A stretch of 64,000 bases of DNA from Trypanosoma brucei (taxonomy: Eukaryota). The translations under genes and the position numbers were made by a program. Positions within the stretch are counted from its first letter, which is position 1. Each line of letters starts with the position of its first letter. Under the pieces are notes generated by a model. The model worked only from the letters and a program-made list of their open reading frames with translations, made no database searches and had not been told where the DNA came from. Positions 1 through 64,000 of this stretch are shown piece after piece. The stretch is from NCBI GenBank assembly GCA_000002445.1, contig CP000067.1, forward strand, positions 1,056,001-1,120,000. Direction: 5' to 3'.

Positions 1-598
1 TACTTCGGTGATTCAAAGAAGTAGCAAAAAATAAAAAAAAGAAGAAAGCGATGCAAAAATCTTGAGGAAATGGGGGAATTCATATGTAAGCTGAAGATGA
101 GGAGTTAAACGAAGGAGCATCATCATTATCGTAGGATACAATGATCACATAACATTGCTCCTGAAACTGCTGTACTTGGGTCGAAGAGAAGCATGAGTCA
201 GAGGTCCGTTGGTAAAAATGCAAAAGAAAAGAAAGTTAAATCCTTATTTTTGAACGAATGGGAGGGGGGGTGCCCCCTCAACTCTTCTCTTTCCTTTCCC
301 TCTCCTTTTAATTAAGTTAGGGTTCCCCTTTGCTGTCTACTGCTTCCTTAATTAAAGGAAGCCCATCCTCTCACACCTGACATGCAACCGCCTTTGGGGG
401 AATAAAACAGAAACCTAGCAAACACTGTTTAGCAGGTGCAAACAAGCGCATATGTATATGCGTATTTATGTATTTAGTACATGTGTTAACGCAGGGACGG
501 GCGCCCACAAGTGCGAGCGCAAAAATGAGAGGAATAAACTGTTTGAGAGACATTACACACTGCTACGCAAGTGACACCCGTATAAGGTTGAAGCCCTA

Positions 599-2059
599 CT
601 AAAGCCGTTGGGACGTCGCTTCTGATCGGCTGGAAGAGCATGTCGAGCAAATTTCCATAATCATTTCACTGATTTTCACCAGCATCCGTGCCCGCCTGGC
701 ACGGTGTTCGTCCGTCACTGATAAGTCATAGAGGAGAAGGTTGGCTGCACATCCGACACTCTGCTGCACGTCCCGCTGACAAAAAGCCAACGCAGCGTTG
801 ATGAGCTGATCCCCGCTGAGCCTTTTCCGTGCAGCCTTATACAGCGTCGTTACACACGTCTTTGTGAGTAGTTTCATACTGGATATACAGGCCCACTTTG
901 AGGTTCGGAATCGGTCGATCTCCCGCCTGAGAGGAACCCTTGTTAAGTGCTGACGAGCGACTGCGGCGTATTGTTTGGCGACCAAAGGCATGAAACTCCG
1001 CCCACCGCGCGTGCAGACCGCGTCCACGATTGCCGGTCGTGCGGCCTCGAGCGTGGCGTCATCGCCATCCACAAGTGGCAGAAGAATTTTGGCCAAACGC
1101 AACCGTCGCCTGTTCTTCATTTCTTTCCTGAGCTCACCATCGAGGTATAAACGCGAGGTGAAGTGAAGGGTCCACCCCAGACGACCGATGAAGGGCTCCC
1201 AGTGCCTTGCGCCAAGAATCTCCTCTATGTTGGAGTATGAACCGTTGCCCACACGGTTGGGGTTTACTTTTCCACTTGTGTCATATTCGATGCGACACCG
1301 TTCGTCACTCAGCACATTGTAGGCATCCAAAAGACGTTGAAATCGCTGCGAGGCGTCTGCATCACCAATATTCCTGTCCGGATGCAGTAGTAGTGCCTTG
1401 TGGCGGTAGGCTGATCGAATTTCATCTGCCGTGGCTTCTCTACCCACTCCCAAAATACTGTAAAAGTCCTCTCCCAATTCTCCATCCTGCTGTTCAGTAG
1501 AGTCAGCATCAGCAGCGTCTTCCTCATTAGAGTCAGGGGACAAGCTTTTCTTTACCCAGTCCATTATCTTATTCTTCCGCTTGCGAGACTTACGGTAGAT
1601 GTCATCATCCGTTGGAGGAAGATCAGCCAACATGTCATCCAAGTGTACATCGATCCACTTCCCATATATTTCGCACCAGTAGCATCTTCCCCGTACTGTT
1701 TGCTGGAGAGCAGCTTTTGTGTTCATCACACCACGGCCAAGTTGTCGCGCGCCCATCACCACGCCAGCCAAAGTTCCACCCGCAAGTGTGACAATACCGG
1801 CGCCGAGCCCTTTAGCGACACCAACGGCGCCTTCTTCTTTCCCGGAAGCTATGGTCGCTGCAATAAGACCACTCATTCCCATGCCAACTCCTACCACCAC
1901 ATTTCTGGCGGCATCGGCTACTCCATGTCCAACATGTTTAGGCACACTGTCAGCAAAAGGGCTCCGCAACAGAGAAAGCGGTACTCGGGGTACATTCGTA
2001 TTTTCTGTCCCCCTCCTCCTTTTCCTTCCGCTTGGATTGCATCCGTTGCTTTTCCCCAT
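599..2059 (-). CDS. DnaJ (J-domain) protein with N-terminal Gly-zipper transmembrane region. The track ORF extends to 2209, but the upstream 50 codons look non-coding. Start proposed at the ATG at 2059 (MGKSNG...); an ATG at 2086 is also possible.
   Basis: Translation contains a canonical J-domain: DFYSILGV...IRSAYRHKALLLHPDRN with the HPD motif. Upstream of it is a Gly/Ala-rich hydrophobic stretch (VVVGVGMGMSGLIAATIASG...GLGAGIVTLAGGTLAGVVMG), a GxxxG-type zipper typical of membrane helices. The reverse complement 'cat' at 2057-2059 was verified. Confidence 0.7.
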   Translation of the reverse strand: MGKSNGCNPSGRKRRRGTENTNVPRVPLSLLRSPFADSVPKHVGHGVADAARNVVVGVGMGMSGLIAATIASGKEEGAVGVAKGLGAGIVTLAGGTLAGVVMGARQLGRGVMNTKAALQQTVRGRCYWCEIYGKWIDVHLDDMLADLPPTDDDIYRKSRKRKNKIMDWVKKSLSPDSNEEDAADADSTEQQDGELGEDFYSILGVGREATADEIRSAYRHKALLLHPDRNIGDADASQRFQRLLDAYNVLSDERCRIEYDTSGKVNPNRVGNGSYSNIEEILGARHWEPFIGRLGWTLHFTSRLYLDGELRKEMKNRRRLRLAKILLPLVDGDDATLEAARPAIVDAVCTRGGRSFMPLVAKQYAAVARQHLTRVPLRREIDRFRTSKWACISSMKLLTKTCVTTLYKAARKRLSGDQLINAALAFCQRDVQQSVGCAANLLLYDLSVTDEHRARRARMLVKISEMIMEICSTCSSSRSEATSQRL

Positions 2060-3138
2060 GTTTTCAACTGTACATAAAACAAACATATGGGATAGTAATA
2101 GTTGCGGGGTGATGACAAGTGAGGTGTGATGAGAATACCAACCGCTGGAAGAACCACGCAGAACACTACACAAATGCACACACGTATATGTGTATGTGTA
2201 AAAGAACAAATATTCTTTTATTTTAAGAGAGAGAGAGAGGGGGGGGGGAACATCCAGACCATTTCAGAATTTGTACCAACACTCCAAGTGCCGCCGGTTT
2301 GCGTACCGTATGCCGCTGAGAGTTACCTGCGCACGACTGTCCTGTCGTCACACAAAGATTTGGAGAAAAGAACAGCGGGTAAAGAGGAGTCGGCATCGCT
2401 AGTGTTTCCGTGCAAGGCAAAAGAAAAAAAAACGGGAAAGAAAACAACAACAAGCAAACACAAAAGAAGGGAAAACGTCATGCGACCGCAAACCGCCAAG
2501 CGGAAAGGGGGACTCCGCACGACGGTTAAATGAATTAATTATCAGCGGTGTTCGCGCAATTCATTAAATTATTGAAAAGTGGGGATTCGTGCAACCTGTC
2601 ATTTTTGTTTTTTGTGACGCGTAGTTTGTCACTCAACAAGTAATATGACATATTTTTGTGTGTGCCATGTGACTTTCCTTGAAACTACGAAGGGGAAGAA
2701 GGGTTCAGAATTCTCAATTTGTGTAAATAAATGAACTAATCAGAGGAAAAAAAAAGGGGAAACAGGGAAGAGATAATAATAATAAAAGAACCGCCACAAT
2801 TCCGTGGCTTAAAGCTGAGCAGGTGACAGACATATGCGAGGGTTATGCAGTGATAGAAAAAAAAATAGCAGTCCGCAGTGGGAGCGCACACCTGGTCAGA
2901 AAAAAAAGTAAAATAAAGAAATAAAAAGAAAATTAGCCCTTTCCGAATTTCTCAACGCCCACTCAAAGTTGTGGAGTGTACTGGGCAAAAATAAAATAAA
3001 AGACAAAAAGTAGATAAATACAACAACAAGCACACCAATAAATAGGAGGGAGAGCAAAAGAAATCAGAAAAAAAATTAGGGAAAAACATTGAGGAGGAAA
3101 ATGACGGTGACGAGTGGGGGAATATGAAACAAAGAGAA

Positions 3139-3158
3139 TATATATATATATATATATA
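3139..3158. repeat. (TA)10 microsatellite in the intergenic part of array unit 1
   Basis: Direct count in the sequence 'aatatatatatatatatatatagg'. Confidence 0.9.
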
Positions 3159-3788
3159 GGAATGACACGCATATTTTTTTTTTTTCATTTTCCCTTTTGA
3201 CACTCCACTCAAATCATTCGCTCTTTTCGTCCCCTCACCCGATCGCCATCATTAACCAAACTTTGATATCGCAGGCTGTGAAATTGCTCAAGACCGGACA
3301 AAACGAGGGAAAATAAAACAAAAAAAAATAGAAAGTTGAGAAAGGTGTTGACACCACACATTATATTAAATACAAAAAAAACAATGAACGATGCTCATCA
3401 CAGTGGTCAGGATACCTGCCAGTGGTGCACGATGGAAAGAAGTCCATGCGAAGGCCTTCCTCTACTTTTTTCCCTCTTTCGAAACGCATTATTACTCATT
3501 TAAAAGACATTAACAACAATAACAACAACAAAATAATTACAAAGATATTATTTTTTAAAGTTAAAAAGAAACTAGGGTAGGGTAGAGAGGAAAACGAAAC
3601 AAAACAAGCATAAGAAAGGTGATAGCATACAGTTGTGACCACTTTACCTTAAATAGAAATTTACTTTCTCTTTATATCTTGTTACACCCAGGGGCTTAGT
3701 GGGAAATAAGCACTTTCTCAGCTCTTGTCAGCGCCTCAAACTTAAGAATTGAGTCCGCCGCATGCTGGCACTTACGTTTAGTTTATGT

Positions 3789-5159
3789 TCATCCCCTGAC
3801 GGTATCCAAAATGGTGGAGCCGGTGCCGAACACAATAAGAAACACACCGCACAGCAGCACCACATAAGTCGTAATGTAATATAAGGGCCCAACTTTCTGC
3901 CATGTGAAGCCCCCTGAGTACATAATCAACAACGCGGGGAAGACGAAACCCAGTGAACCACCACACACAGATCCGGCAATACCAAACACGGTGGTGATCT
4001 TCGGGATGAATATACTCAAAAGCAAAACAAGGAACGACAGTGTAATGACTGACACGCAATGCTTCCAAAAGGGTAGAGAATCCGCAGTCTTCCCAACGAC
4101 GTCATACAATGCATTACGACACGCCATAGCAACTAGGGCATAGGATACGCATAGTTTGATAACGACGCCAATCATACCAACCATTACAGCCGGCTCCTTT
4201 ACGGGGTCGTACATAAGCAAAATAGAACTGGTTGCGGTCTTACCAAAGTCCATGTAACCGAAAAAGGCAGTGATTATGTACATTATACAGCAAAGGGTAT
4301 TGGCAATGATGGCCGCAATAACAAACTTACGTACTGAACGATCCTTCATGTCAATATAAACTTCGTACGCTGTAATCTGCGATATGAATGCGAACATAAA
4401 TACTCCCATTCCCTCAATGGCCTGGAATCCGCTGTTGAATAGGATGATTTCGGCATCTTCGCTCTTGGTCACACTAACATTCTTTATATTCTCCGACAAG
4501 CCATTCATGCACGAGTGCACAACGATCACAATGACAAAATACACCATGAAGGTAACGGCAAAAGTGGAGACGTACCGAAGGGAGTCGATGTGACGCGGAA
4601 TCGTCAGTGGAAGCATAAAACATGCCCAAACCACCGCCATGAGAAGACGATTACCTGATTTTTCCTTCAGGAAGTCCGGCGCATTTGTGCCTTTCAAAAT
4701 GGCAGACAAAATATCTCCCACTGAAATCACGTAGGCAACACAACCACTAAAACCGAGTAGCGCTCGAATACCAGCAAGAACATACGCAGCCCCGCGGCCG
4801 AGAAGTGCGCGAGTTGCCCTCTCGAAGGTGGGGGCTCCTGAGCGGTCGGCTGCGACTGAGAGGTTGTGCATCGTGAAAACCGTTACGGAAGAGATGAAAA
4901 TGAGGTAAAACATTCCCATGATAAGGCCGGTACTGTTGGCCGCCGGAGGCATCCCGAAGATTCCCGCACCGATTGTTGTTGACGCCATGTTAAAAGCACT
5001 GGCCGCAATGCCACCCGGAGGCAAAACAGTGGCGACGCACAAACTCACCTTCGTAAAGAATGTGTTTCGCCCCTTCTTCACGTTATCTTCGGTCTGCACC
5101 GGTTCATTGGAGAGGTTGTTTGGCGTTTGCACTTCTTGTTGTTGCTTGGAGTTGCTCAT
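3789..5159 (-). CDS. Amino acid transporter (AAAP/AAT family), array copy 1. The track ORF runs to 5465; start proposed at the internal ATG (MSNSKQQQ...).
   Basis: Multi-TM protein with motifs typical of trypanosomatid AATs (GGIAASAFNMASTTIGAGIFGMP..., 10-11 hydrophobic segments). The extension from 5160 to 5465 is hydrophobic/low-complexity read-through with no counterpart in the paralog at 13244-14659. 'cat' at 5157-5159 was verified. Confidence 0.75.
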   Translation of the reverse strand: MSNSKQQQEVQTPNNLSNEPVQTEDNVKKGRNTFFTKVSLCVATVLPPGGIAASAFNMASTTIGAGIFGMPPAANSTGLIMGMFYLIFISSVTVFTMHNLSVAADRSGAPTFERATRALLGRGAAYVLAGIRALLGFSGCVAYVISVGDILSAILKGTNAPDFLKEKSGNRLLMAVVWACFMLPLTIPRHIDSLRYVSTFAVTFMVYFVIVIVVHSCMNGLSENIKNVSVTKSEDAEIILFNSGFQAIEGMGVFMFAFISQITAYEVYIDMKDRSVRKFVIAAIIANTLCCIMYIITAFFGYMDFGKTATSSILLMYDPVKEPAVMVGMIGVVIKLCVSYALVAMACRNALYDVVGKTADSLPFWKHCVSVITLSFLVLLLSIFIPKITTVFGIAGSVCGGSLGFVFPALLIMYSGGFTWQKVGPLYYITTYVVLLCGVFLIVFGTGSTILDTVRG

Positions 5160-6459
5160 TGCGTCTTGCAGTCGATTAGCACTTTTAGGGACTTCTTTTA
5201 CCCACAGAGTTTCGGGAACAAAAGGATGAAAGAGAAAGAGCATGAGGAAGTGATGTGCAAGGAAAGTTAGATATGCACAAGTTGGTGCGTACCATGTCTG
5301 AAAGTTTATTGAAGAAGATGCAAGCACACACCTGGAGAGACGCAAATGACGTTCGCCTCCCTTCGTTTTGTGCTTGAGCTGTGCAGCAGTTGCCCCGATG
5401 ATTGTAATGCACACGAGGTGATTTCCATACCAACGTTGAATAGAGTTGTTTGAGGGCAAATTCACTTGCCACTGGAGTTACAAACGCATAAAGTCGTTTC
5501 GGCATGCTAGTGATTGTTTGCTCACGTTTCTTGTCGATTGCGCCACTTCTTCAGTACCATACGACTTCATGCGAGATGAAGAGCGGGGAAGACTTCTGCA
5601 AGACAAAACTTAAAATGTTGCAGTGCTTTGAAGCAGAGTGGACATACACATAACTTTGCTCCTTGATACCACAGCTAGGAACGCAGCGCCCCAAAGTTAT
5701 GAATTACATATGAACTTGATGCACTTGATGGAAGCGGCACCGCGTGAATGCCACTACTGAAAGTGTATGAAAGGAAAGAAAAGACAATAAGAATATTAGG
5801 GGAAAGAACAAAGAAGGGGTTAATGTTTCGCAATTACCATTTAACCTAGTGGTATACCTGAGATAATAAAATCAGCGGTGCACCGAAAGAAACGCTGCAC
5901 AGCCTGAGCACCGAGGGAGGAAGTTGAGGTAAAAAGAAAAAAAAAGAAACCATAAAACAAAAAAGAAACCGAAAGGGACCCTCGAATGGTATCGCAGAAG
6001 CAGCATTTGGAGATGAGTGGACGCATGGAGTCGGCAAACTTGACGGTTTTACCACCGCTTTATTCAACGGCAATGGAGCCACCGCCTCCAGCCGCATCGC
6101 ATAATACGGCCAAATCACTGCAATTCGCACCTCCGCTTGTTGTATTTTCTAATCGGCGGACGTAACGAGGGAAAAACGATGGGACCCCAACGAGATGACA
6201 ACGACAAAAGAAAAAAAAGTAAAATAAAGAAATAAAAAGAAAATTAGCCCTTTCCGAATTTCTCAACGCCCACTCAAAGTTGTGGAGTGTACTGGGCAAA
6301 AATAAAATAAAAGACAAAAAGTAGATAAATACAACAACAAGCACACCAATAAATAGGAGGGAGAGTAAAAGAAATCAGAAAAAAAATTAGGGAAAAACAT
6401 TGAGGAGGAAAATGACGGTGACGGGTGGGGGAATATGAAACAAAGAGAATATATATATA

Positions 6460-6477
6460 TATATATAGGAATGACAC
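6460..6477. repeat. (TA)9 microsatellite in array unit 2
   Basis: Direct count; same flanking sequence as unit 1 ('caaagagaa...ggaatgacacgc'). Confidence 0.9.
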
Positions 6478-7097
6478 GCATATTTTTTTTTTTTCATTTT
6501 CCCTTTTGACACTCCACTCAAATCATTCGCTCTTTTCGTCCCCTCACCCGATCGCCATCATTAACCAAACTTTGATATCGCAGGCTGTGAAATTGCTCAA
6601 GACCGGACAAAACGAGGGAAAATAAAACAAAAAAAATAGAAAGTTGAGAAAGGTGTTGACACCACACATTATATTAAATACAAAAAAAAACAATGAACGA
6701 TGCTCATCACAGTGGTCAGGATACCTGCCAGTGGTGCACGATGGAAAGAAGTCCATGCGAAGGCCTTCCTCTACTTTTTTCCCTCTTTCGAAACGCATTA
6801 TTACTCATTTAAAAGACATTAACAACAATAACAACAACAAAATAATTACAAAGATATTATTTTTTAAAGTTAAAAAGAAACTAGGGTAGGGTAGAGAGGA
6901 AAACGAAACAAAACAAGCATAAGAAAGGTGATAGCATACAGTTGTGACCACTTTACCTTAAATAGAAATTTACTTTCTCTTTATATCTTGTTACACCCAG
7001 GGGCTTAGTGGGAAATAAGCACTTTCTCAGCTCTTGTCAGCGCCTCAAACTTAAGAATTGAGTCCGCCGCATGCTGGCACTTACGTTTAGTTTATGT

Positions 7098-8468
7098 TCA
7101 TCCCCTGACGGTATCCAAAATGGTGGAGCCGGTGCCGAACACAATAAGAAACACACCGCACAGCAGCACCACATAAGTCGTAATGTAATATAAGGGCCCA
7201 ACTTTCTGCCATGTGAAGCCCCCTGAGTACATAATCAACAACGCGGGGAAGACGAAACCCAGTGAACCACCACACACAGATCCGGCAATACCAAACACGG
7301 TGGTGATCTTCGGGATGAATATACTCAAAAGCAAAACAAGGAACGACAGTGTAATGACTGACACGCAATGCTTCCAAAAGGGTAGAGAATCCGCAGTCTT
7401 CCCAACGACGTCATACAATGCATTACGACACGCCATAGCAACTAGGGCATAGGATACGCATAGTTTGATAACGACGCCAATCATACCAACCATTACAGCC
7501 GGCTCCTTTACGGGGTCGTACATAAGCAAAATAGAACTGGTTGCGGTCTTACCAAAGTCCATGTAACCGAAAAAGGCAGTGATTATGTACATTATACAGC
7601 AAAGGGTATTGGCAATGATGGCCGCAATAACAAACTTACGTACTGAACGATCCTTCATGTCAATATAAACTTCGTACGCTGTAATCTGCGATATGAATGC
7701 GAACATAAATACTCCCATTCCCTCAATGGCCTGGAATCCGCTGTTGAATAGGATGATTTCGGCATCTTCGCTCTTGGTCACACTAACATTCTTTATATTC
7801 TCCGACAAGCCATTCATGCACGAGTGCACAACGATCACAATGACAAAATACACCATGAAGGTAACGGCAAAAGTGGAGACGTACCGAAGGGAGTCGATGT
7901 GACGCGGAATCGTCAGTGGAAGCATAAAACATGCCCAAACCACCGCCATGAGAAGACGATTACCTGATTTTTCCTTCAGGAAGTCCGGCGCATTTGTGCC
8001 TTTCAAAATGGCAGACAAAATATCTCCCACTGAAATCACGTAGGCAACACAACCACTAAAACCGAGTAGCGCTCGAATACCAGCAAGAACATACGCAGCC
8101 CCGCGGCCGAGAAGTGCGCGAGTTGCCCTCTCGAAGGTGGGGGCTCCTGAGCGGTCGGCTGCGACTGAGAGGTTGTGCATCGTGAAAACCGTTACGGAAG
8201 AGATGAAAATGAGGTAAAACATTCCCATGATAAGGCCGGTACTGTTGGCCGCCGGAGGCATCCCGAAGATTCCCGCACCGATTGTTGTTGACGCCATGTT
8301 AAAAGCACTGGCCGCAATGCCACCCGGAGGCAAAACAGTGGCGACGCACAAACTCACCTTCGTAAAGAATGTGTTTCGCCCCTTCTTCACGTTATCTTCG
8401 GTCTGCACCGGTTCATTGGAGAGGTTGTTTGGCGTTTGCACTTCTTGTTGTTGCTTGGAGTTGCTCAT
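7098..8468 (-). CDS. Amino acid transporter (AAAP/AAT family), array copy 2, identical at protein level to copy 1
   Basis: Identical 558-aa ORF in the track at 7098-8774. The same internal-start logic applies (8774 minus 306 = 8468). Confidence 0.75.
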   Translation of the reverse strand: MSNSKQQQEVQTPNNLSNEPVQTEDNVKKGRNTFFTKVSLCVATVLPPGGIAASAFNMASTTIGAGIFGMPPAANSTGLIMGMFYLIFISSVTVFTMHNLSVAADRSGAPTFERATRALLGRGAAYVLAGIRALLGFSGCVAYVISVGDILSAILKGTNAPDFLKEKSGNRLLMAVVWACFMLPLTIPRHIDSLRYVSTFAVTFMVYFVIVIVVHSCMNGLSENIKNVSVTKSEDAEIILFNSGFQAIEGMGVFMFAFISQITAYEVYIDMKDRSVRKFVIAAIIANTLCCIMYIITAFFGYMDFGKTATSSILLMYDPVKEPAVMVGMIGVVIKLCVSYALVAMACRNALYDVVGKTADSLPFWKHCVSVITLSFLVLLLSIFIPKITTVFGIAGSVCGGSLGFVFPALLIMYSGGFTWQKVGPLYYITTYVVLLCGVFLIVFGTGSTILDTVRG

Positions 8469-9759
8469 TGCGTCTTGCAGTCGATTAGCACTTTTAGGGA
8501 CTTCTTTTACCCACAGAGTTTCGGGAACAAAAGGATGAAAGAGAAAGAGCATGAGGAAGTGATGTGCAAGGAAAGTTAGATATGCACAAGTTGGTGCGTA
8601 CCATGTCTGAAAGTTTATTGAAGAAGATGCAAGCACACACCTGGAGAGACGCAAATGACGTTCGCCTCCCTTCGTTTTGTGCTTGAGCTGTGCAGCAGTT
8701 GCCCCGATGATTGTAATGCACACGAGGTGATTTCCATACCAACGTTGAATAGAGTTGTTTGAGGGCAAATTCACTTGCCACTGGAGTTACAAACGCATAA
8801 AGTCGTTTCGGCATGCTAGTGATTGTTTGCTCACGTTTCTTGTCGATTGCGCCACTTCTTCAGTACCATACGACTTCATGCGAGATGAAGAGCGGGGAAG
8901 ACTTCTGCAAGACAAAACTTAAAATGTTGCAGTGCTTTGAAGCAGAGTGGACATACACATAACTTTGCTCCTTGATACCACAGCTAGGAACGCAGCGCCC
9001 CAAAGTTATGAATTACATATGAACTTGATGCACTTGATGGAAGCGGCACCGCGTGAATGCCACTACTGAAAGTGTATGAAAGGAAAGAAAAGACAATAAG
9101 AATATTAGGGGAAAGAACAAAGAAGGGGTTAATGTTTCGCAATTACCATTTAACCTAGTGGTATACCTGAGATAATAAAATCAGCGGTGCACCGAAAGAA
9201 ACGCTGCACAGCCTGAGCACCGAGGGAGGAAGTTGAGGTAAAAAGAAAAAAAAAGAAACCATAAAACAAAAAAGAAACCGAAAGGGACCCTCGAATGGTA
9301 TCGCAGAAGCAGCATTTGGAGATGAGTGGACGCATGGAGTCGGCAAACTTGACGGTTTTACCACCGCTTTATTCAACGGCAATGGAGCCACCGCCTCCAG
9401 CCGCATCGCATAATACGGCCAAATCACTGCAATTCGCACCTCCGCTTGTTGTATTTTCTAATCGGCGGACGTAACGAGGGAAAAACGATGGGACCCCAAC
9501 GAGATGACAACGACAAAAGAAAAAAAAGTAAAATAAAGAAATAAAAAGAAAATTAGCCCTTTCCGAATTTCTCAACGCCCACTCAAAGTTGTGGAGTGTA
9601 CTGGGCAAAAATAAAATAAAAGACAAAAAGTAGATAAATACAACAACAAGCACACCAATAAATAGGAGGGAGAGTAAAAGAAATCAGAAAAAAAATTAGG
9701 GAAAAACATTGAGGAGGAAAATGACGGTGACGGGTGGGGGAATATGAAACAAAGAGAAT

Positions 9760-9783
9760 ATATATATATATATATATATATAG
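9760..9783. repeat. (TA)12 microsatellite in array unit 3
   Basis: Direct count; same flanks as units 1 and 2. Confidence 0.9.
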
Positions 9784-10411
9784 GAATGACACGCATATTT
9801 TTTTTTTTTCATTTTCCCTTTTGACACTCCACTCAAATCATTCGCTCTTTTCGTCCCCTCACCCGATCGCCATCATTAACCAAACTTTGATATCGCAGGC
9901 TGTGAAATTGCTCAAGACCGGACAAAACGAGGGAAAATAAAACAAAAAAAATAGAAAGTTGAGAAAGGTGTTGACACCACACATTATATTAAATACAAAA
10001 AAAACAATGAACGATGCTCATCACAGTGGTCAGGATACCTGCCAGTGGTGCACGATGGAAAGAAGTCCATGCGAAGGCCTTCCTCTACTTTTTTCCCTCT
10101 TTCGAAACGCATTATTACTCATTTAAAAGACATTAACAACAATAACAACAACAAAATAATTACAAAGATATTATTTTTTAAAGTTAAAAAGAAACTAGGG
10201 TAGGGTAGAGAGGAAAACGAAACAAAACAAGCATAAGAAAGGTGATAGCATACAGTTGTGACCACTTTACCTTAAATAGAAATTTACTTTCTCTTTATAT
10301 CTTGTTACACCCAGGGGCTTAGTGGGAAATAAGCACTTTCTCAGCTCTTGTCAGCGCCTCAAACTTAAGAATTGAGTCCGCCGCATGCTGGCACTTACGT
10401 TTAGTTTATGT

Positions 10412-11782
10412 TCATCCCCTGACGGTATCCAAAATGGTGGAGCCGGTGCCGAACACAATAAGAAACACACCGCACAGCAGCACCACATAAGTCGTAATGT
10501 AATATAAGGGCCCAACTTTCTGCCATGTGAAGCCCCCTGAGTACATAATCAACAACGCGGGGAAGACGAAACCCAGTGAACCACCACACACAGATCCGGC
10601 AATACCAAACACGGTGGTGATCTTCGGGATGAATATACTCAAAAGCAAAACAAGGAACGACAGTGTAATGACTGACACGCAATGCTTCCAAAAGGGTAGA
10701 GAATCCGCAGTCTTCCCAACGACGTCATACAATGCATTACGACACGCCATAGCAACTAGGGCATAGGATACGCATAGTTTGATAACGACGCCAATCATAC
10801 CAACCATTACAGCCGGCTCCTTTACGGGGTCGTACATAAGCAAAATAGAACTGGTTGCGGTCTTACCAAAGTCCATGTAACCGAAAAAGGCAGTGATTAT
10901 GTACATTATACAGCAAAGGGTATTGGCAATGATGGCCGCAATAACAAACTTACGTACTGAACGATCCTTCATGTCAATATAAACTTCGTACGCTGTAATC
11001 TGCGATATGAATGCGAACATAAATACTCCCATTCCCTCAATGGCCTGGAATCCGCTGTTGAATAGGATGATTTCGGCATCTTCGCTCTTGGTCACACTAA
11101 CATTCTTTATATTCTCCGACAAGCCATTCATGCACGAGTGCACAACGATCACAATGACAAAATACACCATGAAGGTAACGGCAAAAGTGGAGACGTACCG
11201 AAGGGAGTCGATGTGACGCGGAATCGTCAGTGGAAGCATAAAACATGCCCAAACCACCGCCATGAGAAGACGATTACCTGATTTTTCCTTCAGGAAGTCC
11301 GGCGCATTTGTGCCTTTCAAAATGGCAGACAAAATATCTCCCACTGAAATCACGTAGGCAACACAACCACTAAAACCGAGTAGCGCTCGAATACCAGCAA
11401 GAACATACGCAGCCCCGCGGCCGAGAAGTGCGCGAGTTGCCCTCTCGAAGGTGGGGGCTCCTGAGCGGTCGGCTGCGACTGAGAGGTTGTGCATCGTGAA
11501 AACCGTTACGGAAGAGATGAAAATGAGGTAAAACATTCCCATGATAAGGCCGGTACTGTTGGCCACCGGAGGCATCCCGAAGATTCCCGCACCGATTGTT
11601 GTTGACGCCATGTTAAAAGCACTGGCCGCAATGCCACCCGGAGGCAAAACAGTGGCGACGCACAAACTCACCTTCGTAAAGAATGTGTTTCGCCCCTTCT
11701 TCACGTTATCTTCGGTCTGCACCGGTTCATTGGAGAGGTTGTTTGGCGTTTGCACTTCTTGTTGTTGCTTGGAGTTGCTCAT
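10412..11782 (-). CDS. Amino acid transporter (AAAP/AAT family), array copy 3, with a single A-to-V substitution
   Basis: The ORF at 10412-12088 differs from copies 1 and 2 only at GMPPVANSTG versus GMPPAANSTG. This is a g-to-a change at ~11565 on the plus strand ('ggccaccgg' versus 'ggccgccgg'). Confidence 0.75.
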   Translation of the reverse strand: MSNSKQQQEVQTPNNLSNEPVQTEDNVKKGRNTFFTKVSLCVATVLPPGGIAASAFNMASTTIGAGIFGMPPVANSTGLIMGMFYLIFISSVTVFTMHNLSVAADRSGAPTFERATRALLGRGAAYVLAGIRALLGFSGCVAYVISVGDILSAILKGTNAPDFLKEKSGNRLLMAVVWACFMLPLTIPRHIDSLRYVSTFAVTFMVYFVIVIVVHSCMNGLSENIKNVSVTKSEDAEIILFNSGFQAIEGMGVFMFAFISQITAYEVYIDMKDRSVRKFVIAAIIANTLCCIMYIITAFFGYMDFGKTATSSILLMYDPVKEPAVMVGMIGVVIKLCVSYALVAMACRNALYDVVGKTADSLPFWKHCVSVITLSFLVLLLSIFIPKITTVFGIAGSVCGGSLGFVFPALLIMYSGGFTWQKVGPLYYITTYVVLLCGVFLIVFGTGSTILDTVRG

Positions 11783-13243
11783 TGCGTCTTGCAGTCGATT
11801 AGCACTTTTAGGGACTTCTTTTACCCACAGAGTTTCGGGAACAAAAGGATGAAAGAGAAAGAGCATGAGGAAGTGATGTGCAAGGAAAGTTAGATATGCA
11901 CAAGTTGGTGCGTACCATGTCTGAAAGTTTATTGAAGAAGATGCAAGCACACACCTGGAGAGACGCAAATGACGTTCGCCTCCCTTCGTTTTGTGCTTGA
12001 GCTGTGCAGCAGTTGCCCCGATGATTGTAATGCACACGAGGTGATTTCCATACCAACGTTGAATAGAGTTGTTTGAGGGCAAATTCACTTGCCACTGGAG
12101 TTACAAACGCATAAAGTCGTTTCGGCATGCTAGTGATTGTTTGCTCACGTTTCTTGTCGATTGCGCCACTTCTTCAGTACCATACGACTTCATGCGAGAT
12201 GAAGAGCGGGGAAGACTTCTGCAAGACAAAACTTAAAATGTTGCAGTGCTTTGAAGCAGAGTGGACATACACATAACTTTGCTCCTTGATACCACAGCTA
12301 GGAACGCAGCGCCCCAAAGTTATGAATTACATATGAACTTGATGCACTTGATGGAAGCGGCACCGCGTGAATGCCACTACTGAAAGTGTATGAAAGGAAA
12401 GAAAAGACAATAAGAATATTAGGGGAAAGAACAAAGAAGGGGTTAATGTTTCGCAATTACCATTTAACCTAGTGGTATACCTGAGATAATAAAATCAGCG
12501 GTGCACCGAAAGAAATGCTGCACAGCCTGAGCACCGAGGGAGGAAGTTGAGGTAAAAAGAAAAAAAAAGAAACCATAAAACAAAAAAGAAACCGAAAGGG
12601 ACCCTCGAATGGTATCGCAGAAGCAGCATTTGGAGATGAGTGGACGCATGGAGTCGGCAAACTTGACGGTTTTACCACCGCTTTATTCAACGGCAATGGA
12701 GCCACCGCCTCCAGCCGCATCGCATAATACGGCCAAATCACTGCAATTCGCACCTCCGCTTGTTGTATTTTCTAATCGGCGGACGTAACGAGGGAAAAAC
12801 GATGGGACCCCAACGAGATGACAACGACAAAAGAAAAAAAAGAAAACAAAAGAATTTGAGCAGGAATTTTTTTGGGAAAAAGAGATGAAATTTGCTTCAC
12901 ATGTTGTAAAGATCAAGTACTTTAATCGTTCCACAATGCAGTGGCGAAGTAAAAGATGAAAGAAGACCTACCACCAAACCAATGAAAAAAGAACCGAAAG
13001 TGGTCCGCTCATTCGCTACCACTGCGGCAGCAAAAAAAGAGGGAAAATGAGTGGAATGCGAAAGGGTGGAGACAACTGTTGCCGAAAGAGTGAAGACACG
13101 TTGGTGGCGGTTAACTATCCTCCGCTGCGTTCAATGGTAATAGGCAGATAAGTAACAAAACATCTGATTTATTTATTTACTTATTTACTGACTCTCCTCC
13201 TTTACCTCCTTTTTTTCTTCAATAGGAACTTCAAAGCCGCCGG

Positions 13244-14659
13244 TTAACCAGTTATAGTGCCCCATATACTTGCACCCGTGCCGAAAACAATGCCTACAAC
13301 ACCACAAATTAGTAAAACATATGTCGCAAGATAATGTAAAGACCCAACTTTCTGCCATGTGAAGCCCCCTGAGTACATAATCAACAACGCGGGGAAGACG
13401 AAACCCAGTGAACCACCGGTAATCGAGCCAGAAAAACCAAGGACGGTATTAACATTGGGAATGAATAGACCCAAAAGCAGTGCAGCAGTGGACAGCACGA
13501 TGACTGACACGCAATGCTTCCAAAAGGGTAGAGAATCCACATTCTTCTCTGCAATGCTGTACAATGCATTACGACACGCCATAGCGAGCAGCGCATACGA
13601 AGCAACCAGCTTTACAAGCACGCCAATCATACCAACCATTACAGCCGGCTCCTTTACGGGGTCGTACATAAGCAAAATAGAACCGGAAACAGCACGACCA
13701 AAGTCCATGTAACCGAAAAAGGCAGTGATTATGTACAGCGCAGTACACAGGGACATGGCAATGATGGCCGCAATAACAAACTTACGTACTGAACGATCCT
13801 TCATGTCAATATAAACTTCATACGCCGTGTCCTGACAAGTGTAGGAAAACATAAATACTCCCAACCCTTCAATGGCTTCATTCCCGCTATTAAAGAGAAT
13901 GATGGCAGCTGTATCACTCTTTCCAACACTAACATTCTTTATATTCTCCGACAAGCCATTCATGCACGAGTGCACAACGATCACAATGACAAAATACACC
14001 ATGAAGGTAACGGCAAAAGTGGAGACGTACCGAAGGGAGTCGACGTGACGCGGGATCGCCAGTGGAAGCATAAAACATGCCCAAACCACCGCCGTGAGAA
14101 GACGATTACCTGATTTTTCCTTCAGGAAGTCCGGCGCATTTGTGCCTTTCAAAATGGCAGACAAAATATCTCCCACTGAAATTACGTAGGCAACACAACT
14201 CGTAAAACCATCAAGCGCTCGAAGAACAGCAATGGCATAAGCAACTCTACGACCCATGAGGACAAATGTTACGCTTTCATATGTGGGTGCTTTGGAGCGG
14301 TCCGCTGCGAGGGCGAGATTACGCATGGAATAGATAGTCATGCAACTAATAAAAAAGAGGTAAAACATTCCCATGATAAGTCCACTGCTGCCGGCCGATG
14401 ACGGCAAGCCAAAGATGCCAGCGCCCAGCGTTGTCGCTGCGATGTTGAAGGCACTGGCGATTGTACCTCCGGGAGGGATGAATGCAGCAAATTGTGTGCT
14501 CTGCTCACCAGGAGGTTGCTTCCCTGATTGGGGTTCGTTTGATTGAACATTTTGACTGGTTTCACAGTTTCCAACGTTATTATTGACAACGGTGTGACCG
14601 ATCGGCTCGAAACAATTGTGAGGTACGGTGTTGCTTGTATTTTCTCTGGCAATACACAT
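13244..14659 (-). CDS. Amino acid transporter (AAAP/AAT family), a divergent mosaic paralog immediately downstream of the array
   Basis: 471-aa ORF. The central region is identical or near-identical to the array copies (for example FAVTFMVYFVIVIVVHSCMNGLSENIKNVSV and YEVYIDMKDRSVRKFVIAAIIA). The N-terminal 60 aa and the C-terminal 70 aa have diverged. Confidence 0.8.
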   Translation of the reverse strand: MCIARENTSNTVPHNCFEPIGHTVVNNNVGNCETSQNVQSNEPQSGKQPPGEQSTQFAAFIPPGGTIASAFNIAATTLGAGIFGLPSSAGSSGLIMGMFYLFFISCMTIYSMRNLALAADRSKAPTYESVTFVLMGRRVAYAIAVLRALDGFTSCVAYVISVGDILSAILKGTNAPDFLKEKSGNRLLTAVVWACFMLPLAIPRHVDSLRYVSTFAVTFMVYFVIVIVVHSCMNGLSENIKNVSVGKSDTAAIILFNSGNEAIEGLGVFMFSYTCQDTAYEVYIDMKDRSVRKFVIAAIIAMSLCTALYIITAFFGYMDFGRAVSGSILLMYDPVKEPAVMVGMIGVLVKLVASYALLAMACRNALYSIAEKNVDSLPFWKHCVSVIVLSTAALLLGLFIPNVNTVLGFSGSITGGSLGFVFPALLIMYSGGFTWQKVGSLHYLATYVLLICGVVGIVFGTGASIWGTITG

Positions 14660-15095
14660 TAGATCTTACAGCTAGTAGCGTTTTCCCCTTCCCCACTGTT
14701 TAACTTACCTAGTTGCCTGCGACTCGTCTTTTAGGTACCGTCTAAGGCAATAATTTGAAGGAAAATGCAAACGGAATAAAAACAAATACCGAAAGAAGGA
14801 AGGGGACGGGAAGTGAGGGTTGGTGTGGAAAGAGTTGGTCGGCAGCGATGCAACCACCTCGTTATGAGTAGGGGGATGAAGGAAGCATATGTCAAAGCGT
14901 GTAGCTCATTGCGTCGAAGGATGCCTATACGGCAGAAAGGGTGTATTCCAAGTGACCACGGCATCCCATCCACGCTATTGAACCCTTTAATTGAGTACCA
15001 TGGTTTCACCCCAAAGATTCCTCGCTTAATCGTCCGTTTAGTCTCATTCATATTTAGATTTGCCGTTTGTGGTGCAGCATCCCCATTCAAGGAAC

Positions 15096-16661
15096 TTACC
15101 GAAAGGCGACAATACAAATGTTTTCTCCTGTTACACTCGACTCGGCGTACTGACAAAGATAGGTCCGCCGGAATCCACTTTGTTTTAAGTATTCAAGCCG
15201 GAAAGCGTCAATTACTCTTTTACAACACATACCTGTGAGGCGTCGCTCAGCATCCACAGCTTCTCCACTCACTGCCCAAGAAGACATGGAAGTTATTGCG
15301 GCGAACTCTCTCTCACTAAACGTATGGTTGGTACCAGGAATCGCGATTCGGCCCCTGCGACACTCGCTCGGGGATAACAAGGCATTTATATGCTTCAATT
15401 CACAGCGTTGGTGACAGCATGTAGCGAAGACAACGGCACACACAGAGGCAAACCCTTCCGTGTTAAGATTAGGTGCTGTAACGCACGAGAGAGCAAAGTC
15501 TGTGCATGCTCCACAAAGGTGTTTGCCGACGGCCACCCACTGTTCTTCCACCGACACTGACTGCTTGATGGCGTTTGTGCATTGATCGGATGTACTGCTT
15601 GTTTCCTCTCTGGACCGTTTACATGTGGACGCACCACATAGTGCTTTTGCCAAATCAAGGTCCTTTATATTGATGCGCAATCGAACGAGCGGAAGGCGAC
15701 TGTTTCGAACACACGCATCGGCTTTGCGCCGGAAGTTATCCATATCTACAACTACAATACGCGGAAAGCCTCCATTGTCAGCACTAAGGGCCTCATTCAC
15801 GGCTGTCCGCCCTTCCTTTCTCTCCTGAAATCCGGGATGACTATGACAATACCGGATAGACCCTGAAAGCAAAGCATCCTGCAACGAAACAGCGAGACCA
15901 GCTTTGCCTGCACCTAATTCAAGGAAACCGGCTATTCTAACATATGTGTTTCCAAGATTCCCCCGCCCCTCGGCGTAACCGCGGATGACCGTCTGCACGC
16001 AACGAAGCAAAGCCCTGTGCTGCGGCCCATGTTTGTTGGAAATTCGTCGCGTTGACCCTGTGCTGCTGTTATCTTGAAAGGGCTCCTGACATTCCTCCGC
16101 AAGAAGGACAATCCGTGGCTGGATAACATTAAAGTAGCACTCCCTTACGCGTGTGATGAGGTCCTCCAAAACCACCGTGTCCATATGATGATGTGTGAAG
16201 CGTTCCTTTTCCGATTCCTGGGAAGTGACACAGTAGGCCACGCCTTTGCACGCATGTAGGTCCTTGCTATAGTATGGGAGCTTGTCAACAACAAAGCGTA
16301 GATCAGGACATACCTTTACGTGCTTTTGCAATTTATCGGCATAAACAGTGTGGTTTGGGTTGATGGGACACGGGACCCGCTGGAGGGCGCGTGAAGGTCC
16401 CGTAGAAACGCCCTCACCAGCAGTTCTCCCCGGGCCAACGGCTGAGCCCGAGCTGCTCAAAACGACAGCAGGTGTTGTTTCCCCCGTTGTGGTGCCGTTC
16501 ACATCGTGAGTGGGACAATAGCGCCCACCGGCTCGTTTGGCCGTGCGACAGAACCGGCGCTTGTGCGAGAGGTAAAAATCGCATGCCACAGCGTCAGGGT
16601 TATGAGTGGGGCGCATTTGTCCCTTTCCGGTCCCTTCGCCTTCCTGAGTTGTGGCATCCAT
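15096..16661 (-). CDS. TRM13-like tRNA 2'-O-methyltransferase (CCCH plus CHHC zinc fingers plus methyltransferase domain)
   Basis: N-terminal CDFYLSHKRRFCRTAKRAGGRYCPTHD fits a TRM13-type CCCH finger. CPINPNHTVYADKLQKHVKVC fits a U11-48K/CHHC finger. Downstream LELGAGKAGL fits SAM-binding motif I. The architecture matches the TRM13 family. Confidence 0.6.
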   Translation of the reverse strand: MDATTQEGEGTGKGQMRPTHNPDAVACDFYLSHKRRFCRTAKRAGGRYCPTHDVNGTTTGETTPAVVLSSSGSAVGPGRTAGEGVSTGPSRALQRVPCPINPNHTVYADKLQKHVKVCPDLRFVVDKLPYYSKDLHACKGVAYCVTSQESEKERFTHHHMDTVVLEDLITRVRECYFNVIQPRIVLLAEECQEPFQDNSSTGSTRRISNKHGPQHRALLRCVQTVIRGYAEGRGNLGNTYVRIAGFLELGAGKAGLAVSLQDALLSGSIRYCHSHPGFQERKEGRTAVNEALSADNGGFPRIVVVDMDNFRRKADACVRNSRLPLVRLRINIKDLDLAKALCGASTCKRSREETSSTSDQCTNAIKQSVSVEEQWVAVGKHLCGACTDFALSCVTAPNLNTEGFASVCAVVFATCCHQRCELKHINALLSPSECRRGRIAIPGTNHTFSEREFAAITSMSSWAVSGEAVDAERRLTGMCCKRVIDAFRLEYLKQSGFRRTYLCQYAESSVTGENICIVAFR

Positions 16662-17889
16662 TTAATCAATACCTATGGTCAAATGCCGGTAAATGCAACT
16701 ACTTTAAGGCCAGTGTCTAACCAAATAACCGTCGCGGTATCCAGCACTTCACACACGCAATTCACAGGGCACCCCTGCCACCTGCTCGGACGATATACAT
16801 GTAAGAAAAAAAAGAAGGGCAGAGGCGACAGCAGAAAGAAAATGTGTAGGCGCACAAAAAAGTTTAAATAAAATGCTGAGTGGAGTGAAGAAGCGCAGCT
16901 ACAACGTAATGGAAAGAGACATATTTAGAAGTACGCGAGACACTTTTTTTTTCTTCCCTCTTTGTTTCTCAAGGTGGAATGAATGTAAAATACATATTCA
17001 CGCTACCATCGGGTTCATATGTTTATATATATTATTTTGAAAAGTATATGTATATATATATATATACATATATGATGCACCGGAATGCACCCTACGCGGT
17101 TGGCGCAGTAAAATTGCGAATACATGTCTTTCCTGTCTTCGTATCGTTAGAGTTCTCCCAGAAAAAAAAATGCGGTGGAGGTAATTTCTTGTGTTTCTAC
17201 TGCAATTAATAAACATAATCGAAAGAAAATATACATTGAAAAGAAAAAAAAAGGGCCTCATATAACAAGAAAAAAATTGGTTCTTGTGATAAAGGATGTG
17301 AAAGTAAGGGTGAGGGGGTTTGTTAGAAAAAAATCTGTAGTAAAAGAACAACAGCAGTCAAAACACCGACCGCATGTATGATTTCGCAACAAATAGTCGT
17401 GATGATCACTGATGACTTTTACCATCGGGCAGTGCCCGCAGAAGCACCAAAAGTAAGAACAAAAACATAAAACAAACAAACGAGCAAGCAATAAGATTGA
17501 CAAACAGCAGCAGCATTGACCTCATACAAGAAAAACAATTTCTGGGGACTAAACACAATATGAAGAAGGAGGAAGAAGAAAATCCAAACCGCGGTGCGGC
17601 TTTGAAAGAGGGTCAAATAGTGAGAAAACAAACAGACAAAACAAACAAATACCATCGACATAAACTGAAGTGAGCCCCCTTTGCCCGCTAATATAAAGCC
17701 CTTCGACACTAAAGGCGTGACACATCACTACCGGCACGACCATAACAATGAAAACATATACGGCCAATGATGTTTTGTTTTTCTTTTGTCATGGTTTCTC
17801 TCGTACAACTACGTAAGCACCCCATTCTTGGCAAAGACAAAGAGAAGGAAACAAAAAAAGAAGGAAAGGAAAAACAAAAAAGGCGTGCC

Positions 17890-18669
17890 TCAAACCCATC
17901 CGATTGCCCTTACGTCATTAAGTTCGTTCATTGCTCTCATTTTTTTCCCACCATCTGGAAGGTAATAAATGGGCTCAAGAGGAACGCGACATGTTGGCAA
18001 GCTCTTACGCATGTACGGGGGTTTATGCCTGTCGCTTGGGCGGAGTCGATCCATCTCTGACTTGAGCGGCTTGAAGGAACAACAGGTTACGACTCCCCAA
18101 GCATAAATGTAGCGATAATGAACCCGTGGCTTCAGAACATCAAGAATAAGTGCAAACATAGTCTCCGCTTCATTCATTAGGATCGATCGATCCATGGCCT
18201 CCTCCATCAAAGTAACGATAAGAGAGATGGCGTTTTGCTCTTCCCGTAGTGTTTCGGTACGCGTAGAGTCCTCTTCATAGACAATTTTGTCTTGTTCCCG
18301 CTTGATACGGAACTCGCGTTTCATTTTCGCGACGCAGTCATCGGTGCCGTCGTCATCCTCTTCTTCTTCCTCATCGGCGCTTTGGTTATTTCTTCCTGAT
18401 TCACCTCTTTCCACAATGAGAATTCCGTTCCGTTCCAATTCCTCATCCCATAGCATTTTGGTGAGGCCGCGGTACCATCGGTGCTGCAAATTGGCACGCG
18501 CAAACTGTTCGCCGTCCTCAAGAGGAATTAAGAATGCATGAAGGCGATTTTCCTCGGAAGCTGAGTTATCGCCCTCCAAGACGTGTTCCGCAGGCGCAGG
18601 CAGTTCTGTTTCCGTGAGTGTACGTTCTTCTTGATCCGTTACTCTGCTCGTTTCTTCCGTATTATCCAT
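17890..18669 (-). CDS. Hypothetical acidic protein (259 aa)
   Basis: Clean ORF with an acidic stretch (EEEEEDDDGTDD) and no motif I can name. It sits at normal spacing within the unit. Confidence 0.45.
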   Translation of the reverse strand: MDNTEETSRVTDQEERTLTETELPAPAEHVLEGDNSASEENRLHAFLIPLEDGEQFARANLQHRWYRGLTKMLWDEELERNGILIVERGESGRNNQSADEEEEEDDDGTDDCVAKMKREFRIKREQDKIVYEEDSTRTETLREEQNAISLIVTLMEEAMDRSILMNEAETMFALILDVLKPRVHYRYIYAWGVVTCCSFKPLKSEMDRLRPSDRHKPPYMRKSLPTCRVPLEPIYYLPDGGKKMRAMNELNDVRAIGWV

Positions 18670-19382
18670 ATTTACACCTTTATTATTATTGTTTCGGTAT
18701 TGGTATGCTCCTAACTTTTCACCTCTCCTCTTCTTTATTTTTTTCGGCTAAAATATGTGATGCTTTTCTTCTTACCTTTTGCCTTGTTTATTTTTCGTTA
18801 TTATCTTTGCTTTTAAGAAAGTATGTCCCTAAGTATATAATTTTGCATGATATATACGTACACACATACACGATAAAAAGGGGGAACACAAGAGAGGAAA
18901 AAAATATATTCAGATCATTATGAGACGGGGAGTACAAACATCATGCAAGCCAGCGATGGCCTTCCTTTAAAAAATAAAAACACCAAAAAAAAACCAAGAC
19001 AGTGCTTTTGTGTAGGTTGCGGACAACAAGGGGTTCTTTTTCTTTTTCATTCGTTGCCACGCATTCGTCCCTTATGGAACTCTCAGAACCTTTGCGCTGG
19101 AAGGCAATGCCCTTTGGTATTTCCTCTGTCTATTATTTAACCCCTTCTCTCTTCTTTTTAACATGAACTGGAACCAATGTTAGTGAATCAACAAGAGGGA
19201 GGGGGAAAATCCACAAGAGGAAGGGGTAGAGGACCGTTATGCGTTGCTCTTTATTTTTTTCCCTTTTTGCATTGTTTCAACTCTAACGAATATCCGTATG
19301 AAAACATGAAGAGGTCGCATACCGATGGAAGAGGTAAACACCCCTTGTACCACTTCGTCTTCTCATCCCCTCCTTCAGCTTC

Positions 19383-21434
19383 TCACTGTTTCCCGTCAGA
19401 TACATCAAGTGTCACTTGACGCCCAATCATTGATGAGTCCGTTGCGGCCACGACGCGTGTGAGCACCGCCGTCCCATGTTCGTTGAAGGAAAGCGGTGAG
19501 AACATAAAGGACCCGAGGTCGTTAAACCACAAAACCCAATTATGGTGCCGCCACACGGTACGGCGGTGGGTGATGGATATCAATGAGATGCCCAACTGCT
19601 TGCACATGCTGTACAACCGCTCCTCTATCTCAATATCCATGTTGCTGCTGCACTCGTCAAGTACGGCAAAGTGCGGCCGGTGGTAAAAGAGACGCGCAAT
19701 CGCGAGTTTCTGCATTTCGCCTAACGACAGCAGACCGTCAGACCACGAGAAGACGGTGTCCCACGTGATGTGCGGCCTTGAGAGTATGTCTTCCAGCTTG
19801 GCCATTTCAAGACATTCGTACAGCATGGACTCACTCACTTCGAGTTCTGATAATTGCTTCGGGTACGTAATTTGACTGCGCAGCGTGCCACAGGGGACAT
19901 ATGGTCTTTGTGGTACGTAGTAGATTTGATCCATACGAGGCTTTACAATACGACCACCATGAAGCGGCCAGAGCCCAGCCAGAAGCCGTAACAAAGACGA
20001 CTTACCGCAACCGTTGGCGCCAACAATGAGGAGATTCATTCCTGGTTTCACGTGCAGCGTCAGTCCCCGGCACAACATTTCGTTGGTTGGGAGAATAATG
20101 GGCACATTCTCAAATGCTATGTAGTCGCCACGCACGATCTCACCAGCACTGCCCTTCGGAGCGTCGTCCAGTGCTCGTCTACTCGTCCGTTGAACCTCCG
20201 TAGCGTGTTGAATGCTTTCTTGGAGCTCGTAAATTTCGTCAGTTAAGGAGCGCAAGACAAAAAATCCCCTGCAATTCCTCACAAGTCCACCAATCCCCTG
20301 CGAAAGCTTCATGAAAACGTAAGAAGTCTCTGCAAAGAGAGCAAGGAGATCTTGTCCGCTCGTCGCCTCCGTATTCCTGGAGAGGACAACTCCCAAACAC
20401 ACGAAGTTACTCAGTATCCTCGAGCCGTACTTCAGGAATAAATTTTCCATCAAACCATAACGCCCCTGCACAAATGCTGCCCGACTCCTATGCTGCACAA
20501 TCGACTCGAGATATTGATTCATGAGATTTCTGTGAAACAGTTGTCCTTTGGACATCACTAACTCCTCCGCGTATTTCAGCAGTCGGTTATGCGCAGTGAT
20601 AAGGGTACCTTCGCGGCTGAGCTGCTCCGCAACAAGGCCTTCCATATCGGGAGAAAACTTTTGGGCAATAGCTACAAATAATGCGTAGTAGCCAATCACC
20701 ATTGCTAGCGTTCGTGACCCACTGGTGGAACCCACCTTGTACGAAAAGGCGACAATGTTGATTAGTGGTTCCAGGATAGACGTGAAAAACCCCGCGACGT
20801 TTCTGGACCAGCTTGCGACGTGTCGTGTAATGCGTTCGTCAATGTTTTTTACCGAGTGCGAGCTAGCGACGGCAAAGAAGACATCATTGTTAAGATAAAT
20901 GCGATGCAAGTGATGGGCCAGGTTAGACTGCAACCGCAGACCCAGCATTCCTACGCAGTACCTCAAGGTTGTGTTCGCTAATGCAACGGGAGCAAACCAG
21001 CACAATAGCAATCCAACGACGCGCACCACCGTAGCGGGGTTGCCGCTTATAGCACTTTTGTCCACCGCCGCTGCAACGCTGGTGATACGTAACGATAGAA
21101 ATGTCCTCGAAATGAGGAGGAGAGAAATTATCATCAGCATTCCACTTTCCCGTGAACGAATGGACGGAATGGCAATCTCAAGTAAGGCAAGAAAGCGCCG
21201 GACTGCTGCAGCAAACGACTGAACTTTCACCTTGTCCTGTGCTTGCGCTTCCTTCCCGTTCACACTGCTCGCTGGTTTTGATCTTTCAGCCTTCAGTGGG
21301 AGCGGTTTGTTAGACCGCAACCCTGCAGAGGCTGCAAGTATAGCAGCAACGCCGCCAGTCAACATGCATGCGCACAACTCGTGGTTTCTGCTCCTAGACG
21401 CGATGTATTCCTTGCATAGCTCAAACACTGTCAT
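19383..21434 (-). CDS. ABCD-subfamily ABC half-transporter (peroxisomal/glycosomal type, GAT-like)
   Basis: N-terminal TMD followed by an NBD with Walker A GANGCGKSS and signature LSLGEMQK. The ABCD-specific Walker B region 'ARLFYHRPHFAVLDECSSNMD' compares with ABCD1 '[21 protein letters not shown]'. The 683-aa length fits trypanosome GAT half-transporters. Confidence 0.8.
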   Translation of the reverse strand: MTVFELCKEYIASRSRNHELCACMLTGGVAAILAASAGLRSNKPLPLKAERSKPASSVNGKEAQAQDKVKVQSFAAAVRRFLALLEIAIPSIRSRESGMLMIISLLLISRTFLSLRITSVAAAVDKSAISGNPATVVRVVGLLLCWFAPVALANTTLRYCVGMLGLRLQSNLAHHLHRIYLNNDVFFAVASSHSVKNIDERITRHVASWSRNVAGFFTSILEPLINIVAFSYKVGSTSGSRTLAMVIGYYALFVAIAQKFSPDMEGLVAEQLSREGTLITAHNRLLKYAEELVMSKGQLFHRNLMNQYLESIVQHRSRAAFVQGRYGLMENLFLKYGSRILSNFVCLGVVLSRNTEATSGQDLLALFAETSYVFMKLSQGIGGLVRNCRGFFVLRSLTDEIYELQESIQHATEVQRTSRRALDDAPKGSAGEIVRGDYIAFENVPIILPTNEMLCRGLTLHVKPGMNLLIVGANGCGKSSLLRLLAGLWPLHGGRIVKPRMDQIYYVPQRPYVPCGTLRSQITYPKQLSELEVSESMLYECLEMAKLEDILSRPHITWDTVFSWSDGLLSLGEMQKLAIARLFYHRPHFAVLDECSSNMDIEIEERLYSMCKQLGISLISITHRRTVWRHHNWVLWFNDLGSFMFSPLSFNEHGTAVLTRVVAATDSSMIGRQVTLDVSDGKQ

Positions 21435-22312
21435 TTTTCCCTTTCCCTTTCCCTTCTCCGTCTATTTTTCTTTTTTTCTTCACTAGATAAGGACCCCACT
21501 GCTACCAGTGGCACAGGGGAAGGGAAAAGAGCAGTGAGGGAAGAATGATCCTTCCCCTCGTCACTACACTGACTGTCTCCCGTCTATTGCTGTTGGCGTT
21601 GAAGTTGTTGTTGCGCACGCCAGGTGTATTTACAAGTCGAATTTGATGAAAGAAACACATGAACGTAGAAGATGATGATAGACATACACTACGGAGGAAC
21701 AGGCATGCATAAAACTGTAGGTAGCCCTACTATCACACACACCAAATTCAGCGATTAAATTGATCACAAAAGGAGTGGCAAAACTAAGAAATACAGGTAC
21801 ACACACACACACATATAGATATATCCATACACATATAAATGCGCAGATAACCCGCATTACTGTGACTGCAGTATGCGGGGTGCCACACATGATCAGTACA
21901 AAAAGAAACACACGGCTAGGTAACTGGTTAACAACTGCAGTAATTTAAAAAAAAAAGTTCACTCAATCTCCTAAAGTGGGGGTGTTGACGTTGTTGGAGT
22001 GGCGAGTGAGACCATTTGTCGTGCCAATAACTCAAGGCATCAATTTTGGAAGGAGGGATGGGCGGAATGATCCATGCGAATCAAAATAAGGACACAACGA
22101 ACACAAGAAGCAAAAAAAAAAAGAAAAAAAACCAGTTCGCAAGAACGGTACTAAAAAGTCGAGTATGCATTTGCTTCGGTATGCGCTGCTTTCCTACACC
22201 GCGAAACCCAAGAATCGTTCGAACTGCAGGAGGAGGGATGATGAGGGGAAAGGGATTAGGAAAATGGGAAAAAAAAACTACAGCTGAAACGCGTACTTAC
22301 TTATCCCTTCCC

Positions 22313-25171
22313 CTAACCTCCACTTATCTGACTGCTTTCCGTGCATTCCAGGGGTACGTCCATTTCGCTAAATAGCCTGTTGAGCAAACCACGAAGCATG
22401 GCATTTTCCTTGTAAAGAGCTGACACCTCATCCTGCGTTGATATGAACCCAGCGGTGTCCAGCGTGACTGTGCCGGGTGTGACACCTTCTGTTGCGACAA
22501 GTCTGAAGCCGAAGTCCTTACATAATATATTTTTTTCAGGTATCGATGGTGTTACTTTCATTTCAGGGGGTAATGCGATGGAGGAGGGAGGGACGTCACC
22601 GTGATCAGAGTTACATAATGTCCACATGCACAAATTTCCTTGAAGAGCTACTAAACACGGTTGTAATCTAGGAAATACACGAACCGCGGTTTGGCAGAGC
22701 GGAAGCACTGTGGTATTAATTAGCAACAACTGTGCCTCCGCAACCATCCGCGTATTGTAAGGAACCTCAACAGGCCTCACACTCGGCTCATTTATAAACT
22801 GCGTTTGGCGTTGATAAAGACCGAACCTTTCACTTGCCCAGTACCTGCTCACAGCAGCGGTACGCATAGTAAAGGCATGTTGAGCGAGCGCAATAAACAA
22901 GCGAACAAACTGATGACGAACTGGGGCTGCGTGTAACCGCGGGGATATGCCGTCAGCTCTTTCGATATCTCCAGCATAAATCAGGCATTCCAGCTGCGAC
23001 AGCGATTCTTGAGGCAGTAGGAGTGCCCTCATGGTTCGGAGAAGTAGATCACGATCCTTCGCTTCCCAGTGTGCAGAAAAGTTAAAGTAACACCGTCCCA
23101 TCAACCTGCAAATTGTCTCATAGTTGCAATAGCTTTCCAGCATTTCTTTTTCAAGAGAATTCGGATAGACACTCGCGACATCACGTAATTGGGCATCTGA
23201 CGACTTGTGAGTTTCACTTGGGGGGACGACATACCGATACATCGCGCATAACGCCGACGTTGTGGTGGCGATCCTTTCCACTGGTGTCATACGTTCCAGC
23301 ATCCCTGAATGGAACATAAGGCTATAGAAGAACTGCATGTTGTCCGCTGCACGGTCAGCGCTATGAAAAGGCCCACTCCCAAATCCATTCTGAATGTGAA
23401 GCAGCAGGCGTTTCCACGCAGTTAAGGATAAGTCCGGCTCTGGCATGCCGTCGAAAAGTTCAGAGTCTTGAGCAATAGCACAACCAACCTGAAAGAGGAG
23501 CCCACCCTGCTCCGATGCGCCGCAGTTTTTCTCAGACCAGATATCAGCGTCGATGTCACCAATAATACGTAGAAGGTTAATGTTGGGGGTGACAGTGGTG
23601 TCACATGTTTTGTCATCCGCATTCCAACTGCGGGAGAGGAGCGGTCCATGCAATGGCATCATGGCTTCATCCGCCGAATTCTGCGAGAAGCGGACTACGG
23701 CTGCCGGGTTTGCCGCCACCGCAACGTCAGAGCACTGTGGCTCGTTGATGTTAGAGAAAACTGCCTCCCTTTCCGCCTTCGTAACATTCGCACGCAACTC
23801 CGCTCCCTTTAACGCGTCATTTGCAACATCCAGTTGCACCTGCAGCTGATCTCGTTCTTTGGTTACACGTTCTAATGCGTGTCGCAGCAATTCCGCGTCG
23901 CGGTCTGCCGTAGTGCTCTGAGCACCATTCTCAGTTGCCTTGGTCATATCACTATCACTAATTCCGTCCAGGTCACGGCCTGCATTTGAGGAATTGGCAG
24001 CGGCGGTGCCCTCCTGTCCAGCCAGAGCCAAGAGAGCATTGGTTTCACTGCGAAGGTTGTTGCACTCCTGCTGCAGCCGCTGTACGTTGGCATCATGCTC
24101 CACATGGTTCTCCATCATGCGGGAAAGTGCACCCTCCAACTCCGCACAACGGCACTCACATTGCATGCGCACCTCGACTGCATCAGATAACTCCGTGGAG
24201 AGCGATTTGATATTCTTTTTTAGTTTACTAATGAGGAAGTCCCTCTTCGTTATTGCATGCCGCTGCTCCGACCACGCCATCTGAAGCCTATTAGCAAGAT
24301 CGAATAACGACTTGCCCCACTCGTGTTGATCTTCTTCCACACTTGTAAGTGTTTGCGACAACATAGCGCTTGCTTCCCCGATATCCACATTTTCTTGCGA
24401 GGCATGATCACTCCACTCCTCAAGGTGACTTTCAATGAAGTGGATTATGTCGCGAGCAACACTCCACTCATCAGCACCGTCACGTGAGGCAGACTCCGCG
24501 CGGGCTTCCAGCTCTGGAAACAATGCGATGGCAGTACTCACCAATTGTTGTACCACTTCATCCAATTCCGCCAGGACGGAAGGACTGCGGTGCGTTCCAT
24601 CATGAGCTTCGGCGATGTCGCCTCCGTCATTATCAGGCGCGCGTCCTGCTTTACTTTTCGTGCCCGGCCCACGGGACTTGTACGAAATGGAGTGAGTCTG
24701 GCTTATATTGGGTGGCTCCCCCGGTGCATTGTCCGCCACATTACCCGCTGGTTCATCTTCCTTTTTCTTGTTGAGTGTCATTTCAATTTGTATTTCTTTG
24801 ATGGTGTCTTCTTGTTTCATGCAGAGAAGCTCTAATTTGTGATTCTCCCGCAGCAACTCCTCGACACGCCGCTGCGAGGAGGCGAGCAGTTGCCTGGCTG
24901 TACTTTCCTGCAACCCATCGGTATCAGGCGGCATGCGCGGGTTCGGTGTGTTGCTGCGGTCCAATGAAAGTGCTCTGGACGCCACAACATTACTGAGCGA
25001 GCGTCGCAGGCTGCTGATCCGTTGCAGAGCATCGAATGCCGGGGCTGGCGAGCCGGGAGAGGCAACAGCCGTCCCCACTGCTGCAGTTCCTACAACCTGC
25101 TCGCACGCCATGGATGGCCGCTGGAAGATATGTTTTTGAGACATCACGATAAGAGGCGAGGCAAGAACCAA
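22313..25171 (-). CDS. Large hypothetical coiled-coil protein, start uncertain (ATGs at 25171, 25144 and 25111)
   Basis: 952-aa ORF with extensive heptad-like, Glu/Leu/Gln/Arg-rich segments (for example LQVQLDVANDALKGAELRANVTKAEREAV) and no catalytic motifs. Confidence 0.55.
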   Translation of the reverse strand: MVLASPLIVMSQKHIFQRPSMACEQVVGTAAVGTAVASPGSPAPAFDALQRISSLRRSLSNVVASRALSLDRSNTPNPRMPPDTDGLQESTARQLLASSQRRVEELLRENHKLELLCMKQEDTIKEIQIEMTLNKKKEDEPAGNVADNAPGEPPNISQTHSISYKSRGPGTKSKAGRAPDNDGGDIAEAHDGTHRSPSVLAELDEVVQQLVSTAIALFPELEARAESASRDGADEWSVARDIIHFIESHLEEWSDHASQENVDIGEASAMLSQTLTSVEEDQHEWGKSLFDLANRLQMAWSEQRHAITKRDFLISKLKKNIKSLSTELSDAVEVRMQCECRCAELEGALSRMMENHVEHDANVQRLQQECNNLRSETNALLALAGQEGTAAANSSNAGRDLDGISDSDMTKATENGAQSTTADRDAELLRHALERVTKERDQLQVQLDVANDALKGAELRANVTKAEREAVFSNINEPQCSDVAVAANPAAVVRFSQNSADEAMMPLHGPLLSRSWNADDKTCDTTVTPNINLLRIIGDIDADIWSEKNCGASEQGGLLFQVGCAIAQDSELFDGMPEPDLSLTAWKRLLLHIQNGFGSGPFHSADRAADNMQFFYSLMFHSGMLERMTPVERIATTTSALCAMYRYVVPPSETHKSSDAQLRDVASVYPNSLEKEMLESYCNYETICRLMGRCYFNFSAHWEAKDRDLLLRTMRALLLPQESLSQLECLIYAGDIERADGISPRLHAAPVRHQFVRLFIALAQHAFTMRTAAVSRYWASERFGLYQRQTQFINEPSVRPVEVPYNTRMVAEAQLLLINTTVLPLCQTAVRVFPRLQPCLVALQGNLCMWTLCNSDHGDVPPSSIALPPEMKVTPSIPEKNILCKDFGFRLVATEGVTPGTVTLDTAGFISTQDEVSALYKENAMLRGLLNRLFSEMDVPLECTESSQISGG

Positions 25172-26063
25172 ACCGCAACTAAAATAATAATAATAATAAT
25201 TCTAAAAAGCCACGTGCGATCAGGCAAGCTAGTCTCGAGAAATATACAGGGATTATAGGGTGATTTGTATTCACACGACGTGTAGTAAGAAAGAAACAAC
25301 CGGAAAAACAACTGATGACACAAGAGAGAAAGCAATGAAGCACCTGTAATGCGTAAAAGGAAAAACAAAAGCGTATATGTGAAATCGTTCGCACCTTGCT
25401 AGAGTATGAACATGCAGGAATCAACAAAGACCACTTACTTTTCTTTAGTTTTTGATGGACGGGGAGGGGGGAACGTGCGACATCCAGGGAAAGAAAGGCA
25501 AAATTAAAAAAAAAATCTATCGGTTGGAACGTTTGCCGGAAGCTGGAGTCGTGCATTTGACATCATTAGTTTCGGCCAAGTGGACGCCATTGCAAAGGTG
25601 GAGGGGAGAGAAAAGCGCGACTGTGTATGAAGTGAAGGAAATCGCGTACGAACTGCGCAACGCGCGTTTTTTTCCCCCCCCTTACCACCTAAGTTCCCCC
25701 GTCAGGTTAGACATCATTGAATGCAGACGTAAACGCTAATGCTACAAAGGTCGCTAGAACTTTCCACGTTTTGAAAACAAACCAACAAACAAAACTACAT
25801 GTGTCGTAGCGCCCAACTAACCTTTTCATGGTTGGGTGACCACCCCCACTTTTGAACGATACTGTCTCCTCCCAAGTTTACCGATAACAGAATTGAGGAA
25901 AAAAAACCGCTGATGATGTTTTTCCTTCCAATAAGCTGAAGATGGAATACTGGTTATTTCCTTCACATACACAAGCCTATGCATTAAAATATGTGCGAGG
26001 AATCTTTGATTCAAATGAGGCTGGGTCACATAATACTCTACTTCTTTATAGAGGGTATATACA

Positions 26064-27053
26064 CTATAGCTTACTTCCGCCGGGCTGAACACTGTACCTC
26101 CAGACGAACTTTGCCTCTTTGCATTGTTCCCTCACAGCTTTTGCAATGCGGTCCCGCTCTTGAGTGTTTGCGGCAAGCGCAACCACAAGGCCACCCCGAC
26201 CTGTGCCTGACATCTTTGCTCCAAGTGCCCCGAAAGTTCTACAACACGTTGCAATGGCGTCCAACTCAGGGCATGAAACCGTTAGTTTTTGGCATAGGGT
26301 ATGGTTTATGTTCATCAGTTCCCCAACGCGGCGCAAATTCCCGCTCTGCAGTGCCTTCTTTGCTTCACGGACACACGCATTGTATTGTTCAAATAAGTCG
26401 TCAAACCACGACGGCTGAGCGGCCTTCAGGCGCGCAACATCGGCTACGACCTTTGTCGTACTTGCGGTAATACCGGTGCTGCAAACAATGATAGAAAGAG
26501 TTTTACCGAGCGCCAGGCGACTGAAAACCGATTTCTTCAGCGCACGGCGGAACAAAATGATCCCACCGTAAGTAGCTGCTGTGTTATCGACGCCGCTTGG
26601 AGTTCCATGGTATCCACACTCGCCTGCGTACGCACTTCTGTTCACGGCTTCTTCACTGAGGTTGAGGCTGTACAACTCATTCAGCGCTCGTGAAAGCGAA
26701 ACAACATCACTTGCGGAGGCGCCAATGCCGCTGCTTGGAACAAGCGGACCACCGAGTTTCACAAGCAAGCCGTCTTTACTCGTGTCAATGTTCAGGTGGC
26801 GTAACACAAGCCCGTGCGCAACCCGCTGCTCTTCCCGCTTTTCTTTGATGTAGCCGGGCACCGCAGGTCTTTCGTCAATAACCTCCACAACGTTAGGTTT
26901 GTGCTTCAATCGAGAGATTTCACATGTTGTATACTCGTTAATACCTGCTACAATGCTCTCAGCACCGTATACAACAAAATGCTCTCCGAAGAGGATCACT
27001 TTGCCGTAGCCGATATGATGGCGCGTCGTTTTGTCCTTAACAGCCACGTGCAT
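26064..27053 (-). CDS. MVK: Mevalonate kinase (GHMP kinase) with C-terminal PTS1 tripeptide -SKL. Start proposed at the internal ATG (MHVAVKD...), 329 aa.
   Basis: N-terminal 'GKVILFGEHFVVYG' is the hallmark MVK motif. 'PSSGIGASASDVVS' is the GHMP ATP-binding motif. The protein ends ...QPGGSKL before the stop. 'cat' at 27051-27053 was verified. Confidence 0.85.
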   Translation of the reverse strand: MHVAVKDKTTRHHIGYGKVILFGEHFVVYGAESIVAGINEYTTCEISRLKHKPNVVEVIDERPAVPGYIKEKREEQRVAHGLVLRHLNIDTSKDGLLVKLGGPLVPSSGIGASASDVVSLSRALNELYSLNLSEEAVNRSAYAGECGYHGTPSGVDNTAATYGGIILFRRALKKSVFSRLALGKTLSIIVCSTGITASTTKVVADVARLKAAQPSWFDDLFEQYNACVREAKKALQSGNLRRVGELMNINHTLCQKLTVSCPELDAIATCCRTFGALGAKMSGTGRGGLVVALAANTQERDRIAKAVREQCKEAKFVWRYSVQPGGSKL

Positions 27054-27686
27054 AACTTCTCGATACACTTCAATGTAATCCCTCCTATTGGCAACAGAGA
27101 TGAAACACACACAAGTTTACTGCGGTCTGAGCAGGACACGTATGGTCACATTTATTGTAGCAACCGAATAGAACATCTACGCAGATTAGAGAACACTTAT
27201 ACCATAAATGTAACTCTTATCACATTAACCGACAGTCTTCAAAGCTGTATTTCAGTGCAACCACAAGTAGTAGAAGGACTTTTCACCACTCAACTGCATG
27301 AGAGAAGAACACAACAGAACACGACGTCCAAGTACCACTCAAAACAGTGGCGCATCACACTGAAACCACACAAAGAAATAAATGGTAAAAAAGATTAGGA
27401 AATAAAATAACAACAAACAACACGTAACGCTTCACTAATGACGGGGTCGTCCAAATAACTCCATAGGCTTATCTATTGCGTTAGAAGCCTAACTCATAAC
27501 TTGAAGGGAGATGAAGGCGCCTTAATGTAAAGTACTGTGAGGAGTGGTCATCACCAACGAAACCTCCCTAAGCATCACGACAGCCCCTCCCCTTCCCCAA
27601 CTAAATTGTACATTTGATAACCCCAATCCCAACGGCATCCATGAGGCGGGGGTGCACTCATTTCCGTTTAGCATCGCAGATGCATA

Positions 27687-28427
27687 TCATGAACCATGGA
27701 CGCGGGAACATTTATAGGTTCCAAATACCCAATCCCAGAGCATGATGTACTGCCCGTAATTGTACTTGAATTGGTAATGATGGAGGTCGTGTGCACGCAC
27801 ATTAAAGACGTATGGAATGTACACATCAATTCGCGTGTGGTTGAGGCTCGCTAGCGTTCCGCCTATAAATACAAACAGAATCGCAGTCAGCACATGTACC
27901 TGACCGGCAGGTGCAATACGCGTGAGAAGGTACAACGCGAATATATGGTTGTACTCCCCAATTACATATTCAATGGGATGATCATTGACGGCGTCATCGT
28001 TCCCGCGGAATGGTGTAACTTGCCGGTGGTGGTGCTTGTGTATCAGCGGATATATCGGCCTCCAGTGCAACGCCCAGTGGAAGAGCGTGTAAAAGAAATC
28101 GTATATGATGAACAACGCCACCAAGTGAACAGGCATCCACGCGACACCACAGAGGACAACATTAAAATCGTTGAAGTTAAGCGACATGTTGCTCACCTCG
28201 GTGTCGGTGATGAACAAGTAGGAGTGATATACAAACAAAACCGTAAAAAGCTTTGATAACGCGATGAACAGCCGGTCCTTGAACGTTAGGGTTTTAAGGC
28301 ATTGCGCTCGCGTCGGGATGCGGCCACCCACCACGCGCGCAATAAGTGGTACTACCATGCGGTTGTAGAGGGAGAAACCGAGGAAAACGGCAGCGGTTAG
28401 CGCCACGCTCATCACCACTGTGGTCAT
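27687..28427 (-). CDS. Fatty acid hydroxylase superfamily membrane protein (sterol desaturase / C4-methyl oxidase / sphingolipid hydroxylase-like)
   Basis: Multi-TM protein with three His boxes: HWALHW, HKHHH and HDLHHYQFKYNYG, followed by QYIMLWDWVFGTY. This is the di-iron His-box pattern of the FA hydroxylase family. Confidence 0.65.
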   Translation of the reverse strand: MTTVVMSVALTAAVFLGFSLYNRMVVPLIARVVGGRIPTRAQCLKTLTFKDRLFIALSKLFTVLFVYHSYLFITDTEVSNMSLNFNDFNVVLCGVAWMPVHLVALFIIYDFFYTLFHWALHWRPIYPLIHKHHHRQVTPFRGNDDAVNDHPIEYVIGEYNHIFALYLLTRIAPAGQVHVLTAILFVFIGGTLASLNHTRIDVYIPYVFNVRAHDLHHYQFKYNYGQYIMLWDWVFGTYKCSRVHGS

Positions 28428-28789
28428 GATTACTTCGCACCACTTCCACCGGCAGTGTATTATATATATTTGTATCGTCCGGAGCCTCGGTGTATTTAAG
28501 GGCGTCCCGCCTTACCTGAGAAAAAAAATATATCTATATCTATATATATATTCTGATGCCACTTTCCTTCCGCGAAGAGGTGTGTATGGGAGAGAGGGAA
28601 CGGTTGTGGGAGAATTCTGGTGATCCATTCCCTCTTACGTGAAGGGACCATTCGTTCACTTTTTCAGCACGGGGATTAGGTGCAACTACTTGCTTCGGTG
28701 GAAGGCGTACGCATGTGGATACTCTTGTATCCATTTTCTGATGGGGTTCACTCATTGCGGACTGTTACACATAAGTGTGATTGCATGAA

Positions 28790-29779
28790 TTACCGTTCGT
28801 ATACGTACGATTTTGGTGTAACAAGCATAAGCATAACTGTCCCTCCTGTGACTGCCACGATGGCACAAATAAAAACCGCCTGCGCGATTATGCGCCATAA
28901 CGGTGCCAAAATGGAATCCCAAAACACTTCCACACCTGGCAGTGCCCTGAGGAAATGGGGAAGCACCGGCCCGCCACCAAATGCAGAGCCCACACGGTCC
29001 ATTTTCTTACACTGGCTTGTTGTACCATCAACACCGCGCTGTAGTAAAGCCGCATTTTCCTCCAAACGTCCCTTCTCCTGATTCATGATGTCACTTACTC
29101 GTAGCGCCCCCTCTTTAATTTCCCTAATAGCATCATTAATTTCATTTATTACCTGCTTCTGAGCTGCATCATCCGCATCCTGTGGCGCGCTGGAGAAGGC
29201 AGATGATGAGATGAGACTCGAAGCATTTGTTGACCTTGCTGCCATATTAGTAATAGCAATATCGCCACCACCTGATTGACCCATTTTTGCAGGTGTAGTT
29301 GAACTCTTAACAGTTGGTGAGGGCTCCAGCTGTATGGATGCTCTAACGCATGGGGCGTTGCTGTCTTCGTGTATCAAAAAGGGTTCGCACACCGCGAAAG
29401 GCTGTTTGGGAGCCCGATGCCTGGCCACTAGTCCAACGCAAGCGACCGGAACATGCAAATGAGGGAAGTAACTGTCTAGAAATTGAGAGAGAAAGGCTTC
29501 AGCGGCATCGACAACAGTAGGTGCATTCCCAACATCATCGCCGCTCAGGGATACTTCAGTTGTAGCCGTCTCGCGTTTGTCGGAGTTGTCCGCGTTGGCT
29601 TGCATCTCTTGCTTCACCAACGAAAGCAAGAATCCTATGCGCTTAATATATTTCAGGAGTTCTGTAACCTGTCTTTGGTTACATTGGCCTACGGCCGTGT
29701 CTTCACTCAGTTTCACCTCCTCCAAGAGACGACGTGCCTCCCTCAATGCGCGCCTCAAGCGAGAAGCAGCTGGAGTCAT
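28790..29779 (-). CDS. Tail-anchored coiled-coil protein, possibly a Q-SNARE-like protein
   Basis: About 60 aa of heptad-like sequence (INEINDAIREIKEGALRVSDIMNQEKGRLEENAALLQRGVD) shortly before a single C-terminal TM helix (WRIIAQAVFICAIVAVTGGTVMLMLV) and a short tail. The topology resembles SNAREs. Confidence 0.3.
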   Translation of the reverse strand: MTPAASRLRRALREARRLLEEVKLSEDTAVGQCNQRQVTELLKYIKRIGFLLSLVKQEMQANADNSDKRETATTEVSLSGDDVGNAPTVVDAAEAFLSQFLDSYFPHLHVPVACVGLVARHRAPKQPFAVCEPFLIHEDSNAPCVRASIQLEPSPTVKSSTTPAKMGQSGGGDIAITNMAARSTNASSLISSSAFSSAPQDADDAAQKQVINEINDAIREIKEGALRVSDIMNQEKGRLEENAALLQRGVDGTTSQCKKMDRVGSAFGGGPVLPHFLRALPGVEVFWDSILAPLWRIIAQAVFICAIVAVTGGTVMLMLVTPKSYVYER

Positions 29780-30026
29780 GTCAGTCCTTAAAAATTAGGG
29801 GGAAGGAGGAAGGAGAGAACTGAATAGAGGGAGTGTCTGCACTTCATCAAGTGCACAATTACGACAGCTGCAGAACAACAGAATAATTAGAACGGATGCT
29901 CTTCACTTTGACGCCCCATTTTCCACCTGTTTTGAGCTCTGTTTTTTTTTTTTTTGAGTGTCTTGGTTTACACCGCTTCTGATGCCCATCTGGTCACCGT
30001 GCAGCGAAAAACTGGTAACGAACACC

Positions 30027-31646
30027 TTAAGTACCCTGTTCTGAAGGAGTTATGCGTCGGTACTGCTCGCAAAGTTGGTGGGCGTAGTGCCGTAATGCCC
30101 TTACCTCTTCATGAACTCCTTCAGCCGAATGAAGGACAACAATGGATATATTGCATCCTTTTGCAAAAAGTGCGTACGCCAACTTGCGCCTACTCATACA
30201 CGTGACGAGTGGGATATTGCCCTTCACACAGTGGGAGTGTATCTCCTCGAGTGTTCCACTAACCCCAAGCTCCCCTACCGTTTTGTGTTGCGACCTGCTA
30301 ACGGTGGCTACCACATTCTCTGCAGTCCCTTCTCTTTCAACGCAGAACTCTTTGTCTATGTTTGGACTGAGAGTGCCGTTTAACTCAATGTCTGAAGCAA
30401 TTAGTACAACAGGAATCCGAGTGGCAGCAGCCCTGAGCGCCCGTAAGGTTTCCCTCATTCCGGTCGAATAGAACTTTCTGGCCTTGAATTGGAGTGGTTT
30501 CTCCTTTTTCATACGCTTTTGAAGAGTGTACTGCCGCTGAAGGATAGTAAAAACGATATCGTCCAACCTGTCCGTTAGAATGTTAGCGCAAGAAGAGACG
30601 AGATACCTAGGGATCGGATTTCTGGGTTTGTTGCTGTTGGCAGCAGCCACCAACAAGTCCGGTGTGGTATTGTGCAACTGAGCCACTTCACTAGCAGTGA
30701 GCTGCCGTGGGTGGCGCCCACTTCGCTGGTCAATAACGGCCGTCAGTGGATGTGTGCCGATCCCCATTAGGGATAAGGAGGGGTAAAAATTAACAAAATT
30801 CGGTTCGCCGTCGGAGCCAACGTTATCAGCCTTGGCAGCACCTTCTGAGTCCCCCTGCTTCCCTGCTGAGGCGCCCTCGTTGCATTCTCCCCGCGTTTGG
30901 CTCCTGTCAGGTTCCACAGTCGGAGCATCCTCCCGCGTGGCTCCCGTATTTACTGTAATCACGCCCCCTTTCCACCCCAAGGCAGTTTTGTTCAAACGCT
31001 TCCGCAGTCTGCGGATAGTTGTGAGGCAGCGCGCCGCCTTCACGTAAGATTTACGGTTCATTTCACTGTGTAATCTAGCGTACAGGGAATGCAACTTCCC
31101 GACGAGTGCTTGAAGAGGTTGTAGCGTATGACTGGGTGAAGTCAGTGCAGTATTTTCCGATGAAGAAGTTACTGAGCTACCGACTGCAACTGCCGCCAGA
31201 GCGTCCTGTATACTGCTTTGCTGATCTCCGTTTATAAGCGATTCAAACACTTCGCGTCGTAGCTCAACAATAGACCGCTTAAATTTCGAATAACGTGCCC
31301 TATGATTGAAGGGACCGTCCGGGTTGCGCAGCTTACCCTTGGCTAAAAAATGCTTTTTGCCCGCATGCAACGTTTTACCGGGGCCTACCTGGCGCGTCAC
31401 AGTGGGCTTTAGCCGGACGGGCACCTTCTGTGAGGCCGGTGGGTTTTGGTTCCCAAAGTGCCCCTTTCGCTCTCTTGGAGACTTTGGCACATCATCTGAA
31501 ACCTTGTTAGCCTGTGGCGCTGGGAGGAAATCGCTAACAAATGCGGTAGCCGTAACGCGCTTGCGCCTTCCATTGCAGTCCCACCTTACTCGTTTTCGAC
31601 GCGGCTTTGCGACTCCATACGAGTCGCCACCTTGCTCACTTGACAT
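30027..31646 (-). CDS. L7Ae/L30e-family RNA-binding domain protein (SBP2-like architecture possible)
   Basis: The C-terminal region 'GMRETLRALRAAATRIPVVLIASDIELNGTLSPNIDKEFCVEREG...VTCMSRRKLAYALFAKGCNISIVVL' follows the L7Ae K-turn-binding fold pattern (hydrophobic LVViA-D core, then a 'srr-LG' element). The N-terminal 350 aa are basic and low-complexity. Confidence 0.35.
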   Translation of the reverse strand: MSSEQGGDSYGVAKPRRKRVRWDCNGRRKRVTATAFVSDFLPAPQANKVSDDVPKSPRERKGHFGNQNPPASQKVPVRLKPTVTRQVGPGKTLHAGKKHFLAKGKLRNPDGPFNHRARYSKFKRSIVELRREVFESLINGDQQSSIQDALAAVAVGSSVTSSSENTALTSPSHTLQPLQALVGKLHSLYARLHSEMNRKSYVKAARCLTTIRRLRKRLNKTALGWKGGVITVNTGATREDAPTVEPDRSQTRGECNEGASAGKQGDSEGAAKADNVGSDGEPNFVNFYPSLSLMGIGTHPLTAVIDQRSGRHPRQLTASEVAQLHNTTPDLLVAAANSNKPRNPIPRYLVSSCANILTDRLDDIVFTILQRQYTLQKRMKKEKPLQFKARKFYSTGMRETLRALRAAATRIPVVLIASDIELNGTLSPNIDKEFCVEREGTAENVVATVSRSQHKTVGELGVSGTLEEIHSHCVKGNIPLVTCMSRRKLAYALFAKGCNISIVVLHSAEGVHEEVRALRHYAHQLCEQYRRITPSEQGT

Positions 31647-32378
31647 AGCTGAGAATAAATGAAAACGGAGGGGGAAGCACCTTCAATACATAAAAGATGC
31701 CCACTGATTGTCAACTGGTTAGCTCTAACAGCCATTTAAGGGTTCATATCTTTGTATTTGCTGTTGCCTCAACCTCCCTCCATTTCAGGACCACGGACAC
31801 GGCCCCAGATGGTAACAATCCCTGTGTACATTCCACCGCGCTGCTGATATTTTATAACTGTGGTTTATAATACACACCCTGAGAAAATCAAGAAGGCCCG
31901 TCAACAATTATGCAGCCCTCCTGGTCGCAAACGCCCCGTACTAAGTGAACCGGTCCGCTGACTTCATTGGCAAGAGGGACTTTACCACGTGCTATAACCA
32001 TGGTGTATCGTATAACCACTTTTTTCTCACTACAGAAGACACCATAACGGAAAGTGGACCCGCCATCCAAATAATGAGGTCGTACAGTTTATTCATAACC
32101 GACTCAATGGAGCTTCCGTTTGGGGGCGGGGTTGCACCTTTTACACGTCATACATTTCAAAGAGTTATCTTTGTAAGTCAAGTACCGATTCTTGGTTCGA
32201 TAAGACAAAGTCGTTCGGGAGACGTTGGTGAGGTGTACAGGCCTAAGTGGACTGATTTGGGAAATTGGAGAGTTAGCCAGTAAAAAACAACAAGACACGG
32301 TAACAGGAGATATGTAGTGCCGTCAGGAAGCGGGGCGCCAGCACGTTCCCCCTTTCTTGTTCCCTTTTCTGCCTCCCT

Positions 32379-33917
32379 TCACGTAGGGGGTTCCACATCT
32401 GCCTGTGCCATGAGTTGTTGATCAGTGACAATAAAACACAAACCGATGTCTTTTCGAATGCCAGCAGCATTTGTCAGTAAGGTAACACTTCCTGCTGTCA
32501 CTGACTCAACTAACGCGAAGCCCATCAACAACCCACGCTTCAGTCGGGACTCAAATACGGCGAATGGAATGCGCTGCAGTGTGCCATCCGGTAGCTCCTC
32601 TTGCTCAGTCGCTGTGCTCAACGCCAGCACACGATTTTTGATGTCAACATCTTGTGGGTGCACGTACGTTAGCGCTACGTCCGCTTGTCCGGAAACTGTG
32701 GGATCTTGATGGTCTGAATCATCGTCTATCATGGGCATGAAAGTGGAAGTTCCACTTGTGTCACCTCTTCCAATTGTCACAAGACGAATGAGAGAAGCAT
32801 CCACTGTAAAGAGTGTGGGCTTCACTGCCATTGTGCGGCTGCCGAAGAAATATTGTAACCAGCACTGGCGGTTAAAAAATGCATCGTCCGGCACCGCCCC
32901 GCATTCAGTGGAATCCAATAGAAAAAGCTGTACCTTCAGCCCGTTACTGCACGTTATGGTAGATGGAGTTATTTGGGGGATTTCCGATTGTGCACCGCTC
33001 TCTTGATGCAGCCGCTGTGCTATCTTAAACCGTAACCAGGAGCTGCCAACAACAAAAACGTGATCGATACCTGCGGCAAGTATTGTACTCACAAGCACAT
33101 CTAGTGGGTTTACTTTGGGACGTCCTTCCGGTTTCTCCTCGGCGCATTCCCAAGCCTCCGCATCCTCCACCACTGCGCGACTGATAGTTCCATAGTCGAC
33201 GAAAATCCCGCCCACACGGCACCGGTCACTTCGTGCCATACGCTCTGTACTCAAGCGCATCATTTGACGTAAGATGTGCAAAAAGAGGGCCGGGTCCTCA
33301 TGTTTTTTTGTCCCTTGATGGGAGTGTAAGCCAGGGACAAATGCCATCTCGTTTTCGATGTCTATAGTATACTGCATCGCGTACAGAGAGACTACTCCAG
33401 GGTAACCAAACCGTGGGGCCTCCACCGAGGCATCTAGAAGCAGAGGGTGGTAGCCCAAACGGACAGCGTAGTTGATCAAAGTACGGACGTACGTGCTTGT
33501 GCCAACAGCGCGGCGCTCAGCCACGAAGAGTACATGTGGCCCTATCCCGTCTGCGCCGGTTCGTCGCGCCTTCACACGCTGCACCTCCAAGTGAGTATGA
33601 ATGTCTGCAACTGAGCGTGCCCGTGTAGCATTGCATGTCGTTCCGTAACATATCTGGTGAACAGCGGAGGATGCTGTAAGCACCAATCGGCAGCCTGTAG
33701 GGGAGAAGACAGCGAGAGAACGAGCCACCGGGAGATGGACAACTACGCCTGTCGATAACTCCGTCCCGAATATCTCGGCACGCGGTTCCTCGCCGCCATC
33801 TTCCACTTGAGCAAGAAGCGTAACGGTTGCAGCGCCGCCGCTGCTTGCGGTCGCTAAGCACAGCTCGCCCATCGGTGGTAGCGCATATTCTCGCTCCAGC
33901 AGAGCCGTGTTTGCCAT
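32379..33917 (-). CDS. Clp1/Grc3-family protein (pre-mRNA cleavage factor polynucleotide-kinase-like) with a degenerate Walker A
   Basis: 'GPHVLFVAERRAVGTSTYVRTLINYAVRLGYHPLLLDASVEAPRFGYPGVVSLYA' aligns with the human CLP1 central domain '[54 protein letters not shown]'. The P-loop Lys is replaced (GKST becomes GTST). Confidence 0.5.
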   Translation of the reverse strand: MANTALLEREYALPPMGELCLATASSGGAATVTLLAQVEDGGEEPRAEIFGTELSTGVVVHLPVARSLAVFSPTGCRLVLTASSAVHQICYGTTCNATRARSVADIHTHLEVQRVKARRTGADGIGPHVLFVAERRAVGTSTYVRTLINYAVRLGYHPLLLDASVEAPRFGYPGVVSLYAMQYTIDIENEMAFVPGLHSHQGTKKHEDPALFLHILRQMMRLSTERMARSDRCRVGGIFVDYGTISRAVVEDAEAWECAEEKPEGRPKVNPLDVLVSTILAAGIDHVFVVGSSWLRFKIAQRLHQESGAQSEIPQITPSTITCSNGLKVQLFLLDSTECGAVPDDAFFNRQCWLQYFFGSRTMAVKPTLFTVDASLIRLVTIGRGDTSGTSTFMPMIDDDSDHQDPTVSGQADVALTYVHPQDVDIKNRVLALSTATEQEELPDGTLQRIPFAVFESRLKRGLLMGFALVESVTAGSVTLLTNAAGIRKDIGLCFIVTDQQLMAQADVEPPT

Positions 33918-34112
33918 TACTTTCCTACTAGTTTCAACCCTAACTTCCTAGTCAACCAAACGTAAATTTGGGGGTTGGTGCAATGCGTAACAGTCAGGCA
34001 CGCGTATAAACCTACATGTCCGATTCCCACGACGAGCCTGAGATGTGTACGGAGTGTCAACGGCGAAGCGGATGTTATTAACTTGTGTGCAACAACAGCT
34101 TTGAACATTCAC

Positions 34113-34511
34113 CTATACCCAACTGCTATACCCCGTTGGCAACGGCGGGGCTGGGGCTTCAGGAAGGGGCACAATCTGCTCCTCCACTTGTCCATGTGCA
34201 TTCACAACACCACGTCGTAGGAGTCCGGACTCATGCAGGACCCGAGTGACGGCCAAAAGAATGGAAGGTTCCTTCTTCAGCATGGCCTTGATGTCATGGT
34301 GGGCTGTTGGGTCATCAATCTGCCGCCGTAATTCTTTGATGATGCTGTAAATCTCCTCTGTAGCTAAGCCGTATACATCGGCTGGTGGTGTTGGGGGCGG
34401 AAGAGGAGGCATCGGCATGTCTGACACGTTTGAAGATGCGCGACTGTGTGGTGACTCATCACCTTCAGCCTTATTGTAGTCATCATTATTCTCTTCCTCT
34501 TCGAAGTACAT
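34113..34511 (-). CDS. Small hypothetical protein (132 aa) with acidic N-terminus and Pro-rich segments
   Basis: Isolated ORF in a 1.4 kb gap between flanking genes, same strand as the unit. It has no recognisable domain and could be spurious. Confidence 0.3.
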   Translation of the reverse strand: MYFEEEENNDDYNKAEGDESPHSRASSNVSDMPMPPLPPPTPPADVYGLATEEIYSIIKELRRQIDDPTAHHDIKAMLKKEPSILLAVTRVLHESGLLRRGVVNAHGQVEEQIVPLPEAPAPPLPTGYSSWV

Positions 34512-35294
34512 GTGCTACAGATAATGAGCCAGTCGATCAAACTTACCAACAATGGTCTTAATTTTGCTCAACGATTCGAGCAAATGATTGCTGGTTTGGT
34601 GGAACTATGCTTGACCGAGAACAAACGTCAAAATAGTCGGTTTTTGTAACAAGGAATAAGACAAGCGGAGGAGAATGTGTTTTCTCCCGTAGGATTAGGC
34701 ATACTGAGAAGTACGGTGGCGCGCACAGTTTCCTGTGAGCATCAACCAAGCAGAGAGGGATGGCTGCACATTAGCTTCCAAATAACAGTTGTGAAAGGGA
34801 AATTATATATTCATTAAACTGCATCGGCACTTCCCCACGGGACAAACTGATTTCAAAAAGTCACCGTGGCCCCTCTCCCCAGCTGCTAACGTGGCTACAA
34901 GTTGCACATGTTGCGCTCACCTGTGCGGTCATTAAACACAACGCTAACACTGTCCCTTTTTTGTTCACTACATTCAGTCAGTACGAGAGATTAACTCTCG
35001 TACGTGCCAAATGCAGCGGTGCGTGAATACTGGTTTCTTGTTACGGGCCCTCTGTCCCCACATGATGATAATAGATGTCATTGGGAATGAAGACAGAGGA
35101 GGCACCACAAACGAGGTGAGTGTGAAAACGTGATATGAGGGGCAGTTGTTGTTCCAATGATCTAATAGCTGTAAGCTAGACAGCAATTTTAAAGCAATAC
35201 AATGCATACGCAGGCGCTACTGCGTTCTAAAAAAAAAATCTACTTGTCAGTATATGCAAAAAGTAAAACCGCACTTGCCAATGCCCTCGAAATG

Positions 35295-37865
35295 CTACTC
35301 AATTACAAGACGGCTGGCCAGCAAGGTTTGCACATGGTGGCGAACTTCATCACCATGCTGTTGTGCCAACTGCAGCAAACGACCCAACGCACTGTTGAAC
35401 ATGTCGCGCTTCTCCTGGAGTTCGACATCAGCCAAAACCTCCGGTGGCACGTTGGCGCTTGCCTTCTGTATGGTCTGGGTGTAGCGAATAACTGTCTCCC
35501 GGGCTTGCATAATCCCTTCATGTACCTGCTCGCATGCCTTCTGCAGGTTTTCCATGGTAGCTCGCACCCGCTCTCTTTTCTCTATGATCTGACGGAGGTC
35601 TTGCTCCTTGCTTTCCATTACCTGCTGGTAATCATTCAGCTCCATCACGCGTCGACTCACAGCTGCCTTTAAGTCTCGTTGCTGTTGTTGGAGTGCTATG
35701 CGCATTTTTACCATGTCGTGACTCTCCGGCACGGGATCAAACATGTGACGGTAGTTCGAATTGCTCGCGCGAATGACACTTAGCGTCCGTTTCAACTTAT
35801 CCATCTCCCGTTCCATTCGGCTCACGCGGACATCTAAGGTGTCACCACGCAATTGCAAATCCTCCCGCTCGCGCGCTGCCTCCATAACAACTTGCGCTGG
35901 GGTCCAATTCACCTTCTCAGGATCAAGACGCACGAGCTGAACGTCGTAACGGTTCCGAAGACCGGCCAGTGACTTTTGCCTCTCTCGCAAATCTGATGCA
36001 AGACGCCGCCGCTGCTCCTCTACGAGTTTAGCCTCCATCTTCATCATATCATGATGCACGGCAATCTCAGAAAGCCGCTCCGCGATGTCACATGTTAACT
36101 GTCGTTTGCGCTCGGCGAGACTACCGAGCTCACCGTTCCGCTGATGCAATGTGCGCTTCAGATCCTGTAATTGCAGCTCTTGAGTGTCAACAAGCACCAA
36201 CTTCTCTTCGTGTTGTTTGCGAAGCTTTGTCAGTTCGGCAGTGCAGCTGTCGCAACCTAGAGTAAGCTGCAACAACTTCTCCGCTGCAATTTTTTTCTCC
36301 GAAGTGACCCGTTCCAACTCGACATTGGCGTGCCACGTTTCTTCGCGCACACGCTTAACCTGAATCTCCATTGCGCGCTGCTGTTTCATTAAGTCGGCTA
36401 ATGTATTCTGCAAAGTTGCTATTTTTTCTTGCAGCTTGTTGCGCTCATCCAAGGACCGCTCACCCTTGGCGCGGTTAACTTTCCGCTGCATCTGCTGAAC
36501 GGAAAACTCTACAGCGTAAAGCAGCTGCTGCTGCGCAAAGTACTGGCCGTCGAGTTGCCCGATTTTGGTCCTCAGATTCTGAGCTTGCAGTTGCCCACCA
36601 CTTATCTCCGCGAGAAGATCTGATTGTTCCCGGCGCACTTCTTTGAGCCTCTCACTCATCGTAAAATTTTCTTTCTTCAACATTTCAGTCTCCTTATCCA
36701 TCTGCTTTTCAGCATCCTGCGCCTCCTTGAAGAGCCTGCCTATCGTGGCCAACTGCGTCGAAAGATCCGCTCCCTTACTGTACACGCTACTCTTCTGTTC
36801 TTTCAAGTCATCCCTTTTAGCCGTGAGACGTTCGTGAGCTGCTGTTTTGTCGCGCACTGCCACCTTTGACTGCTCCAAACGGATACGGGCGTTGTTGCGC
36901 TCCTTTATGGAGCGTCCAAGTTCCTCTCGTATTGTTTCCACCTCATTCTCCAATCCAGTGACATGCGTTTCCAGTGATGATCGGGTTTGGCGGCTCTTCT
37001 CCGCACGGTGCTCGCGCTCCTCAATGCCCGCTTGCATGAGTGCCTCCTCCGCACGCGCAGCGTCGTAGTCATCGTGCAACTTTTTCAGTGCTACGCGCCG
37101 CTGCTCAATCCATTCAGCCCCTTCCGCGTACTGCTGGGCTGCTGCTCGGATGGAATTGTCACGCTCGCGGATCTCCTTCACAACGCGCTCCCACTCATCG
37201 ATTAAGTCACCGCGCTCTTTGTGTTGGCGCCGGTAGTCTGTCGCCACGCGGTTGAGTTCCAACTGCACACTGCGCATAACTGCGACCTCATCCTGAAGTT
37301 GTCTTCGTCGCTCGCGCAACTGCGCCTCATGCCGCTCAACTGCAATGTCGAGTTGGCGTAACTTTACCGCATCATCTTTCGCATACCGCGCAACAGCCGC
37401 TTCATCCGACTCCTTTTGTTGGCGTGCCGCGTCCCACTGCTCAAGCGCCTCCTGATTGTACGCCATAGAACTCTTCAGCTCCGCCATGCGGAGATTCTCC
37501 GTGAATAAGCGGTCCTGCACGACCTGCAGCCTCTCTTGCACATCTGCCTGCTCCGCCTGCATTTGCATCTGACTCTGCTTGAGCCTACCGCACTCACGAA
37601 GAAGGAGCCGGTACATGTGCGACTCGGACTCCATTTCGCGCCTTTTACTGTCAGCTAGGGCTTGCGTATTTACAATTTCGCCACGCACATTGGCCAGGTG
37701 TTCTTTCACGAACTCCAGACGGCGCCGCTGGTCTTGAATTTCGCGAACATGTCCGTCGTGTATTTCTTCATGGCGTGAGAGTTGCGCGGTAAGTTCCTTG
37801 TTAACCGCGTTCAGCAACTCCAGCGGCAGTGCTTCAGCCGTGGCATCCACGACCTCTAGACTCAT
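35295..37865 (-). CDS. Long coiled-coil protein (~856 aa). The track ORF to 38171 includes a non-coding-looking 102-codon extension; start proposed at ATG 37865 (MSLEVVDATAE...).
   Basis: Near-continuous heptad-rich, E/R/Q/L-rich sequence. The upstream extension (FISLKLRTIVVVFPPPLP...) is hydrophobic and low-complexity. 'cat' at 37863-37865 was verified. Confidence 0.6.
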   Translation of the reverse strand: MSLEVVDATAEALPLELLNAVNKELTAQLSRHEEIHDGHVREIQDQRRRLEFVKEHLANVRGEIVNTQALADSKRREMESESHMYRLLLRECGRLKQSQMQMQAEQADVQERLQVVQDRLFTENLRMAELKSSMAYNQEALEQWDAARQQKESDEAAVARYAKDDAVKLRQLDIAVERHEAQLRERRRQLQDEVAVMRSVQLELNRVATDYRRQHKERGDLIDEWERVVKEIRERDNSIRAAAQQYAEGAEWIEQRRVALKKLHDDYDAARAEEALMQAGIEEREHRAEKSRQTRSSLETHVTGLENEVETIREELGRSIKERNNARIRLEQSKVAVRDKTAAHERLTAKRDDLKEQKSSVYSKGADLSTQLATIGRLFKEAQDAEKQMDKETEMLKKENFTMSERLKEVRREQSDLLAEISGGQLQAQNLRTKIGQLDGQYFAQQQLLYAVEFSVQQMQRKVNRAKGERSLDERNKLQEKIATLQNTLADLMKQQRAMEIQVKRVREETWHANVELERVTSEKKIAAEKLLQLTLGCDSCTAELTKLRKQHEEKLVLVDTQELQLQDLKRTLHQRNGELGSLAERKRQLTCDIAERLSEIAVHHDMMKMEAKLVEEQRRRLASDLRERQKSLAGLRNRYDVQLVRLDPEKVNWTPAQVVMEAAREREDLQLRGDTLDVRVSRMEREMDKLKRTLSVIRASNSNYRHMFDPVPESHDMVKMRIALQQQQRDLKAAVSRRVMELNDYQQVMESKEQDLRQIIEKRERVRATMENLQKACEQVHEGIMQARETVIRYTQTIQKASANVPPEVLADVELQEKRDMFNSALGRLLQLAQQHGDEVRHHVQTLLASRLVIE

Positions 37866-39184
37866 ATATATATGTATATATAAGTTGTGTCCTCTGGCGG
37901 AAAAGGAATGTTGCAAGGACGAAAAACAAGTTTGTGAATTGTTTGAGAAACCAGCGATAGAAGTGAAGACAATGGGGCTAAATTCAGAAAAGAGTGATGC
38001 GGAGCGATGATCGCCGCCGCACCTCACACGAGAGAGCGCAAAGACGGGGAATATGTGTGCATCCAGGAATTTGTTCATGACGATAGTGAAGAGTCGGCGC
38101 GCGTGTGGTCCATTGGGAAGAGGAGGGGGAAAAACAACAACAATGGTGCGTAGTTTCAAAGAGATGAACAAAACGGCAATTGGATACCGGCCGCTCAGGT
38201 GAATCGTTGAAGTTTCTTTATCCCTCTTTATGCATGTATATGTGTGTCACCACATGATAGGCCGGGAAGGAGTGCAAAATGTGCAGTTCTTAACAAAACA
38301 TGTATGATTTCCAATCACCAGTTGGTCGTAATGCAGAAAGTACACTGAAGGTACAACTCCCCTTCAACAGCCAGACGAGGAGGTGTGTGGCAACTCAAAA
38401 CCCCTGCGCCAGTGAAAAAAAACACGAGAAAATACTCACCAGAGTTCCGTTCGTTGCACGTTTACCCCTGCGACAGAATAACAGTACCTTCACGTGGCAC
38501 ACGTAACGCACAGCTCGGCGAAACATGCCCGCGCAAATCAGCGAAAAAAAAAGGACAAGGTTAATCGCAGATACACCGAAAAAGAAACTAAGGATTACAG
38601 TGGGAAAAGAAAGGGACATGATCCGCTGTTGTTTTCTGCATTATTTTGGTATCCTTCACATAGGCCATTCGCCCTGTTCCAATTAGCACTCGTACCTCTC
38701 CCTCCCCCACAGTCGCTGATGCCAAACCAAATTCGACACCAACCCAAACAGGTCCGAAATAAATGCGCGGGAAGACATACCAACGCAGGGAATTGCCAAG
38801 GAAGAATGTTAAAAATAAGATGTGATAGGAGGACGGTTTGGGTCCCGGCACCTTCAACAGCAACTCAAATACATAACGTGTGGAGCCAAAACACCACTAC
38901 TGAATGGGGAGTTGCAGTCAGCACAGAAGTAGCGTAACACTTTTTTTTCTTGTTCGTATTTTCTTTGTGTCTTCATTGAAATCGTTGCTGCCGAAGACCG
39001 GACGCCATCGCCAGGGGACACAACACACACCAACTCACTCTCAACCGTGCAGCCTTACTCTCTCCGCCTAGCAGTGCACTTGAGTAATAATACACTGTGT
39101 AGACGTCTTGCCGGAGCGGAAAAAATAAAAACGAAGAGGGGGATAAAATGAGCATGTAAACAAACAAATGATACGCTGAGATTG

Positions 39185-41173
39185 TCATAAGTTCCACGTC
39201 AGCCCGCAGCGAAGATGGTGAAACGCCTCCGTTGCCGAGGGTCGCAATACGGCTTTATCGACCGACTGACCCTCAACAAGACCTGACAAAAGTTTCATAC
39301 CGTCCCTACCAAACTTCAACCACCAGTTAAAACTACACTCAAAGGACGAGGGCGCAAGGGTGTTGAAGGCGTCCTCTCTGGCACGTGGCCTGCTAGTCAA
39401 GGAGAATCCCATAGATGCTCGCGGTGGGTTCTTGAAGGAGTCCATCAAACAGGCGTTCGCATAAATCATTCCACCTGGTTTTCTCCAACCGGTTTGAGAC
39501 GCTCCGTCAACGAGCATTTTGGATTCGTCCCGCAACTTGCCGCCGAAGCCCAATTCCATGGAGAGCACCGTATACCACCTTGAGGCGTAGTGCATACCCG
39601 GATATATGTCACGGAATCCGCGTATGAGACCCGCATCCCACACCGGGCCTTGCGTAGCCCAGAATAAAGAGTGTTCTCCGCTCCTGACCGCGTGGCTCCC
39701 ATGGCTTCCGTTGACTTGGACGTCCGAAAATGTTTGCTTCCACTGCCCAGCGGTAAGCGGCTGCACGAGGGACGATTTGTTTCGAAGCCGAAGAAAGAAA
39801 CGGTCCGCGCGGAGTGGCAGCTCAACCCACCACTCCGACCACAGTTTACCGAAGAATGTCAATGAACGCTCAGCGCTATTGAAGTCCACGCCGGGACCAC
39901 CAGCCCACCGCAAACAGTACGTTGCACGTGGAAAAAGCCAACGCAAAAATGGTGATGTGAAGTGCTGAACAAAGCTGTCATACTCATCCAGCACTAACAA
40001 TGAAGTAATTCTTTGATTCGGTGCCCTCTCTGGGATACAAGTGGTACCCTTCACGGTGAGTGAGTAACGTGGGTTGCGAAATTGCAGTGACGCACGAAAC
40101 CCCGACTCACGAAGTTTTGCGGTAATGATTTCCGTCTCCGTCTCCTTCCCCTCGGCCTCCGCCTCTTCTGTCATGCCAACTACTGCAGTCTCACCTGCAG
40201 ACAGATGGTTCATTTCTGGTGACTTGCTACGTGTCTTGCAGAGCACCAGGCGCTCAGTACGCACTTGATTGGCGTGCCCATCCAAGTAAATGGCATCAAC
40301 ATCCCGCCACAACCTCACCCGATCCCCAAAGTCCTCGGAGAGTTCTCTCGGGAACTCTCGCGCAAAAGATACAGCCAGAACTAAGTCATTCCACGGCATG
40401 CGGAGCGGGCCAACAGCGTCGCCAACAATAGGGACACGTGCATGTGGGACCTTTTGATAACAACTCCCACGCAGGAAGTATGGAAACCATTGCTGCTTCT
40501 CAGTTGCGACAGTGACGTCGTGGTGCCACTGTGGGAAAACGAGGAACCTTGTGGGGCCGCGGGGAAGCGGCATGTGGAAATAACCACCAAAATACGGTCG
40601 CAACCATCCCGAGTGTCCGTTGTGGCCACGAGCGGCTTCCGCTTCTTCAATGCTCCTCACAAGGTTCTCCCTATTCTTCTTCCTCAACATCTCAGCGAAT
40701 ACGTGGCGGGATGGCTCCTCCTGCACGCTCCTGACGCGAGCTTCATGAGCATGTTTGGGAGAGGATTCCTGAAGTTTTACGCGGAGAACGCGATGCGGTT
40801 TCCCCACTGTTCCGGTAGTGGCAGCGGAATCTTCAACCTCCTCAACAACCGTTTCAATTGTGGAGCCCCTTCGCAGTGGGTAAGTTGGTGATGCTGCCTC
40901 ATATATTGGTGAGCTGTACCTGAATTTCTCCCAGCGGAGAGCCTTGCAGGCGGTAACGTCATTCTCCAATTGAACTAACAGTGCTTCTGTAGCGTTTTTA
41001 ATGTTATCATTCCCCTTTGTTGTTGGTGCAGCACTGGTGTCACTCCTTGACGGTAACGTAGTTGATGTGTGTGCGCGGTATCGTGAGAAAAACCACTGGA
41101 GGCAGGCGTCGTCACGCGCTATGGAAGAGTTGTGCAGTTCAAAATCTACCCGAGGCTCCTTAACTGCAGTCAT
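39185..41173 (-). CDS. Hypothetical protein (662 aa), no confident domain
   Basis: Long clean ORF with a protein-like composition that is rich in W, R and F. I recognise no motifs. Confidence 0.5.
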   Translation of the reverse strand: MTAVKEPRVDFELHNSSIARDDACLQWFFSRYRAHTSTTLPSRSDTSAAPTTKGNDNIKNATEALLVQLENDVTACKALRWEKFRYSSPIYEAASPTYPLRRGSTIETVVEEVEDSAATTGTVGKPHRVLRVKLQESSPKHAHEARVRSVQEEPSRHVFAEMLRKKNRENLVRSIEEAEAARGHNGHSGWLRPYFGGYFHMPLPRGPTRFLVFPQWHHDVTVATEKQQWFPYFLRGSCYQKVPHARVPIVGDAVGPLRMPWNDLVLAVSFAREFPRELSEDFGDRVRLWRDVDAIYLDGHANQVRTERLVLCKTRSKSPEMNHLSAGETAVVGMTEEAEAEGKETETEIITAKLRESGFRASLQFRNPRYSLTVKGTTCIPERAPNQRITSLLVLDEYDSFVQHFTSPFLRWLFPRATYCLRWAGGPGVDFNSAERSLTFFGKLWSEWWVELPLRADRFFLRLRNKSSLVQPLTAGQWKQTFSDVQVNGSHGSHAVRSGEHSLFWATQGPVWDAGLIRGFRDIYPGMHYASRWYTVLSMELGFGGKLRDESKMLVDGASQTGWRKPGGMIYANACLMDSFKNPPRASMGFSLTSRPRAREDAFNTLAPSSFECSFNWWLKFGRDGMKLLSGLVEGQSVDKAVLRPSATEAFHHLRCGLTWNL

Positions 41174-41800
41174 TGCGCACCCTAAACAAAGGTATGTATG
41201 TCCTTTCTCTTCCTTTACAAAAGTTTTTGACTGTTTTGACCCATACTACTACACACACAACGGGTAGGGATTAGAAATACATTAGAAACAATGATGCCAA
41301 AGAAACACTGTGCGCAATGAACAACCGTTTAAAAGTTTACTCCGGGATGCATCCCTGCTGGTACCCAAAGCACGAATGTACGAAAAACACGTCCCGCTGA
41401 AGCCGGTACTGTGATTCGATGCATAGGTAAGAAATTCATCTGTGTGACCACCATGTGTGCATCATCGGAGATGTTGTTTTAGCGGTAAGCGTCTGCTTTA
41501 GGGGTGTGTTACGAGCAAAAAAGAAAAAATGACGAGGCAACAAATGAGCAAATCTCAAAAAAAAAAACATAACACGATGTTTCACAGTGACCTCCGGCCT
41601 TGTTGAAACCTTACCAAAGCACAGGAAAGACATCTGACTTGCTTCCTCATTGCAGTTGCCTTCTTTTTCCACTGCTCTCCCCGTGTGCCGCTCCTCACCC
41701 AAACAACAACTCGCGGCACATCCCACTGCAGTTTGTGTGAATAATTAAATTACCCCTCCCCTCAGAGGATCACAGCCTCTGGTATCAAAAAGAGTTCATG

Positions 41801-44605
41801 CTAAACTGCTGTGGCCAGTTTATTCTCGACCACCCTCAGTACATCATCCATCCCCAGTTTCTTCGCTTTTTCTTCAACAAATCGCCACACAACTGGCGAT
41901 GCCCGCACCCGCCTCAGCGGTGTCCGTTGAAGCAAGCACACAAACTTCCCAAGATCTTCACGCGTAAGCAGTAATTCGCGCGGAGGCCGAAGGACAATGC
42001 TGTTCCCCTCCGTAATGACCTCCTCCCCACCACCGTCCAGCTTAGCGATAATACTTCTGCTGAGATGCCGTTCCACAGCTGGCTTTAGAGCATTGGAGAA
42101 AGCTTGAGCGAAAAGGTCTGCCGCCTCAAGCACATCGAAAGCACTAACTTCTGTTAGTGCCTGCTTGAAGTCCACTTGCAGAACGCCAGGTGTGGGGCGG
42201 TACTGACCGTAGGTGTTATAGTCGTTTACGATAAGGATGCGGTGAAGGGTTTCGCGCACGTCAATGTCCAACTGGCTGTAATATTCGTCATCACCTTCTG
42301 CATCATTTACACGACGCCGTTCAGCACAAAGCCGTTCAATATGCCCCGACACGTCCGGATGTTGTTGCTGTCGGCAAAGATCCGTGAAGACGTCAACGTG
42401 CGTCAATGAAACGATATGTAACTTCATTAGAAGGTACATTCGCTCTGCAAAGAATTCCATCAAGCGGGTGAGTGGGTCCAACGCCTCAAGTGGCACATCG
42501 TCCTTCATTTGAATCTTTAATAAAACAACTGCAACGGCACACATATCCCCAGGTCGTATTGGGGATAACGTGGTCATTGCACACGCAGCGGCATCAGCGC
42601 TATCGCTACTTTTCCCATCAGAGTGGCTGAACGAGGCCGAGCTGGAGTACACTGCCTCACATAACGATATGAGCTTTACAAGGTTGCGGGGTACCGGTAC
42701 GTCAGGCGGCGCCACCAGGCGGACCATTTGCAGCACATCTGCGGGTACAACATTTGTTGGACCAAGGCTATCGGCCATGAAGTCGATGACAGGTTCGATG
42801 AGGTCCAAATCCGTCGTCCTGAAGAGAGACATGGCGCGAAGTAAACGTGTAAAACTCGGTGGTGGGAAGGCCCGCAATGTGGGAAGAATGAGCGGCACAG
42901 TTGTGGGTCGTAAGTACTGTTGATGCGGTGCGCCAAAGCGTGCAAGAACAAGGAGAAGCTTGGTAAACATTGACGGTTTTAGTTCCGTTAGCCTCTTGAA
43001 CCGCTCCCGTGCTCTCAGGTTCTGTAGCAGATGCGGGTCCAAATCCCCGATGAATGCGACGTCGGAAGCTCCTTCAGATGTGTGTGTTGCCTTTAAATCC
43101 CCCGCGCCAGTAGTATTAGTTACAGTTGGGTTAGAACTACTTGTGGAGCCACCGCATCCGCTCTCATTAGTCGCACCGTTTTCGTTGGTCGTAGCGGCGG
43201 TAATGTTAGAGCTGCCTTGAAGTTGGGCCAAGCGCAGCCGTTTCTTCTCCGCTTTAATGTTGGAATCAATTGTCTCCAAAATGCAGTCCGCAAGAAACCG
43301 AAAAGTGTTCATCTGATCGTGGCCCATTTTGTAAAGGTTAACGGACGCTCGGTAACTAGGCAATGAGCCTAACTTTTTCCGTTTGTTGAGCACAGCAAAA
43401 CGCCGACCTAAGAGCGCCAGGAAACGTTTAGGTGGAACGATCTTAGCGCGAGCAAAAGCCGTGAGCACACGCACCAATTCGTGTGGATCTTTGTAGTGAT
43501 TAATGTGGTGAACTAAAAACATACCCATCGCCTGAAAGAATTGCAGGTCCCGCTTTCTACGACCAGCACTCATGCCCATAACAATGATGCACCGCAGCAC
43601 TGTCTCGGGTGACATTTCCTCGGCCGCACGAAGGATGATAAGGTCTGAAGTTTTCTCCTCTGCCTCGTGCACGTACACTGCACCTCCTTGTTCATCATAA
43701 TCATCAGCTTCCTCCTCCACGGCACCACCATCCCTGTTATCATTACCACTCTCCCCCGCAGCCGCCGGCCGCTTGGAGGCGCTCTTTGCCGCCGCGGTTG
43801 CAATAAGTGCAATTCTGTCACGAACCATATCCTTGAAGGTTGTACCGTACCGCACAAGTGTGGAACGGGCCCAGTGGCATTCCACAACATCCAGCAACTG
43901 GCTGACGTGGAATTCATTCAGACGCTCCATGAGAACAGGAAAAAAGATATGTTCCTCATCGGCGGACACCAGCCGTGGGTTCTTCGTCGCACGCAGGTAA
44001 AGAGTCACAGCCTCCACCAACTCCTCTAGGGAAAGCGAGCGCACACAAGCTTGTCGTTCAAGTGTGCTGCGACTCACCGTCATTTCCTCCGCCTGTGACA
44101 AAGGCACCGCGCCCCCTTCTCCTTCATCGTCCCTGTTGGCCAGCAGCGGGTCTGTCGGTTTCCCTGATGGTGGGATCGCCAAGCCCCGCTTCTCCAGCGC
44201 ACCTCCATCATTGTGTCTTTTGTATACGTTTTCCGCTTCAGCCAACGAATTTGTTCCTACACCCTCTTCGTCCCCTTCGGCTTCTAACTCCCCTAAATCG
44301 TCCCCATCGCCTTCCATTCCCGAGTCACCGGAAGTGGAGAAGCGCATGGGTTCCACCATGACACCAGAGAGCGCCGACTGCTTCGACCGAGAGGAAGTTG
44401 TGGATGCCACCTCCTGCTCGAGATCGTGCAGTTCCGCCATTTCCTCATCAGAAGGGACAACGCGCCTGATGCCGCTGCGTCGCGGTTTGGGCGGTGTTGT
44501 GCCATCGCTGTTATCCGTAGAGACGTGGCGACACATAACGTGGCACGCTGACAACCTCTGGTGTAGCGTCTGATAGCCTACAGTCCGACGATAAAGACGG
44601 TACAT
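41801..44605 (-). CDS. Large hypothetical protein with an N-terminus resembling a mitochondrial presequence (MYRLYRRTVGYQTLHQRLSA...). The track ORF extends to 44680.
   Basis: Arg-rich amphipathic N-terminus at the internal ATG ('cat' at 44603-44605 verified). The body is helical-repeat-like and Leu-rich, with an acidic/Gly/Ser insert (EAEGDEEGVGTN...). Confidence 0.5.
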   Translation of the reverse strand: MYRLYRRTVGYQTLHQRLSACHVMCRHVSTDNSDGTTPPKPRRSGIRRVVPSDEEMAELHDLEQEVASTTSSRSKQSALSGVMVEPMRFSTSGDSGMEGDGDDLGELEAEGDEEGVGTNSLAEAENVYKRHNDGGALEKRGLAIPPSGKPTDPLLANRDDEGEGGAVPLSQAEEMTVSRSTLERQACVRSLSLEELVEAVTLYLRATKNPRLVSADEEHIFFPVLMERLNEFHVSQLLDVVECHWARSTLVRYGTTFKDMVRDRIALIATAAAKSASKRPAAAGESGNDNRDGGAVEEEADDYDEQGGAVYVHEAEEKTSDLIILRAAEEMSPETVLRCIIVMGMSAGRRKRDLQFFQAMGMFLVHHINHYKDPHELVRVLTAFARAKIVPPKRFLALLGRRFAVLNKRKKLGSLPSYRASVNLYKMGHDQMNTFRFLADCILETIDSNIKAEKKRLRLAQLQGSSNITAATTNENGATNESGCGGSTSSSNPTVTNTTGAGDLKATHTSEGASDVAFIGDLDPHLLQNLRARERFKRLTELKPSMFTKLLLVLARFGAPHQQYLRPTTVPLILPTLRAFPPPSFTRLLRAMSLFRTTDLDLIEPVIDFMADSLGPTNVVPADVLQMVRLVAPPDVPVPRNLVKLISLCEAVYSSSASFSHSDGKSSDSADAAACAMTTLSPIRPGDMCAVAVVLLKIQMKDDVPLEALDPLTRLMEFFAERMYLLMKLHIVSLTHVDVFTDLCRQQQHPDVSGHIERLCAERRRVNDAEGDDEYYSQLDIDVRETLHRILIVNDYNTYGQYRPTPGVLQVDFKQALTEVSAFDVLEAADLFAQAFSNALKPAVERHLSRSIIAKLDGGGEEVITEGNSIVLRPPRELLLTREDLGKFVCLLQRTPLRRVRASPVVWRFVEEKAKKLGMDDVLRVVENKLATAV

Positions 44606-45253
44606 CAAGCTAATTTTATTGACTTGACCTACAAACACATAATGAGGAGAAGTGGAGGGAGAGAGAGAGTATATCCCCAATGTTTTTTATTGGTGTAAAA
44701 AATAAAATAAAATAATAACGTGTGTCCCAAACAGAATAACGCAAACTACGCGACTGGTGTGAACGACACATCGTCGAAAAGAAATCATGCAGCACACTTA
44801 ACAACCCCCCCAGTGCGAGCATACAACTCAGAAATCAGTAAATGCAGACATCTGCGAACAGAGAAAAAGGAACTGTGGAAGCATAAACTGGACCACACAG
44901 CTCCCCTTCATGTTGTGTACGTAACAAATTGCGGCCATGTCCCAAGTCATCATTTCGTGCGATGATGTTTACTTCAAACTTCACTTCGCGGATTAGCTTT
45001 GCCTGGCCTCAGCCTACTGTCGGCCGCGACACATCGATGCGCATGAAGGCGAATCAACTTGTTAGATAAGTGGCACAACTGAAAAGGAACAATCCGCATT
45101 CGCGTGGTTGACGTGATACAGAGACCACGCAAAATCCCACCAAATACCCTCCTCAACTGCACAACTAGCTCCAGTTGCGCACGTATTACCCACATCTCAG
45201 TACCTTTGAGGCTCCTTAATTTGCCTCTTTAGCTGCTCACTCAGCCCTGTGGA

Positions 45254-47944
45254 CTAATAAAGCACCTTCGCTAACATTTCCTGTGCCATTTGCTGCTCCT
45301 GCTCCCCACCAAATCGGCGCGCCAGTTCCACCGTAAAAATCCAGACGAAACGCTGCTGCTTAACCAAGACCAACGACGACTCCTCCATCAGCAGTTGCAT
45401 GAAGTGACGCACTTTTGCTGCGTTACAGCGGCGTTGCCCGAACAAACGGAGCACATCCTCGTCGGTTGAGGTGGCGCTTATATTCGCCCGCCTTATGCGG
45501 CCCTCGACAATAGCGTTAACGCGTCGCTCCACCCACACAGGTAGTGCTCGAGGCGGTGTAGAGGAAATACGGTGAGGCGAACTCAATGGAACGACGCCCT
45601 CAACACAAGAGGCATTGGCTGAAGGAAAAGAAGAAGGCTGAAGATGTACCCGCCACATGGCTCTGGCACCAACAACAATGTTGTACAACCCGACGTGACT
45701 AAACGTGTCATTCAGCCGATCCTCCTCCTTTTGTGTGATCGGCGAGCGCATGATCATCTGCATCTCAAACAAGTAAATTAGCTCATCATACACCTGACGC
45801 GCTGCCCTGCACAGCTCAGCAGTAGAACGGGAGGTCACCTCGCCCACCTCACCAGAATCCTCCAATTCTGCTGCGTTGTACGGGAACTCCGCCATCGGAA
45901 TCAACGTGTCATTCTCTTTATTCAAGACACTCTTCGCAAAAGTTATACGCGCGTTCGCCGCAGCATTGCGCTCCTCCCACAGTTTGATGGATTGCGTATA
46001 TTGAAGTGGCTTTGCGCGCATGCCGAGAATAACCGTGAGCTCAATGAAGCGGGAAACGACGGTCATCGGCACCACGCCCACCTCGAGCATAGCACGCAAC
46101 GGCGCTGCGAGTCTTTCTACACACGAACGTACGTTGACGCCAACAGATGACGATGGGTCGTGGCGACGAGAAAGATCATATAACACTTCCGCCCAACCAA
46201 GCAGCTGCGAGGCTCGCATATACCAGCCATATGTCTTACATAAAGATATGACATGATCAACAAGTGGTGTGAGGGTGAGTTGTGAAAGCAGAACTGGCTT
46301 CTGAAGCGCCGTGCGCAAGACCGCCTTGCTCACGCTAAGCGAAACTGGATAATTCACCCCGCGCCGTACAATTTCATTCGCCATCGATTGCAAAAGCGTT
46401 GGCGAGTCGCAGTGTGTCTTTCGAACAAAAAAAGACAACTGCAACAACTGCCCTCGGTCCAAATAATGTACCATTGGCGCCAGGAGAAAGTCCGATGTCC
46501 TCGCAAGTGATGCATGGAAGTCAACACCCAGTTCGCCCGCGATGCTCAACAGCGAGAGCAACTCCTTCGGAGTGAGGTCCGCTGATTTTTTTACGCGCTG
46601 GGTGATTGTTTGCCTTGACATTGGGCGCTTTTGAGAAGTGGCTTCACATGATCCAATAGCATCCACCTCAAGGGCAATATTTTTTAGAGCCTTGTCAACA
46701 AAGTCGTAAACGGTAGAGACATCGTTGCACCAGCATTCCTTTCGAAGTACTCGTAAAACACGGAATAGCTGCCTAGTTGTAAGTCCAGAAAACACATGAC
46801 CCACCGTATAGTTGCGCTTGGTGTCATTAATATTACCCTCCTTATTATCGTTGTTGCTTTTGATATCGGTTTCCCCACAGTCCTTTCCCTTATCACCAGG
46901 AGCGCTGCAGACGGCAGTGTCACCCTTGTGCCCGCTCTCACATTTCCCCAGCTGCACCGTGTCTCCGAATCTATGCCTCAGCGAGCGATTCAACTGCGCA
47001 AGCCTCCCCACAACACGCCTCCAAAAGTGATTGGGTGCATGTGTGCCCGCTTCATTCACCGACCACATCAAAACTATGATAGGCTCAGGGTTTTGTATTG
47101 TGTTGACGTCAAGGAGCGCCCGTTCTACAATAGAGCTCATGAGCGATATGTGCCCATGAAAGAGCCGCGGGCACTGCGACAGTACCGTCCGCGCGCCATC
47201 TGGTGCAAGCTTACCCTCTCGCAGTAACTCCGCAATCCACGACATAAGGCTGCGCTTCAAAAAAGAAAGGCAACGGCTGCCGGAAAGATCCGTAAATTGT
47301 GCGGGCCAGCGCAGTTTAAGTAACCGAGCGACTTCAATGAGGGGAACCTCGCGCCGCTCAACAACACGTGTAACTTCGTTCAGAAGAATGTCCCGGTGAA
47401 GCACCGGAAGTCGCTGCCGCCGTGCACGAATGACCAAATAGTGGCGTCGCACTGCAGGTATCTTAGAGCGGCAGAGTTTTTCCAGAAGAGCCTCACTGCG
47501 AATATACGCCCGAAGTACCCTGAGGAGCCGCCGTGGGTCTACGGGCTGCGGCGTGACATCGACAGCCACAGTTCCCTCAGCTGCTTCTTTTGTCTCCTCC
47601 GCACAAGCGGCGGTTGTGATGACGGTGCTTCTTTTCGTTTCCCTCTCTGAGGTGCACGCCATCGACATCAGAATTTTTACGGTCCCTGTGACTGTGCGCT
47701 TTCGGGCCCTGCTTTTCGGTGCAAGATATGTGGTACACGCTCCACCTTCCGCTTTCACTTCCCTTTTACTCTGATCAGTGCTAGCAAATGTCGTCGCTGT
47801 CCCCAACGTGTTCGTCCACGTTGAATTGATAGGCTGAAAACCTGCGGCTGTTGCACCCGCCGGGCTCAATGAAGTTATGAAGCGAACATGCATAACACTT
47901 ATCATTGGGCCGCACCCCCGGGGGAGAAGACTAAGACATCGCAT
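45254..47944 (-). CDS. Large hypothetical Leu-rich helical protein. The start is uncertain: ORF maximum 48064, candidates 47944 (MRCLSLLPRG...), 47905 or 47893.
   Basis: The first ATG (48064) lies only 120 nt from the stop of the upstream FtsJ gene (48185), too short for polyadenylation plus splice-acceptor signals. A pyrimidine tract ('cttagtcttctccccc' on the minus strand) lies just upstream of the 47905 and 47893 ATGs. Confidence 0.5.
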   Translation of the reverse strand: MRCLSLLPRGCGPMISVMHVRFITSLSPAGATAAGFQPINSTWTNTLGTATTFASTDQSKREVKAEGGACTTYLAPKSRARKRTVTGTVKILMSMACTSERETKRSTVITTAACAEETKEAAEGTVAVDVTPQPVDPRRLLRVLRAYIRSEALLEKLCRSKIPAVRRHYLVIRARRQRLPVLHRDILLNEVTRVVERREVPLIEVARLLKLRWPAQFTDLSGSRCLSFLKRSLMSWIAELLREGKLAPDGARTVLSQCPRLFHGHISLMSSIVERALLDVNTIQNPEPIIVLMWSVNEAGTHAPNHFWRRVVGRLAQLNRSLRHRFGDTVQLGKCESGHKGDTAVCSAPGDKGKDCGETDIKSNNDNKEGNINDTKRNYTVGHVFSGLTTRQLFRVLRVLRKECWCNDVSTVYDFVDKALKNIALEVDAIGSCEATSQKRPMSRQTITQRVKKSADLTPKELLSLLSIAGELGVDFHASLARTSDFLLAPMVHYLDRGQLLQLSFFVRKTHCDSPTLLQSMANEIVRRGVNYPVSLSVSKAVLRTALQKPVLLSQLTLTPLVDHVISLCKTYGWYMRASQLLGWAEVLYDLSRRHDPSSSVGVNVRSCVERLAAPLRAMLEVGVVPMTVVSRFIELTVILGMRAKPLQYTQSIKLWEERNAAANARITFAKSVLNKENDTLIPMAEFPYNAAELEDSGEVGEVTSRSTAELCRAARQVYDELIYLFEMQMIMRSPITQKEEDRLNDTFSHVGLYNIVVGARAMWRVHLQPSSFPSANASCVEGVVPLSSPHRISSTPPRALPVWVERRVNAIVEGRIRRANISATSTDEDVLRLFGQRRCNAAKVRHFMQLLMEESSLVLVKQQRFVWIFTVELARRFGGEQEQQMAQEMLAKVLY

Positions 47945-48184
47945 ATTTTTCTCTACTCTATACTTCTCGCCAATTTTCCGAGGTTCTATGAAAGGGTACA
48001 TAAAAAAAAAAGGCAGCAACTTGTCCTGAAGGCAAAATTTGGCAGAAAACAACTTGCCGAACAATCTGGTATCTCGATTTAGTTTCTATACCAAGAAAGA
48101 TACAGGGGACTGAGACGTTAATGGCACCAGCGTCACCGACCACGAGGGGGTAATTAAAGGGTAGTTCGTCTTCAATAGTATACA

Positions 48185-49039
48185 CTAGTCCACGCGACTG
48201 CAGTTAATGCAAGGCGCAGCACCCATGCAGTACATGTGGCACCCCCAACAACGCCACACAATCTGCCGCCCCGGTAGCACGTCTTCCGAAAAGGGCGGTA
48301 GGCTCAGCAAACGTTGTCGCTGATTCAAAAATAGTGGGTTCCGCCGGTTCCTAGCGTGACTCATGAAACCGCGTGCCACAACATACGTTTCACTGCTAGC
48401 AGCGTTGCACTCTGCTGGCCTGTGGACAGAAACATGGCGGAAGTATGCTTTCATGGCGCTAAGCACCTGGTTAAAATGGGCTGACCGCATTGCCTTGGTT
48501 ACAAACGTTGGTCCCTGCGGTTCCGCTTTGGAAGAAGATGCTAAGCCATCCTCTGCGCGAGGAGGCTGACGGGTACCGGCGGGCTGTGAGGATAAAAGAA
48601 ATAGCGCACACGCTAGCCGCAACGCCCCTACTGCCATTTGGTTCTGAGCGTACGTAACAGAGAAGGCAGAGTGTGACTTAGCGACTGACACTCCGTCATG
48701 CAGAACAACGTCCACCTGCCTGTCTGCACCGTCACCGACTCCTCGCCGCTGAATGAACTCTTCCACACTGGCGATAACACGTTTATGATCGTTAATGTTG
48801 CACTGCACCACGTGTAAGTCCCGTGCCGCCTTCATCGGGCGAGTATCAAACGCGATAACAAGTGGTTTTACGGGAGGTCGTGACGTCACATCCTCCGCAG
48901 CTGTCATGCGCTGCAGTGCCACTTCCGAAAACCCTCCCGGTGCAGCGGCGAGGTCCACAACTGTGCGGCAACACCCGCCGAAGAGGGAGAACTTGTCGTC
49001 GAGTTCCAGCAGTTTGTAAGCGGAACGGCACCTGTACAT
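48185..49039 (-). CDS. FtsJ/RrmJ-like ribosomal RNA 2'-O-methyltransferase (MRM2/Spb1 family)
   Basis: The N-terminus 'YRCRSAYKLLELDDKFSLF...VVDLAAAPGGFSEV' matches the FtsJ signature 'RSRAAFKL.EI..K..L.....VVDLGAAPGGWSQV'. Confidence 0.8.
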   Translation of the reverse strand: MYRCRSAYKLLELDDKFSLFGGCCRTVVDLAAAPGGFSEVALQRMTAAEDVTSRPPVKPLVIAFDTRPMKAARDLHVVQCNINDHKRVIASVEEFIQRRGVGDGADRQVDVVLHDGVSVAKSHSAFSVTYAQNQMAVGALRLACALFLLSSQPAGTRQPPRAEDGLASSSKAEPQGPTFVTKAMRSAHFNQVLSAMKAYFRHVSVHRPAECNAASSETYVVARGFMSHARNRRNPLFLNQRQRLLSLPPFSEDVLPGRQIVWRCWGCHMYCMGAAPCINCSRVD

Positions 49040-49994
49040 TTGTTTCCCCCTTCCCTACGGACAAAATAAGAGGCGCACTGAGCGTGTCCCTGGGCTACTG
49101 TCTGCGACGCCTTCGTCGCAGCTGATTTGTATGTGCGCAGGAAGCGTAAAGGTGATATTTAAGTAAAGGAACATAAAATATAGGGTAGATATGGAGCTCA
49201 AGAGAGCATAGTGCGGTTTGTTTAGATGCACCCCCTTTTTGTCATATTTTTCACGATGGAATGTGACTAGTGCTGTGGCCGACATTCATGGTTGCTTCGA
49301 CCCTCCTTCCCTGTAATTTATGTTACCCACTCCTCTTCTAAACAAAAGTATTTCAAACTACTCACCTCATAACAAACATGATATATATATAAGTAGTGGG
49401 GTGATAAAGGCTTGGAGTAAGAGAGAGATGAAACCCACGCTTCTCACTCCTGTATACAGCCAGCGGATGCGAAATCGCTAGGGCCCACCGCGTGGCGTAA
49501 ACACAATGTAGGACCGTTCGAACAAGAGAAAATCCCAAAAAGAGGAGGTGGCGCCGGATGAAGTAATTGTGTATGTATGCGTAGTGCTCTCTCCATACTC
49601 AGAAGGGAATAAAAATCTAAAAAATAAGACAAAAGTCAAAAGACGGGTAAAGCTTTGCGCCACTCAACTTAGACAAGTTAAACTGCGATATCAAGGTCTC
49701 CGAAAATGTAAAGCACCTACTGTAACGTACCTGGTGCCAAACCAGTGTAGTTATGGCGTAACACTAGCAACAGCAATGTGTATCTATATCCCTGTACACA
49801 TACATGAAAGTCTACCGAGGGGAGTAGAGGATCCTCCCCTTCTCTATTTATATCTATCCGTGGAGTCTATTCTTGTAGAGAGAGAGAGCTCCCCCTGTCC
49901 AGAAGTACAGCTGCCGTTACCACTTCTTTCCTGCGAGTGTGTATTGGTGGGTCGTATGGTGCCTTTTACACAAACGCGCGACTCTTGCTAGTGA

Positions 49995-52502
49995 CTACAC
50001 GGGGTGTTTCAGTAGAGAATCAAAACAGCGGAGGGTGGCCTCCCGCCATTTCAGAAAACTCGGACTGGCACCCGCTGTGGATAGGCCCAACGTGCCAAAC
50101 ACAAGTAACCCCACCGTTGTGAAGTCGAATGTCAGCAAGCCTGAGGCACCGAGGAGCGGGAGGAGTACGTCCAGTACAAGTCTATAAATACGCAGTGCAC
50201 TAACGGCTTTCACATCGTCATCACCTTCCGTCTTCTTTTGGGAAACTGTTGTGTTTACTCTGCCGCTGAGTTTGGCCTTCTCATTTCGTGAGCGAGTGAG
50301 GAAAGCCTCCTGCGTTTTACGGCCACTCAGTGCGTCTTGAAGATTTCGCCGTTCCTCCTCAAGAAGCTGTCGCACCGAGGGAAGTAGCGCGACGCTGATG
50401 ACACCGGTTTTTTCGATATCCATTACCGCGAAAGCCTTCCGCAAGAGTGTTGTGCGTGTCACCCTCACTTTCCGCTTCACCTCACGGGCGTTGGAAGGGG
50501 CTGTTTCCTGCTCGCACGCCGCGTACACATTCATGTTTACCTTCCACGATGCTACAGTGTAAAGCTGCATCGACTCATAGAACTGTTCGCGCTGCTTTGG
50601 CGTGAGGCGTACGCCGGTAAGGAAGAACAACTCATCTCTCGACGACGGAGGCCAAGCGACGCCGGACAACTCGGCAAACTTTGCCAATGCGTCATCTCGC
50701 ACCTCCTTACTGATATTCTCGAAGCGTGAATTGCCTGTTTTTTCCGTTTTGGGTGGTCGCGGCCGCCTCGCCTTGCGTGTAAGAGGCCACCGACGTTTGT
50801 TCGGACTGGGAATACGCAAGGTTCCGATACCGGTTTCATAGCAGCCCCCCAAATGGTTAGCAGATGGCTTATTTTCATCGGTTAAGCGACCACAACCCGT
50901 CGACATTGCACCCGGCGACGTGTGGGCCCCTCCAGCATTTGTTCTTCCCCTATTCCCCGACCTGTTGCTATCTTTCCGAGTCTTCTTGAAGAGATCAGAA
51001 AAGCAGAGGGGCCTGCTCGTTTGACTCGGCCTCTCTTTTTCAGCCTTTCCCTCCCAAACGTTCGTACCTCCCTCACGTGTGCGCACAATCCGCTCCGTCA
51101 GTTGCACCACTTCTTCCCGCTGGACGTCGTTAAACATTCGCCAGTACTCCGTGTGCACCTTAGCTTGAAGAACCATTTCTTCCACATCGGGGGCCTTCAA
51201 GGAAACTTTGCGTCCCGGCGTTTGTGGGAATGGGAGCGGCAGGAGTGTAGCGGCGTTGGGCACCAAACTAGCTATTGTCTCATTATCTTCCGCGGCTTGC
51301 CTTTCATTCAGGACCCGCCCCCCGGCCAAATTTGTGGTACGCGGGGCCAATCCTCCTTCGGCCGCGGGGCGCAGAGCAGTAGCTCCAGCCTTATTTAGAG
51401 TGTGCTTACCACCCACCTTGTACACGTTGAAGGTTGCGCCCTCTCCCGCTCCGCCGTTAGAGACGTGTTGGGGCGTACTGCCTCTACTGTTCGCCCGTGC
51501 AGACCCCGTCCCTACTTCCTTTGGGCCTTGTGCCTTTTTGGAGACACTAGTCCTTTTAGATTTTCTTTGTGCATTCCCAGACCCGGCGGCACGCTTCGAC
51601 ACTTTCTCTGAAGGGGACTTCGGTGATGGCGAGGTGGAGATCCGTTTTCCACCAGCGGCCAGCGGCACTGGAGGTGACTTCTCTGACGCTTCATCGGCAC
51701 TAGCAATAACAAAGCTTATGCTCTTCTCGGCACTGCTCGTGCCCTCCCCACCACCGGTTACTGGATCTTCAACCACAAAGCTAATGGTGTCATCGTGCGA
51801 GTTTTCCCGCTGGGAGTTAATCTTCTTGCCAATGGACGATTGCGTGTCCTCCACGAAGAAAACAAGGGAGTCATCTGCTGTCTCCATATTCACCAACTGT
51901 TGTCCCCTTACTGCAGATGCACCCCGTTTGGTTTCTGCCATCGAAGTGGTGGACTGCACTTTAAAAGATACGTTACGTGAAGCTCCTTCTGTATGAAACT
52001 GTATAGAATCGCTGTCATCAAAGTCGTCGTCACCTTCCGCGTCACCATGGACAACGAAATGTAAACTTGTCCCCTCAGAGGACTGCCCATGGCTCCTGCG
52101 GGAGGCCTGTGGAACTGCACTGTGAAGCGGAGGACGTTTGGACTCCTGAGTAACAGGGCGGTTACTTATGCTCCTAGAGAGGGCCTTCGCCTCTCCCCTG
52201 GTGCTTGGGGAATCAACGTCTGTTAGCTCTTTGAACTGAAGGGACTCTGTGTGGTCTGAGTCCCCTACGCCCTCATCGTTCAGCACCACAAATTTCGGCG
52301 TTGAGGCCGACGATGAGTACATCTGACCTTTTCGTGCTGTTGGCGACAGTACGCCATGGAGTGGTGGTCTGTTAAACTGCTGAGCAGAACCAGTCTTATC
52401 AACTCCCTGTGGCATAGCCCTTGAGCCGACAGAAACGTTTGGTTCTTCGTTGTCTGTGACCTCGTTAAACTGAATAGATTCCGTGTCGCTCATCTTCTTC
52501 AA
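49995..52502 (-). CDS. Ser-rich, low-complexity hypothetical protein (835 aa) with a repeated acidic-Ser-hydrophobic-x-Phe motif in the N-terminal third
   Basis: Long ORF dominated by S, G, A, K and E. It shows at least seven degenerate repeats such as DTESIQFNEVTD, HTESLQFKELTD, DSDSIQFHTEG, DDSLVFFVEDT, DDTISFVVEDP, EKSISFVIASADE and GTSLHFVVHGDAEGDD. Confidence 0.55.
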   Translation of the reverse strand: MKKMSDTESIQFNEVTDNEEPNVSVGSRAMPQGVDKTGSAQQFNRPPLHGVLSPTARKGQMYSSSASTPKFVVLNDEGVGDSDHTESLQFKELTDVDSPSTRGEAKALSRSISNRPVTQESKRPPLHSAVPQASRRSHGQSSEGTSLHFVVHGDAEGDDDFDDSDSIQFHTEGASRNVSFKVQSTTSMAETKRGASAVRGQQLVNMETADDSLVFFVEDTQSSIGKKINSQRENSHDDTISFVVEDPVTGGGEGTSSAEKSISFVIASADEASEKSPPVPLAAGGKRISTSPSPKSPSEKVSKRAAGSGNAQRKSKRTSVSKKAQGPKEVGTGSARANSRGSTPQHVSNGGAGEGATFNVYKVGGKHTLNKAGATALRPAAEGGLAPRTTNLAGGRVLNERQAAEDNETIASLVPNAATLLPLPFPQTPGRKVSLKAPDVEEMVLQAKVHTEYWRMFNDVQREEVVQLTERIVRTREGGTNVWEGKAEKERPSQTSRPLCFSDLFKKTRKDSNRSGNRGRTNAGGAHTSPGAMSTGCGRLTDENKPSANHLGGCYETGIGTLRIPSPNKRRWPLTRKARRPRPPKTEKTGNSRFENISKEVRDDALAKFAELSGVAWPPSSRDELFFLTGVRLTPKQREQFYESMQLYTVASWKVNMNVYAACEQETAPSNAREVKRKVRVTRTTLLRKAFAVMDIEKTGVISVALLPSVRQLLEEERRNLQDALSGRKTQEAFLTRSRNEKAKLSGRVNTTVSQKKTEGDDDVKAVSALRIYRLVLDVLLPLLGASGLLTFDFTTVGLLVFGTLGLSTAGASPSFLKWREATLRCFDSLLKHPV

Positions 52503-53839
52503 CGCGCAGCAGCCTTACTTTGAGAGCCCCAGTTGGTTGGTAGCGTAACAACAACTTGACACACTATGGCTGAAAAGACACCTACCGCTTGCGGCAATAG
52601 GTGGGTGAACCTTTGTAGAGAAGAGGAGAAGGGGTGGGTGGAAAGCGAAGCAACGTGCAAACAAGTCTGGTGAATTGTGGGTTCCCCCTTTTACGTGTCC
52701 TCTTCGAGTGGCAGGCTTAGTTTCGGGTGCGCGGAAGTAGTGGTTTGCGTGCGCAAGGGCAAGCCAGTTGAAAGCGTACATAAAGTGTTAGGAACTCAAG
52801 TCACCGTTCCACGCGCTGGGTGCAGTTGACTCCCTCTGAAGGAAAAAAGCAGCGTGCACGTTTTCCTTAATCGCCGGTTTGTCTCTCTTTCACTATCAGT
52901 TGGATGACTATCCGCACCCGCGTGGTATTAAATAAACGCTGGTACTACCCCAATACAAAACAAAGGGGGAAACCGGTACCGGTTTCCACTCCTATATGCA
53001 CTTTCAGACAAACAAAGAATTTTCCTTCGCAGTCTCTTTCACAAGAGTTGAAGGAAGGTAGACCAGACTTGGTGACATTTGAAAACAAAATAGAAGCATT
53101 TACAACAAATTAACACTTTTCCCATGCAGGGATTGGTCTCATTGAAGGTTTCACACCCGTTGCTTTTTCCACTCTTCCAGCCAATTCACGACTCCCAACG
53201 TTAGACATACTTTTTCAATGTTTAAGTTTTCCCATTCGACGCGGCTGCTGTCAGGAGGGCAGGGGAAGAGGGAGTTCTCTTTTTCTTCTTGGATATAAGC
53301 TATATTCCGGGATAGCAAAAGAAATAAACGAAGTGTGCCGGCCTGCGTTAATGCCGAATGCTTTGCATACTCGCACTGCTGCCTTATACCTGTAGTACAT
53401 ATCTCACGGGATTGTCTTTTAAAAGTAGAGGAAAATTAAGAAAAGTAAACTGGGAAGTGTATTCGCTGTGAACTCCCCTTCCTTTCCGTAAAGGAAAAAA
53501 AAAAGCCATCGAAGGTACCGGTGAACTTGCCTGCAGGGGCTCCAGAGTGCGAGACCTTTGGAGGGTTCTTAGACAGGAACTCTGTTCTACATATCAAATA
53601 CACCACTTCACAGCATGTTTGTGCCATCTGTTTCCCAGTGCTTGGTTCTGATTACGAAGGGGCAACGCTACCGTTTTTCACAATTTTTTTCTTTTTCATT
53701 ACTCGTCCACAGGCCCAATTACTCCCAGATTTTCTCCTTTTCCCTCACATTCATATTTTATATGCTGATTACATCGCAACTGAGACATCCAAAGAAGGGA
53801 TGAACACACATGAGAGCTGTACATCAGCGAGAGTCATGT

Positions 53840-54313
53840 TTAAGCCATGAGAGCAGGAGCTGCAGCTGACAGTTTCTCGTCAGCGGCTAGCACGCTACAG
53901 TTGTTGATATCATTTGTTATCTTCCATCGCTGGTTGGGATGCGGCTGCTTGCCGAAGTCGCATGCTAAAAGACGGATGCGCAGCTCCGCGTTCGTGGGCG
54001 AATGTGAGAGGAGATACCACGAGTCCTGAATGATACCCATCGTTAGGCCTGAAAGGGGCAGACAGATTGACCCCAACACTCCATCCGTAATGACGTCGGT
54101 TGTCCAAAGCTCAACACAGAGATGCGCGGTGTTTTCGTCCGCCACATAGAACCGAAGAGTTTGGTTCCATACGGGATTACATGTATTATTCACGATTTTT
54201 GTTTTGTACGTCGTATCGCCCAATCGCACACAACAGTAAGGGTCGGGCATGCAGGGCGCCGACTGCTCATGAAGGTTGCGTGCGGCGCAAATGCACACCT
54301 GGAGCTTGCCCAT
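53840..54313 (-). CDS. C2-domain protein (157 aa)
   Basis: 'LQVCICAARNL...PDPYCCVRLGDTTYKTKIVNNTCNPVWNQTLRFYV...HLCVELWTTDVITDGVLGSICLPLSGL...WYLL' follows the C2 pattern (DPY, NPVWN, Asp-rich loops). Confidence 0.7.
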   Translation of the reverse strand: MGKLQVCICAARNLHEQSAPCMPDPYCCVRLGDTTYKTKIVNNTCNPVWNQTLRFYVADENTAHLCVELWTTDVITDGVLGSICLPLSGLTMGIIQDSWYLLSHSPTNAELRIRLLACDFGKQPHPNQRWKITNDINNCSVLAADEKLSAAAPALMA

Positions 54314-54641
54314 TTAACCCGCTTTCTTTCCGAAAGGCTTTATTGATATGACCTTTGTACAGATACCACTCTGGACAATTTTTCGAAGTGGGAACACAAG
54401 GGGAGGGGATGGTAGCAGTAAACCGGTTGACAGGTAAAAAAGCAACATGAAAATGCCCCGAAAGCTGAGTGACAGAAAGGATTGTGGAGGGAAGCAACAC
54501 AAAGTGAGAGGAAGATCCATCGATGCAGGACACCATTTTCATCGGATCGTTGTTGTACACTGCGGAGTCCACGTACGATTTTTCATAGAGTTCCGTCGAT
54601 GGCTGTGGTTGCCGTCGAGAAACCCCATAAGTAGGTGCGCT

Positions 54642-55316
54642 TCAGTGTCTCCATAGAACAGGGAGGTTTGCAGGAGACATGGCCGGCATGTAGTTCTCGA
54701 AGCCTAACGCCCCCCCGTCATACCCAGAGAGTGCCACCCGGATGCGGAGCGCAAATTGAACGGAGTACGAAGATGCGCTTGCGAGCCGCACGACTCGGTC
54801 AGCGATATTCCCGCTGCTCATCTCAAGCGGAATGCAAAACTGATATCTCGCGAGGCAATCGTCAGAGCTAAGAGAATAGCGCCAGAGCTCCAGCGTTATG
54901 GCTGGAAGTGCACAAGATCCTCCCATCCATGGCGGCGCGAGTAAACCACGCTTCACCTCGTGGGGTTGCTGCGGAAGAATATATTCCCTTGAGGGATTTC
55001 CTAAAGAGGGACCGTCGTGATATGTGGAGATGTGCTGGCCAACAGTGACGTCTAGCCCTGACTTTGACAGCGTTGGGGCAGTTTCACGGAACTCGGGGGG
55101 ATTACCTTCAAAATGAAACATAAACACTTCGTTCCAACACCTACCTCCGGCACTGTCTGCGCCATTGCAAAGAATATTTGTCCGCTGAGCATCAGGACCT
55201 AGCCGGGAAACAACATATAATCCATCGTAAACGAAGTCACTGGCGTCCTCTGAAAGGACCGTAAGATCAAGTATGCGGATCTTCACTCTGCCTAGTGGTG
55301 CGCAGTTGGATCGCAT
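54642..55316 (-). CDS. C2-like domain protein (224 aa), possibly part of a larger multi-C2 gene together with 53840-54313
   Basis: 'VKIRILDLTVLSEDASDFVYDGLYVV...CWNEVFMFHFEGNPP...LDVTVGQHI...' resembles a C2 beta-sandwich. It is the same strand as the C2 ORF, 328 nt downstream in transcription order, but in a different frame. Confidence 0.4.
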   Translation of the reverse strand: MRSNCAPLGRVKIRILDLTVLSEDASDFVYDGLYVVSRLGPDAQRTNILCNGADSAGGRCWNEVFMFHFEGNPPEFRETAPTLSKSGLDVTVGQHISTYHDGPSLGNPSREYILPQQPHEVKRGLLAPPWMGGSCALPAITLELWRYSLSSDDCLARYQFCIPLEMSSGNIADRVVRLASASSYSVQFALRIRVALSGYDGGALGFENYMPAMSPANLPVLWRH

Positions 55317-55536
55317 CGCCTCTGTCTTGGAACCTGAACTATCCTTTTTGACAGGTTTGCCGCACCTGTCTTGGGTACAACTCCCCCCCCTTATACTTAC
55401 AGTACTGGCAGGTGTACACAGATAAGCGAAACAAAGTGTGATAAGACTAAGTGGAGGAGACGCTGAGATGTCGACAGCGAATGCACTGCAGCAAACGATG
55501 CTTACGGTTAAGCCACTGAGTGTGAAGGGAGGGTAA

Positions 55537-55558
55537 GTGTGTGTGTGTGTGTGTGTGT
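55537..55558. repeat. (GT)11 microsatellite, intergenic
   Basis: Direct count in 'gtgtgtgtgtgtgtgtgtgtgtgg'. Confidence 0.9.
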
Positions 55559-55899
55559 GGTTGAAATATAATAATCGTTGGTGGAGGCCAAATATTTCTT
55601 CTTTCTGACCATTTAACTACAATTCTTCCATCGGGCTCATTCACCCACACTGCCCTGCGACAAGCGCACGTAAGGGGAAAACAATAGGTACACTTGCTGC
55701 GAAAAGTCAGCGGTCTTCTTTGCTGCACGCGTGGTTGGTCATTCTTTTAAGTAGAGAGAACAAAACTAACCCACTCCCAAGACCATTCTTGACAGTCCCT
55801 CCATATGGTGCAAATTCATCATCGTGCGGGGCGTGGAATGCAGCTTCCGGAGGAACTGCGTAGTAACTGAAAGTAGTTATGAATATGACGTGTATGAAA

Positions 55900-58533
55900 T
55901 CACACGCCCTTCTTACGGTCTGTTTCCCTCGCCTTGCGTGTGCCAAGATACCTCACCACGTCATCGAAGGTTAACACCTCGTTTTCCAACAAGTGTTTGG
56001 CAAGCGTTTCCATCTCCTCCTTTTTCGATAACAACAGACTATATGTCTGCTCATATATTTCATCGACCAGCTTCTTTGCCTCCACATCGATATGGTTTGA
56101 CACTTTGGGCCCGAACGGTTTCACAATGCGCGTCCCCGCAGTACCTGGAGCGGGGTACACAGGCCGTGGTGCGAATGAACTAACAAACATGTACGCCATT
56201 CGTGCCACCTTGTTGAGATCATCGGATGCACCTGTGGAAAGATGGTTGAAAAAAATCTTCTCCGCCACGCGTCCGCCCAACGTCACGCTGATGGAGTCCC
56301 GAATCTCAGCTGCGGTCCGCACATTGTTTTCATTCGGTAGGTATTGAGCGTAACCAAGCGCTGAACCGCCGCGAGGTACGATGGAAACTTTCATGAGTGG
56401 ATCAGCGCGGTTGAGGAACCAACCGGCAACGGCATGACCTGCTTCGTGGTGAGCAACAACCTGCCGCTCAAATGGCGACAGCACACGGCTGCGGTGCTCA
56501 ATACCTGCCAATACTCGGTCAATGGAACGTTCCAAATGGGTAATGTCAACATTTGAATTGTTTTCTCGTGCTGCAAGTATAGCGGCTTCATTGCACACGT
56601 TGGCAATGTCGGCTCCAGTGAAACCTGGACAGAGACTGCTCATGCGTTCAGCATAGGAATTAATGAGGGCACGCTCGCGTTCGCTCTTATTTGCGAGAAG
56701 CGTCCGGAAATCGTAGGAGGGGTCCCCTGTCAGTTTCTCCTGTTCTAGCAGCTCTTGTTCAGCTTCCATCTCTTCTTGTAGTTTACTAACAACAAGTGAG
56801 GATGTGGTTGCGTTTGCTGTACTTACTTCACAGCTGTTGAAACCCTTAGCCTCATCAGCGGTAGGTGATTTATTTTCCGAAGAAGGAACCGTCCCCGACT
56901 CCATTTTCCCTTCATCGTCACTCTTGGCGTTGGCCTTAGCGTCAGACTTCTTGGACTCGGAAGATTCTGTGGACGCTTCTTCTGTTTGCTGTTCCACCTC
57001 TGCACCCTTAGCACCCTTGTTGCTTTCCTTCACCAATGTCAACGCACTGAGGTGGACCTTAAATATATCAATTCTCTCCGATATGACGGGCATGTCTACG
57101 TGAATAATACGGTCAAACCTTCCAGGACGTACAAGCGCCGGATCCAGCTGCTCCTGCGATACGTTACTAGATGCCAATATCATAACGTCTCCACGACGGC
57201 TGCTACTGAATCCATCCAATTGTGTTAGCAGTTCATTAAGTGTATGTTCTTGCTCCTGCTTTTCGCCGATACCAGCACCCGTTCGTTTCAGCCCAATGGC
57301 ATCAATCTCGTCAATATAAACGATGCAACGCTGCTTCTTCGCAACCTCAAACAACTGCCTAACACGCAATGCGCCCATCCCCACATACAACTCCACGAAG
57401 TCCGAACCGCAAACCGGGATGAAGCCCACTCCACTTTCACCTGCCACAGCTTTCGCCAGGAGTGTTTTACCCGTACCTGGCGGCCCCAGAAGAAGTGCCC
57501 CAGTTGGCACTTTTGCCCCCAATGACGTATAGCGCTCGGGGTGGCGGAGGAAATCTACCACCTCAGTCACCTCCTTTTTGGCTTCCTTTAAGCCGGCAAT
57601 GTGCTTGAAGCGTGTGCTGGATGAGAGTTCCACACGAAACACCATTTCCTTTGATTTGTGTGTCTTTTTACCAGCCTCCAACGTCAGCGCGAGTGACTTA
57701 CCAATGGAATTGGAGAGAACCATCACAAACACAGGGAAGAACACGAACGGCACAACCCACGCGAAAACACCCAACACTACCAGCGCTTGCTCTCCCAGTG
57801 GCGTTCCCTGCAGCGATACCTCGATTCCCTCCGATTTCGTTGTTACCGTCTCCCCATTCCCTTGCGGCCGCGGCTCTTTTATTCTCGTCGTTACTGCATC
57901 ATTATACGCCTTATTCAGTTTTTCCAGCTTTTCTTGGGTGTGCTGGTCGTCTACCAGTCCGAGGTAAACCTTTCCTTCACTGAGATACACCTGCGCGTAG
58001 TTGTGGTATAACTTAATGCTCTTTACGATCTCAGCATTCTTTAATAGCGATGCCCATCCAGTTTGTTTACCCAAGGGCTGAGAAAGCTTGTACAATACGT
58101 AGGAAGTTCCAAGCATCACCAATACGAAGAGCACAGAGCGTGCAACTATCAACTCCTCGGTGTTGTCATCTTCTGAAGATGAATTCGGGAATATGGGGCT
58201 TTCCTCTTCCTTTTTGTCCCTACCATTCTGCTCACCAGCCGTGTTATTTCCCCCATCAGAGGGTTTCGCAGAGAGAATTTTACCACGAGACAACTGCTTC
58301 ACCGCCATCGATGTGCCAAACGCTGTGACTAATTGCCGCAAATGGTTGAATGGCGAACTTCTGCCAAATTGGGGAGATGAGTCACGTGCAACCGAATAAG
58401 CAGTCAATACCTGCAGTTTGCTTTGCTGCTTTGGCTCAAAACTAACATGACTCATTGAAATAACGAGACCAGTGTGGGACGGGTAGCGCGGCCTGTGGGC
58501 CATTGGCAATGAGGCGAGCAAGTAGCGGCGCAT
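55900..58533 (-). CDS. Mitochondrial m-AAA/FtsH-family ATP-dependent zinc metalloprotease with a ~110-aa low-complexity insertion in the AAA module. Start proposed at the internal ATG 58533 (MRRYLLASLPMAHRPRYPS...).
   Basis: Two TM helices; Walker A GPPGTGKTLLAKA; Walker B IVYIDEIDA; arginine finger region PGRFDRIIHV; lid 'GFTGADIANVCNEAA'; and the HEXXH zinc site 'HHEAGHAVAGW'. The N-terminus is Arg-rich, like a presequence. 'cat' at 58531-58533 was verified. Confidence 0.85.
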   Translation of the reverse strand: MRRYLLASLPMAHRPRYPSHTGLVISMSHVSFEPKQQSKLQVLTAYSVARDSSPQFGRSSPFNHLRQLVTAFGTSMAVKQLSRGKILSAKPSDGGNNTAGEQNGRDKKEEESPIFPNSSSEDDNTEELIVARSVLFVLVMLGTSYVLYKLSQPLGKQTGWASLLKNAEIVKSIKLYHNYAQVYLSEGKVYLGLVDDQHTQEKLEKLNKAYNDAVTTRIKEPRPQGNGETVTTKSEGIEVSLQGTPLGEQALVVLGVFAWVVPFVFFPVFVMVLSNSIGKSLALTLEAGKKTHKSKEMVFRVELSSSTRFKHIAGLKEAKKEVTEVVDFLRHPERYTSLGAKVPTGALLLGPPGTGKTLLAKAVAGESGVGFIPVCGSDFVELYVGMGALRVRQLFEVAKKQRCIVYIDEIDAIGLKRTGAGIGEKQEQEHTLNELLTQLDGFSSSRRGDVMILASSNVSQEQLDPALVRPGRFDRIIHVDMPVISERIDIFKVHLSALTLVKESNKGAKGAEVEQQTEEASTESSESKKSDAKANAKSDDEGKMESGTVPSSENKSPTADEAKGFNSCEVSTANATTSSLVVSKLQEEMEAEQELLEQEKLTGDPSYDFRTLLANKSERERALINSYAERMSSLCPGFTGADIANVCNEAAILAARENNSNVDITHLERSIDRVLAGIEHRSRVLSPFERQVVAHHEAGHAVAGWFLNRADPLMKVSIVPRGGSALGYAQYLPNENNVRTAAEIRDSISVTLGGRVAEKIFFNHLSTGASDDLNKVARMAYMFVSSFAPRPVYPAPGTAGTRIVKPFGPKVSNHIDVEAKKLVDEIYEQTYSLLLSKKEEMETLAKHLLENEVLTFDDVVRYLGTRKARETDRKKGV

Positions 58534-60318
58534 TTCGGAAGAAAAGAAAAAAATATATACCCAAATGTTACTACATAATGTGTGGAAGGGGGGAGGGGGA
58601 GAGAACAAAACAACAAAGAAAAGAAAGAGGGTATATAATGAAACGGGTGTAGAACAAGCGCCTATTCAAATTCACGCACATGACATGCACAGACACGTAC
58701 AGAGATGCAGTTGTGCTCCACGAGCTTTGCAACTAACGGCATGTGAAATCGTTTTGTTGCTTTTTATATGCGCCACATCTAATTACTGCCTTTGTCACTG
58801 TAGTTTATATGTGTTGACATATGTTCGGTTGGTGGTGGTGGTAGGGAAGTTGATTTCGAGAGCGTTTGAAGGGCAGCCAATGGTGTGGCGGCGGGTGTGC
58901 AGATAGGTAAAAAAAAAGAAAAAAAGAAAAAAAAGAAATGCAAATACGCGTCGATAAAAAGACAAATAAATACGTACACGTGCACCGATAAGAATAATAA
59001 TCTAAACGCGAGGTGATAATTACCCGAGACGCAGATGCGAAACACGACACGGTGTTGTAAAAAAGAAACGTCTATTCCCAGCCGAAGCAGTCAGTCATGA
59101 AACTGGTCACAACGGAGGAAGCGCAACGCATAATAATCCTCTGTTCAAAAGGAAAAAAAAGAAAAAGAAATTTCTATAACTATTCCTTCCCCACGTCAAA
59201 ACATTGATAGTCAATGAAGGACCACAAGGGAATATCGAAGAAGTTTTACCTCGAAGATGTTATGCTCTTACGGCAGACCACTCCCTTTTGTTCTCTTCAC
59301 TCTACGCAAATAAAATAAATAAATATGTGTAATCTTGTTCATGATGTGATTACCTGCATAATATATCGACTGGCTTGCACAGCAGGCGCTTGCTCCAGTT
59401 TTTTTTAAATTATTACTTGCCGAAGGTGGGTTTAGTGAGATCCAAAAGCACTGCCCATAACAACGCGTGTTCAAAGCATCACCGTCCAGGGAATCTGGGA
59501 GAAAAAAAAAAGCCAATTTAAATGAAAGGCATTACATGGAATATACCACCTTTTCCTTGCGTATGCAAAAACAAACAAACAACAACCTCCTTCTCATGCT
59601 ATGTTTAACACAATCCCATCCATATGTAACTGCATAACAGTAGCCACAAGAACAATTAAAGGACTACCATCTGCTTTTGTCACGCCGTAACCTTCCACAA
59701 ATGATTGTATTATTATGGTGACAGTTCCTGAACGTTACAAACACGAATCGCGAGTTCATCAGGAGGGGGGAAAAAGGAAAGGAAAACTGCAGAGGCCGAG
59801 CGTGAAAAGAAAAAAAAACAAGGAAAAAAAAGCGGAAAAATATACATGAACATGACAAAGTAGTGAAAGTAAGGGAGAGAGGCTCTGAGTGAAGGGAAAG
59901 AAACGACAAAATTCAGGATTTAATTACATGAGCCACCGATTCCCCTCCACTTTTTCCGCCACAAACACTGTTTCGATAATGAAGACACAGATGTGCGGTA
60001 GTGTAGCTCATGCCGAGCAAAAAAGAGAAGAAAAGCAAAATAAATAAATAAATAAAAAATCGAGTTCGATCGGACCAAACGTCTTTGCCAACCACAAAGT
60101 CGCGGAAACAAAACAAAAAAAAAAAGAGAGGAGATGCGCACAGCTGCGAAGAGGCAGTGGAGCTGCCAGCTGGACCATCCCTCATTTCCTCATTATTAAT
60201 TACTGTCTTTCTTAATGCGCTTCCCTCAACTACTTCATAAGCTATGAGAGCTACACATTAGGGCCGATGGTCGCAAACACTTGGCGCGACAATGACGCGA
60301 AGGCAAACCACAGCTCAA

Positions 60319-60339
60319 AACAACAACAACAACAACAAC
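60319..60339. repeat. (AAC)n/(CAA)n trinucleotide microsatellite, intergenic
   Basis: 'aaaacaacaacaacaacaacaacg', direct reading. Confidence 0.8.
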
Positions 60340-60456
60340 GAACCACATAACAGAAACGTAGACGGGGCGGTAAGTCACCACACACATCTATGTGCGGTCA
60401 TTATTATTGTTATTATTATTTTTGCGAGTAGACGCCGGCTGCTCACTCAAAAAATC

Positions 60457-62148
60457 TCAACAACCCGAGCGTTTGGATCTGTCACCCTTCGAACCGAAGC
60501 ACGAACACGATGACAAATTAACTTTAGATGGCTTTTCATTACCGTGATCCACGGGAGTTGCCCCGTAGTCCACATCCTCAGCGACATGCCTACTTTCAGG
60601 GGAATTTTCCAGCTCAGCATCCCGATCTATGCGCCTAAGCATATCGTCAATTCTCCTCCGATGGGATGACGCTTCGGGGTGGTCATCGCTACTGATGGCG
60701 TTTGCATTTCTACCAGTGGCGGCCCAACTATGGGAGAGGGAACCAAAGTAGCTGTCCATAGACATTGAGTTATGCAAACGCTGCGATCCACCTACAAATC
60801 GAGCCGTATTCTCTACGCTGGGTGGCGCTGCGCTGGTTTGCTGACGAGTGGATTCAACACCCGTTTCGTCCCCCATGTTAAGTGCATCGATTGAACCACT
60901 GCCATTACTCGCCTCCGCGACACTGTTGTCAACGACACCGCTCTCTAGGGCTGAGCACACCGAATAAAGTGTAATATCCCTTTCTTCCTCTTTACATGAG
61001 AGCAATGCAGTTGGATCCATGTGCATATGAGAGCATGCTGTTTCCTCATGACCGTCAACATCTTCAGCCACAAGTGTGGTATCGGTGCCGGAGGGGCCAT
61101 GTGTGGGTGATTCCTTCACTTCCTCAGTCATATACTTATCACAAGCACACGTATCACCCTCACTTCCGCGTTCCCGCGGTGTGAACCAGCCACTTTCAGC
61201 TATTTGTGCACTTCTAACGGTAACCATCGACCCCAGTGAATATAGCGATGGTGCAGACGCCATAACTCCGTCTGTAGTAAAGAGAGTACCATCCGTCCCT
61301 GTCTCTCCGTCCATTGTAGTCCCAGTGTCAAAGTTTAATGGAAGGTGGGAATGCAGCGGACCTCGCTCCGCCGGTGTTGGTCCATTCTCTTTGATATTTC
61401 CCTCCTCACATGTCGTGTGATCGTTGAGAAGAGTGTGGCATAATCCGTGTAGCATTTCACGTAAGCCATAGTTCGTTAGTGTACTCACCTCGTAATATTG
61501 CACGTCAGGAAATGCACTAAACAACTCAAACTGCAGCTCGTGCTGTGTAACAAGCCTATCCATATCCTCAACCTCGGTATTGTCTATAAGATCCACTTTG
61601 TTTCCAACAACAAAAATGTGGCGACCACTGATGTCGGGGTTGTACCGCATGACCAAGTCGAGGTGTTGCGAGGTTACATGAGCAAAACTTTCCCTATTTT
61701 TCACATCAAACACAACAATCGCCGCAGAGGCGCAACGGAATGTGGACTTGTCCACAGAGGCGTACCGCTCCAACCCAGCTGTGTCCCAAAGTTGCAGCCG
61801 CACATGTTGTCCCGCCCGCACATTCCGCACGACCCGGGAGAAGAAATCGGTTCCCACCGTCGGCGTTGTGGTGTGAAGGGGTTGCAGCGAATTGGAAACA
61901 ACTTCACCTTCCCGGCTGGACCCTGGTGGTTGTGGCGCTGATGATGATGATGCGATTTTCTCGTACGGAATGTCGAGGAGCCTCTTTACCATGGACGTCT
62001 TACCAACGCTATAGTCGCCCACAATTGCCACCTTAAAAACAAACATTTGCTCTTCATCTTCCCACTGTTCATCCTCCGGTTCAGTGGATGCCTCGGTGCA
62101 CTCCGTCTCGGTTGCGGCCTCCACCAGCCCCGGGAACTCGGGGCGCAT
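60457..62148 (-). CDS. Atypical Ras/Rab-like small GTPase domain (with Leu in place of the switch-II Gln) fused to a ~380-aa Ser/Thr-rich C-terminal extension
   Basis: G1 'IVGDYSVGKTS', G3 'WDTAGLERY' (canonical DTAGQE), G4 'GNKVDL'. It is followed by a long acidic/Ser-rich tail ending ...KRSGC, with no CC/CXC/CAAX prenylation motif. Confidence 0.7.
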   Translation of the reverse strand: MRPEFPGLVEAATETECTEASTEPEDEQWEDEEQMFVFKVAIVGDYSVGKTSMVKRLLDIPYEKIASSSSAPQPPGSSREGEVVSNSLQPLHTTTPTVGTDFFSRVVRNVRAGQHVRLQLWDTAGLERYASVDKSTFRCASAAIVVFDVKNRESFAHVTSQHLDLVMRYNPDISGRHIFVVGNKVDLIDNTEVEDMDRLVTQHELQFELFSAFPDVQYYEVSTLTNYGLREMLHGLCHTLLNDHTTCEEGNIKENGPTPAERGPLHSHLPLNFDTGTTMDGETGTDGTLFTTDGVMASAPSLYSLGSMVTVRSAQIAESGWFTPRERGSEGDTCACDKYMTEEVKESPTHGPSGTDTTLVAEDVDGHEETACSHMHMDPTALLSCKEEERDITLYSVCSALESGVVDNSVAEASNGSGSIDALNMGDETGVESTRQQTSAAPPSVENTARFVGGSQRLHNSMSMDSYFGSLSHSWAATGRNANAISSDDHPEASSHRRRIDDMLRRIDRDAELENSPESRHVAEDVDYGATPVDHGNEKPSKVNLSSCSCFGSKGDRSKRSGC

Positions 62149-64000
62149 CGCCTAAATTAGCTAATAAGAGGGAAAGAAGTAGTGAGGAAGTATAAAAAAA
62201 CAAATATTCCAAAGGAAATGAAAAAAAATTAATAATAAAATTAATAATAATAATAACTTTTCTCTTCTCTCAAAACCTTCTTATTTCTATACAGTCCCCT
62301 CCGACCTTACCCCTTCGTAAAGGTTTCCTTATACCTGTTTCCTCTATGCAGTTTAACCGAAATCACGACCAAATAATATACTTCCATCATCAAACAATGA
62401 TATCAAATACCAACCACAGAGGTACCGTCGCAATGGACAAATGCCTGCACAACTAACACCCCTTTTTTCACCTCTTTGGCACAAAACCGTACGACCGAAG
62501 GGGAGACGCGATGACGAAACTGAACAAACAAACAAACAAAAAAATAAATAAATAAAAAATTAAAAAAAATCATTATGTTTGAACATCTAACAGAGAATTT
62601 CTCATGTCTTCATCACCTTTACCTATGGCATTTTACTTAATTTCTCTTCATTATTAAACTCACGCCTGCGTGCGTACTATTGGGACGCTTAGCACAACGC
62701 CCATCGCTCGCTTTTCTGTCCTTTACTTCCATTTCCTTCGGCAAGAATAAACATGTGAATATATTTGGGGGTCCGTGCATTAATGAGTAACAGTGGAAGA
62801 AAAAAAAATTTAATAACATTTCCGTTTCATCTCATGTTGGTGACGAGTACCATTCAACTTTTTTTTTTTTTTGTAGTCCACACGTCACCCGCGATACGAA
62901 TATGCTCCCGACTTCCACCCCGCTTCTTTTTTTTTTCTTTTTTCTTTTCCTCCCACTCCCATTTTTTGTGCTTTTCCTTTTTATATTTATGTAGTAACGC
63001 CCTCTCAAACTATTAACATAAAAACACGTATTTTTCCAACGCATGATTTGCTCCAATTGGCAAATTAAAAAGACCCAGCGGATTTAATGTTCATTTTTTA
63101 GCCTTTCATCAATGCCATATCGTGTCGCTGAACTTCGCCGTATCCGCGCAGGGCACCGCAGCGCTTTTCCGTCGCGTTATGAACATTTTCCGTGAACCAA
63201 CGCGTAAACCAATTGCAGCAGTTTTGTCTTTCTTTTTTTTTTTTTTGGGGGGGTGCGCTTCATGTTGTCCTTCATAAATCAAAGAGCCATGCATACTCCT
63301 GCCAGAATTGTCACGAGACGTGTCCAGAAAATAGCAGCAAAGGCAAATCAAATGATGTGAAGACTAACCAGAAGGTTAATGTAGCTCATAATTGAAAAGA
63401 AAACTATAAATGAGCTTTGTTACTGTTTGCTTAGAATAAATAATAATAAAAAAAAAGAAAAGCGACACCAAAAGCCAAGGAAAGTAAATGTTAACTGACA
63501 ACCAGTAACTTTGAGGTGTGAGGTCAACCTTTAAAGTGACATTACGTATTAATACTGTTGCTTTTCCCCTCTCTTTTTTTTCTTCCATCTCCATGACAAG
63601 AGAAAGAAAAAAGAAGAAGAAAACGAACAAACAAAAGAGGAACGGAAGAAGCACCAGTGAGTAACATCAACAAAAGATCAAACAAACAAGAAGAAGAAGA
63701 AGAAAAAAAAAGATGCTCTGCATACTTATTTTTGCGTTTATTCTCCTCTTCCGCCTTGAATATGTGTGAGATTGGTTTCAGAACACCAATAACAATTTTT
63801 TCTTTTTTTGTTTTTGAAAAAAAGAAGGAAATTTAAAAGTAGAGAGAGAGAGAGAGTTATAAAAAGCTACCGAAACAGGAAAGAAGATAAGTCAAAATAA
63901 AAGAGGAATGCATGACGGGTCTCTCGGACTGCTGCTCCATTCAAGTATCTGAAACAAAACAGAACAAAACAAAGAACCACGTAAACAGGGGTGAGAGCAA

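What the first reader, a model, noticed from the sequence alone, without database searches (positions are those of the whole stretch)
2896..12838. Perfect three-unit tandem array of amino-acid transporter genes with almost no divergence, suggesting concerted evolution or an assembly collapse risk
Three 3.31 kb units are identical except for about 3 SNPs (plus-strand ~11565, ~12515 and ~12600), a homopolymer length change, and a (TA)n length polymorphism. The SNPs are one coding A-to-V change in copy 3 and two intergenic changes. Such near-identity over ~10 kb implies very recent duplication or ongoing gene conversion. Arrays like this are frequently mis-sized in assemblies, so the true copy number may be higher. 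Dosage of this transporter is plausibly under selection.
Basis: seen in the sequence. Interest (0 to 1): 0.6.

Follow-up and report, generated by a model that had tools for sequence, protein, structure and literature searches.

The report
Known trypanosome amino-acid transporter gene triplication
The three near-identical 3.3 kb repeats are real, but they are the annotated and published AAT2 amino-acid transporter gene array on chromosome 4 of the Trypanosoma brucei TREU927 reference genome, an ordinary tandem gene array of a kind common in this parasite.

Summary
Three head-to-tail units (2898-6208, 6209-9517, 9518-12831) differ by 4 SNPs, two A-run changes and an (AT)9/10/12 repeat.

The window is Trypanosoma brucei brucei TREU927 chromosome 4. 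The three genes are XP_844549/50/51, inferred to be Tb927.4.3990-4010. A fourth, diverged paralogue at 13244-14659 is Tb927.4.4020, TbAAT2-4, the characterised ornithine/histidine transporter.

Together they form locus AAT2Tb, array "Tb26" of Jackson 2007. That work already reported concerted evolution here and already warned that such arrays can be mis-sized in assembly.

New details found here:
- The array ends share an 11-bp AGAAAAAAAAG microhomology in pyrimidine-rich tracts.
- The SNP pattern makes the middle unit look recombinant, which fits two rounds of unequal crossing-over.
- All three units share 15 sites against the single units assembled in T. b. gambiense and T. b. equiperdum.
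- AAT2-4 orthologues carry strain-specific conversion tracts of array type.

True copy number cannot be tested here, and the other assemblies are collapse-prone. Verdict: real, ordinary, already known, low interest.

The parts
2898..6208 (-). Repeat unit 1 (3311 bp): one transporter gene plus about 0.9 kb of downstream and about 1.0 kb of upstream non-coding sequence. It carries a private C at 3055 and retains the ancestral A at 3113 and the A9 run at 3320.
6209..9517 (-). Repeat unit 2 (3309 bp). Its left part matches unit 3 (G at 6424) and its right part matches unit 1 (C at 9202), so it looks like a recombinant unit.
9518..12831 (-). Repeat unit 3 (3314 bp). It carries a private A at 11565 (Ala101Val) and retains the ancestral T at 12516.
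3789..5243 (-). CDS copy 1, 484 aa as annotated (XP_844549/50; inferred Tb927.4.3990, AAT2-1). An alternative ATG at 5159 would give 456 aa. The mechanical ORF runs to 5465.
7098..8552 (-). CDS copy 2, with a protein identical to copy 1 (inferred Tb927.4.4000, AAT2-2).
10412..11866 (-). CDS copy 3, the Ala101Val variant. It is 100% identical to XP_844551.1 (inferred Tb927.4.4010, AAT2-3).
2898..2908 (.). Left array boundary: AGAAAAAAAAG at the start of an A-rich tract, which is a polypyrimidine tract on the coding strand. The same 11-mer begins every unit.
12832..12842 (.). Right array boundary: the same 11-bp AGAAAAAAAAG, followed by a different A-rich sequence. This is the microhomology at the duplication junction.
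3138..3157 (.). (AT)10 microsatellite in the downstream non-coding part of unit 1. The equivalents are (AT)9 at 6449-6466 and (AT)12 at 9758-9781.
13244..14659 (-). Fourth, diverged paralogue, 471 aa: Tb927.4.4020 = TbAAT2-4, the characterised high-affinity ornithine/histidine transporter. It belongs to the same published locus (AAT2Tb, n=4).
13926..14199 (-). 274-nt tract of AAT2-4 that is 98% identical to the array genes (4471-4744 in copy 1), inside flanks of about 70-80% identity. It is probably an old gene-conversion tract shared by all strains examined.

Best explanation
This is the AAT2 locus of Trypanosoma brucei brucei TREU927 chromosome 4. It holds three near-identical tandem copies of an amino acid/auxin permease (AAAP) gene, AAT2-1 to AAT2-3, inferred to be Tb927.4.3990-4010. 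Next to them lies the older, diverged paralogue AAT2-4 (Tb927.4.4020). All of them sit in one minus-strand polycistronic transcription unit between a DnaJ gene and a TRM13 gene.

The three-unit array was most likely made, and is kept uniform, by unequal crossing-over between misaligned repeats. The first duplication joined two pyrimidine-rich (A-rich on the plus strand) intergenic tracts that share the 11-mer AGAAAAAAAAG. A second unequal exchange between two units then produced a recombinant middle unit. Short-tract gene conversion also operates between the array gene and AAT2-4.

Trypanosome protein-coding genes have no individual promoters, so the main effect of extra copies is a proportionally higher mRNA dose of this still-uncharacterised transporter.

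Shown here: the identity of the locus, the unit anatomy, the junction microhomology, the SNP pattern and the conversion mosaics. Inferred: the crossing-over history, the dosage effect, and whether the amplification is specific to the TREU927 lineage.
For: Identity of the locus.
- The proteins are 100% identical to XP_844549/50, XP_844551 and XP_844552 of TREU927, on a 1,590,432-bp contig.
- The published TbAAT2-4 ORF primer matches 14633-14659 exactly.
- Jackson 2007 lists AAT locus 2 as Tb927.4.3990, n=4, with concerted evolution inferred. The same Ks/Ka values identify it as array Tb26.

Transporter family.
- Pfam Aa_trans matches at E=1e-44 over positions 6-409 of 410.
- A crude hydropathy scan gives about 10-11 hydrophobic segments.
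- There is a weak PDB sequence match to SLC36A1/PAT1.

Array history.
- Both array ends share an 11-bp microhomology.
- Unit 1 is (A,C), unit 2 is (G,C) and unit 3 is (G,T) at offsets 216 and 2996. The states A and T match both T. b. gambiense and T. b. equiperdum.
- At 15 sites all three units agree against both other taxa. Divergence is 0.06-0.12% within the array and 0.73-0.85% between strains.
- The T. b. gambiense DAL972 and T. b. equiperdum IVM-t1 assemblies are collinear with the window and hold exactly one unit.

Gene conversion.
- Array-type patches occur in AAT2-4 orthologues at nt 566-616, 777-796 and 1101-1121 in gambiense, and at nt 777-796 and 905-1180 in IVM-t1.

Transcription context.
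- All ORFs of 220 aa or more in 16-64 kb lie on the minus strand except one that overlaps a longer minus-strand ORF.
Against: - Copy number in TREU927 cannot be verified without reads. A further unit identical to unit 2 could be collapsed.
- The single unit in the other assemblies is weak evidence. DAL972 is a Sanger draft whose authors say assembled repeat numbers can be arbitrary. IVM-t1 rests on MiSeq reads plus only 7,508 PacBio reads.
- The two-step crossover history rests on two SNPs and one A-run. The second A-run (6682) does not fit it without homoplasy or a sequencing error.
- The 15 shared sites are unpolarised, because there is no outgroup for the intergenic sequence.
- The dosage effect and any selection are not tested.
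Confidence: 0.85

Rival explanations
1. The multi-copy array is old and present in all T. brucei subspecies. It is kept uniform by continuing gene conversion and unequal crossing-over. The single unit seen in T. b. gambiense and T. b. equiperdum is an assembly collapse, not biology.
For: - Jackson 2007 inferred concerted evolution for AAT2Tb relative to T. congolense homoeologues and argued for an ancestral array.
- Gene conversion is demonstrably active at the locus.
- The other assemblies are collapse-prone.
- The T. equiperdum OVI contig breaks inside the unit at the (TA)n repeat.
- T. congolense has an 8-gene AAT array on one contig.
Against: - Near-identity extends uniformly over about 1.9 kb of non-coding sequence per unit. 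The few differences follow a simple crossover-like pattern rather than scattered conversion patches.
- No second unit variant is visible in either other assembly.
- Jackson's test included the diverged AAT2-4, so it does not speak to the age of the triplet.
Confidence: 0.3
2. The assembled unit count of three is wrong. Either the true TREU927 array is longer, with extra units identical to unit 2 collapsed, or it is shorter, with allelic variants of the two homologues strung together as extra tandem copies.
For: - Units differ by less than 0.15%, and the literature states that order and number of copies differing by less than 5% are hard to resolve with Sanger reads.
- The unit length of 3.3 kb exceeds Sanger read length.
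- Unit 2 has no private SNP. Only an (AT)9 repeat and an A-run distinguish it.
Against: - Three distinct unit haplotypes, (A,C), (G,C) and (G,T), were assembled, each with a different (AT)n length.
- From my own knowledge, not checked here: chromosome 4 of TREU927 was sequenced BAC by BAC. That would put one haplotype in each clone and make allelic stringing unlikely.
Confidence: 0.2
3. The uniformity is maintained by purifying selection on three independently old copies, not by recombination.
For: The coding sequence carries only one change, a conservative Ala-to-Val.
Against: - The non-coding 57% of each unit is as uniform as the CDS, with 3 SNPs in about 1.85 kb against 1 in 1.46 kb.
- The same sequence differs at 0.7-0.8% between strains, including in non-coding parts. 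Selection cannot freeze neutral spacer sequence.
Confidence: 0.01

Closest known systems
AAT2Tb locus (Tb927.4.3990-4020), also called tandem array Tb26, of T. brucei TREU927 (Jackson 2007, BMC Evol Biol 7:26 and 7:54)
   Same: It is the same object. The proteins are identical, the locus has four copies, it lies on chromosome 4, and concerted evolution has already been inferred for it.
   Different: Nothing differs. This analysis only adds the junction microhomology, the SNP-based crossover history, the 3-versus-1 unit difference from the DAL972 and IVM-t1 assemblies, and the cross-strain conversion tracts in AAT2-4. Jackson's gene-conversion table listed events in AAT4, AAT7 and AAT9 only.
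TbAAT10 locus on chromosome 8 (Tb927.8.8290/8300: AAT10-1 ornithine transporter, AAT10-2 branched-chain amino-acid transporter)
   Same: It is the paralogous locus created by the chromosome 4/8 block duplication. The array protein is 74% identical to AAT10-2 (P0002, whose N-terminus MDRSGSQS matches the AAT10-2 ORF primer). AAT2-4 pairs with AAT10-1.
   Different: AAT10 has two dissimilar genes and no near-identical triplet. The substrates of AAT2-1 to AAT2-3 have not been determined, so a branched-chain or neutral amino-acid specificity is only a guess from homology.
Invariant or low-variation T. brucei tandem arrays attributed to unequal crossing-over (tubulin, histones, PFR, glycerol kinase, AAT5)
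   Same: These are head-to-tail units with identical coding and intergenic sequence. Variation is confined to simple-repeat tract lengths, terminal units are curtailed, and the genes are expressed from a polycistronic unit as a dosage device.
   Different: Only three units are assembled here, and a diverged fourth copy lies adjacent. In Jackson's terms this makes it a 'mixed' array.
AAAP / SLC36-type (Pfam PF01490) amino-acid permeases
   Same: There is a full-length Aa_trans domain, about 10-11 hydrophobic segments and a hydrophilic N-terminus.
   Different: The only solved relative found by sequence is very distant (SLC36A1, E=5e-4). The substrate is unknown.

Membership tests
T. brucei AAT2 locus (Tb927.4.3990-4020) | Proteins identical to the TREU927 reference entries | tested here: met
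   The exact-sequence look-up returns XP_844549/50 for copies 1 and 2, XP_844551 for copy 3 (100% over 484 aa) and XP_844552 for the 471-aa gene.
T. brucei AAT2 locus (Tb927.4.3990-4020) | Four tandem AAT genes at this chromosome 4 position, the last being TbAAT2-4 | tested here: met
   tblastn finds exactly four AAT genes in the window. The Macedo 2017 TbAAT2-4 ORF primer matches 14633-14659 with no mismatch. Jackson's Table 1 gives n=4.
AAAP family (Pfam PF01490 Aa_trans) | Full-length domain match above the gathering threshold | tested here: met
   The score is 152.9 bits against a cutoff of 25.6, covering profile positions 6-409 of 410.
AAAP family (Pfam PF01490 Aa_trans) | Polytopic membrane protein with about 11 transmembrane helices | tested here: met
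   A Kyte-Doolittle scan gives about 10-11 hydrophobic segments. This is a crude method.
AAAP family (Pfam PF01490 Aa_trans) | Amino-acid transport activity and substrate | not testable with these tools
   No functional study of AAT2-1 to AAT2-3 was found. Only AAT2-4 has been characterised.
Concerted evolution of tandem duplicates | Copies within a genome are more alike than each is to its positional counterpart in a related genome | tested here: met
   At 15 sites units 1, 2 and 3 agree and differ from both T. b. gambiense and T. b. equiperdum. Divergence is 0.06-0.12% within the array and 0.73-0.85% between strains. The same pattern is expected from a duplication that post-dates the strain split.
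Gene conversion between paralogues | Mosaic tracts of donor-type sequence bounded on both sides by recipient-type sequence | tested here: met
   AAT2-4 orthologues carry array-type runs of 9-58 consecutive informative sites, flanked by AAT2-4-type sites. The tracts differ between strains. Among the three array units themselves the test is inconclusive, because there are too few differences.
Mis-sized or collapsed tandem array in an assembly | Read depth or spanning reads that disagree with the assembled unit count | not testable with these tools
   No read data are accessible. The literature states the general risk.

The most novel reading that the evidence does not exclude
The array-type gene acts as a recurrent conversion donor that overwrites different parts of the neighbouring ornithine/histidine transporter TbAAT2-4 in different T. 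brucei lineages. The overwritten part is about 6% of the CDS in gambiense, about 20% in equiperdum IVM-t1, and everything from nt ~500 to the stop in a possible true hybrid gene in T. equiperdum OVI. If so, subspecies would differ in the substrate specificity of a transporter that modulates eflornithine and suramin sensitivity. The TREU927 triplication would raise the donor dose.
Probability: 0.12. Interest if true: 0.4.

Novelty: already known. Interest (0 to 1): 0.1.

Why it matters
It matters little as a discovery. The array is annotated in the reference genome. Its family, its tandem structure, its concerted evolution and the assembly caveat were all published in 2007-2010.

The practical points are modest:
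- Copies 1-3 cannot be told apart by short reads, RNAi or probes, so expression and knock-down data for Tb927.4.3990, 4000 and 4010 are collective.
- The substrate of this triplicated transporter is still unknown, although its neighbour and its chromosome 8 paralogues are linked to ornithine and branched-chain amino-acid uptake and to drug sensitivity.
- The strain-specific mosaics in AAT2-4 mean that results obtained with the Lister 427 or TREU927 allele may not transfer to other subspecies.

Tried and rejected
- An Rfam gathering-threshold scan and ARAGORN over the whole window found nothing. No RNA gene or tRNA is involved.
- TRF found only A-rich and (AT)n simple repeats.
- Exact look-up of the TREU927 protein P0001 for its own contig returned 'not on record'. 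The chromosome identity therefore rests on the cluster tables.
- Literature searches for a functional study of AAT2-1, AAT2-2 or AAT2-3, or for the Lister 427 gene IDs, returned nothing relevant.
- The T. b. gambiense genome paper's tables of subspecies-specific duplications and mosaic arrays do not list this locus.
- A 2026 T. brucei pangenome preprint does not mention AATs.
- I first assumed the IVM-t1 assembly was a solid long-read assembly that would prove single copy. The genome announcement shows only 7,508 PacBio reads plus MiSeq, so I downgraded that evidence.
- Purifying selection as the cause of uniformity was rejected, because the spacers are as uniform as the CDS.
- The bacterial-type promoter/terminator scan was not used, because it does not apply to trypanosomes.
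Full report
OBSERVATION. A repeat search and self-BLAST and a MAFFT alignment confirm three head-to-tail direct repeats at 2898-6208, 6209-9517 and 9518-12831. Their lengths are 3311, 3309 and 3314 bp.

There are four substitutions among the units. At 3055, unit 1 has C and the others T. At 3113, unit 1 has A and the others G. At 11565, unit 3 has A and the others G. At 12516, unit 3 has T and the others C. The length differences are an (AT)10/(AT)9/(AT)12 microsatellite at 3138, 6449 and 9758, and two A-runs of 9/8, 8/9 and 8/8. Pairwise divergence is 0.06-0.12%.

The A-to-V change in copy 3 is correct: it is Ala101Val in the 484-aa protein. It is 82% identical in nucleotides and 71% in amino acids.

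WHAT IT IS. Each unit carries one minus-strand ORF with a full-length Pfam Aa_trans (PF01490) domain at E=1e-44. The protein has about 10-11 hydrophobic segments and a weak sequence match to the solved SLC36A1/PAT1 structure.

A protein search returns a 100% match to 'amino acid transporter, putative [Trypanosoma brucei brucei TREU927]' on a 1,590,432-bp contig. The exact-sequence look-up gives XP_844549.1 and XP_844550.1 for copies 1 and 2, XP_844551.1 for the Val variant in copy 3, and XP_844552.1 for the 471-aa gene. The window is therefore TREU927 chromosome 4.

Jackson 2007 (PMC1810246) lists 'AAT locus 2, Tb927.4.3990, n=4' and reports 'unambiguous evidence' for concerted evolution of AAT2Tb. 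The companion paper (PMC1855330) lists the same array as Tb26, with identical Ks/Ka values.

The 471-aa gene is Tb927.4.4020, TbAAT2-4, a high-affinity ornithine/histidine transporter that affects eflornithine and suramin sensitivity (PMC5602898). Its published ORF primer matches 14633-14659 with no mismatch.

From the accession order, copies 1-3 are Tb927.4.3990, 4000 and 4010 (AAT2-1 to AAT2-3). This assignment is inferred. I found no functional study of them. Their closest characterised relative is AAT10-2 on chromosome 8, at 74% identity (P0002). AAT10-2 was recently reported as a branched-chain amino-acid transporter (PMC13524880).

Expression notes from the literature are few. Tb927.4.4000 mRNA is transiently raised 1 h into stumpy-to-procyclic differentiation. 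A T. congolense homologue is strongly stage-enriched.

CONTEXT. Genes flanking the array are a DnaJ gene (599-2209), TRM13 (15096-16661) and an ABC transporter. All long ORFs across the 64 kb lie on the minus strand, apart from one that overlaps a longer minus-strand ORF. No tRNA or Rfam family is present. This is one polycistronic transcription unit, typical of trypanosomes (established knowledge).

ANATOMY OF THE DUPLICATION. Each unit begins, on the plus strand, with AGAAAAAAAAGTAAAATAAAGAAATAAAAAG. The sequence just after the third unit begins AGAAAAAAAAGAAAACAAAAG. The array ends therefore share an exact 11-bp microhomology inside A-rich tracts, which are polypyrimidine tracts on the coding strand. 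One tract lies downstream of the gene and one upstream of it. This is what unequal exchange between two similar low-complexity tracts flanking a single ancestral gene would leave behind.

COMPARISON WITH OTHER ASSEMBLIES. The syntenic regions of T. b. gambiense DAL972 (L001) and T. b. equiperdum IVM-t1 (L002) are collinear with the window. Each holds exactly one unit between the AAT2-4 orthologue and DnaJ.

Aligning these single units with the three TREU927 units gives 15 substitutions and a 4-bp indel at which all three TREU927 units agree and both other taxa differ. Divergence between strains is 0.73-0.85%, against 0.06-0.12% within the array. The three units therefore coalesce well after the strains split. 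That could be through recent duplication or through homogenisation.

At the intra-array SNPs, unit 1 keeps the state shared with the other taxa at offset 216 (A) and has the different state at offset 2996 (C). Unit 3 is the reverse (G, T). Unit 2 has both non-shared states (G, C).

This is the pattern expected from a two-unit intermediate, (A,C)-(G,T), that underwent one unequal crossover, which would give a recombinant middle unit. The A-run at 3320 fits this. The A-run at 6682 does not, unless there was homoplasy or an error. The inference rests on very few sites and is offered as consistent with the data, not as proven.

CAVEAT ON COPY NUMBER. The single unit in the other assemblies is weak evidence. 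The DAL972 authors state that the number of assembled repeat units 'can be arbitrary'. IVM-t1 was built from MiSeq reads plus only 7,508 PacBio reads. The T. equiperdum OVI contig (L003) ends inside the unit at the (TA)n tract. Jackson 2007 already warned that arrays with copies differing by less than 5% are hard to size and order.

GENE CONVERSION. Within TREU927, AAT2-4 and the array gene are 98% identical over 274 nt (13926-14199 against 4471-4744), inside flanks of about 70-80% identity.

I used 690 sites at which all array genes agree and TREU927 AAT2-4 differs. The gambiense AAT2-4 orthologue carries array-type runs at nt 566-616, 777-796 and 1101-1121. The IVM-t1 orthologue carries them at nt 777-796 and 905-1180, with 58 of 59 sites array-type. 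In every case the runs are flanked by AAT2-4-type sites.

In these tracts TREU927 AAT2-4 resembles AAT10-1. The array gene is therefore the donor and AAT2-4 the recipient.

The gambiense patches are shorter than a Sanger read, and the 777-796 patch is shared by two assemblies. These tracts are therefore real rather than chimeric assembly.

The OVI contig switches once, between nt 461 and 566, from AAT2-4-type to array-type. It stays array-type for 492 of 492 sites through the 3' UTR to the contig end. This is either a true hybrid gene or an assembly switch inside the shared identical tract. I cannot tell which.

Subspecies-specific mosaics in T. brucei tandem arrays are a published general phenomenon. 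This locus, however, is not in that paper's tables, nor in Jackson's list of AAT conversion events.

MECHANISM AND FUNCTION. Trypanosome protein-coding genes lack individual promoters and are transcribed polycistronically (established knowledge; also abstract). Tandem copy number is therefore a main route to higher mRNA output. The most likely effect of the triplet is a threefold dose of one AAAP permease. That is inference. No dosage or selection test was possible.

VERDICT. The feature is an annotated reference-genome locus whose tandem structure and concerted evolution were described in 2007, so it is already known and of low interest. The junction microhomology, the recombinant-looking middle unit, the three-versus-one unit difference between assemblies and the strain-specific conversion tracts in TbAAT2-4 are small increments.

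Noticed in passing
window 13244-14659 (-); L001 7206-8621; L002 7207-8622: Orthologues of the characterised ornithine/histidine transporter TbAAT2-4 are strain-specific mosaics. Array-type conversion tracts lie at nt 566-616, 777-796 and 1101-1121 in T. b. gambiense DAL972, and at nt 777-796 and 905-1180 in T. b. equiperdum IVM-t1. The IVM-t1 tract even shares the strain's own Phe-to-Tyr change with its array gene. The functional consequences are unknown.
   Followed up: yes
L003 10001-12065 (T. equiperdum OVI, CZPT02001693.1): The annotated 471-aa 'AAT2-4' is a clean hybrid. It is AAT2-4-type to nt ~460, then array-type for 492 of 492 informative sites through the stop codon and 3' UTR, until the contig ends at the (TA)n tract. 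It is either a real unequal-crossover fusion gene or a short-read assembly chimera across the ~270-nt identical tract.
   Followed up: partly
window 5160-5243 (and 8469-8552, 11783-11866), minus strand: The annotated 484-aa start adds a hydrophobic 28-residue extension (MLFLFHPFVPETLWVK...) ahead of a second ATG (MSNSKQQQ..., 456 aa). The other AAT N-termini are hydrophilic, so the true start codon is uncertain without spliced-leader site data.
   Followed up: no
L004 1-18748 (T. congolense IL3000 contig CAEQ01002298.1): Eight tandem AAT genes (469-500 aa) lie in 18.7 kb, a much larger AAT array in a related species. I did not check whether it is syntenic with AAT2, AAT10 or another locus.
   Followed up: no
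window 1-64000: Every long ORF is on the minus strand and cumulative GC skew falls steadily across the window. This fits a single polycistronic transcription unit with no strand-switch region, tRNA or Rfam-recognised RNA. The genes include DnaJ, TRM13, an ABC half-transporter, a PDE-like protein, CLP1, CCDC39 and an FtsH-type AAA protease.
   Followed up: partly
window 58000-60000 and 62000-64000: There are two AT-rich stretches (GC 0.42 and 0.38, against about 0.50 for the neighbouring sequence) with A-rich simple repeats. They are probably long intergenic or UTR regions and were not examined further.
   Followed up: no
window 39185-52502 (-): Four large ORFs (662, 959, 936 and 835 aa) have no Pfam match. 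They are presumably kinetoplastid-specific hypothetical proteins.
   Followed up: no

What the first reader, a model, noticed from the sequence alone, without database searches (positions are those of the whole stretch)
13244..14659. Fourth AAT gene is a mosaic, with a central block near-identical to array copies and diverged termini
Nucleotide stretches such as 13921-14060 are essentially identical to array positions ~4481-4620, whereas both ends of the gene have diverged, including replacement of the N-terminal cytosolic domain. Patchy identity of this kind indicates segmental gene conversion between the array and this flanking paralog. The variable N-terminal cytosolic tail on a conserved permease core could alter regulation or substrate specificity.
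Basis: partly seen in the sequence, partly recalled or inferred. Interest (0 to 1): 0.55.

Follow-up and report, generated by a model that had tools for sequence, protein, structure and literature searches.

The report
Ornithine transporter gene patched by neighbours
The fourth transporter gene is TbAAT2-4, the known ornithine/histidine transporter of Trypanosoma brucei: an old, distinct paralogue that the neighbouring three-copy array keeps partly overwriting by gene conversion, which is a familiar process in trypanosome gene arrays although I found no earlier description of it for this gene.

Summary
The gene at 13244-14659 (-) alternates between stretches 100% identical to the array copies and stretches about 62-70% identical. 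There are about ten identical runs, not one central block, and the quoted partner coordinates are 15 nt out of register.

The window is T. brucei TREU927 chromosome 4. The gene is TbAAT2-4 (Tb927.4.4020), a characterised ornithine/histidine transporter.

Gene conversion is strongly supported:
- Over the 185 codons inside the blocks, dS against the array is 0, while the same codons give dS 1.12 against the chromosome 8 paralogue. Outside the blocks dS against the array is 2.25.
- The longest identical run is 118 nt, against a maximum of 58 in 10,000 shuffles.
- Informative sites outside the blocks favour (TbAAT2-4, TbAAT10-1)(array, TbAAT10-2) by 71:16:9.

The termini did not diverge and the N-terminal tail was not replaced. 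They are ancestral sequence of an old paralogue type that chromosome 8 and T. congolense also carry.

Tracts differ between strains, always towards the array state, and carry strain-private array variants. Conversion is therefore recent, and in these tracts it runs from the array into TbAAT2-4.

This is a new instance of a well-known kind of event, of moderate interest.

The parts
13244..14659 (-). TbAAT2-4 (Tb927.4.4020) coding sequence, 471 aa. This is the 'fourth AAT gene', an F-type AAAP transporter.
   Evidence: The protein matches XP_844552.1 of T. brucei TREU927 exactly. The published TbAAT2-4 ORF primers match at 14633-14659 and 13244-13269. Pfam Aa_trans, E = 3e-47.
13926..14199 (-). 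Composite main conversion block (F4 aa 154-245; end of TM3, TM4, TM5). It is 269/274 identical to array positions 4471-4744.
   Evidence: The five mismatches are at 14044, 14054, 14059, 14094 and 14183.
14357..14380 (-). Short identical run of 24 nt (aa 94-101) in the otherwise unconverted 5' third. This is the weakest of the runs.
13756..13819 (-). Identical tract, 64 nt (aa 281-301)
13697..13737 (-). Identical tract, 41 nt (aa 309-321)
13620..13683 (-). Identical tract, 64 nt (aa 327-346)
13560..13585 (-). Identical tract, 26 nt (aa 359-366)
13500..13538 (-). Identical tract, 39 nt (aa 375-386)
13343..13417 (-). Identical tract, 75 nt (aa 415-439)
14200..14659 (-). Unconverted 5' third: the disordered N-terminal tail (aa 1-44, pLDDT < 50) plus TM1-TM3. 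It is F-type and groups with TbAAT10-1 and T. congolense TcIL3000_10_13950.
13820..13849 (-). F-type island FSYTCQDTAY (aa 271-280) at the TM6a/6b break. It is retained in TREU927, DAL972 and IVM-t1.
13472..13828 (-). Region that is mosaic in TREU927 but almost entirely array-type in T. b. equiperdum IVM-t1: three abutting identical runs of 79, 57 and 219 nt (aa 278-396), i.e. a strain-polymorphic conversion tract.
3789..5159 (-). Array copy 1 (TbAAT2, A-type), counted from the ATG at MSNSK. The reference annotation starts 28 codons upstream (484 aa).
7098..8468 (-). Array copy 2, identical to copy 1
10412..11782 (-). Array copy 3, which differs from copies 1 and 2 by 1 nt
2898..12854 (-). Extent of the 3309-bp tandem repeat: three units, each a coding sequence plus intergenic DNA, 99.3-100% identical.
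12855..13243 (-). 3' flank specific to TbAAT2-4, with no homology to the array 3' flank. Exchange is confined to the coding sequence, a non-crossover pattern.

Best explanation
The gene is TbAAT2-4, the chromosome 4 representative of an old 'F-type' AAAP transporter lineage. Its relatives are TbAAT10-1 on chromosome 8 and TcIL3000_10_13950 in T. congolense. Directly downstream lies an 'A-type' paralogue, related to TbAAT10-2 and TcIL3000_10_13960, which in this strain is amplified to three near-identical copies.

Repeated short-tract, non-crossover homologous recombination (non-allelic gene conversion) between these two neighbouring but anciently diverged genes has overwritten parts of the coding sequence. 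The result is about ten tracts of perfect identity. Between them lie islands of ancestral F-type sequence that are saturated at synonymous sites relative to the array.

Shown here:
- the mosaic, and that it is more than chance would give;
- synonymous identity inside the tracts only;
- opposite phylogenetic signals inside and outside the tracts;
- flanking DNA that stays distinct;
- tracts that differ between strains and carry strain-private array variants, which makes the recent events run from the array into TbAAT2-4.

Inferred, not shown:
- Older shared tracts may run in either direction.
- The 5' third (TM1-TM3) and the TM6 break stay unconverted for one of two reasons. Either low identity there cannot seed recombination, or selection keeps the ornithine/histidine binding site.
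For: 1. Identity of the gene: exact protein match to TREU927; the published ORF primers match both ends.
2. Mosaic.
3. Substitution rates:
- 185 block codons: dS = 0 against the array, but 1.12 against TbAAT10-1.
- 226 non-block codons: dS = 2.25 and dN = 0.32 against the array, but dS = 0.82 and dN = 0.11 against TbAAT10-1.
4. Informative sites: outside the blocks, type tree 71, locus tree 16, third tree 9; inside the blocks, locus tree 59 and type tree 0.
5. Synteny: on chromosome 8 the order is F-type, A-type, DnaJ, as on chromosome 4. T. congolense has both types; identity over aa 61-159 is 0.67-0.85 within a type against 0.56-0.71 across types.
6. Strain differences. DAL972 differs from TREU927 at 13 residues, and IVM-t1 differs from TREU927 at 32. 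Four of these (T55K in both strains, L304P and F320Y in IVM-t1) do not match the TREU927 array copy; every other change is to the array residue. F320Y does match IVM-t1's own array copy.
7. Strain-private variants shared by both genes of one genome: CCA>CCG at codon 199 in gambiense; TTT>TAT at codon 320 in IVM-t1. TGT>TGC at codon 362 is likewise in both IVM-t1 genes, though the gambiense array copy also carries it.
8. The flanks of TbAAT2-4 are not homologous to the array flanks.
9. The chromosome 8 pair has its own significant identical runs of 79, 74 and 61 nt, against a shuffle maximum of 51.
Against: - The direction of the older tracts shared by all strains is not resolved. F-like against A-like site counts are mixed, with only a weak switch inside the main block (Fisher p = 0.014).
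- In IVM-t1 two synonymous sites (codons 278 and 280) show the array taking the TbAAT2-4 state, so exchange is not strictly one-way.
- The strain comparison rests on three public assemblies plus one likely chimeric contig. Alleles are not phased, and array copy number may be collapsed in two of the assemblies.
- The 24-nt run at 14357-14380 could be chance or conservation.
Confidence: 0.9

Rival explanations
1. One reading: the fourth gene is a former array copy, or a recent duplicate. Its termini then diverged quickly and its N-terminal tail was replaced, while the centre stayed the same or was re-homogenised.
For: The gene is adjacent to the array and on the same strand. Overall nucleotide identity is 81%. 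Jackson 2007 treats the four genes as one array evolving in concert and derives the AAT2/10 loci from a 'monomorphic' ancestor.
Against: - Outside the blocks the gene is much closer to chromosome 8 TbAAT10-1 than to the array (dS 0.82 against 2.25; 71:16:9 informative sites).
- The N-terminal tail is homologous to the TbAAT10-1 tail (z = 8.1).
- The two-type locus exists on chromosome 8 and in T. congolense.
- 21 F-type-private residues are conserved in all three F genes.
Confidence: 0.04
2. No recombination: the identical blocks are simply the most strongly conserved transmembrane segments, under purifying selection.
For: The central region (aa 196-255) is highly conserved at the protein level in all six genes compared (0.83-0.93 identity across types).
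Against: - Synonymous sites are identical too: dS = 0 over 185 codons. The same codons have dS 1.12-1.24 against the chromosome 8 genes.
- The third-position run test is significant.
- Tract boundaries differ between strains.
Confidence: 0.01
3. Assembly artefact: reads from the near-identical array copies were mis-joined into the flanking gene, creating a chimeric consensus.
For: The T. equiperdum OVI contig ends 649 bp past a TbAAT2-4::array hybrid whose 3' flank is the array's. That looks like such a chimera. Macedo et al. note unresolved nucleotides in the old Lister 427 model.
Against: - The same backbone of blocks appears in three assemblies (TREU927, DAL972, IVM-t1), each with the gene's own flanks on both sides.
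- Macedo et al. amplified the ORF from Lister 427 with primers specific to both unconverted ends, and report that sequencing confirmed it against the TREU927 and Lister 427 genome sequences.
- An artefact would not produce about ten alternating in-frame switches shared between assemblies.
Confidence: 0.03
4. Unequal crossing-over (hybrid gene formation) rather than gene conversion produced the mosaic.
For: Unequal exchange clearly operates at this locus. The 3309-bp unit is amplified threefold, with its junction in an A-rich tract. The OVI hybrid, if real, would be a crossover product.
Against: A single crossover gives one switch point and transfers the flank. Here there are about 18 or more switch points, and both flanks remain TbAAT2-4-specific. 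Multiple non-crossover events, or patchy repair of long heteroduplex, are required.
Confidence: 0.02

Closest known systems
Partial gene conversion within T. brucei tandem arrays (Jackson 2007, BMC Evol Biol 7:54 and 7:26): 76 events in 21 arrays, including the AAT4, AAT7 and AAT9 transporter arrays
   Same: Same organism, same gene family and same mechanism. Short, biased, non-reciprocal tracts pass between neighbouring duplicates. A structurally distinct end copy with its own UTRs resists full homogenisation, which is the 'mixed dynamics' model in that paper.
   Different: For this array (AAT2Tb, or 'Tb26') those surveys list no conversion event, only 'unambiguous concerted evolution'. They also model the AAT2/10 ancestor as monomorphic. 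Here the locus proves to be anciently dimorphic, the fourth gene is a fine mosaic, and the tracts are polymorphic between strains.
The T. brucei phosphoglycerate kinase (PGK A/B/C) array and the THT1/THT2 hexose transporter array
   Same: These are the classic cases in which conversion between adjacent diverged isoforms produced chimeric genes while functionally distinct isoforms persisted. Both are cited (Le Blancq 1988; Bringaud and Baltz 1994).
   Different: Those cases involve one or a few large segments. Here there are about ten short tracts, with differences between strains shown directly. I did not read those two papers; the comparison rests on Jackson's summaries and on general knowledge.
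TbAAT2-4 and TbAAT10-1 ornithine transporters (Macedo et al. 2017, FASEB J 31:4649)
   Same: The gene in the finding is TbAAT2-4 itself. That paper already states that its closest homologue is TbAAT10-1 rather than a member of its own locus.
   Different: The main text of that paper does not contain the words conversion, chimera or recombination. The mosaic relationship to TbAAT2-1/2/3 is not discussed there.

Membership tests
TbAAT2-4 (Tb927.4.4020) of T. brucei | Sequence identity with the reference protein, and with the published cloning primers at both ORF ends | tested here: met
   Exact match to XP_844552.1 / AAZ10993.1. The ORF primers match at 14633-14659 and 13244-13269.
AAAP / Pfam PF01490 amino acid transporter (LeuT/APC fold) | Significant match to the Aa_trans profile over the full domain | tested here: met
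   E = 3e-47, 161.6 bits against a cutoff of 25.6, residues 65-465
AAAP / Pfam PF01490 amino acid transporter (LeuT/APC fold) | Eleven-helix LeuT-type fold with broken TM1 and TM6 | tested here: met
   AlphaFold model: pLDDT 88, pTM 0.84, helix breaks at residues 77-79 and 272-274. The top Foldseek hits are LAX3/AUX1, SLC38A9 and AdiC, probability 1.00, TM-score 0.6-0.8.
AAAP / Pfam PF01490 amino acid transporter (LeuT/APC fold) | Transport activity | not testable with these tools
   Reported by Macedo et al. 2017: high-affinity ornithine and histidine uptake in yeast, apparent affinity for histidine 20.5 uM
Non-allelic (interparalogue) gene conversion | Identical tracts longer than expected from the overall divergence | tested here: met
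   118 nt against a shuffle maximum of 58. Also significant on polymorphic sites only and on third codon positions only.
Non-allelic (interparalogue) gene conversion | Identity extends to synonymous sites inside the tracts, while the same sites diverge in other paralogues | tested here: met
   dS 0 against 1.12-1.24 inside the blocks; 2.25 outside
Non-allelic (interparalogue) gene conversion | Phylogenetic incongruence between tracts and the rest of the gene | tested here: met
   71:16:9 outside the blocks against 0:59:0 inside
Non-allelic (interparalogue) gene conversion | Non-crossover outcome: the flanks are not exchanged | tested here: met
   The gene's own 5' and 3' flanks are retained in TREU927, DAL972 and IVM-t1
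Non-allelic (interparalogue) gene conversion | Donor unchanged and recipient changed (direction) | tested here: inconclusive
   Recent strain-specific tracts run from the array into TbAAT2-4. Old shared tracts are mixed or unresolved. Two sites in IVM-t1 run the other way.
Recent tandem array copy evolving purely in concert | All copies of one genome cluster together along the whole gene and share the repeat-unit flanks | tested here: not met
   The repeat unit ends at 12854, 390 bp short of the gene. The 5' third and the islands group with TbAAT10-1.

The most novel reading that the evidence does not exclude
Selection holds a small set of F-type 'specificity islands' in TbAAT2-4 against a continuing flow of sequence from the array: TM1-TM3, the SYTCQD break of TM6, and parts of TM7-TM10. 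Where that flow wins in a given strain, the transporter's substrate range changes. Examples are the nearly continuous aa 278-396 tract in T. b. equiperdum IVM-t1 and the three extra tracts in T. b. gambiense. The differences in substrate range between TbAAT2-4 (ornithine, histidine, lysine) and ornithine-selective TbAAT10-1, and possibly strain differences in eflornithine or suramin sensitivity, would then trace partly to imported array sequence.
Probability: 0.15. Interest if true: 0.55.

Novelty: new member of a known kind. Interest (0 to 1): 0.35.

Why it matters
[quoted passage not shown] About 45% of its core codons are copies of a neighbouring gene. No substrate for that neighbour turned up in the papers I read. 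The imported portion differs between subspecies, so transport data from one strain may not carry over to another.
- **Locus history.** The ancestral AAT2/10 locus already held two gene types before the chromosome 4/8 duplication and before the brucei/congolense split. This corrects the published evolutionary model.
- **Reagents.** The published 'specific' RNAi fragment shares 132 nt of near-perfect identity with the array copies, and the qPCR amplicon lies wholly inside the shared block. Knock-down and expression data for TbAAT2-4 may therefore include TbAAT2-1/2/3.

Tried and rejected
- **Look-ups that found nothing.** DNA for the TREU927 chromosome 8 protein P0006 and for T. congolense P0011 is not on record. 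I used the chromosome 8 genes of T. b. equiperdum IVM-t1 (L002) for nucleotide tests and the congolense genes at protein level only.
- **Direction of the old tracts.** I compared the shared chromosome 4 state with TbAAT10-1 and with TbAAT10-2, block by block. No block reaches significance by itself. Only the 5' versus 3' contrast within the main block does (p = 0.014), so I left this open.
- **OVI gene set aside.** The T. equiperdum OVI gene is array-type from aa 189 to the stop. Its contig ends in the array 3' flank, so it may be an assembly chimera.
- **Rejected explanations.** Purifying selection alone fails on dS. A single unequal crossover fails on the number of switch points and the unexchanged flanks. 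Recent ectopic conversion from chromosome 8 as the source of the F-type islands fails because those islands are diverged from TbAAT10-1.
- **Literature.** Terms searched: the gene identifiers, TbAAT2-4, gene conversion. Nothing found describes this mosaic. The library is incomplete, so this is not proof that no description exists.
Full report
**What is at these coordinates**

All long ORFs in the first 20 kb of the window lie on the minus strand. Three of them, read from the MSNSK start codon, are 3789-5159, 7098-8468 and 10412-11782. They differ from one another by a single nucleotide. They belong to a 3309-bp tandem repeat that spans 2898-12854 at 99.3-100% identity.

The gene in the finding, 13244-14659, encodes 471 residues. 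It sits 390 bp beyond the end of that repeat. Its own 5' and 3' flanks have no homology to the array flanks.

Its protein matches XP_844552.1 of Trypanosoma brucei brucei TREU927 exactly, on a 1.59-Mb contig. In Jackson's classification the locus is AAT2Tb (Tb927.4.3990 onward, four genes), also called array 'Tb26'.

The published ORF primers for TbAAT2-4 (Tb427.04.4020) match the two ends of this ORF exactly. The 'fourth AAT gene' is therefore TbAAT2-4. Macedo et al. 2017 characterised it as a high-affinity ornithine/histidine transporter that affects eflornithine and suramin sensitivity (PMC5602898).

It is a standard AAAP transporter. The evidence:
- Pfam Aa_trans, E = 3e-47.
- AlphaFold model: pLDDT 88, eleven helices, breaks in TM1 and TM6, residues 1-44 disordered.
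- Best structural matches: LAX3/AUX1, SLC38A9 and AdiC.

**Checking the observation**

A codon-aware alignment with an array copy shows sharp alternation. Identical runs of at least 24 nt are listed below.

| Window coordinates | Length (nt) |
|---|---|
| 14357-14380 | 24 |
| 14095-14182 | 88 |
| 14060-14093 | 34 |
| 13926-14043 | 118 |
| 13756-13819 | 64 |
| 13697-13737 | 41 |
| 13620-13683 | 64 |
| 13560-13585 | 26 |
| 13500-13538 | 39 |
| 13343-13417 | 75 |

The composite main block 13926-14199 is 269/274 identical to 4471-4744. Elsewhere identity is about 60-75%.

In shuffles that keep the number of differences, the longest run averages 26 nt and never exceeds 58. The observed longest run is 118 nt (p <= 1e-4). 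The test is also significant when restricted to polymorphic sites or to third codon positions.

The true partner of 13921-14060 is 4466-4605 (133/140 identical). And there are about ten blocks, not one.

**Conversion or conservation**

| Codon set | Compared with | dS | dN |
|---|---|---|---|
| 185 block codons | array copy | 0 | 0 |
| 185 block codons | chromosome 8 TbAAT10-1 | 1.12 | 0.106 |
| 185 block codons | chromosome 8 TbAAT10-2 | 1.24 | 0.109 |
| 226 non-block codons | array copy | 2.25 | 0.32 |
| 226 non-block codons | chromosome 8 TbAAT10-1 | 0.82 | 0.11 |

The block codons are not under unusual synonymous constraint, because they diverge freely against the chromosome 8 genes. Purifying selection therefore cannot explain the blocks.

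**What the divergent parts are**

I fetched three related loci:
- The T. b. gambiense DAL972 chromosome 4 locus (L001).
- The T. b. equiperdum IVM-t1 chromosome 4 locus (L003).
- The IVM-t1 chromosome 8 locus (L002).

On chromosome 8 the gene order is phosphodiesterase, a 262-aa ORF, TbAAT10-1, TbAAT10-2, DnaJ. That parallels chromosome 4, where the order is phosphodiesterase ... TRM13, TbAAT2-4, array, DnaJ.

I call the two gene types F and A. The F type comprises TbAAT2-4, TbAAT10-1 and TcIL3000_10_13950. The A type comprises the array copies, TbAAT10-2 and TcIL3000_10_13960.

| Informative sites | (F4,F8)(A4,A8) type tree | Locus tree | Third tree |
|---|---|---|---|
| Outside the blocks | 71 | 16 | 9 |
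| Inside the blocks | 0 | 59 | 0 |

Further points tie the divergent parts to the F type:
- Over aa 61-159, identity within a type is 0.67-0.85, including the T. congolense proteins, and 0.56-0.71 across types.
- 21 F-private and 13 A-private residues are conserved in all three members of each type.
- The 61-residue N-terminal tail of TbAAT2-4 has the same length as the TbAAT10-1 tail and aligns with it at z = 8.1. Against the array tail z is 1.4.

The termini have therefore not diverged from an array-like ancestor, and the tail was not replaced. They are ancestral F-type sequence. The two-type locus predates both the chromosome 4/8 block duplication and the brucei/congolense split. This differs from the 'monomorphic AAT2/10 locus' in Jackson's Figure 5. 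It agrees with Macedo's remark that TbAAT2-4 is the closest homologue of TbAAT10-1.

**Evidence that conversion is recent and continuing**

TbAAT2-4 orthologues in other assemblies differ from TREU927 almost only at positions where they switch to the array state.
- DAL972 has three additional or extended tracts: aa 189-206, 260-266 and 368-374.
- IVM-t1 is array-type through almost all of aa 278-396, as three abutting identical runs of 79, 57 and 219 nt.
- In each of these assemblies the gene keeps its own flanks.

Strain-private variants are shared by both genes of the same genome. They are CCA>CCG at codon 199 in gambiense and TTT>TAT (F320Y) at codon 320 in IVM-t1. TGT>TGC at codon 362 is also in both IVM-t1 genes, though the gambiense array copy carries it too.

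The F-type islands lost in those strains match TbAAT10-1 and the congolense F gene in type, but are diverged from TbAAT10-1 at the nucleotide level. In TREU927 they are therefore ancestral, and the recent events run from the array into TbAAT2-4.

Two synonymous sites (codons 278 and 280) in IVM-t1 go the other way. For the old tracts shared by all strains the direction is unresolved. There is only a weak hint that the 5' half of the main block is F-derived and the 3' half A-derived (Fisher p = 0.014).

The T. equiperdum OVI gene is array-type from aa 189 to the stop. Its contig ends in the array 3' flank, so I treat it as a possible assembly chimera.

**Parallel cases**

The chromosome 8 pair has its own significant identical runs of 79, 74 and 61 nt, against a shuffle maximum of 51. 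They lie at positions equivalent to the chromosome 4 blocks.

The T. congolense pair shares locus-private residues in the same central region, where its identity is 0.92 over aa 160-244. Homogenisation of the TM4-TM5 region, with TM1-TM3 retained, has thus happened independently at three loci.

**Mechanism**

The most likely mechanism is repeated short-tract, non-crossover homologous recombination between adjacent paralogues. Patchy repair of longer heteroduplex would give the same pattern.

The tracts probably start in the stretches that are most alike, which makes the process self-reinforcing. That part is inference.

The regions that stay F-type in every credible assembly include TM1, TM2, most of TM3 and the S272-Y-T-C-Q-D277 break of TM6. 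In LeuT-fold transporters the TM1 and TM6 breaks, with TM3 and TM8, form the substrate site; this is established knowledge, not tested here. Selection for ornithine/histidine specificity is therefore a plausible second reason for the islands. I could not separate it from simple lack of homology.

**Comparison with what is known**

Partial gene conversion in T. brucei tandem arrays is well documented. Jackson 2007 lists 76 events in 21 arrays, including AAT4, AAT7 and AAT9. The PGK and THT arrays are classic examples.

For this array those surveys report only 'concerted evolution', with no conversion events. The main text of the functional paper on TbAAT2-4 does not mention conversion, chimeras or recombination. 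The gambiense genome paper's table of tandem arrays with subspecies-specific variation does not appear to include this array: its only two 'amino acid transporter' rows are chromosome 8 arrays.

This is therefore a new and well-resolved instance of a known phenomenon, not a new kind of thing.

**Practical consequence**

The published TbAAT2-4 RNAi fragment (14492-14068) overlaps the main block by 132 nt. The qPCR amplicon (14112-14012) lies wholly inside the block. Its reverse primer matches all array copies, and its forward primer differs from them by one base.

**Verdict**

- Observation: confirmed.
- Interpretation: partly supported. Gene conversion, yes; diverged termini and a replaced tail, no.
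- Novelty: new member of a known kind.
- Interest: 0.35.

Noticed in passing
window 12825-12854, 6202-6244, 2898-2928: The junction of the 3309-bp tandem duplication lies in an A-rich purine tract (AAAAGAAAAAAAAG(T/A)AAA...) that is present at both ends of the repeat. The unit coordinates overlap by about 23 bp. This suggests the array was amplified by unequal exchange between these low-complexity tracts.
   Followed up: partly
L001:12796-14250 and L003:12795-14249, compared with window 2898-12854: The T. b. gambiense DAL972 and T. b. equiperdum IVM-t1 assemblies contain a single array unit, where the window has three. This is either real copy-number variation or repeat collapse in those assemblies.
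   Followed up: partly
L004:10001-12065: The T. equiperdum OVI contig carries a hybrid: TbAAT2-4 up to about aa 188, then array sequence and the array 3' flank. The contig ends 649 bp after the stop codon. This is either an assembly chimera or a real fusion/deletion allele produced by unequal crossover.
   Followed up: partly
window 14068-14492 and 14012-14112: The published TbAAT2-4 RNAi fragment overlaps the block shared with the array copies by 132 nt. The published qPCR amplicon lies entirely inside the block: the reverse primer matches all three array copies exactly, and the forward primer differs from them by 1 nt. Cross-targeting of TbAAT2-1/2/3 is therefore likely.
   Followed up: partly
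L002:8001-9416 and L002:11244-12659: The chromosome 8 pair TbAAT10-1/TbAAT10-2 shows its own conversion tracts: identical runs of 79, 74 and 61 nt against a shuffle maximum of 51. They lie at positions equivalent to window 13937-14077 and 13647-13720.
   Followed up: partly
window 5160-5465 (and the equivalent stretch in copies 2 and 3): The array ORFs stay open well upstream of the MSNSK start used here: 558 aa from a GTG codon. The reference annotation uses an ATG 28 codons upstream (484 aa, MLFLFHPF...). Comparison with TbAAT10-2 does not settle which start is used.
   Followed up: no
window 599-2209, 15096-16661, 19383-21434, 22313-25171: The neighbouring genes are a DnaJ protein, TRM13-like, an ABC transporter and a phosphodiesterase. 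Their order matches the other chromosome 4 assemblies. DnaJ and the phosphodiesterase also flank the chromosome 8 transporter pair, which fits the known chromosome 4/8 duplication.
   Followed up: partly

Follow-up and report, generated by a model that had tools for sequence, protein, structure and literature searches.

Human CLP1 and C. elegans Clp1 (PDB 8hmy_E and 4ohv) are active RNA 5′-kinases. They carry a Walker A loop GxxxxGK[ST], a Walker B Asp (D151), a clasp TxGW, and a lid RxxxxR, the four motifs of Clp1 catalysis defined by Dikfidan et al. 2014, as cited in Saito et al. 2023 (J Mol Evol 91:669; PMC10598085). Yeast (S. cerevisiae) Clp1, a CF IA subunit (PDB 2npi, 4oi4, 4c0b), is an inactive kinase that keeps G-K-T and binds ATP, and it bridges Pcf11 in CF IA (PDB 2npi, “Clp1-ATP-Pcf11 complex”). 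Grc3 and NOL9, the pre-rRNA ITS2 processing kinases, share the P-loop kinase superfamily with the protein analyzed here.

For T. brucei, Saito et al. 2023 list four Clp1-family genes: Tb-Clp1-t1 (XP_843821, 441 aa, chromosome 3), Tb-Clp1-t2 (XP_845487, 423 aa, chromosome 6), Tb-Clp1-t3 (XP_844561.1, 512 aa, chromosome 4), and Tb-Nol9/Grc3 (XP_846962, 1034 aa, chromosome 8). They class Tb-Clp1-t3 (t3 below) as a type-3 Clp1-group protein of euglenozoans, with the domains CLP1_N and CLP1_P, an architecture that t1 and t2 share. Recombinant t3 had no detectable polynucleotide kinase (PNK) activity in an assay that used partially purified E. coli protein and a 20-nt ssRNA under one condition; t2 was active as the positive control. 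The t1 protein, which is proposed to be a yeast-like 3′-end factor, was inactive like t3 (PMC10598085). That t3 is a pseudo-kinase is thus a published conclusion with an experiment behind it, and is not new here.

We analyzed a 64,000-nucleotide stretch of T. brucei DNA (contig CP000067.1, positions 1,056,001 to 1,120,000 of the forward strand), referred to as the window. The product of one of its reading frames matches XP_844561.1 / Q57Y15 of T. brucei brucei TREU927 at 100% identity, an entry named “hypothetical protein, conserved”. The sequence in Supplementary Table S6 of Saito et al. 2023 (PMC10598085) is recognizably the same protein despite OCR noise. The gene and its parts are, in window coordinates:

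32379..33917, minus strand, complete t3 ORF, 512 aa plus stop, ATG start (XP_844561.1 / Q57Y15)
33567..33917, minus strand, N-terminal beta-sandwich domain, about residues 1-117, Pfam CLP1_N (PF16573 at residues 46-117; strands at 7-82 in the structure model)
32832..33548, minus strand, central P-loop domain, formerly a polynucleotide kinase, spanning about residues 124-362, CLP1_P (Pfam and model)
32382..32831, minus strand, C-terminal domain, residues 363-512, predicted to have the Clp1 C-terminal fold in diverged form, interrupted by a disordered insertion (387-410)
33492..33521, minus strand, degenerate Walker A loop, A133-E-R-R-A-V-G-T-S-T142 (alignments)
33498-33500, minus strand, ACA codon of Thr140, at the position of the Walker A Lys (human K127)
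33426..33443, minus strand, Walker B region, L159-L-L-D-A-S164 (alignments)
33183..33203, minus strand, clasp-equivalent segment, F239-V-D-Y-G-T-I245 (alignments)
32859..32900, minus strand, lid-equivalent segment, residues 340-353 (alignments)

The assignment of this gene to the Clp1 family, made in the first-pass annotation, was borne out, and the ORF has the very coordinates given there. Pfam CLP1_P (PF16575) matches with 55.4 bits (E 9e-15, cut-off 26.6) and CLP1_N (PF16573) with 37.3 bits (E 3e-9, cut-off 22.3), and both models match in 26/26 orthologs. A phmmer search of PDB sequences finds human CLP1 (8hmy_E, E 1.2e-11) and C. elegans Clp1 (4ohv, E 1e-9), and t3 is closer to Clp1 than to Grc3/Nol9. 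The match to Clp1 is far beyond chance. In the phmmer alignment the t3 segment AERRAVGTSTYVRTLINYAVRLGYHP spans both the degenerate P-loop and the NYAVRLG block, which had been claimed to align with human CLP1, and it shows the change from GKST to GTST that had been read from the sequence.

For the motif comparison we aligned human CLP1 (verified as identical to residues 21-445 of PDB chain 8hmy_E), Tb-t1, Tb-t2, 29 kinetoplastid t3 orthologs, and 15 more distant t3-type proteins. Human CLP1 and Tb-t2 have all four motifs and t3 has none. The loop AERRAVGTST of t3 stands against human G121-P-T-D-V-G-K-S-T129; the first Gly is replaced, there is one extra residue, and the Lys is Thr140. Across the 29 orthologs the Lys column contains T12 A8 L5 V2 S1 K1, and we found no alternative conserved Lys in residues 133-143 in an alignment of 26 orthologs, so the earlier claim that the Walker A Lys is gone stands. 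In Angomonas deanei the loop has degenerated further, to SGETGHY.

The other three motifs are absent as well. At the Walker B region the invariant D162 of t3 stands opposite human E149, a register supported by the RLG and PG anchors, which are equally far apart in t3 and human CLP1 with no gap between them; the position of the catalytic D151 is Ser164 in T. brucei and is never Asp in the 29 orthologs (V13 A9 S4 N1 T1 E1). The segment FVDYGTI aligns with INTCGW of the human clasp. No t3-type sequence has the Trp or TxGW, and in the 29 orthologs the clasp is replaced by an invariant F-x-D-[YF]-G. The two lid arginines of RxxxxR are missing from T. brucei t3 (a gap and an Asp) and a conserved R350-Q351-x-W353 follows; at R288 there is a gap in 29/29 orthologs, and R293 is Arg in 0/29. 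With all four motifs lost and the key positions drifting, the site is predicted to be no longer used for phosphoryl transfer. What the alignment adds to the published work is that the whole active site, and not the Lys alone, has been lost in t3.

The replacement of Lys by Thr is not a sequencing error, because the T. b. gambiense ortholog (511/512 residues identical) has the same GTST loop and the Lys column is T or A in every Trypanosoma ortholog of the alignment. The pseudo-kinase prediction of the first-pass annotation agrees both with the recombinant protein, which lacked PNK activity (PMC10598085), and with the loss of the Walker B Asp, clasp, and lid. A kinase or phosphotransferase with a non-canonical site, with another substrate or in need of a partner, could have been missed by the narrow published assay, and the surroundings of the former active site are the best-conserved part of t3. 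We nevertheless regard such a cryptic activity as very improbable; the four PNK motifs are absent together, the key positions are variable with no single substitute residue, and an intact, active paralog, t2, is encoded in the same genome.

We identified 26 full-length t3 orthologs in Trypanosoma, Leishmania, Leptomonas, Porcisia, Novymonas, and further relatives, all with intact ORFs, and they share 70 invariant columns. Identity to the T. brucei protein is 64-65% within Trypanosoma and 41-49% for the others. This conservation bears on whether t3 is a decaying copy, whose motifs were lost through relaxed selection on a redundant paralog. The genome does hold three Clp1-group paralogs and the catalytic positions drift freely, but the ORF is full-length in every aligned ortholog, the structure model is confidently folded, and the microsynteny with an upstream gene is kept in a distant relative (below). 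The conservation effectively refutes a functionless copy, to which we give hardly any weight. The pattern points instead to a pseudo-enzyme under purifying selection, functional and not decaying.

Some of these orthologs have misleading names. Those of T. theileri, T. rangeli, T. conorhini, T. grayi, and T. vivax (P0002, P0004, P0005, P0007, and P0030) are called “mucin-associated surface protein (MASP)” in NCBI/UniRef. They contain CLP1_N and CLP1_P domains and have no resemblance to MASP; the name is a propagated misannotation, and these trypanosome entries could be re-annotated.

The degenerate P-loop is itself constrained. Among the 26 orthologs G139 and S141 never vary and T142 and Y143 hardly do, and the positions before them hold D/E134 (26/26), R135 (22/26), and R/H136 (24/26). 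As the loop is still under constraint, some ligand or partner may occupy the former nucleotide site. One candidate is a nucleotide. In such a nucleotide-sensing Clp1, ATP or GTP would be held through the P-loop backbone amides, Ser141/Thr142, and Arg135 with Arg/His136, and put to structural use as in yeast Clp1, itself an inactive kinase that still binds ATP (PDB 2npi, 4oi4). The residues that such a site would need are among those conserved. However, t3 differs from yeast Clp1 in having lost the Walker A Lys, the Walker B Asp, and the first P-loop Gly; G-K-T is kept only in the yeast protein. The Lys column is Leu, Val, or Ala in many species, the Mg2+-positioning Walker B Asp is V, A, or S in 26/29 (the other three have N, T, and E), the loop has an extra residue, and in Angomonas it reads SGETGHY. 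We consider a nucleotide-sensing role unlikely. The first-pass annotation had suggested that nucleotide binding might be abolished, and such a loss is plausible because the Walker B Asp, clasp, and lid are gone in addition to the Lys.

An AlphaFold2 model of t3 (mean pLDDT 81.2, pTM 0.74) has low confidence only in the loops 95-98, 186-192, and 387-410 and in the C-terminal tail. A variable acidic insertion lies at about 246-270 in the central domain, and because of this insertion and the one at 387-410 t3 is about 90 aa longer than human or C. elegans Clp1. Over the C-terminal part, the Clp1 model PF06807 scores 12.2 bits, below its cut-off of 27.9, and sub-threshold matches occur at the expected position in 14/26 orthologs (best E 2.6e-5). 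The t3 model superposes on all of C. elegans Clp1, including the C-terminal domain, and Foldseek is concordant (TM 0.83 normalized to the target). Based on the superposition, Foldseek, and the sub-threshold matches, we predict that the C-terminal region is a Clp1 C-terminal domain that has diverged and taken up a disordered loop, and that all three domains of the Clp1 fold are retained in t3. According to Saito et al. 2023 (PMC10598085), the C-terminal domain is “replaced” by a unique Clp1_euC3 domain. Judged by the model, this holds for what is detectable in the sequence but fails at the level of the fold.

The first-pass annotation had also considered that t3 might be the only Clp1 ortholog, in which case 3′-end processing or tRNA splicing would use a non-catalytic Clp1. 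This scenario falls away, since T. brucei has t1 (441 aa), the active t2 (423 aa), and Nol9/Grc3 (1034 aa), and the proposed consequence for the machinery does not follow with an active t2 in the same genome. The paralog search retrieved t1 and t2 independently (P0202, 441 aa, and P0203, 423 aa, “pre-mRNA cleavage complex II Clp1-like”), the OCR sequences of the supplement having served only as bait to fetch clean database entries; Nol9/Grc3 is taken from the list in PMC10598085. The t2 protein differs from t3 in having all four motifs intact in our alignment and PNK activity in vitro (PMC10598085). The t1 protein differs in another way: its loop, GQNDTEKH, keeps the Lys but has lost the second Gly and the Ser/Thr.

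Gene identifiers for T. brucei Clp1 vary between publications. An older comparative paper gives CLP1 as Tb927.6.3690, which is the chromosome-6 gene t2. A more recent study (2026, Nat Microbiol; PMC13056571) gives the name “CLP1” to Tb927.11.9760 and describes it as a cleavage/polyadenylation component that is enriched close to the VSG expression site. This chromosome 11 gene is not among the four Clp1-family genes (chromosomes 3, 6, 4, and 8) of PMC10598085, and it may be a fifth Clp1-like gene or a discrepancy of identifiers.

A profile of the 26 t3 orthologs was searched against 1.84 billion representative proteins. There are 27 matches at E ≤ 1e-30, most of them across nearly the whole profile; after a clear gap the ordinary Clp1s begin, their matches confined to profile positions of about 44-250 and their E about 1e-27 or weaker. 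The set of more distant full-length t3-type matches comprises P0037-P0051, P0185, P0190, and P0191, and these come from environmental assemblies in ENA, JGI, and Logan and one NCBI assembly (GCA_005801925.1). Saito et al. reported that “no protein phylogenetically close to Tb-Clp1-t3 was found” (PMC10598085), which probably reflects a limit of RefSeq sampling.

The distant t3-type proteins keep much of the active site. G-K-[ST] is present in 15/15, the Walker B Asp in 12/15, and the lid arginines in most, and TxGW in 0/15. Their contigs contain tightly packed, intronless genes on a single strand, and P0034, a Lys-less relative, shares with T. brucei the microsynteny that links t3 to the 132-aa gene upstream of it. 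From this gene layout and the microsynteny we infer that the distant t3-type sequences come from kinetoplastid-type genomes.

One of the distant contigs (L002, that of P0044; ENA ERZ1292633, groundwater) also encodes a 541-aa AKAP7_NLS (PF10469) protein at 15641-17266. It lies four called genes downstream of the Lys-retaining t3-type gene on the same strand, probably by coincidence within a polycistron. PF10469 belongs to the 2H-phosphoesterase / RNA-ligase-like group.

Neighbor-joining (NJ) trees were bootstrapped with 100 replicates under two distance measures, a crude approach for divergent sequences in which long-branch effects are possible. The kinetoplastid t3 group with all named trypanosomatids is monophyletic in 100% of bootstraps. 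Since 15/15 of the distant t3-type relatives keep GK[ST], absence of the Lys appears to be the derived state, and, read most simply, the data place the loss of the catalytic apparatus on the stem of the kinetoplastid t3 group.

We considered P0028 as a basal intermediate and rejected it. Its loop reads “SGKSHY” and it has a Glu at the Walker B position, and it is the only close ortholog with the Lys, still without lid and clasp. In the NJ trees it is the sister of Angomonas deanei (98-99%) and nests among the named trypanosomatids (100%). A chance substitution in a column free of constraint, a single base change (ACA to AAA) from the Thr codon, accounts better for its Lys. Synteny of its contig with the window is weak, at one homolog of an amino-acid transporter from a large multicopy family.

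The same trees place Tb-Clp1-t1 with the t3-type clade against human CLP1, Tb-t2, and environmental Clp1s in 100% of bootstraps. The t1 and t3 genes may derive from one duplication, a fragile grouping with a single long-branched t1 sequence.

Against the published view of t3 as a lineage without relatives, we tentatively propose that it is a dead-end branch of a wider third Clp1 subfamily that had gone unrecognized. Free-living, kinetoplastid-like members of this subfamily would keep Walker A, Walker B, and lid and have D-x-P-T in place of TxGW, a combination that points to an active kinase or NTPase gripping the RNA end in another way. In the trypanosomatids the catalytic apparatus would have disappeared entirely on a single stem branch while the protein was kept, and the P-loop would have gained a new binding function. 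Taken jointly, these statements have a somewhat less than even chance of being right. If they hold, t3 is a dated conversion from enzyme to pseudo-enzyme with a charged, Lys-less P-loop, D/E-R-R/H-x-x-G-x-S-T.

The t3 ORF lies in a run of 22 large ORFs, all on the minus strand of the window, which is the layout of a trypanosomatid polycistron. Several of its neighbors could be annotated:

34113-34511, minus strand, 132-aa ORF directly upstream of t3, without a Pfam match
35295-38171, minus strand, 958-aa coiled-coil ORF two genes upstream of t3, a CCDC39 homolog (PF24161, E 4e-75)
15096-16661, minus strand, 521-aa ORF with a TRM13 tRNA 2′-O-methyltransferase domain and CCCH and CHHC zinc fingers
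3789-14659, minus strand, tandem array of amino-acid transporter genes (Pfam Aa_trans)

The 132-aa ORF has a homolog (45% over 88 aa) at 9228-9665 of contig L005, in the same position beside the t3 ortholog of a distant kinetoplastid-like genome, so the gene pair with t3 is conserved across that distance. CCDC39 is an axonemal 96-nm ruler protein. The TRM13 gene is a further RNA-modification gene in the t3 polycistron, with nothing to suggest a functional link to t3. In the transporter array, three 558-aa copies (3789-5465, 7098-8774, and 10412-12088) recur at intervals of about 3.31 kb, and the 300-nt stretches sampled from their repeat unit are 100% identical. A fourth, diverged copy encodes 471 aa (13244-14659) and has 83% DNA identity over one sampled 300-nt stretch.

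On our reading, t3 is a kinetoplastid-specific paralog of the RNA 5′-kinase Clp1 that kept the fold of its ancestor, lost every catalytic motif, and became a pseudo-enzyme. It most likely no longer binds ATP productively. It would serve a putative nuclear RNA-processing assembly as a scaffold or adaptor subunit without catalysis, and would resemble the inert yeast Clp1 that bridges Pcf11, but with a P-loop that is repurposed and not loaded with nucleotide. We hold this dead, non-catalytic model as a whole to be probable. That the kinase is dead we regard as highly probable, and the scaffold role specifically has about even chances. In the searchable literature we found no interaction, localization, knock-down/phenotype, or fitness data and no TriTrypDB gene ID for t3, and it is not among the co-purifying proteins named in the main text of a CPSF73 pull-down paper.

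Beyond annotation the consequences are small, as the protein, its family, and its kinase inactivity were published in 2023, and the presence of the active Clp1 kinase t2 means that no unusual kinase-less RNA-processing pathway follows. The gains are the complete loss of the motifs, a probably derived state with Lys-retaining relatives, and the predicted retention of the Clp1 C-terminal fold; they refine the literature and leave its picture unchanged. Two statements in the literature could be corrected: the C-terminal domain is predicted to be a diverged Clp1 domain and not a novel one, and Lys-retaining relatives exist. The t3 protein is conserved among the trypanosomatid parasites and the host does not have it, and its cellular role could merit a targeted study.

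What the first reader, a model, noticed from the sequence alone, without database searches (positions are those of the whole stretch)
55900..58533. m-AAA/FtsH protease with a ~110-residue acidic/Ser-rich insertion splitting the AAA small (lid) subdomain
Between the conserved 'PGRFDRIIHVDMPVISERIDIFKVHLSAL' block and the lid motif 'GFTGADIANVCNEAA' there is an insertion that canonical FtsH/AFG3L2/Yta10 lack (TLVKESNKGAKGAEVEQQTEEASTESSESKKSDAKANAKSDDEGKMESGTVPSSENKSPTADEAKGFNSCEVSTANATTSSLVVSKLQEEMEAEQELLEQEK...). An insertion there would protrude from the hexamer's ATPase ring surface. It could be a lineage-specific regulatory or substrate-docking element, or a phosphorylation platform given the many S/T/E residues.
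Basis: partly seen in the sequence, partly recalled or inferred. Interest (0 to 1): 0.6.

Follow-up and report, generated by a model that had tools for sequence, protein, structure and literature searches.

The report
Kinetoplastid m-AAA protease with lid insertion
The mitochondrial FtsH/m-AAA protease gene of Trypanosoma brucei on chromosome 4 really does carry about 120 extra residues in the small subdomain of its ATPase: a fast-evolving disordered acidic loop followed by a short conserved helix, found in all kinetoplastid orthologues and in no other FtsH examined, with no function yet shown.

Summary
Window 55900-58533 (minus strand) encodes an 877-aa FtsH-family protease identical to T. 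brucei brucei TREU927 XP_844571.1. It is most likely Tb927.4.3300, called FtsH33. It has two TM segments, and its Walker A/B, Arg-finger and HEAGH motifs are intact. Its best solved relative is human AFG3L2.

Between lid helices alpha5 and alpha6 there are 140 residues where other FtsH and m-AAA proteins have 18-20. All kinetoplastid-clade orthologues carry 97-196 extra-long segments at this site, and a few unnamed relatives carry 430-507.

The insert has two parts:
- Residues ~503-577 are an unalignable linker, always net-acidic and rich in A/T/E/S, which AlphaFold2 models as disordered.
- Residues 578-616 are conserved in trypanosomatids: S-[SA]-L-V-V-S, a charged helix, then [YF]-D-F-R-x-L-L. 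AlphaFold2 models this part as a confident extra helix, even in an isolated lid construct.

A profile of the ordered part finds nothing outside this clade among 1.84 billion cluster representatives.

My reading is a lineage-specific, peripheral, non-catalytic lid extension on a flexible tether. A docking or regulatory role is inferred, not shown. The phosphorylation-platform idea finds no support. This is a variant of a known enzyme and of modest interest.

The parts
55900..58533 (-). Complete CDS with stop: 877-aa mitochondrial FtsH/m-AAA-type protease (T. brucei XP_844571.1/Q57Y25; most likely Tb927.4.3300, 'FtsH33')
   Evidence: ORF and translation. Exact-sequence look-up. Pfam AAA, AAA_lid_3 and Peptidase_M41. 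Gene name from bioRxiv 10.1101/2025.02.21.639415; linking it to this ORF is my inference from the chromosome-4 location.
58090..58152 (-). TM1 (aa ~128-148)
   Evidence: Hydropathy scan. AF2 helix 123-151.
57790..58089 (-). Intermembrane-space domain between the TMs (aa ~149-248)
   Evidence: AF2 mixed alpha/beta domain with pLDDT ~85-95. 30-60% identity among orthologues.
57709..57789 (-). TM2 (aa ~249-275)
   Evidence: Hydropathy scan. AF2 helix 246-295.
57085..57618 (-). AAA large subdomain (aa 306-483): Walker A GPPGTGKT 350-357, Walker B IVYIDE 404-409, pore loop YVG 383, RPGRFD 469
   Evidence: 76-91% identity across the kinetoplastid clade.
57037..57084 (-). Lid helix alpha5 (aa 484-499), upstream of the insert
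56686..57036 (-). The whole lineage-specific insert (aa 500-616, ~117 aa) in the alpha5-alpha6 loop
56803..57027 (-). Part 1 of the insert: variable net-acidic disordered linker (aa 503-577)
   Evidence: 7-21% identity to orthologues. pLDDT below 50 for 514-578. Net negative charge in 31 of 31 orthologues and almost no aromatics. D540Y is the only internal polymorphism among T. brucei subspecies.
56728..56802 (-). Part 2 of the insert: motif A, S-[SA]-L-[VI]-[VL]-S plus charged helix (aa 578-602)
   Evidence: Alignments. AF2 helix 582-602 with pLDDT 85-93 in the full-length model, and 73-86 in the isolated lid construct.
56686..56727 (-). Part 3 of the insert: motif B, [SA]-[YF]-D-F-R-x-L-L-x-x-K (aa 603-616), leading into an N-terminally lengthened alpha6
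   Evidence: D invariant and L-L nearly invariant in 20 trypanosomatid sequences. AF2 short helix 610-613, then helix 618-634.
56494..56685 (-). Rest of the lid, alpha6-alpha8 (aa 617-680), including GFTGAD 637-642
   Evidence: Pfam AAA_lid_3 631-668. AF2 helices 618-634, 640-656 and 664-676.
55957..56484 (-). Peptidase M41 domain (aa 684-859) with HEAGH 696-700 (56434-56448)

Best explanation
The gene encodes a working mitochondrial inner-membrane m-AAA/FtsH protease subunit. In the kinetoplastid lineage its AAA lid subdomain acquired a two-part insertion in the loop between helices alpha5 and alpha6.

Part one (aa ~503-577) is an intrinsically disordered tether. Its sequence and length drift freely. 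Its bulk properties are kept: net negative charge, A/T/E/S/G/P richness and almost no aromatic or large hydrophobic residues.

Part two (aa 578-616) is under purifying selection in trypanosomatids. It consists of a short hydrophobic anchor (S-[SA]-L-V-V-S), a charged helix, and a [YF]-D-F-R-x-L-L element that lengthens alpha6. Together they add an extra helical layer to the four-helix lid.

By the up-down topology of the lid, the alpha5-alpha6 loop lies at the end of the bundle away from the nucleotide pocket (inferred, not computed). The insert should therefore project from the outer rim of the matrix-side ATPase ring and leave the motor and the protease chamber intact.

The most likely role is a new peripheral surface on the lid for a neighbouring subunit or a lineage-specific partner, held on a flexible acidic tether. 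The tether's composition may also make it a poor substrate for the enzyme's own pore.

Shown here: the existence, position, phylogenetic spread, two-part conservation pattern and predicted order/disorder of the insert. Inferred: its orientation in the hexamer, and any docking, regulatory or anti-self-degradation role.
For: - The insert is real and its position is precise.
- The catalytic motifs are intact. The AAA core is 76-91% identical across the clade, while the linker is 7-21% identical.
- Motifs A and B are conserved across Trypanosoma, Leishmaniinae, Phytomonas and Strigomonas.
- AF2 gives pLDDT below 50 for 514-578. It gives helix 582-602 at pLDDT 85-93, and still 73-86 when only residues 480-680 are modelled.
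- Solved AAA lids align over only the canonical 70-85 residues and none matches the extra helix.
- Linker net charge is negative in 31 of 31 orthologues.
- No clade member has fewer than 97 residues at this site.
- The ordered part has no relatives outside the clade among 1.84e9 representatives.
- Some relatives have a 430-507-aa insert at the same site, with a ~240-aa core that is homologous between them at 32% identity, E 6e-26. This shows the site can carry a large addition.
- A precedent exists for a functional lineage-specific insertion in a mitochondrial AAA+ protease: the E-domain of human ClpX, needed for hexamer assembly (review PMC12994072).
Against: - There are no functional data of any kind.
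- No PAE or coordinates were available, so contact between the extra helix and the lid is inferred from pLDDT alone. E/Q/K-rich segments can be modelled as confident isolated helices.
- The helix is not significantly amphipathic: hydrophobic moment 0.145 against 0.171 +/- 0.087 for shuffles.
- Outside trypanosomatids (Trypanoplasma borreli, P0047, P0051-53) the profile matches only alpha6 onward, so motifs A and B are not conserved clade-wide.
- The uniformly negative charge comes from related sequences and may partly reflect shared compositional bias.
- The hexamer geometry was reasoned from fold topology, not computed.
Confidence: 0.55

Rival explanations
1. Neutral expansion segment. The alpha5-alpha6 loop is solvent-exposed and tolerant, and low-complexity sequence accumulated there by slippage and drift. 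It persists because nothing removes it, and the whole insert has no function.
For: - Linker identity is 7-21% and its length ranges widely; the whole segment is 97-196 aa, or up to 507 aa.
- The only internal polymorphism among T. brucei subspecies lies in it.
- An unrelated-looking Asn/Thr repeat insert sits at the same site in P0064.
- No Pfam domain is found in it.
- This account probably does hold for the linker's sequence.
Against: - Motifs A and B are conserved across trypanosomatids within otherwise unalignable sequence and are modelled with high confidence.
- The insert has never been lost or shortened below ~97 aa in the clade.
- Net charge is negative in 31 of 31 orthologues.
Confidence: 0.28
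2. Phosphorylation platform. Ser/Thr residues in the acidic loop are phosphorylated to regulate protease activity or partner binding.
For: 26 S/T residues in 112 aa, in an acidic and disordered context.
Against: - S/T positions are not conserved, because the linker cannot be aligned.
- Leishmaniinae linkers are Ala-rich, with 19-32% S/T.
- S/T-x-x-D/E sites are not enriched: 2 in 117 aa against 16 in 760 aa.
- The domain follows TM2, so it should face the matrix (inferred from topology).
- Tb927.4.3300 does not appear in the held supplements of two T. brucei phosphoproteome papers. This is weak evidence because the files may be cut.
Confidence: 0.07
3. Processing site. The exposed loop is cut in vivo, so the mature enzyme is a two-chain protein. 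By analogy with the split F1-ATPase alpha subunit of Euglenozoa (recalled from memory), the loop would serve only as a cleavable spacer.
For: Only the ~65-75-residue disordered, protease-accessible loop.
Against: There is no direct evidence. The conserved motifs downstream are not explained by a spacer role.
Confidence: 0.05
4. Artefact. The segment is an unspliced intron, a frameshift, a misassembly or an intein rather than part of the protein.
For: None found.
Against: - The reading frame is uninterrupted.
- The same protein appears in three independent T. brucei assemblies.
- Every orthologue has an insert at the same site.
- The composition is like the rest of the gene and there are no repeats.
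- The segment is too small and too low in complexity for an intein.
- From general knowledge, cis-splicing is very rare in trypanosomes.
Confidence: 0.01

Closest known systems
Human AFG3L2 / yeast Yta10(Afg3)-Yta12(Rca1) m-AAA proteases (PDB 6nyy)
   Same: - Same family and architecture: two TMs, an IMS domain, AAA, a four-helix lid and an M41 protease.
- Best sequence match, E 2.9e-129, and best fold match, TM 0.81 on the target.
- All catalytic motifs are present.
   Different: AFG3L2 has ~7 residues, and fungal Rca1/Afg3 the canonical short loop, where the trypanosome protein has ~125. The extra helix has no counterpart in them.
Bacterial FtsH (for example Thermus 2dhr, Thermotoga 2ce7, E. 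coli)
   Same: The AAA plus M41 core is 38-43% identical over the alignment.
   Different: There are 18 residues between KVHL and PGF, against 140 here.
Vps4 beta-domain and ClpB/Hsp104 middle domain (insertions in the small AAA subdomain that bind Vta1 or Hsp70) - recalled from memory
   Same: These are additions to the lid or small subdomain at the periphery of the ring that act as cofactor-docking or regulatory elements. They show how such an insert could work.
E-domain of human mitochondrial ClpX
   Same: A lineage-specific insertion in a mitochondrial AAA+ protease ATPase. It contacts the neighbouring subunit and is needed for hexamer assembly (PMC12994072).
   Different: It is inserted in the large subdomain rather than the lid, in a different AAA+ clade, and its role has been shown experimentally.
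Chloroplast FtsHi / Ycf2 motor subunits (PDB 8xkv, 8xqw)
   Different: They are mostly proteolytically inactive pseudo-proteases in a protein-import motor, whereas HEAGH is intact here.

Membership tests
FtsH / AAA-metalloprotease family (MEROPS M41) | AAA ATPase module followed by a Peptidase_M41 domain in one chain | tested here: met
   Pfam AAA 7.9e-36, AAA_lid_3 3.5e-11 and Peptidase_M41 4.1e-46, all above their gathering scores.
FtsH / AAA-metalloprotease family (MEROPS M41) | Walker A, Walker B, second region of homology with Arg fingers, aromatic pore loop | tested here: met
   GPPGTGKT 350, IVYIDE 404, RPGRFD 469 and YVG 383. These columns are invariant in the 91-sequence alignment.
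FtsH / AAA-metalloprotease family (MEROPS M41) | HEXXH zinc site | tested here: met
   HEAGH 696-700. H696, E697 and H700 are invariant.
m-AAA subfamily (AFG3L2/SPG7/Yta10/Yta12) | Closest relatives are m-AAA subunits rather than i-AAA (YME1) | tested here: met
   AFG3L2 scores 435.7 bits against 283.8 for YME1. Foldseek ranks AFG3L2 chains at the top among experimental structures. The T. borreli orthologue is labelled K08956 AFG3 by its source.
m-AAA subfamily (AFG3L2/SPG7/Yta10/Yta12) | Two transmembrane segments flanking an intermembrane-space domain, placing the catalytic domains in the matrix | tested here: met
   Two hydrophobic segments at 128-148 and 249-275, modelled as long helices. 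The actual orientation in the membrane was not tested here. Kovalinka et al. 2020 determined it for all six T. brucei homologues, but that paper is not held.
m-AAA subfamily (AFG3L2/SPG7/Yta10/Yta12) | Hexameric ring assembly, homo- or hetero-oligomeric | not testable with these tools
   No multimer prediction and no coordinates were available.
Intrinsically disordered region (aa ~503-577) | No stable predicted structure, low-complexity composition, rapid sequence turnover | tested here: met
   pLDDT below 50 for 514-578. Pooled over 31 orthologues the linker is A/T/E/S-rich with F, W and Y each ~0.1%. Identity to orthologues is 7-21%.
Lid-subdomain cofactor-docking insertions (Vps4 beta-domain / ClpB M-domain type) | A folded insertion in the small subdomain with a demonstrated partner | not testable with these tools
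   Only a ~39-residue helical element is predicted and no partner is known. I treat this as an analogy only.

The most novel reading that the evidence does not exclude
The conserved anchor-plus-helix element (aa 578-616), tethered by the acidic loop, is a kinetoplastid-specific docking or regulatory module on the rim of the m-AAA ring. It would either reach across to a neighbouring subunit to tune ring assembly or ATPase coupling, or recruit a lineage-specific adaptor or substrate. In some relatives the same site has grown into a ~240-aa folded domain with the same job. That would be a new way of regulating an m-AAA protease through its lid.
Probability: 0.2. Interest if true: 0.55.

Novelty: new variant of a known kind. 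Interest (0 to 1): 0.3.

Why it matters
m-AAA proteases are central to mitochondrial protein quality control and ribosome and respiratory-chain biogenesis. In T. brucei the mitochondrion is remodelled between life-cycle stages. A parasite-specific surface element on an otherwise very conserved enzyme (AAA core 76-91% identical across the clade) could mark a lineage-specific regulatory contact. It is also a feature absent from the human enzyme. If the element proves dispensable, it is one more example of a tolerated expansion segment in a trypanosomatid protein, at a loop that can be used as a permissive site for tagging.

Tried and rejected
1. Phosphoproteome check. The supplements of PMC6907760 and PMC11408851 held no Tb927.4.3300. 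PMC13524880 and PMC4621835 have no supplements held. My guessed PMC id for Urbaniak 2013 (PMC3646404) is not held. The question is unresolved.

2. Kovalinka et al. 2020, the paper on the six T. brucei FtsH homologues, is not held. I could not see whether the insert is mentioned there or which orientation was found for this protein.

3. The other five T. brucei FtsH paralogues could not be retrieved. The homology searches list only the best 120 hits, which were orthologues followed by bacterial FtsH. Whether any paralogue has an insert at this site is untested.

4. A second homology search with P0056 aimed to name the deeper-branching group and find diplonemid or euglenid orthologues. It returned no named non-kinetoplastid member. 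The age of the insert beyond Trypanosomatida plus Trypanoplasma is therefore open.

5. The last homology search, using the large P0041 insert, scored nothing at E <= 0.001, not even P0041 itself. It is uninformative, probably because low-complexity words filled the candidate list.

6. Contig look-ups for P0041 and P0051 gave no taxon.

7. Pfam scans of the T. brucei insert and of the large inserts gave only sub-threshold chance hits.

8. Tandem-repeat origin: none found.

9. Amphipathic or coiled-coil reading of helix 580-602: the hydrophobic moment is no higher than for shuffled sequences, so I make no coiled-coil claim.

10. P0196 and P0200, which hit the motif profile, are translations of repeat arrays with many weak copies (for example YDFSPHVCRLTEAERVFLTVYQAL). 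I treat them as chance.

11. Neighbouring genes (amino-acid transporters, TRM13, an ABC transporter, a PDE-like protein, a Ras-like GTPase, a DnaJ protein) are unrelated.
Full report
**What is at the locus.** The window is trypanosome DNA. All 22 ORFs of 250 aa or more but one lie on the minus strand, and the single plus-strand ORF sits inside a longer minus-strand one. The ORF of the finding runs on the minus strand from ATG at 58533 to the stop at 55900, giving 877 aa. The longer TTG-initiated ORF reaching 58608 comes from the mechanical ORF listing. The protein is identical to T. brucei brucei TREU927 XP_844571.1/Q57Y25, which lies on a 1,590,432-bp record. T. b. gambiense and T. b. equiperdum differ only at D540Y and M11V. 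The literature names a chromosome-4 'mitochondrial zinc metallopeptidase' Tb927.4.3300, called FtsH33. Equating it with this ORF is my inference.

**Family.** Pfam finds AAA (347-480), AAA_lid_3 (631-668) and Peptidase_M41 (684-859). The following motifs are present, and their core residues are invariant in a 91-sequence alignment:
- Walker A, GPPGTGKT
- Walker B, IVYIDE
- pore loop, YVG
- RPGRFD
- HEAGH

Two hydrophobic segments at 128-148 and 249-275 flank a ~100-aa domain. The best solved relative is human AFG3L2 at 435.7 bits, against 283.8 for YME1. AFG3L2 is also the best experimental fold match, with TM 0.81 normalised on the target. The protein is therefore an m-AAA-type FtsH, and nothing suggests that it is inactive.

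AFG3L2 aligns in two blocks, leaving 125 query residues opposite 7. Three measures agree:
- Between KVHL and PGF there are 18-20 residues in 48 bacterial and eukaryotic FtsH/AFG3 proteins, including Acrasis kona, a discoban like the trypanosomes. There are 140 in the query and 97-196 in the other 42 clade members in that alignment.
- Over all 195 proteins fetched, the PGRFDR..GF.GAD spacing is 39-43 in 168 AAA modules. These include fungal Rca1/Afg3 and diatom AFG3. The spacing is 118-507 in the kinetoplastid clade.
- The clade includes Trypanosoma, Leishmania and other Leishmaniinae, Phytomonas, Strigomonas, Trypanoplasma borreli and unnamed environmental relatives.

**The insert does split the lid.** Isolated proteasomal Rpt lid structures of 74-75 residues align over 72-73 residues, at 1.6 Å, to a model of residues 480-680. 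Only ~64 of those residues lie downstream of the insert. Helix alpha5 (484-496) must therefore supply the rest.

**Anatomy of the insert.** The insert is not uniform.
1. Residues ~503-577 are unalignable. They are 7-21% identical to orthologues, while the flanking AAA core is 76-91% identical. The linker varies from 32 to 104 residues among 31 trypanosomatid sequences. Pooled, it is rich in A, T, E, S, G, D and P, with F, W and Y each about 0.1%. Its net charge is negative in all 31. AlphaFold2 gives pLDDT below 50 for 514-578. Ser-richness is a T. brucei trait, and Leishmaniinae linkers are Ala/Thr-rich.
2. Residues 578-602 carry a conserved S-[SA]-L-[VI]-[VL]-S core followed by a charged helix. 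AF2 models helix 582-602 at pLDDT 85-93.
3. Residues 603-616 carry [SA]-[YF]-D-F-R-x-L-L-x-x-K. The D is invariant and the L-L nearly so in 20 trypanosomatid sequences. This leads into an alpha6 (618-634) that looks N-terminally lengthened compared with the short canonical alpha5-alpha6 loop.

When only residues 480-680 are modelled, the extra helix is still predicted, at pLDDT 73-86. This suggests that it rests on the lid itself. No PAE or coordinates were available, and charged helices can score well without packing, so this remains an inference. The helix is not significantly amphipathic.

**Artefact excluded.** The frame is continuous, and the protein recurs in independent assemblies. Every orthologue has an insert at the same site. 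There is no tandem repeat in the DNA. GC and GC3 (0.49/0.49) are close to the rest of the gene (0.51/0.54).

**Mechanism.** What is shown is a peripheral two-part addition to the lid of an otherwise intact motor. The rest is inference. The lid is an up-down helical bundle whose alpha6-alpha7 turn (GFTGAD) faces the nucleotide. The alpha5-alpha6 turn is therefore at the far end, on the outer rim of the ring. The domain follows TM2, so it should face the matrix. I think the conserved anchor-plus-helix is a lid extension that offers a new surface to a neighbouring subunit or a lineage-specific partner. The acidic loop would be a tether constrained only in bulk properties.

Two analogies show that such additions can be functional. 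The eukaryote-specific E-domain of human ClpX is needed for hexamer assembly (PMC12994072). The Vps4 beta-domain and the ClpB M-domain, recalled from memory, are docking or regulatory lid additions. None of these is related to this insert.

The main rival is neutral expansion. It probably does describe the linker sequence, but it does not explain the conserved motifs or the insert's unbroken retention.

The phosphorylation idea has no support. S/T positions are not conserved, and S/T-x-x-D/E sites are not enriched, at 2 in 117 aa against 16 in 760 aa. The held phosphoproteome supplements do not list the gene, although those files may be cut.

**What is known.** I found no paper in the held library that mentions this insert. 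Kovalinka et al. 2020, the key paper on the six T. brucei FtsH homologues, is not held. A review of AAA+ structural insertions deals with clade-defining insertions in the large subdomain, not with the lid of FtsH. The protein itself is annotated and named. Lineage-specific disordered insertions in conserved trypanosomatid proteins are common (general knowledge).

**Verdict.** This is a real, precisely placed insertion, conserved across the clade, in a known enzyme. It has an interesting conserved sub-element but no functional evidence. I rate it a new variant of a known kind, interest 0.3.

Noticed in passing
P0039 (1170 aa), P0041 (1079 aa, NCBI assembly GCA_041447075.1), P0043 (1235 aa): Three unnamed relatives of the same clade carry a 430-507-aa insert at exactly the same alpha5-alpha6 site, flanked by the same A-Y-E-F-D-F motif. 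The core is homologous between them (P0039 vs P0041: 32% identity over 240 aa, E 6e-26) and looks helical. It has no Pfam match and no similarity to the T. brucei insert. It appears to be a folded domain grown inside the loop. The taxon is unknown.
   Followed up: partly
P0064 (793 aa, ENA metagenome): A more distant FtsH has a ~160-aa Asn/Thr-rich tandem low-complexity insert (TNTISEGANTNTTG repeated) at the same lid site. The loop may therefore be a recurrent hot spot for expansion.
   Followed up: no
window 3789-14659 (-): Three ORFs of 558 aa each, 3.3 kb apart (3789-5465, 7098-8774, 10412-12088), and a fourth of 471 aa (13244-14659). The first and the fourth were scanned and match Pfam Aa_trans. 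This looks like a tandem array of amino-acid transporter genes.
   Followed up: partly
window 1-64000: All long ORFs but one lie on the minus strand, and the one plus-strand ORF is nested in a longer minus-strand ORF. This is what one polycistronic transcription unit would look like. The neighbours of the protease gene (DnaJ, TRM13, ABC transporter, PDE-like, Ras-like GTPase, several without a Pfam hit) are functionally unrelated.
   Followed up: partly
window 58455-58533 (-), aa 1-27: The start codon is uncertain. M1, M11 and M27 are all in frame, and a T. brucei gene model from a Logan assembly (P0123, 851 aa) starts at M27. The N-terminal 120 residues are poorly conserved and modelled as disordered, as expected for a presequence region.
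   Followed up: partly
window 56914-56916 (-), aa 540: D540 in TREU927 is Y in T. b. gambiense, T. b. equiperdum and a Logan assembly. It is the only internal difference among the four T. brucei proteins, and it lies in the disordered linker.
   Followed up: yes
P0031, P0032, P0035, P0037, P0038, P0061-P0063, P0132-P0140: Many high-scoring hits are 1200-1500-aa proteins with two or three tandem FtsH-type AAA modules, each with canonical 39-aa spacing. Several are from dinoflagellates (Polarella, Symbiodinium, Durusdinium, Effrenium). They may be fused multi-FtsH genes or polyprotein-like models.
   Followed up: no
P0196 (3397 aa), P0200 (1181 aa): These are translations of long tandem repeat arrays that hit the motif profile through many weak copies (17 and 6 stretches). 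They look like spurious gene calls on repeat DNA.
   Followed up: partly
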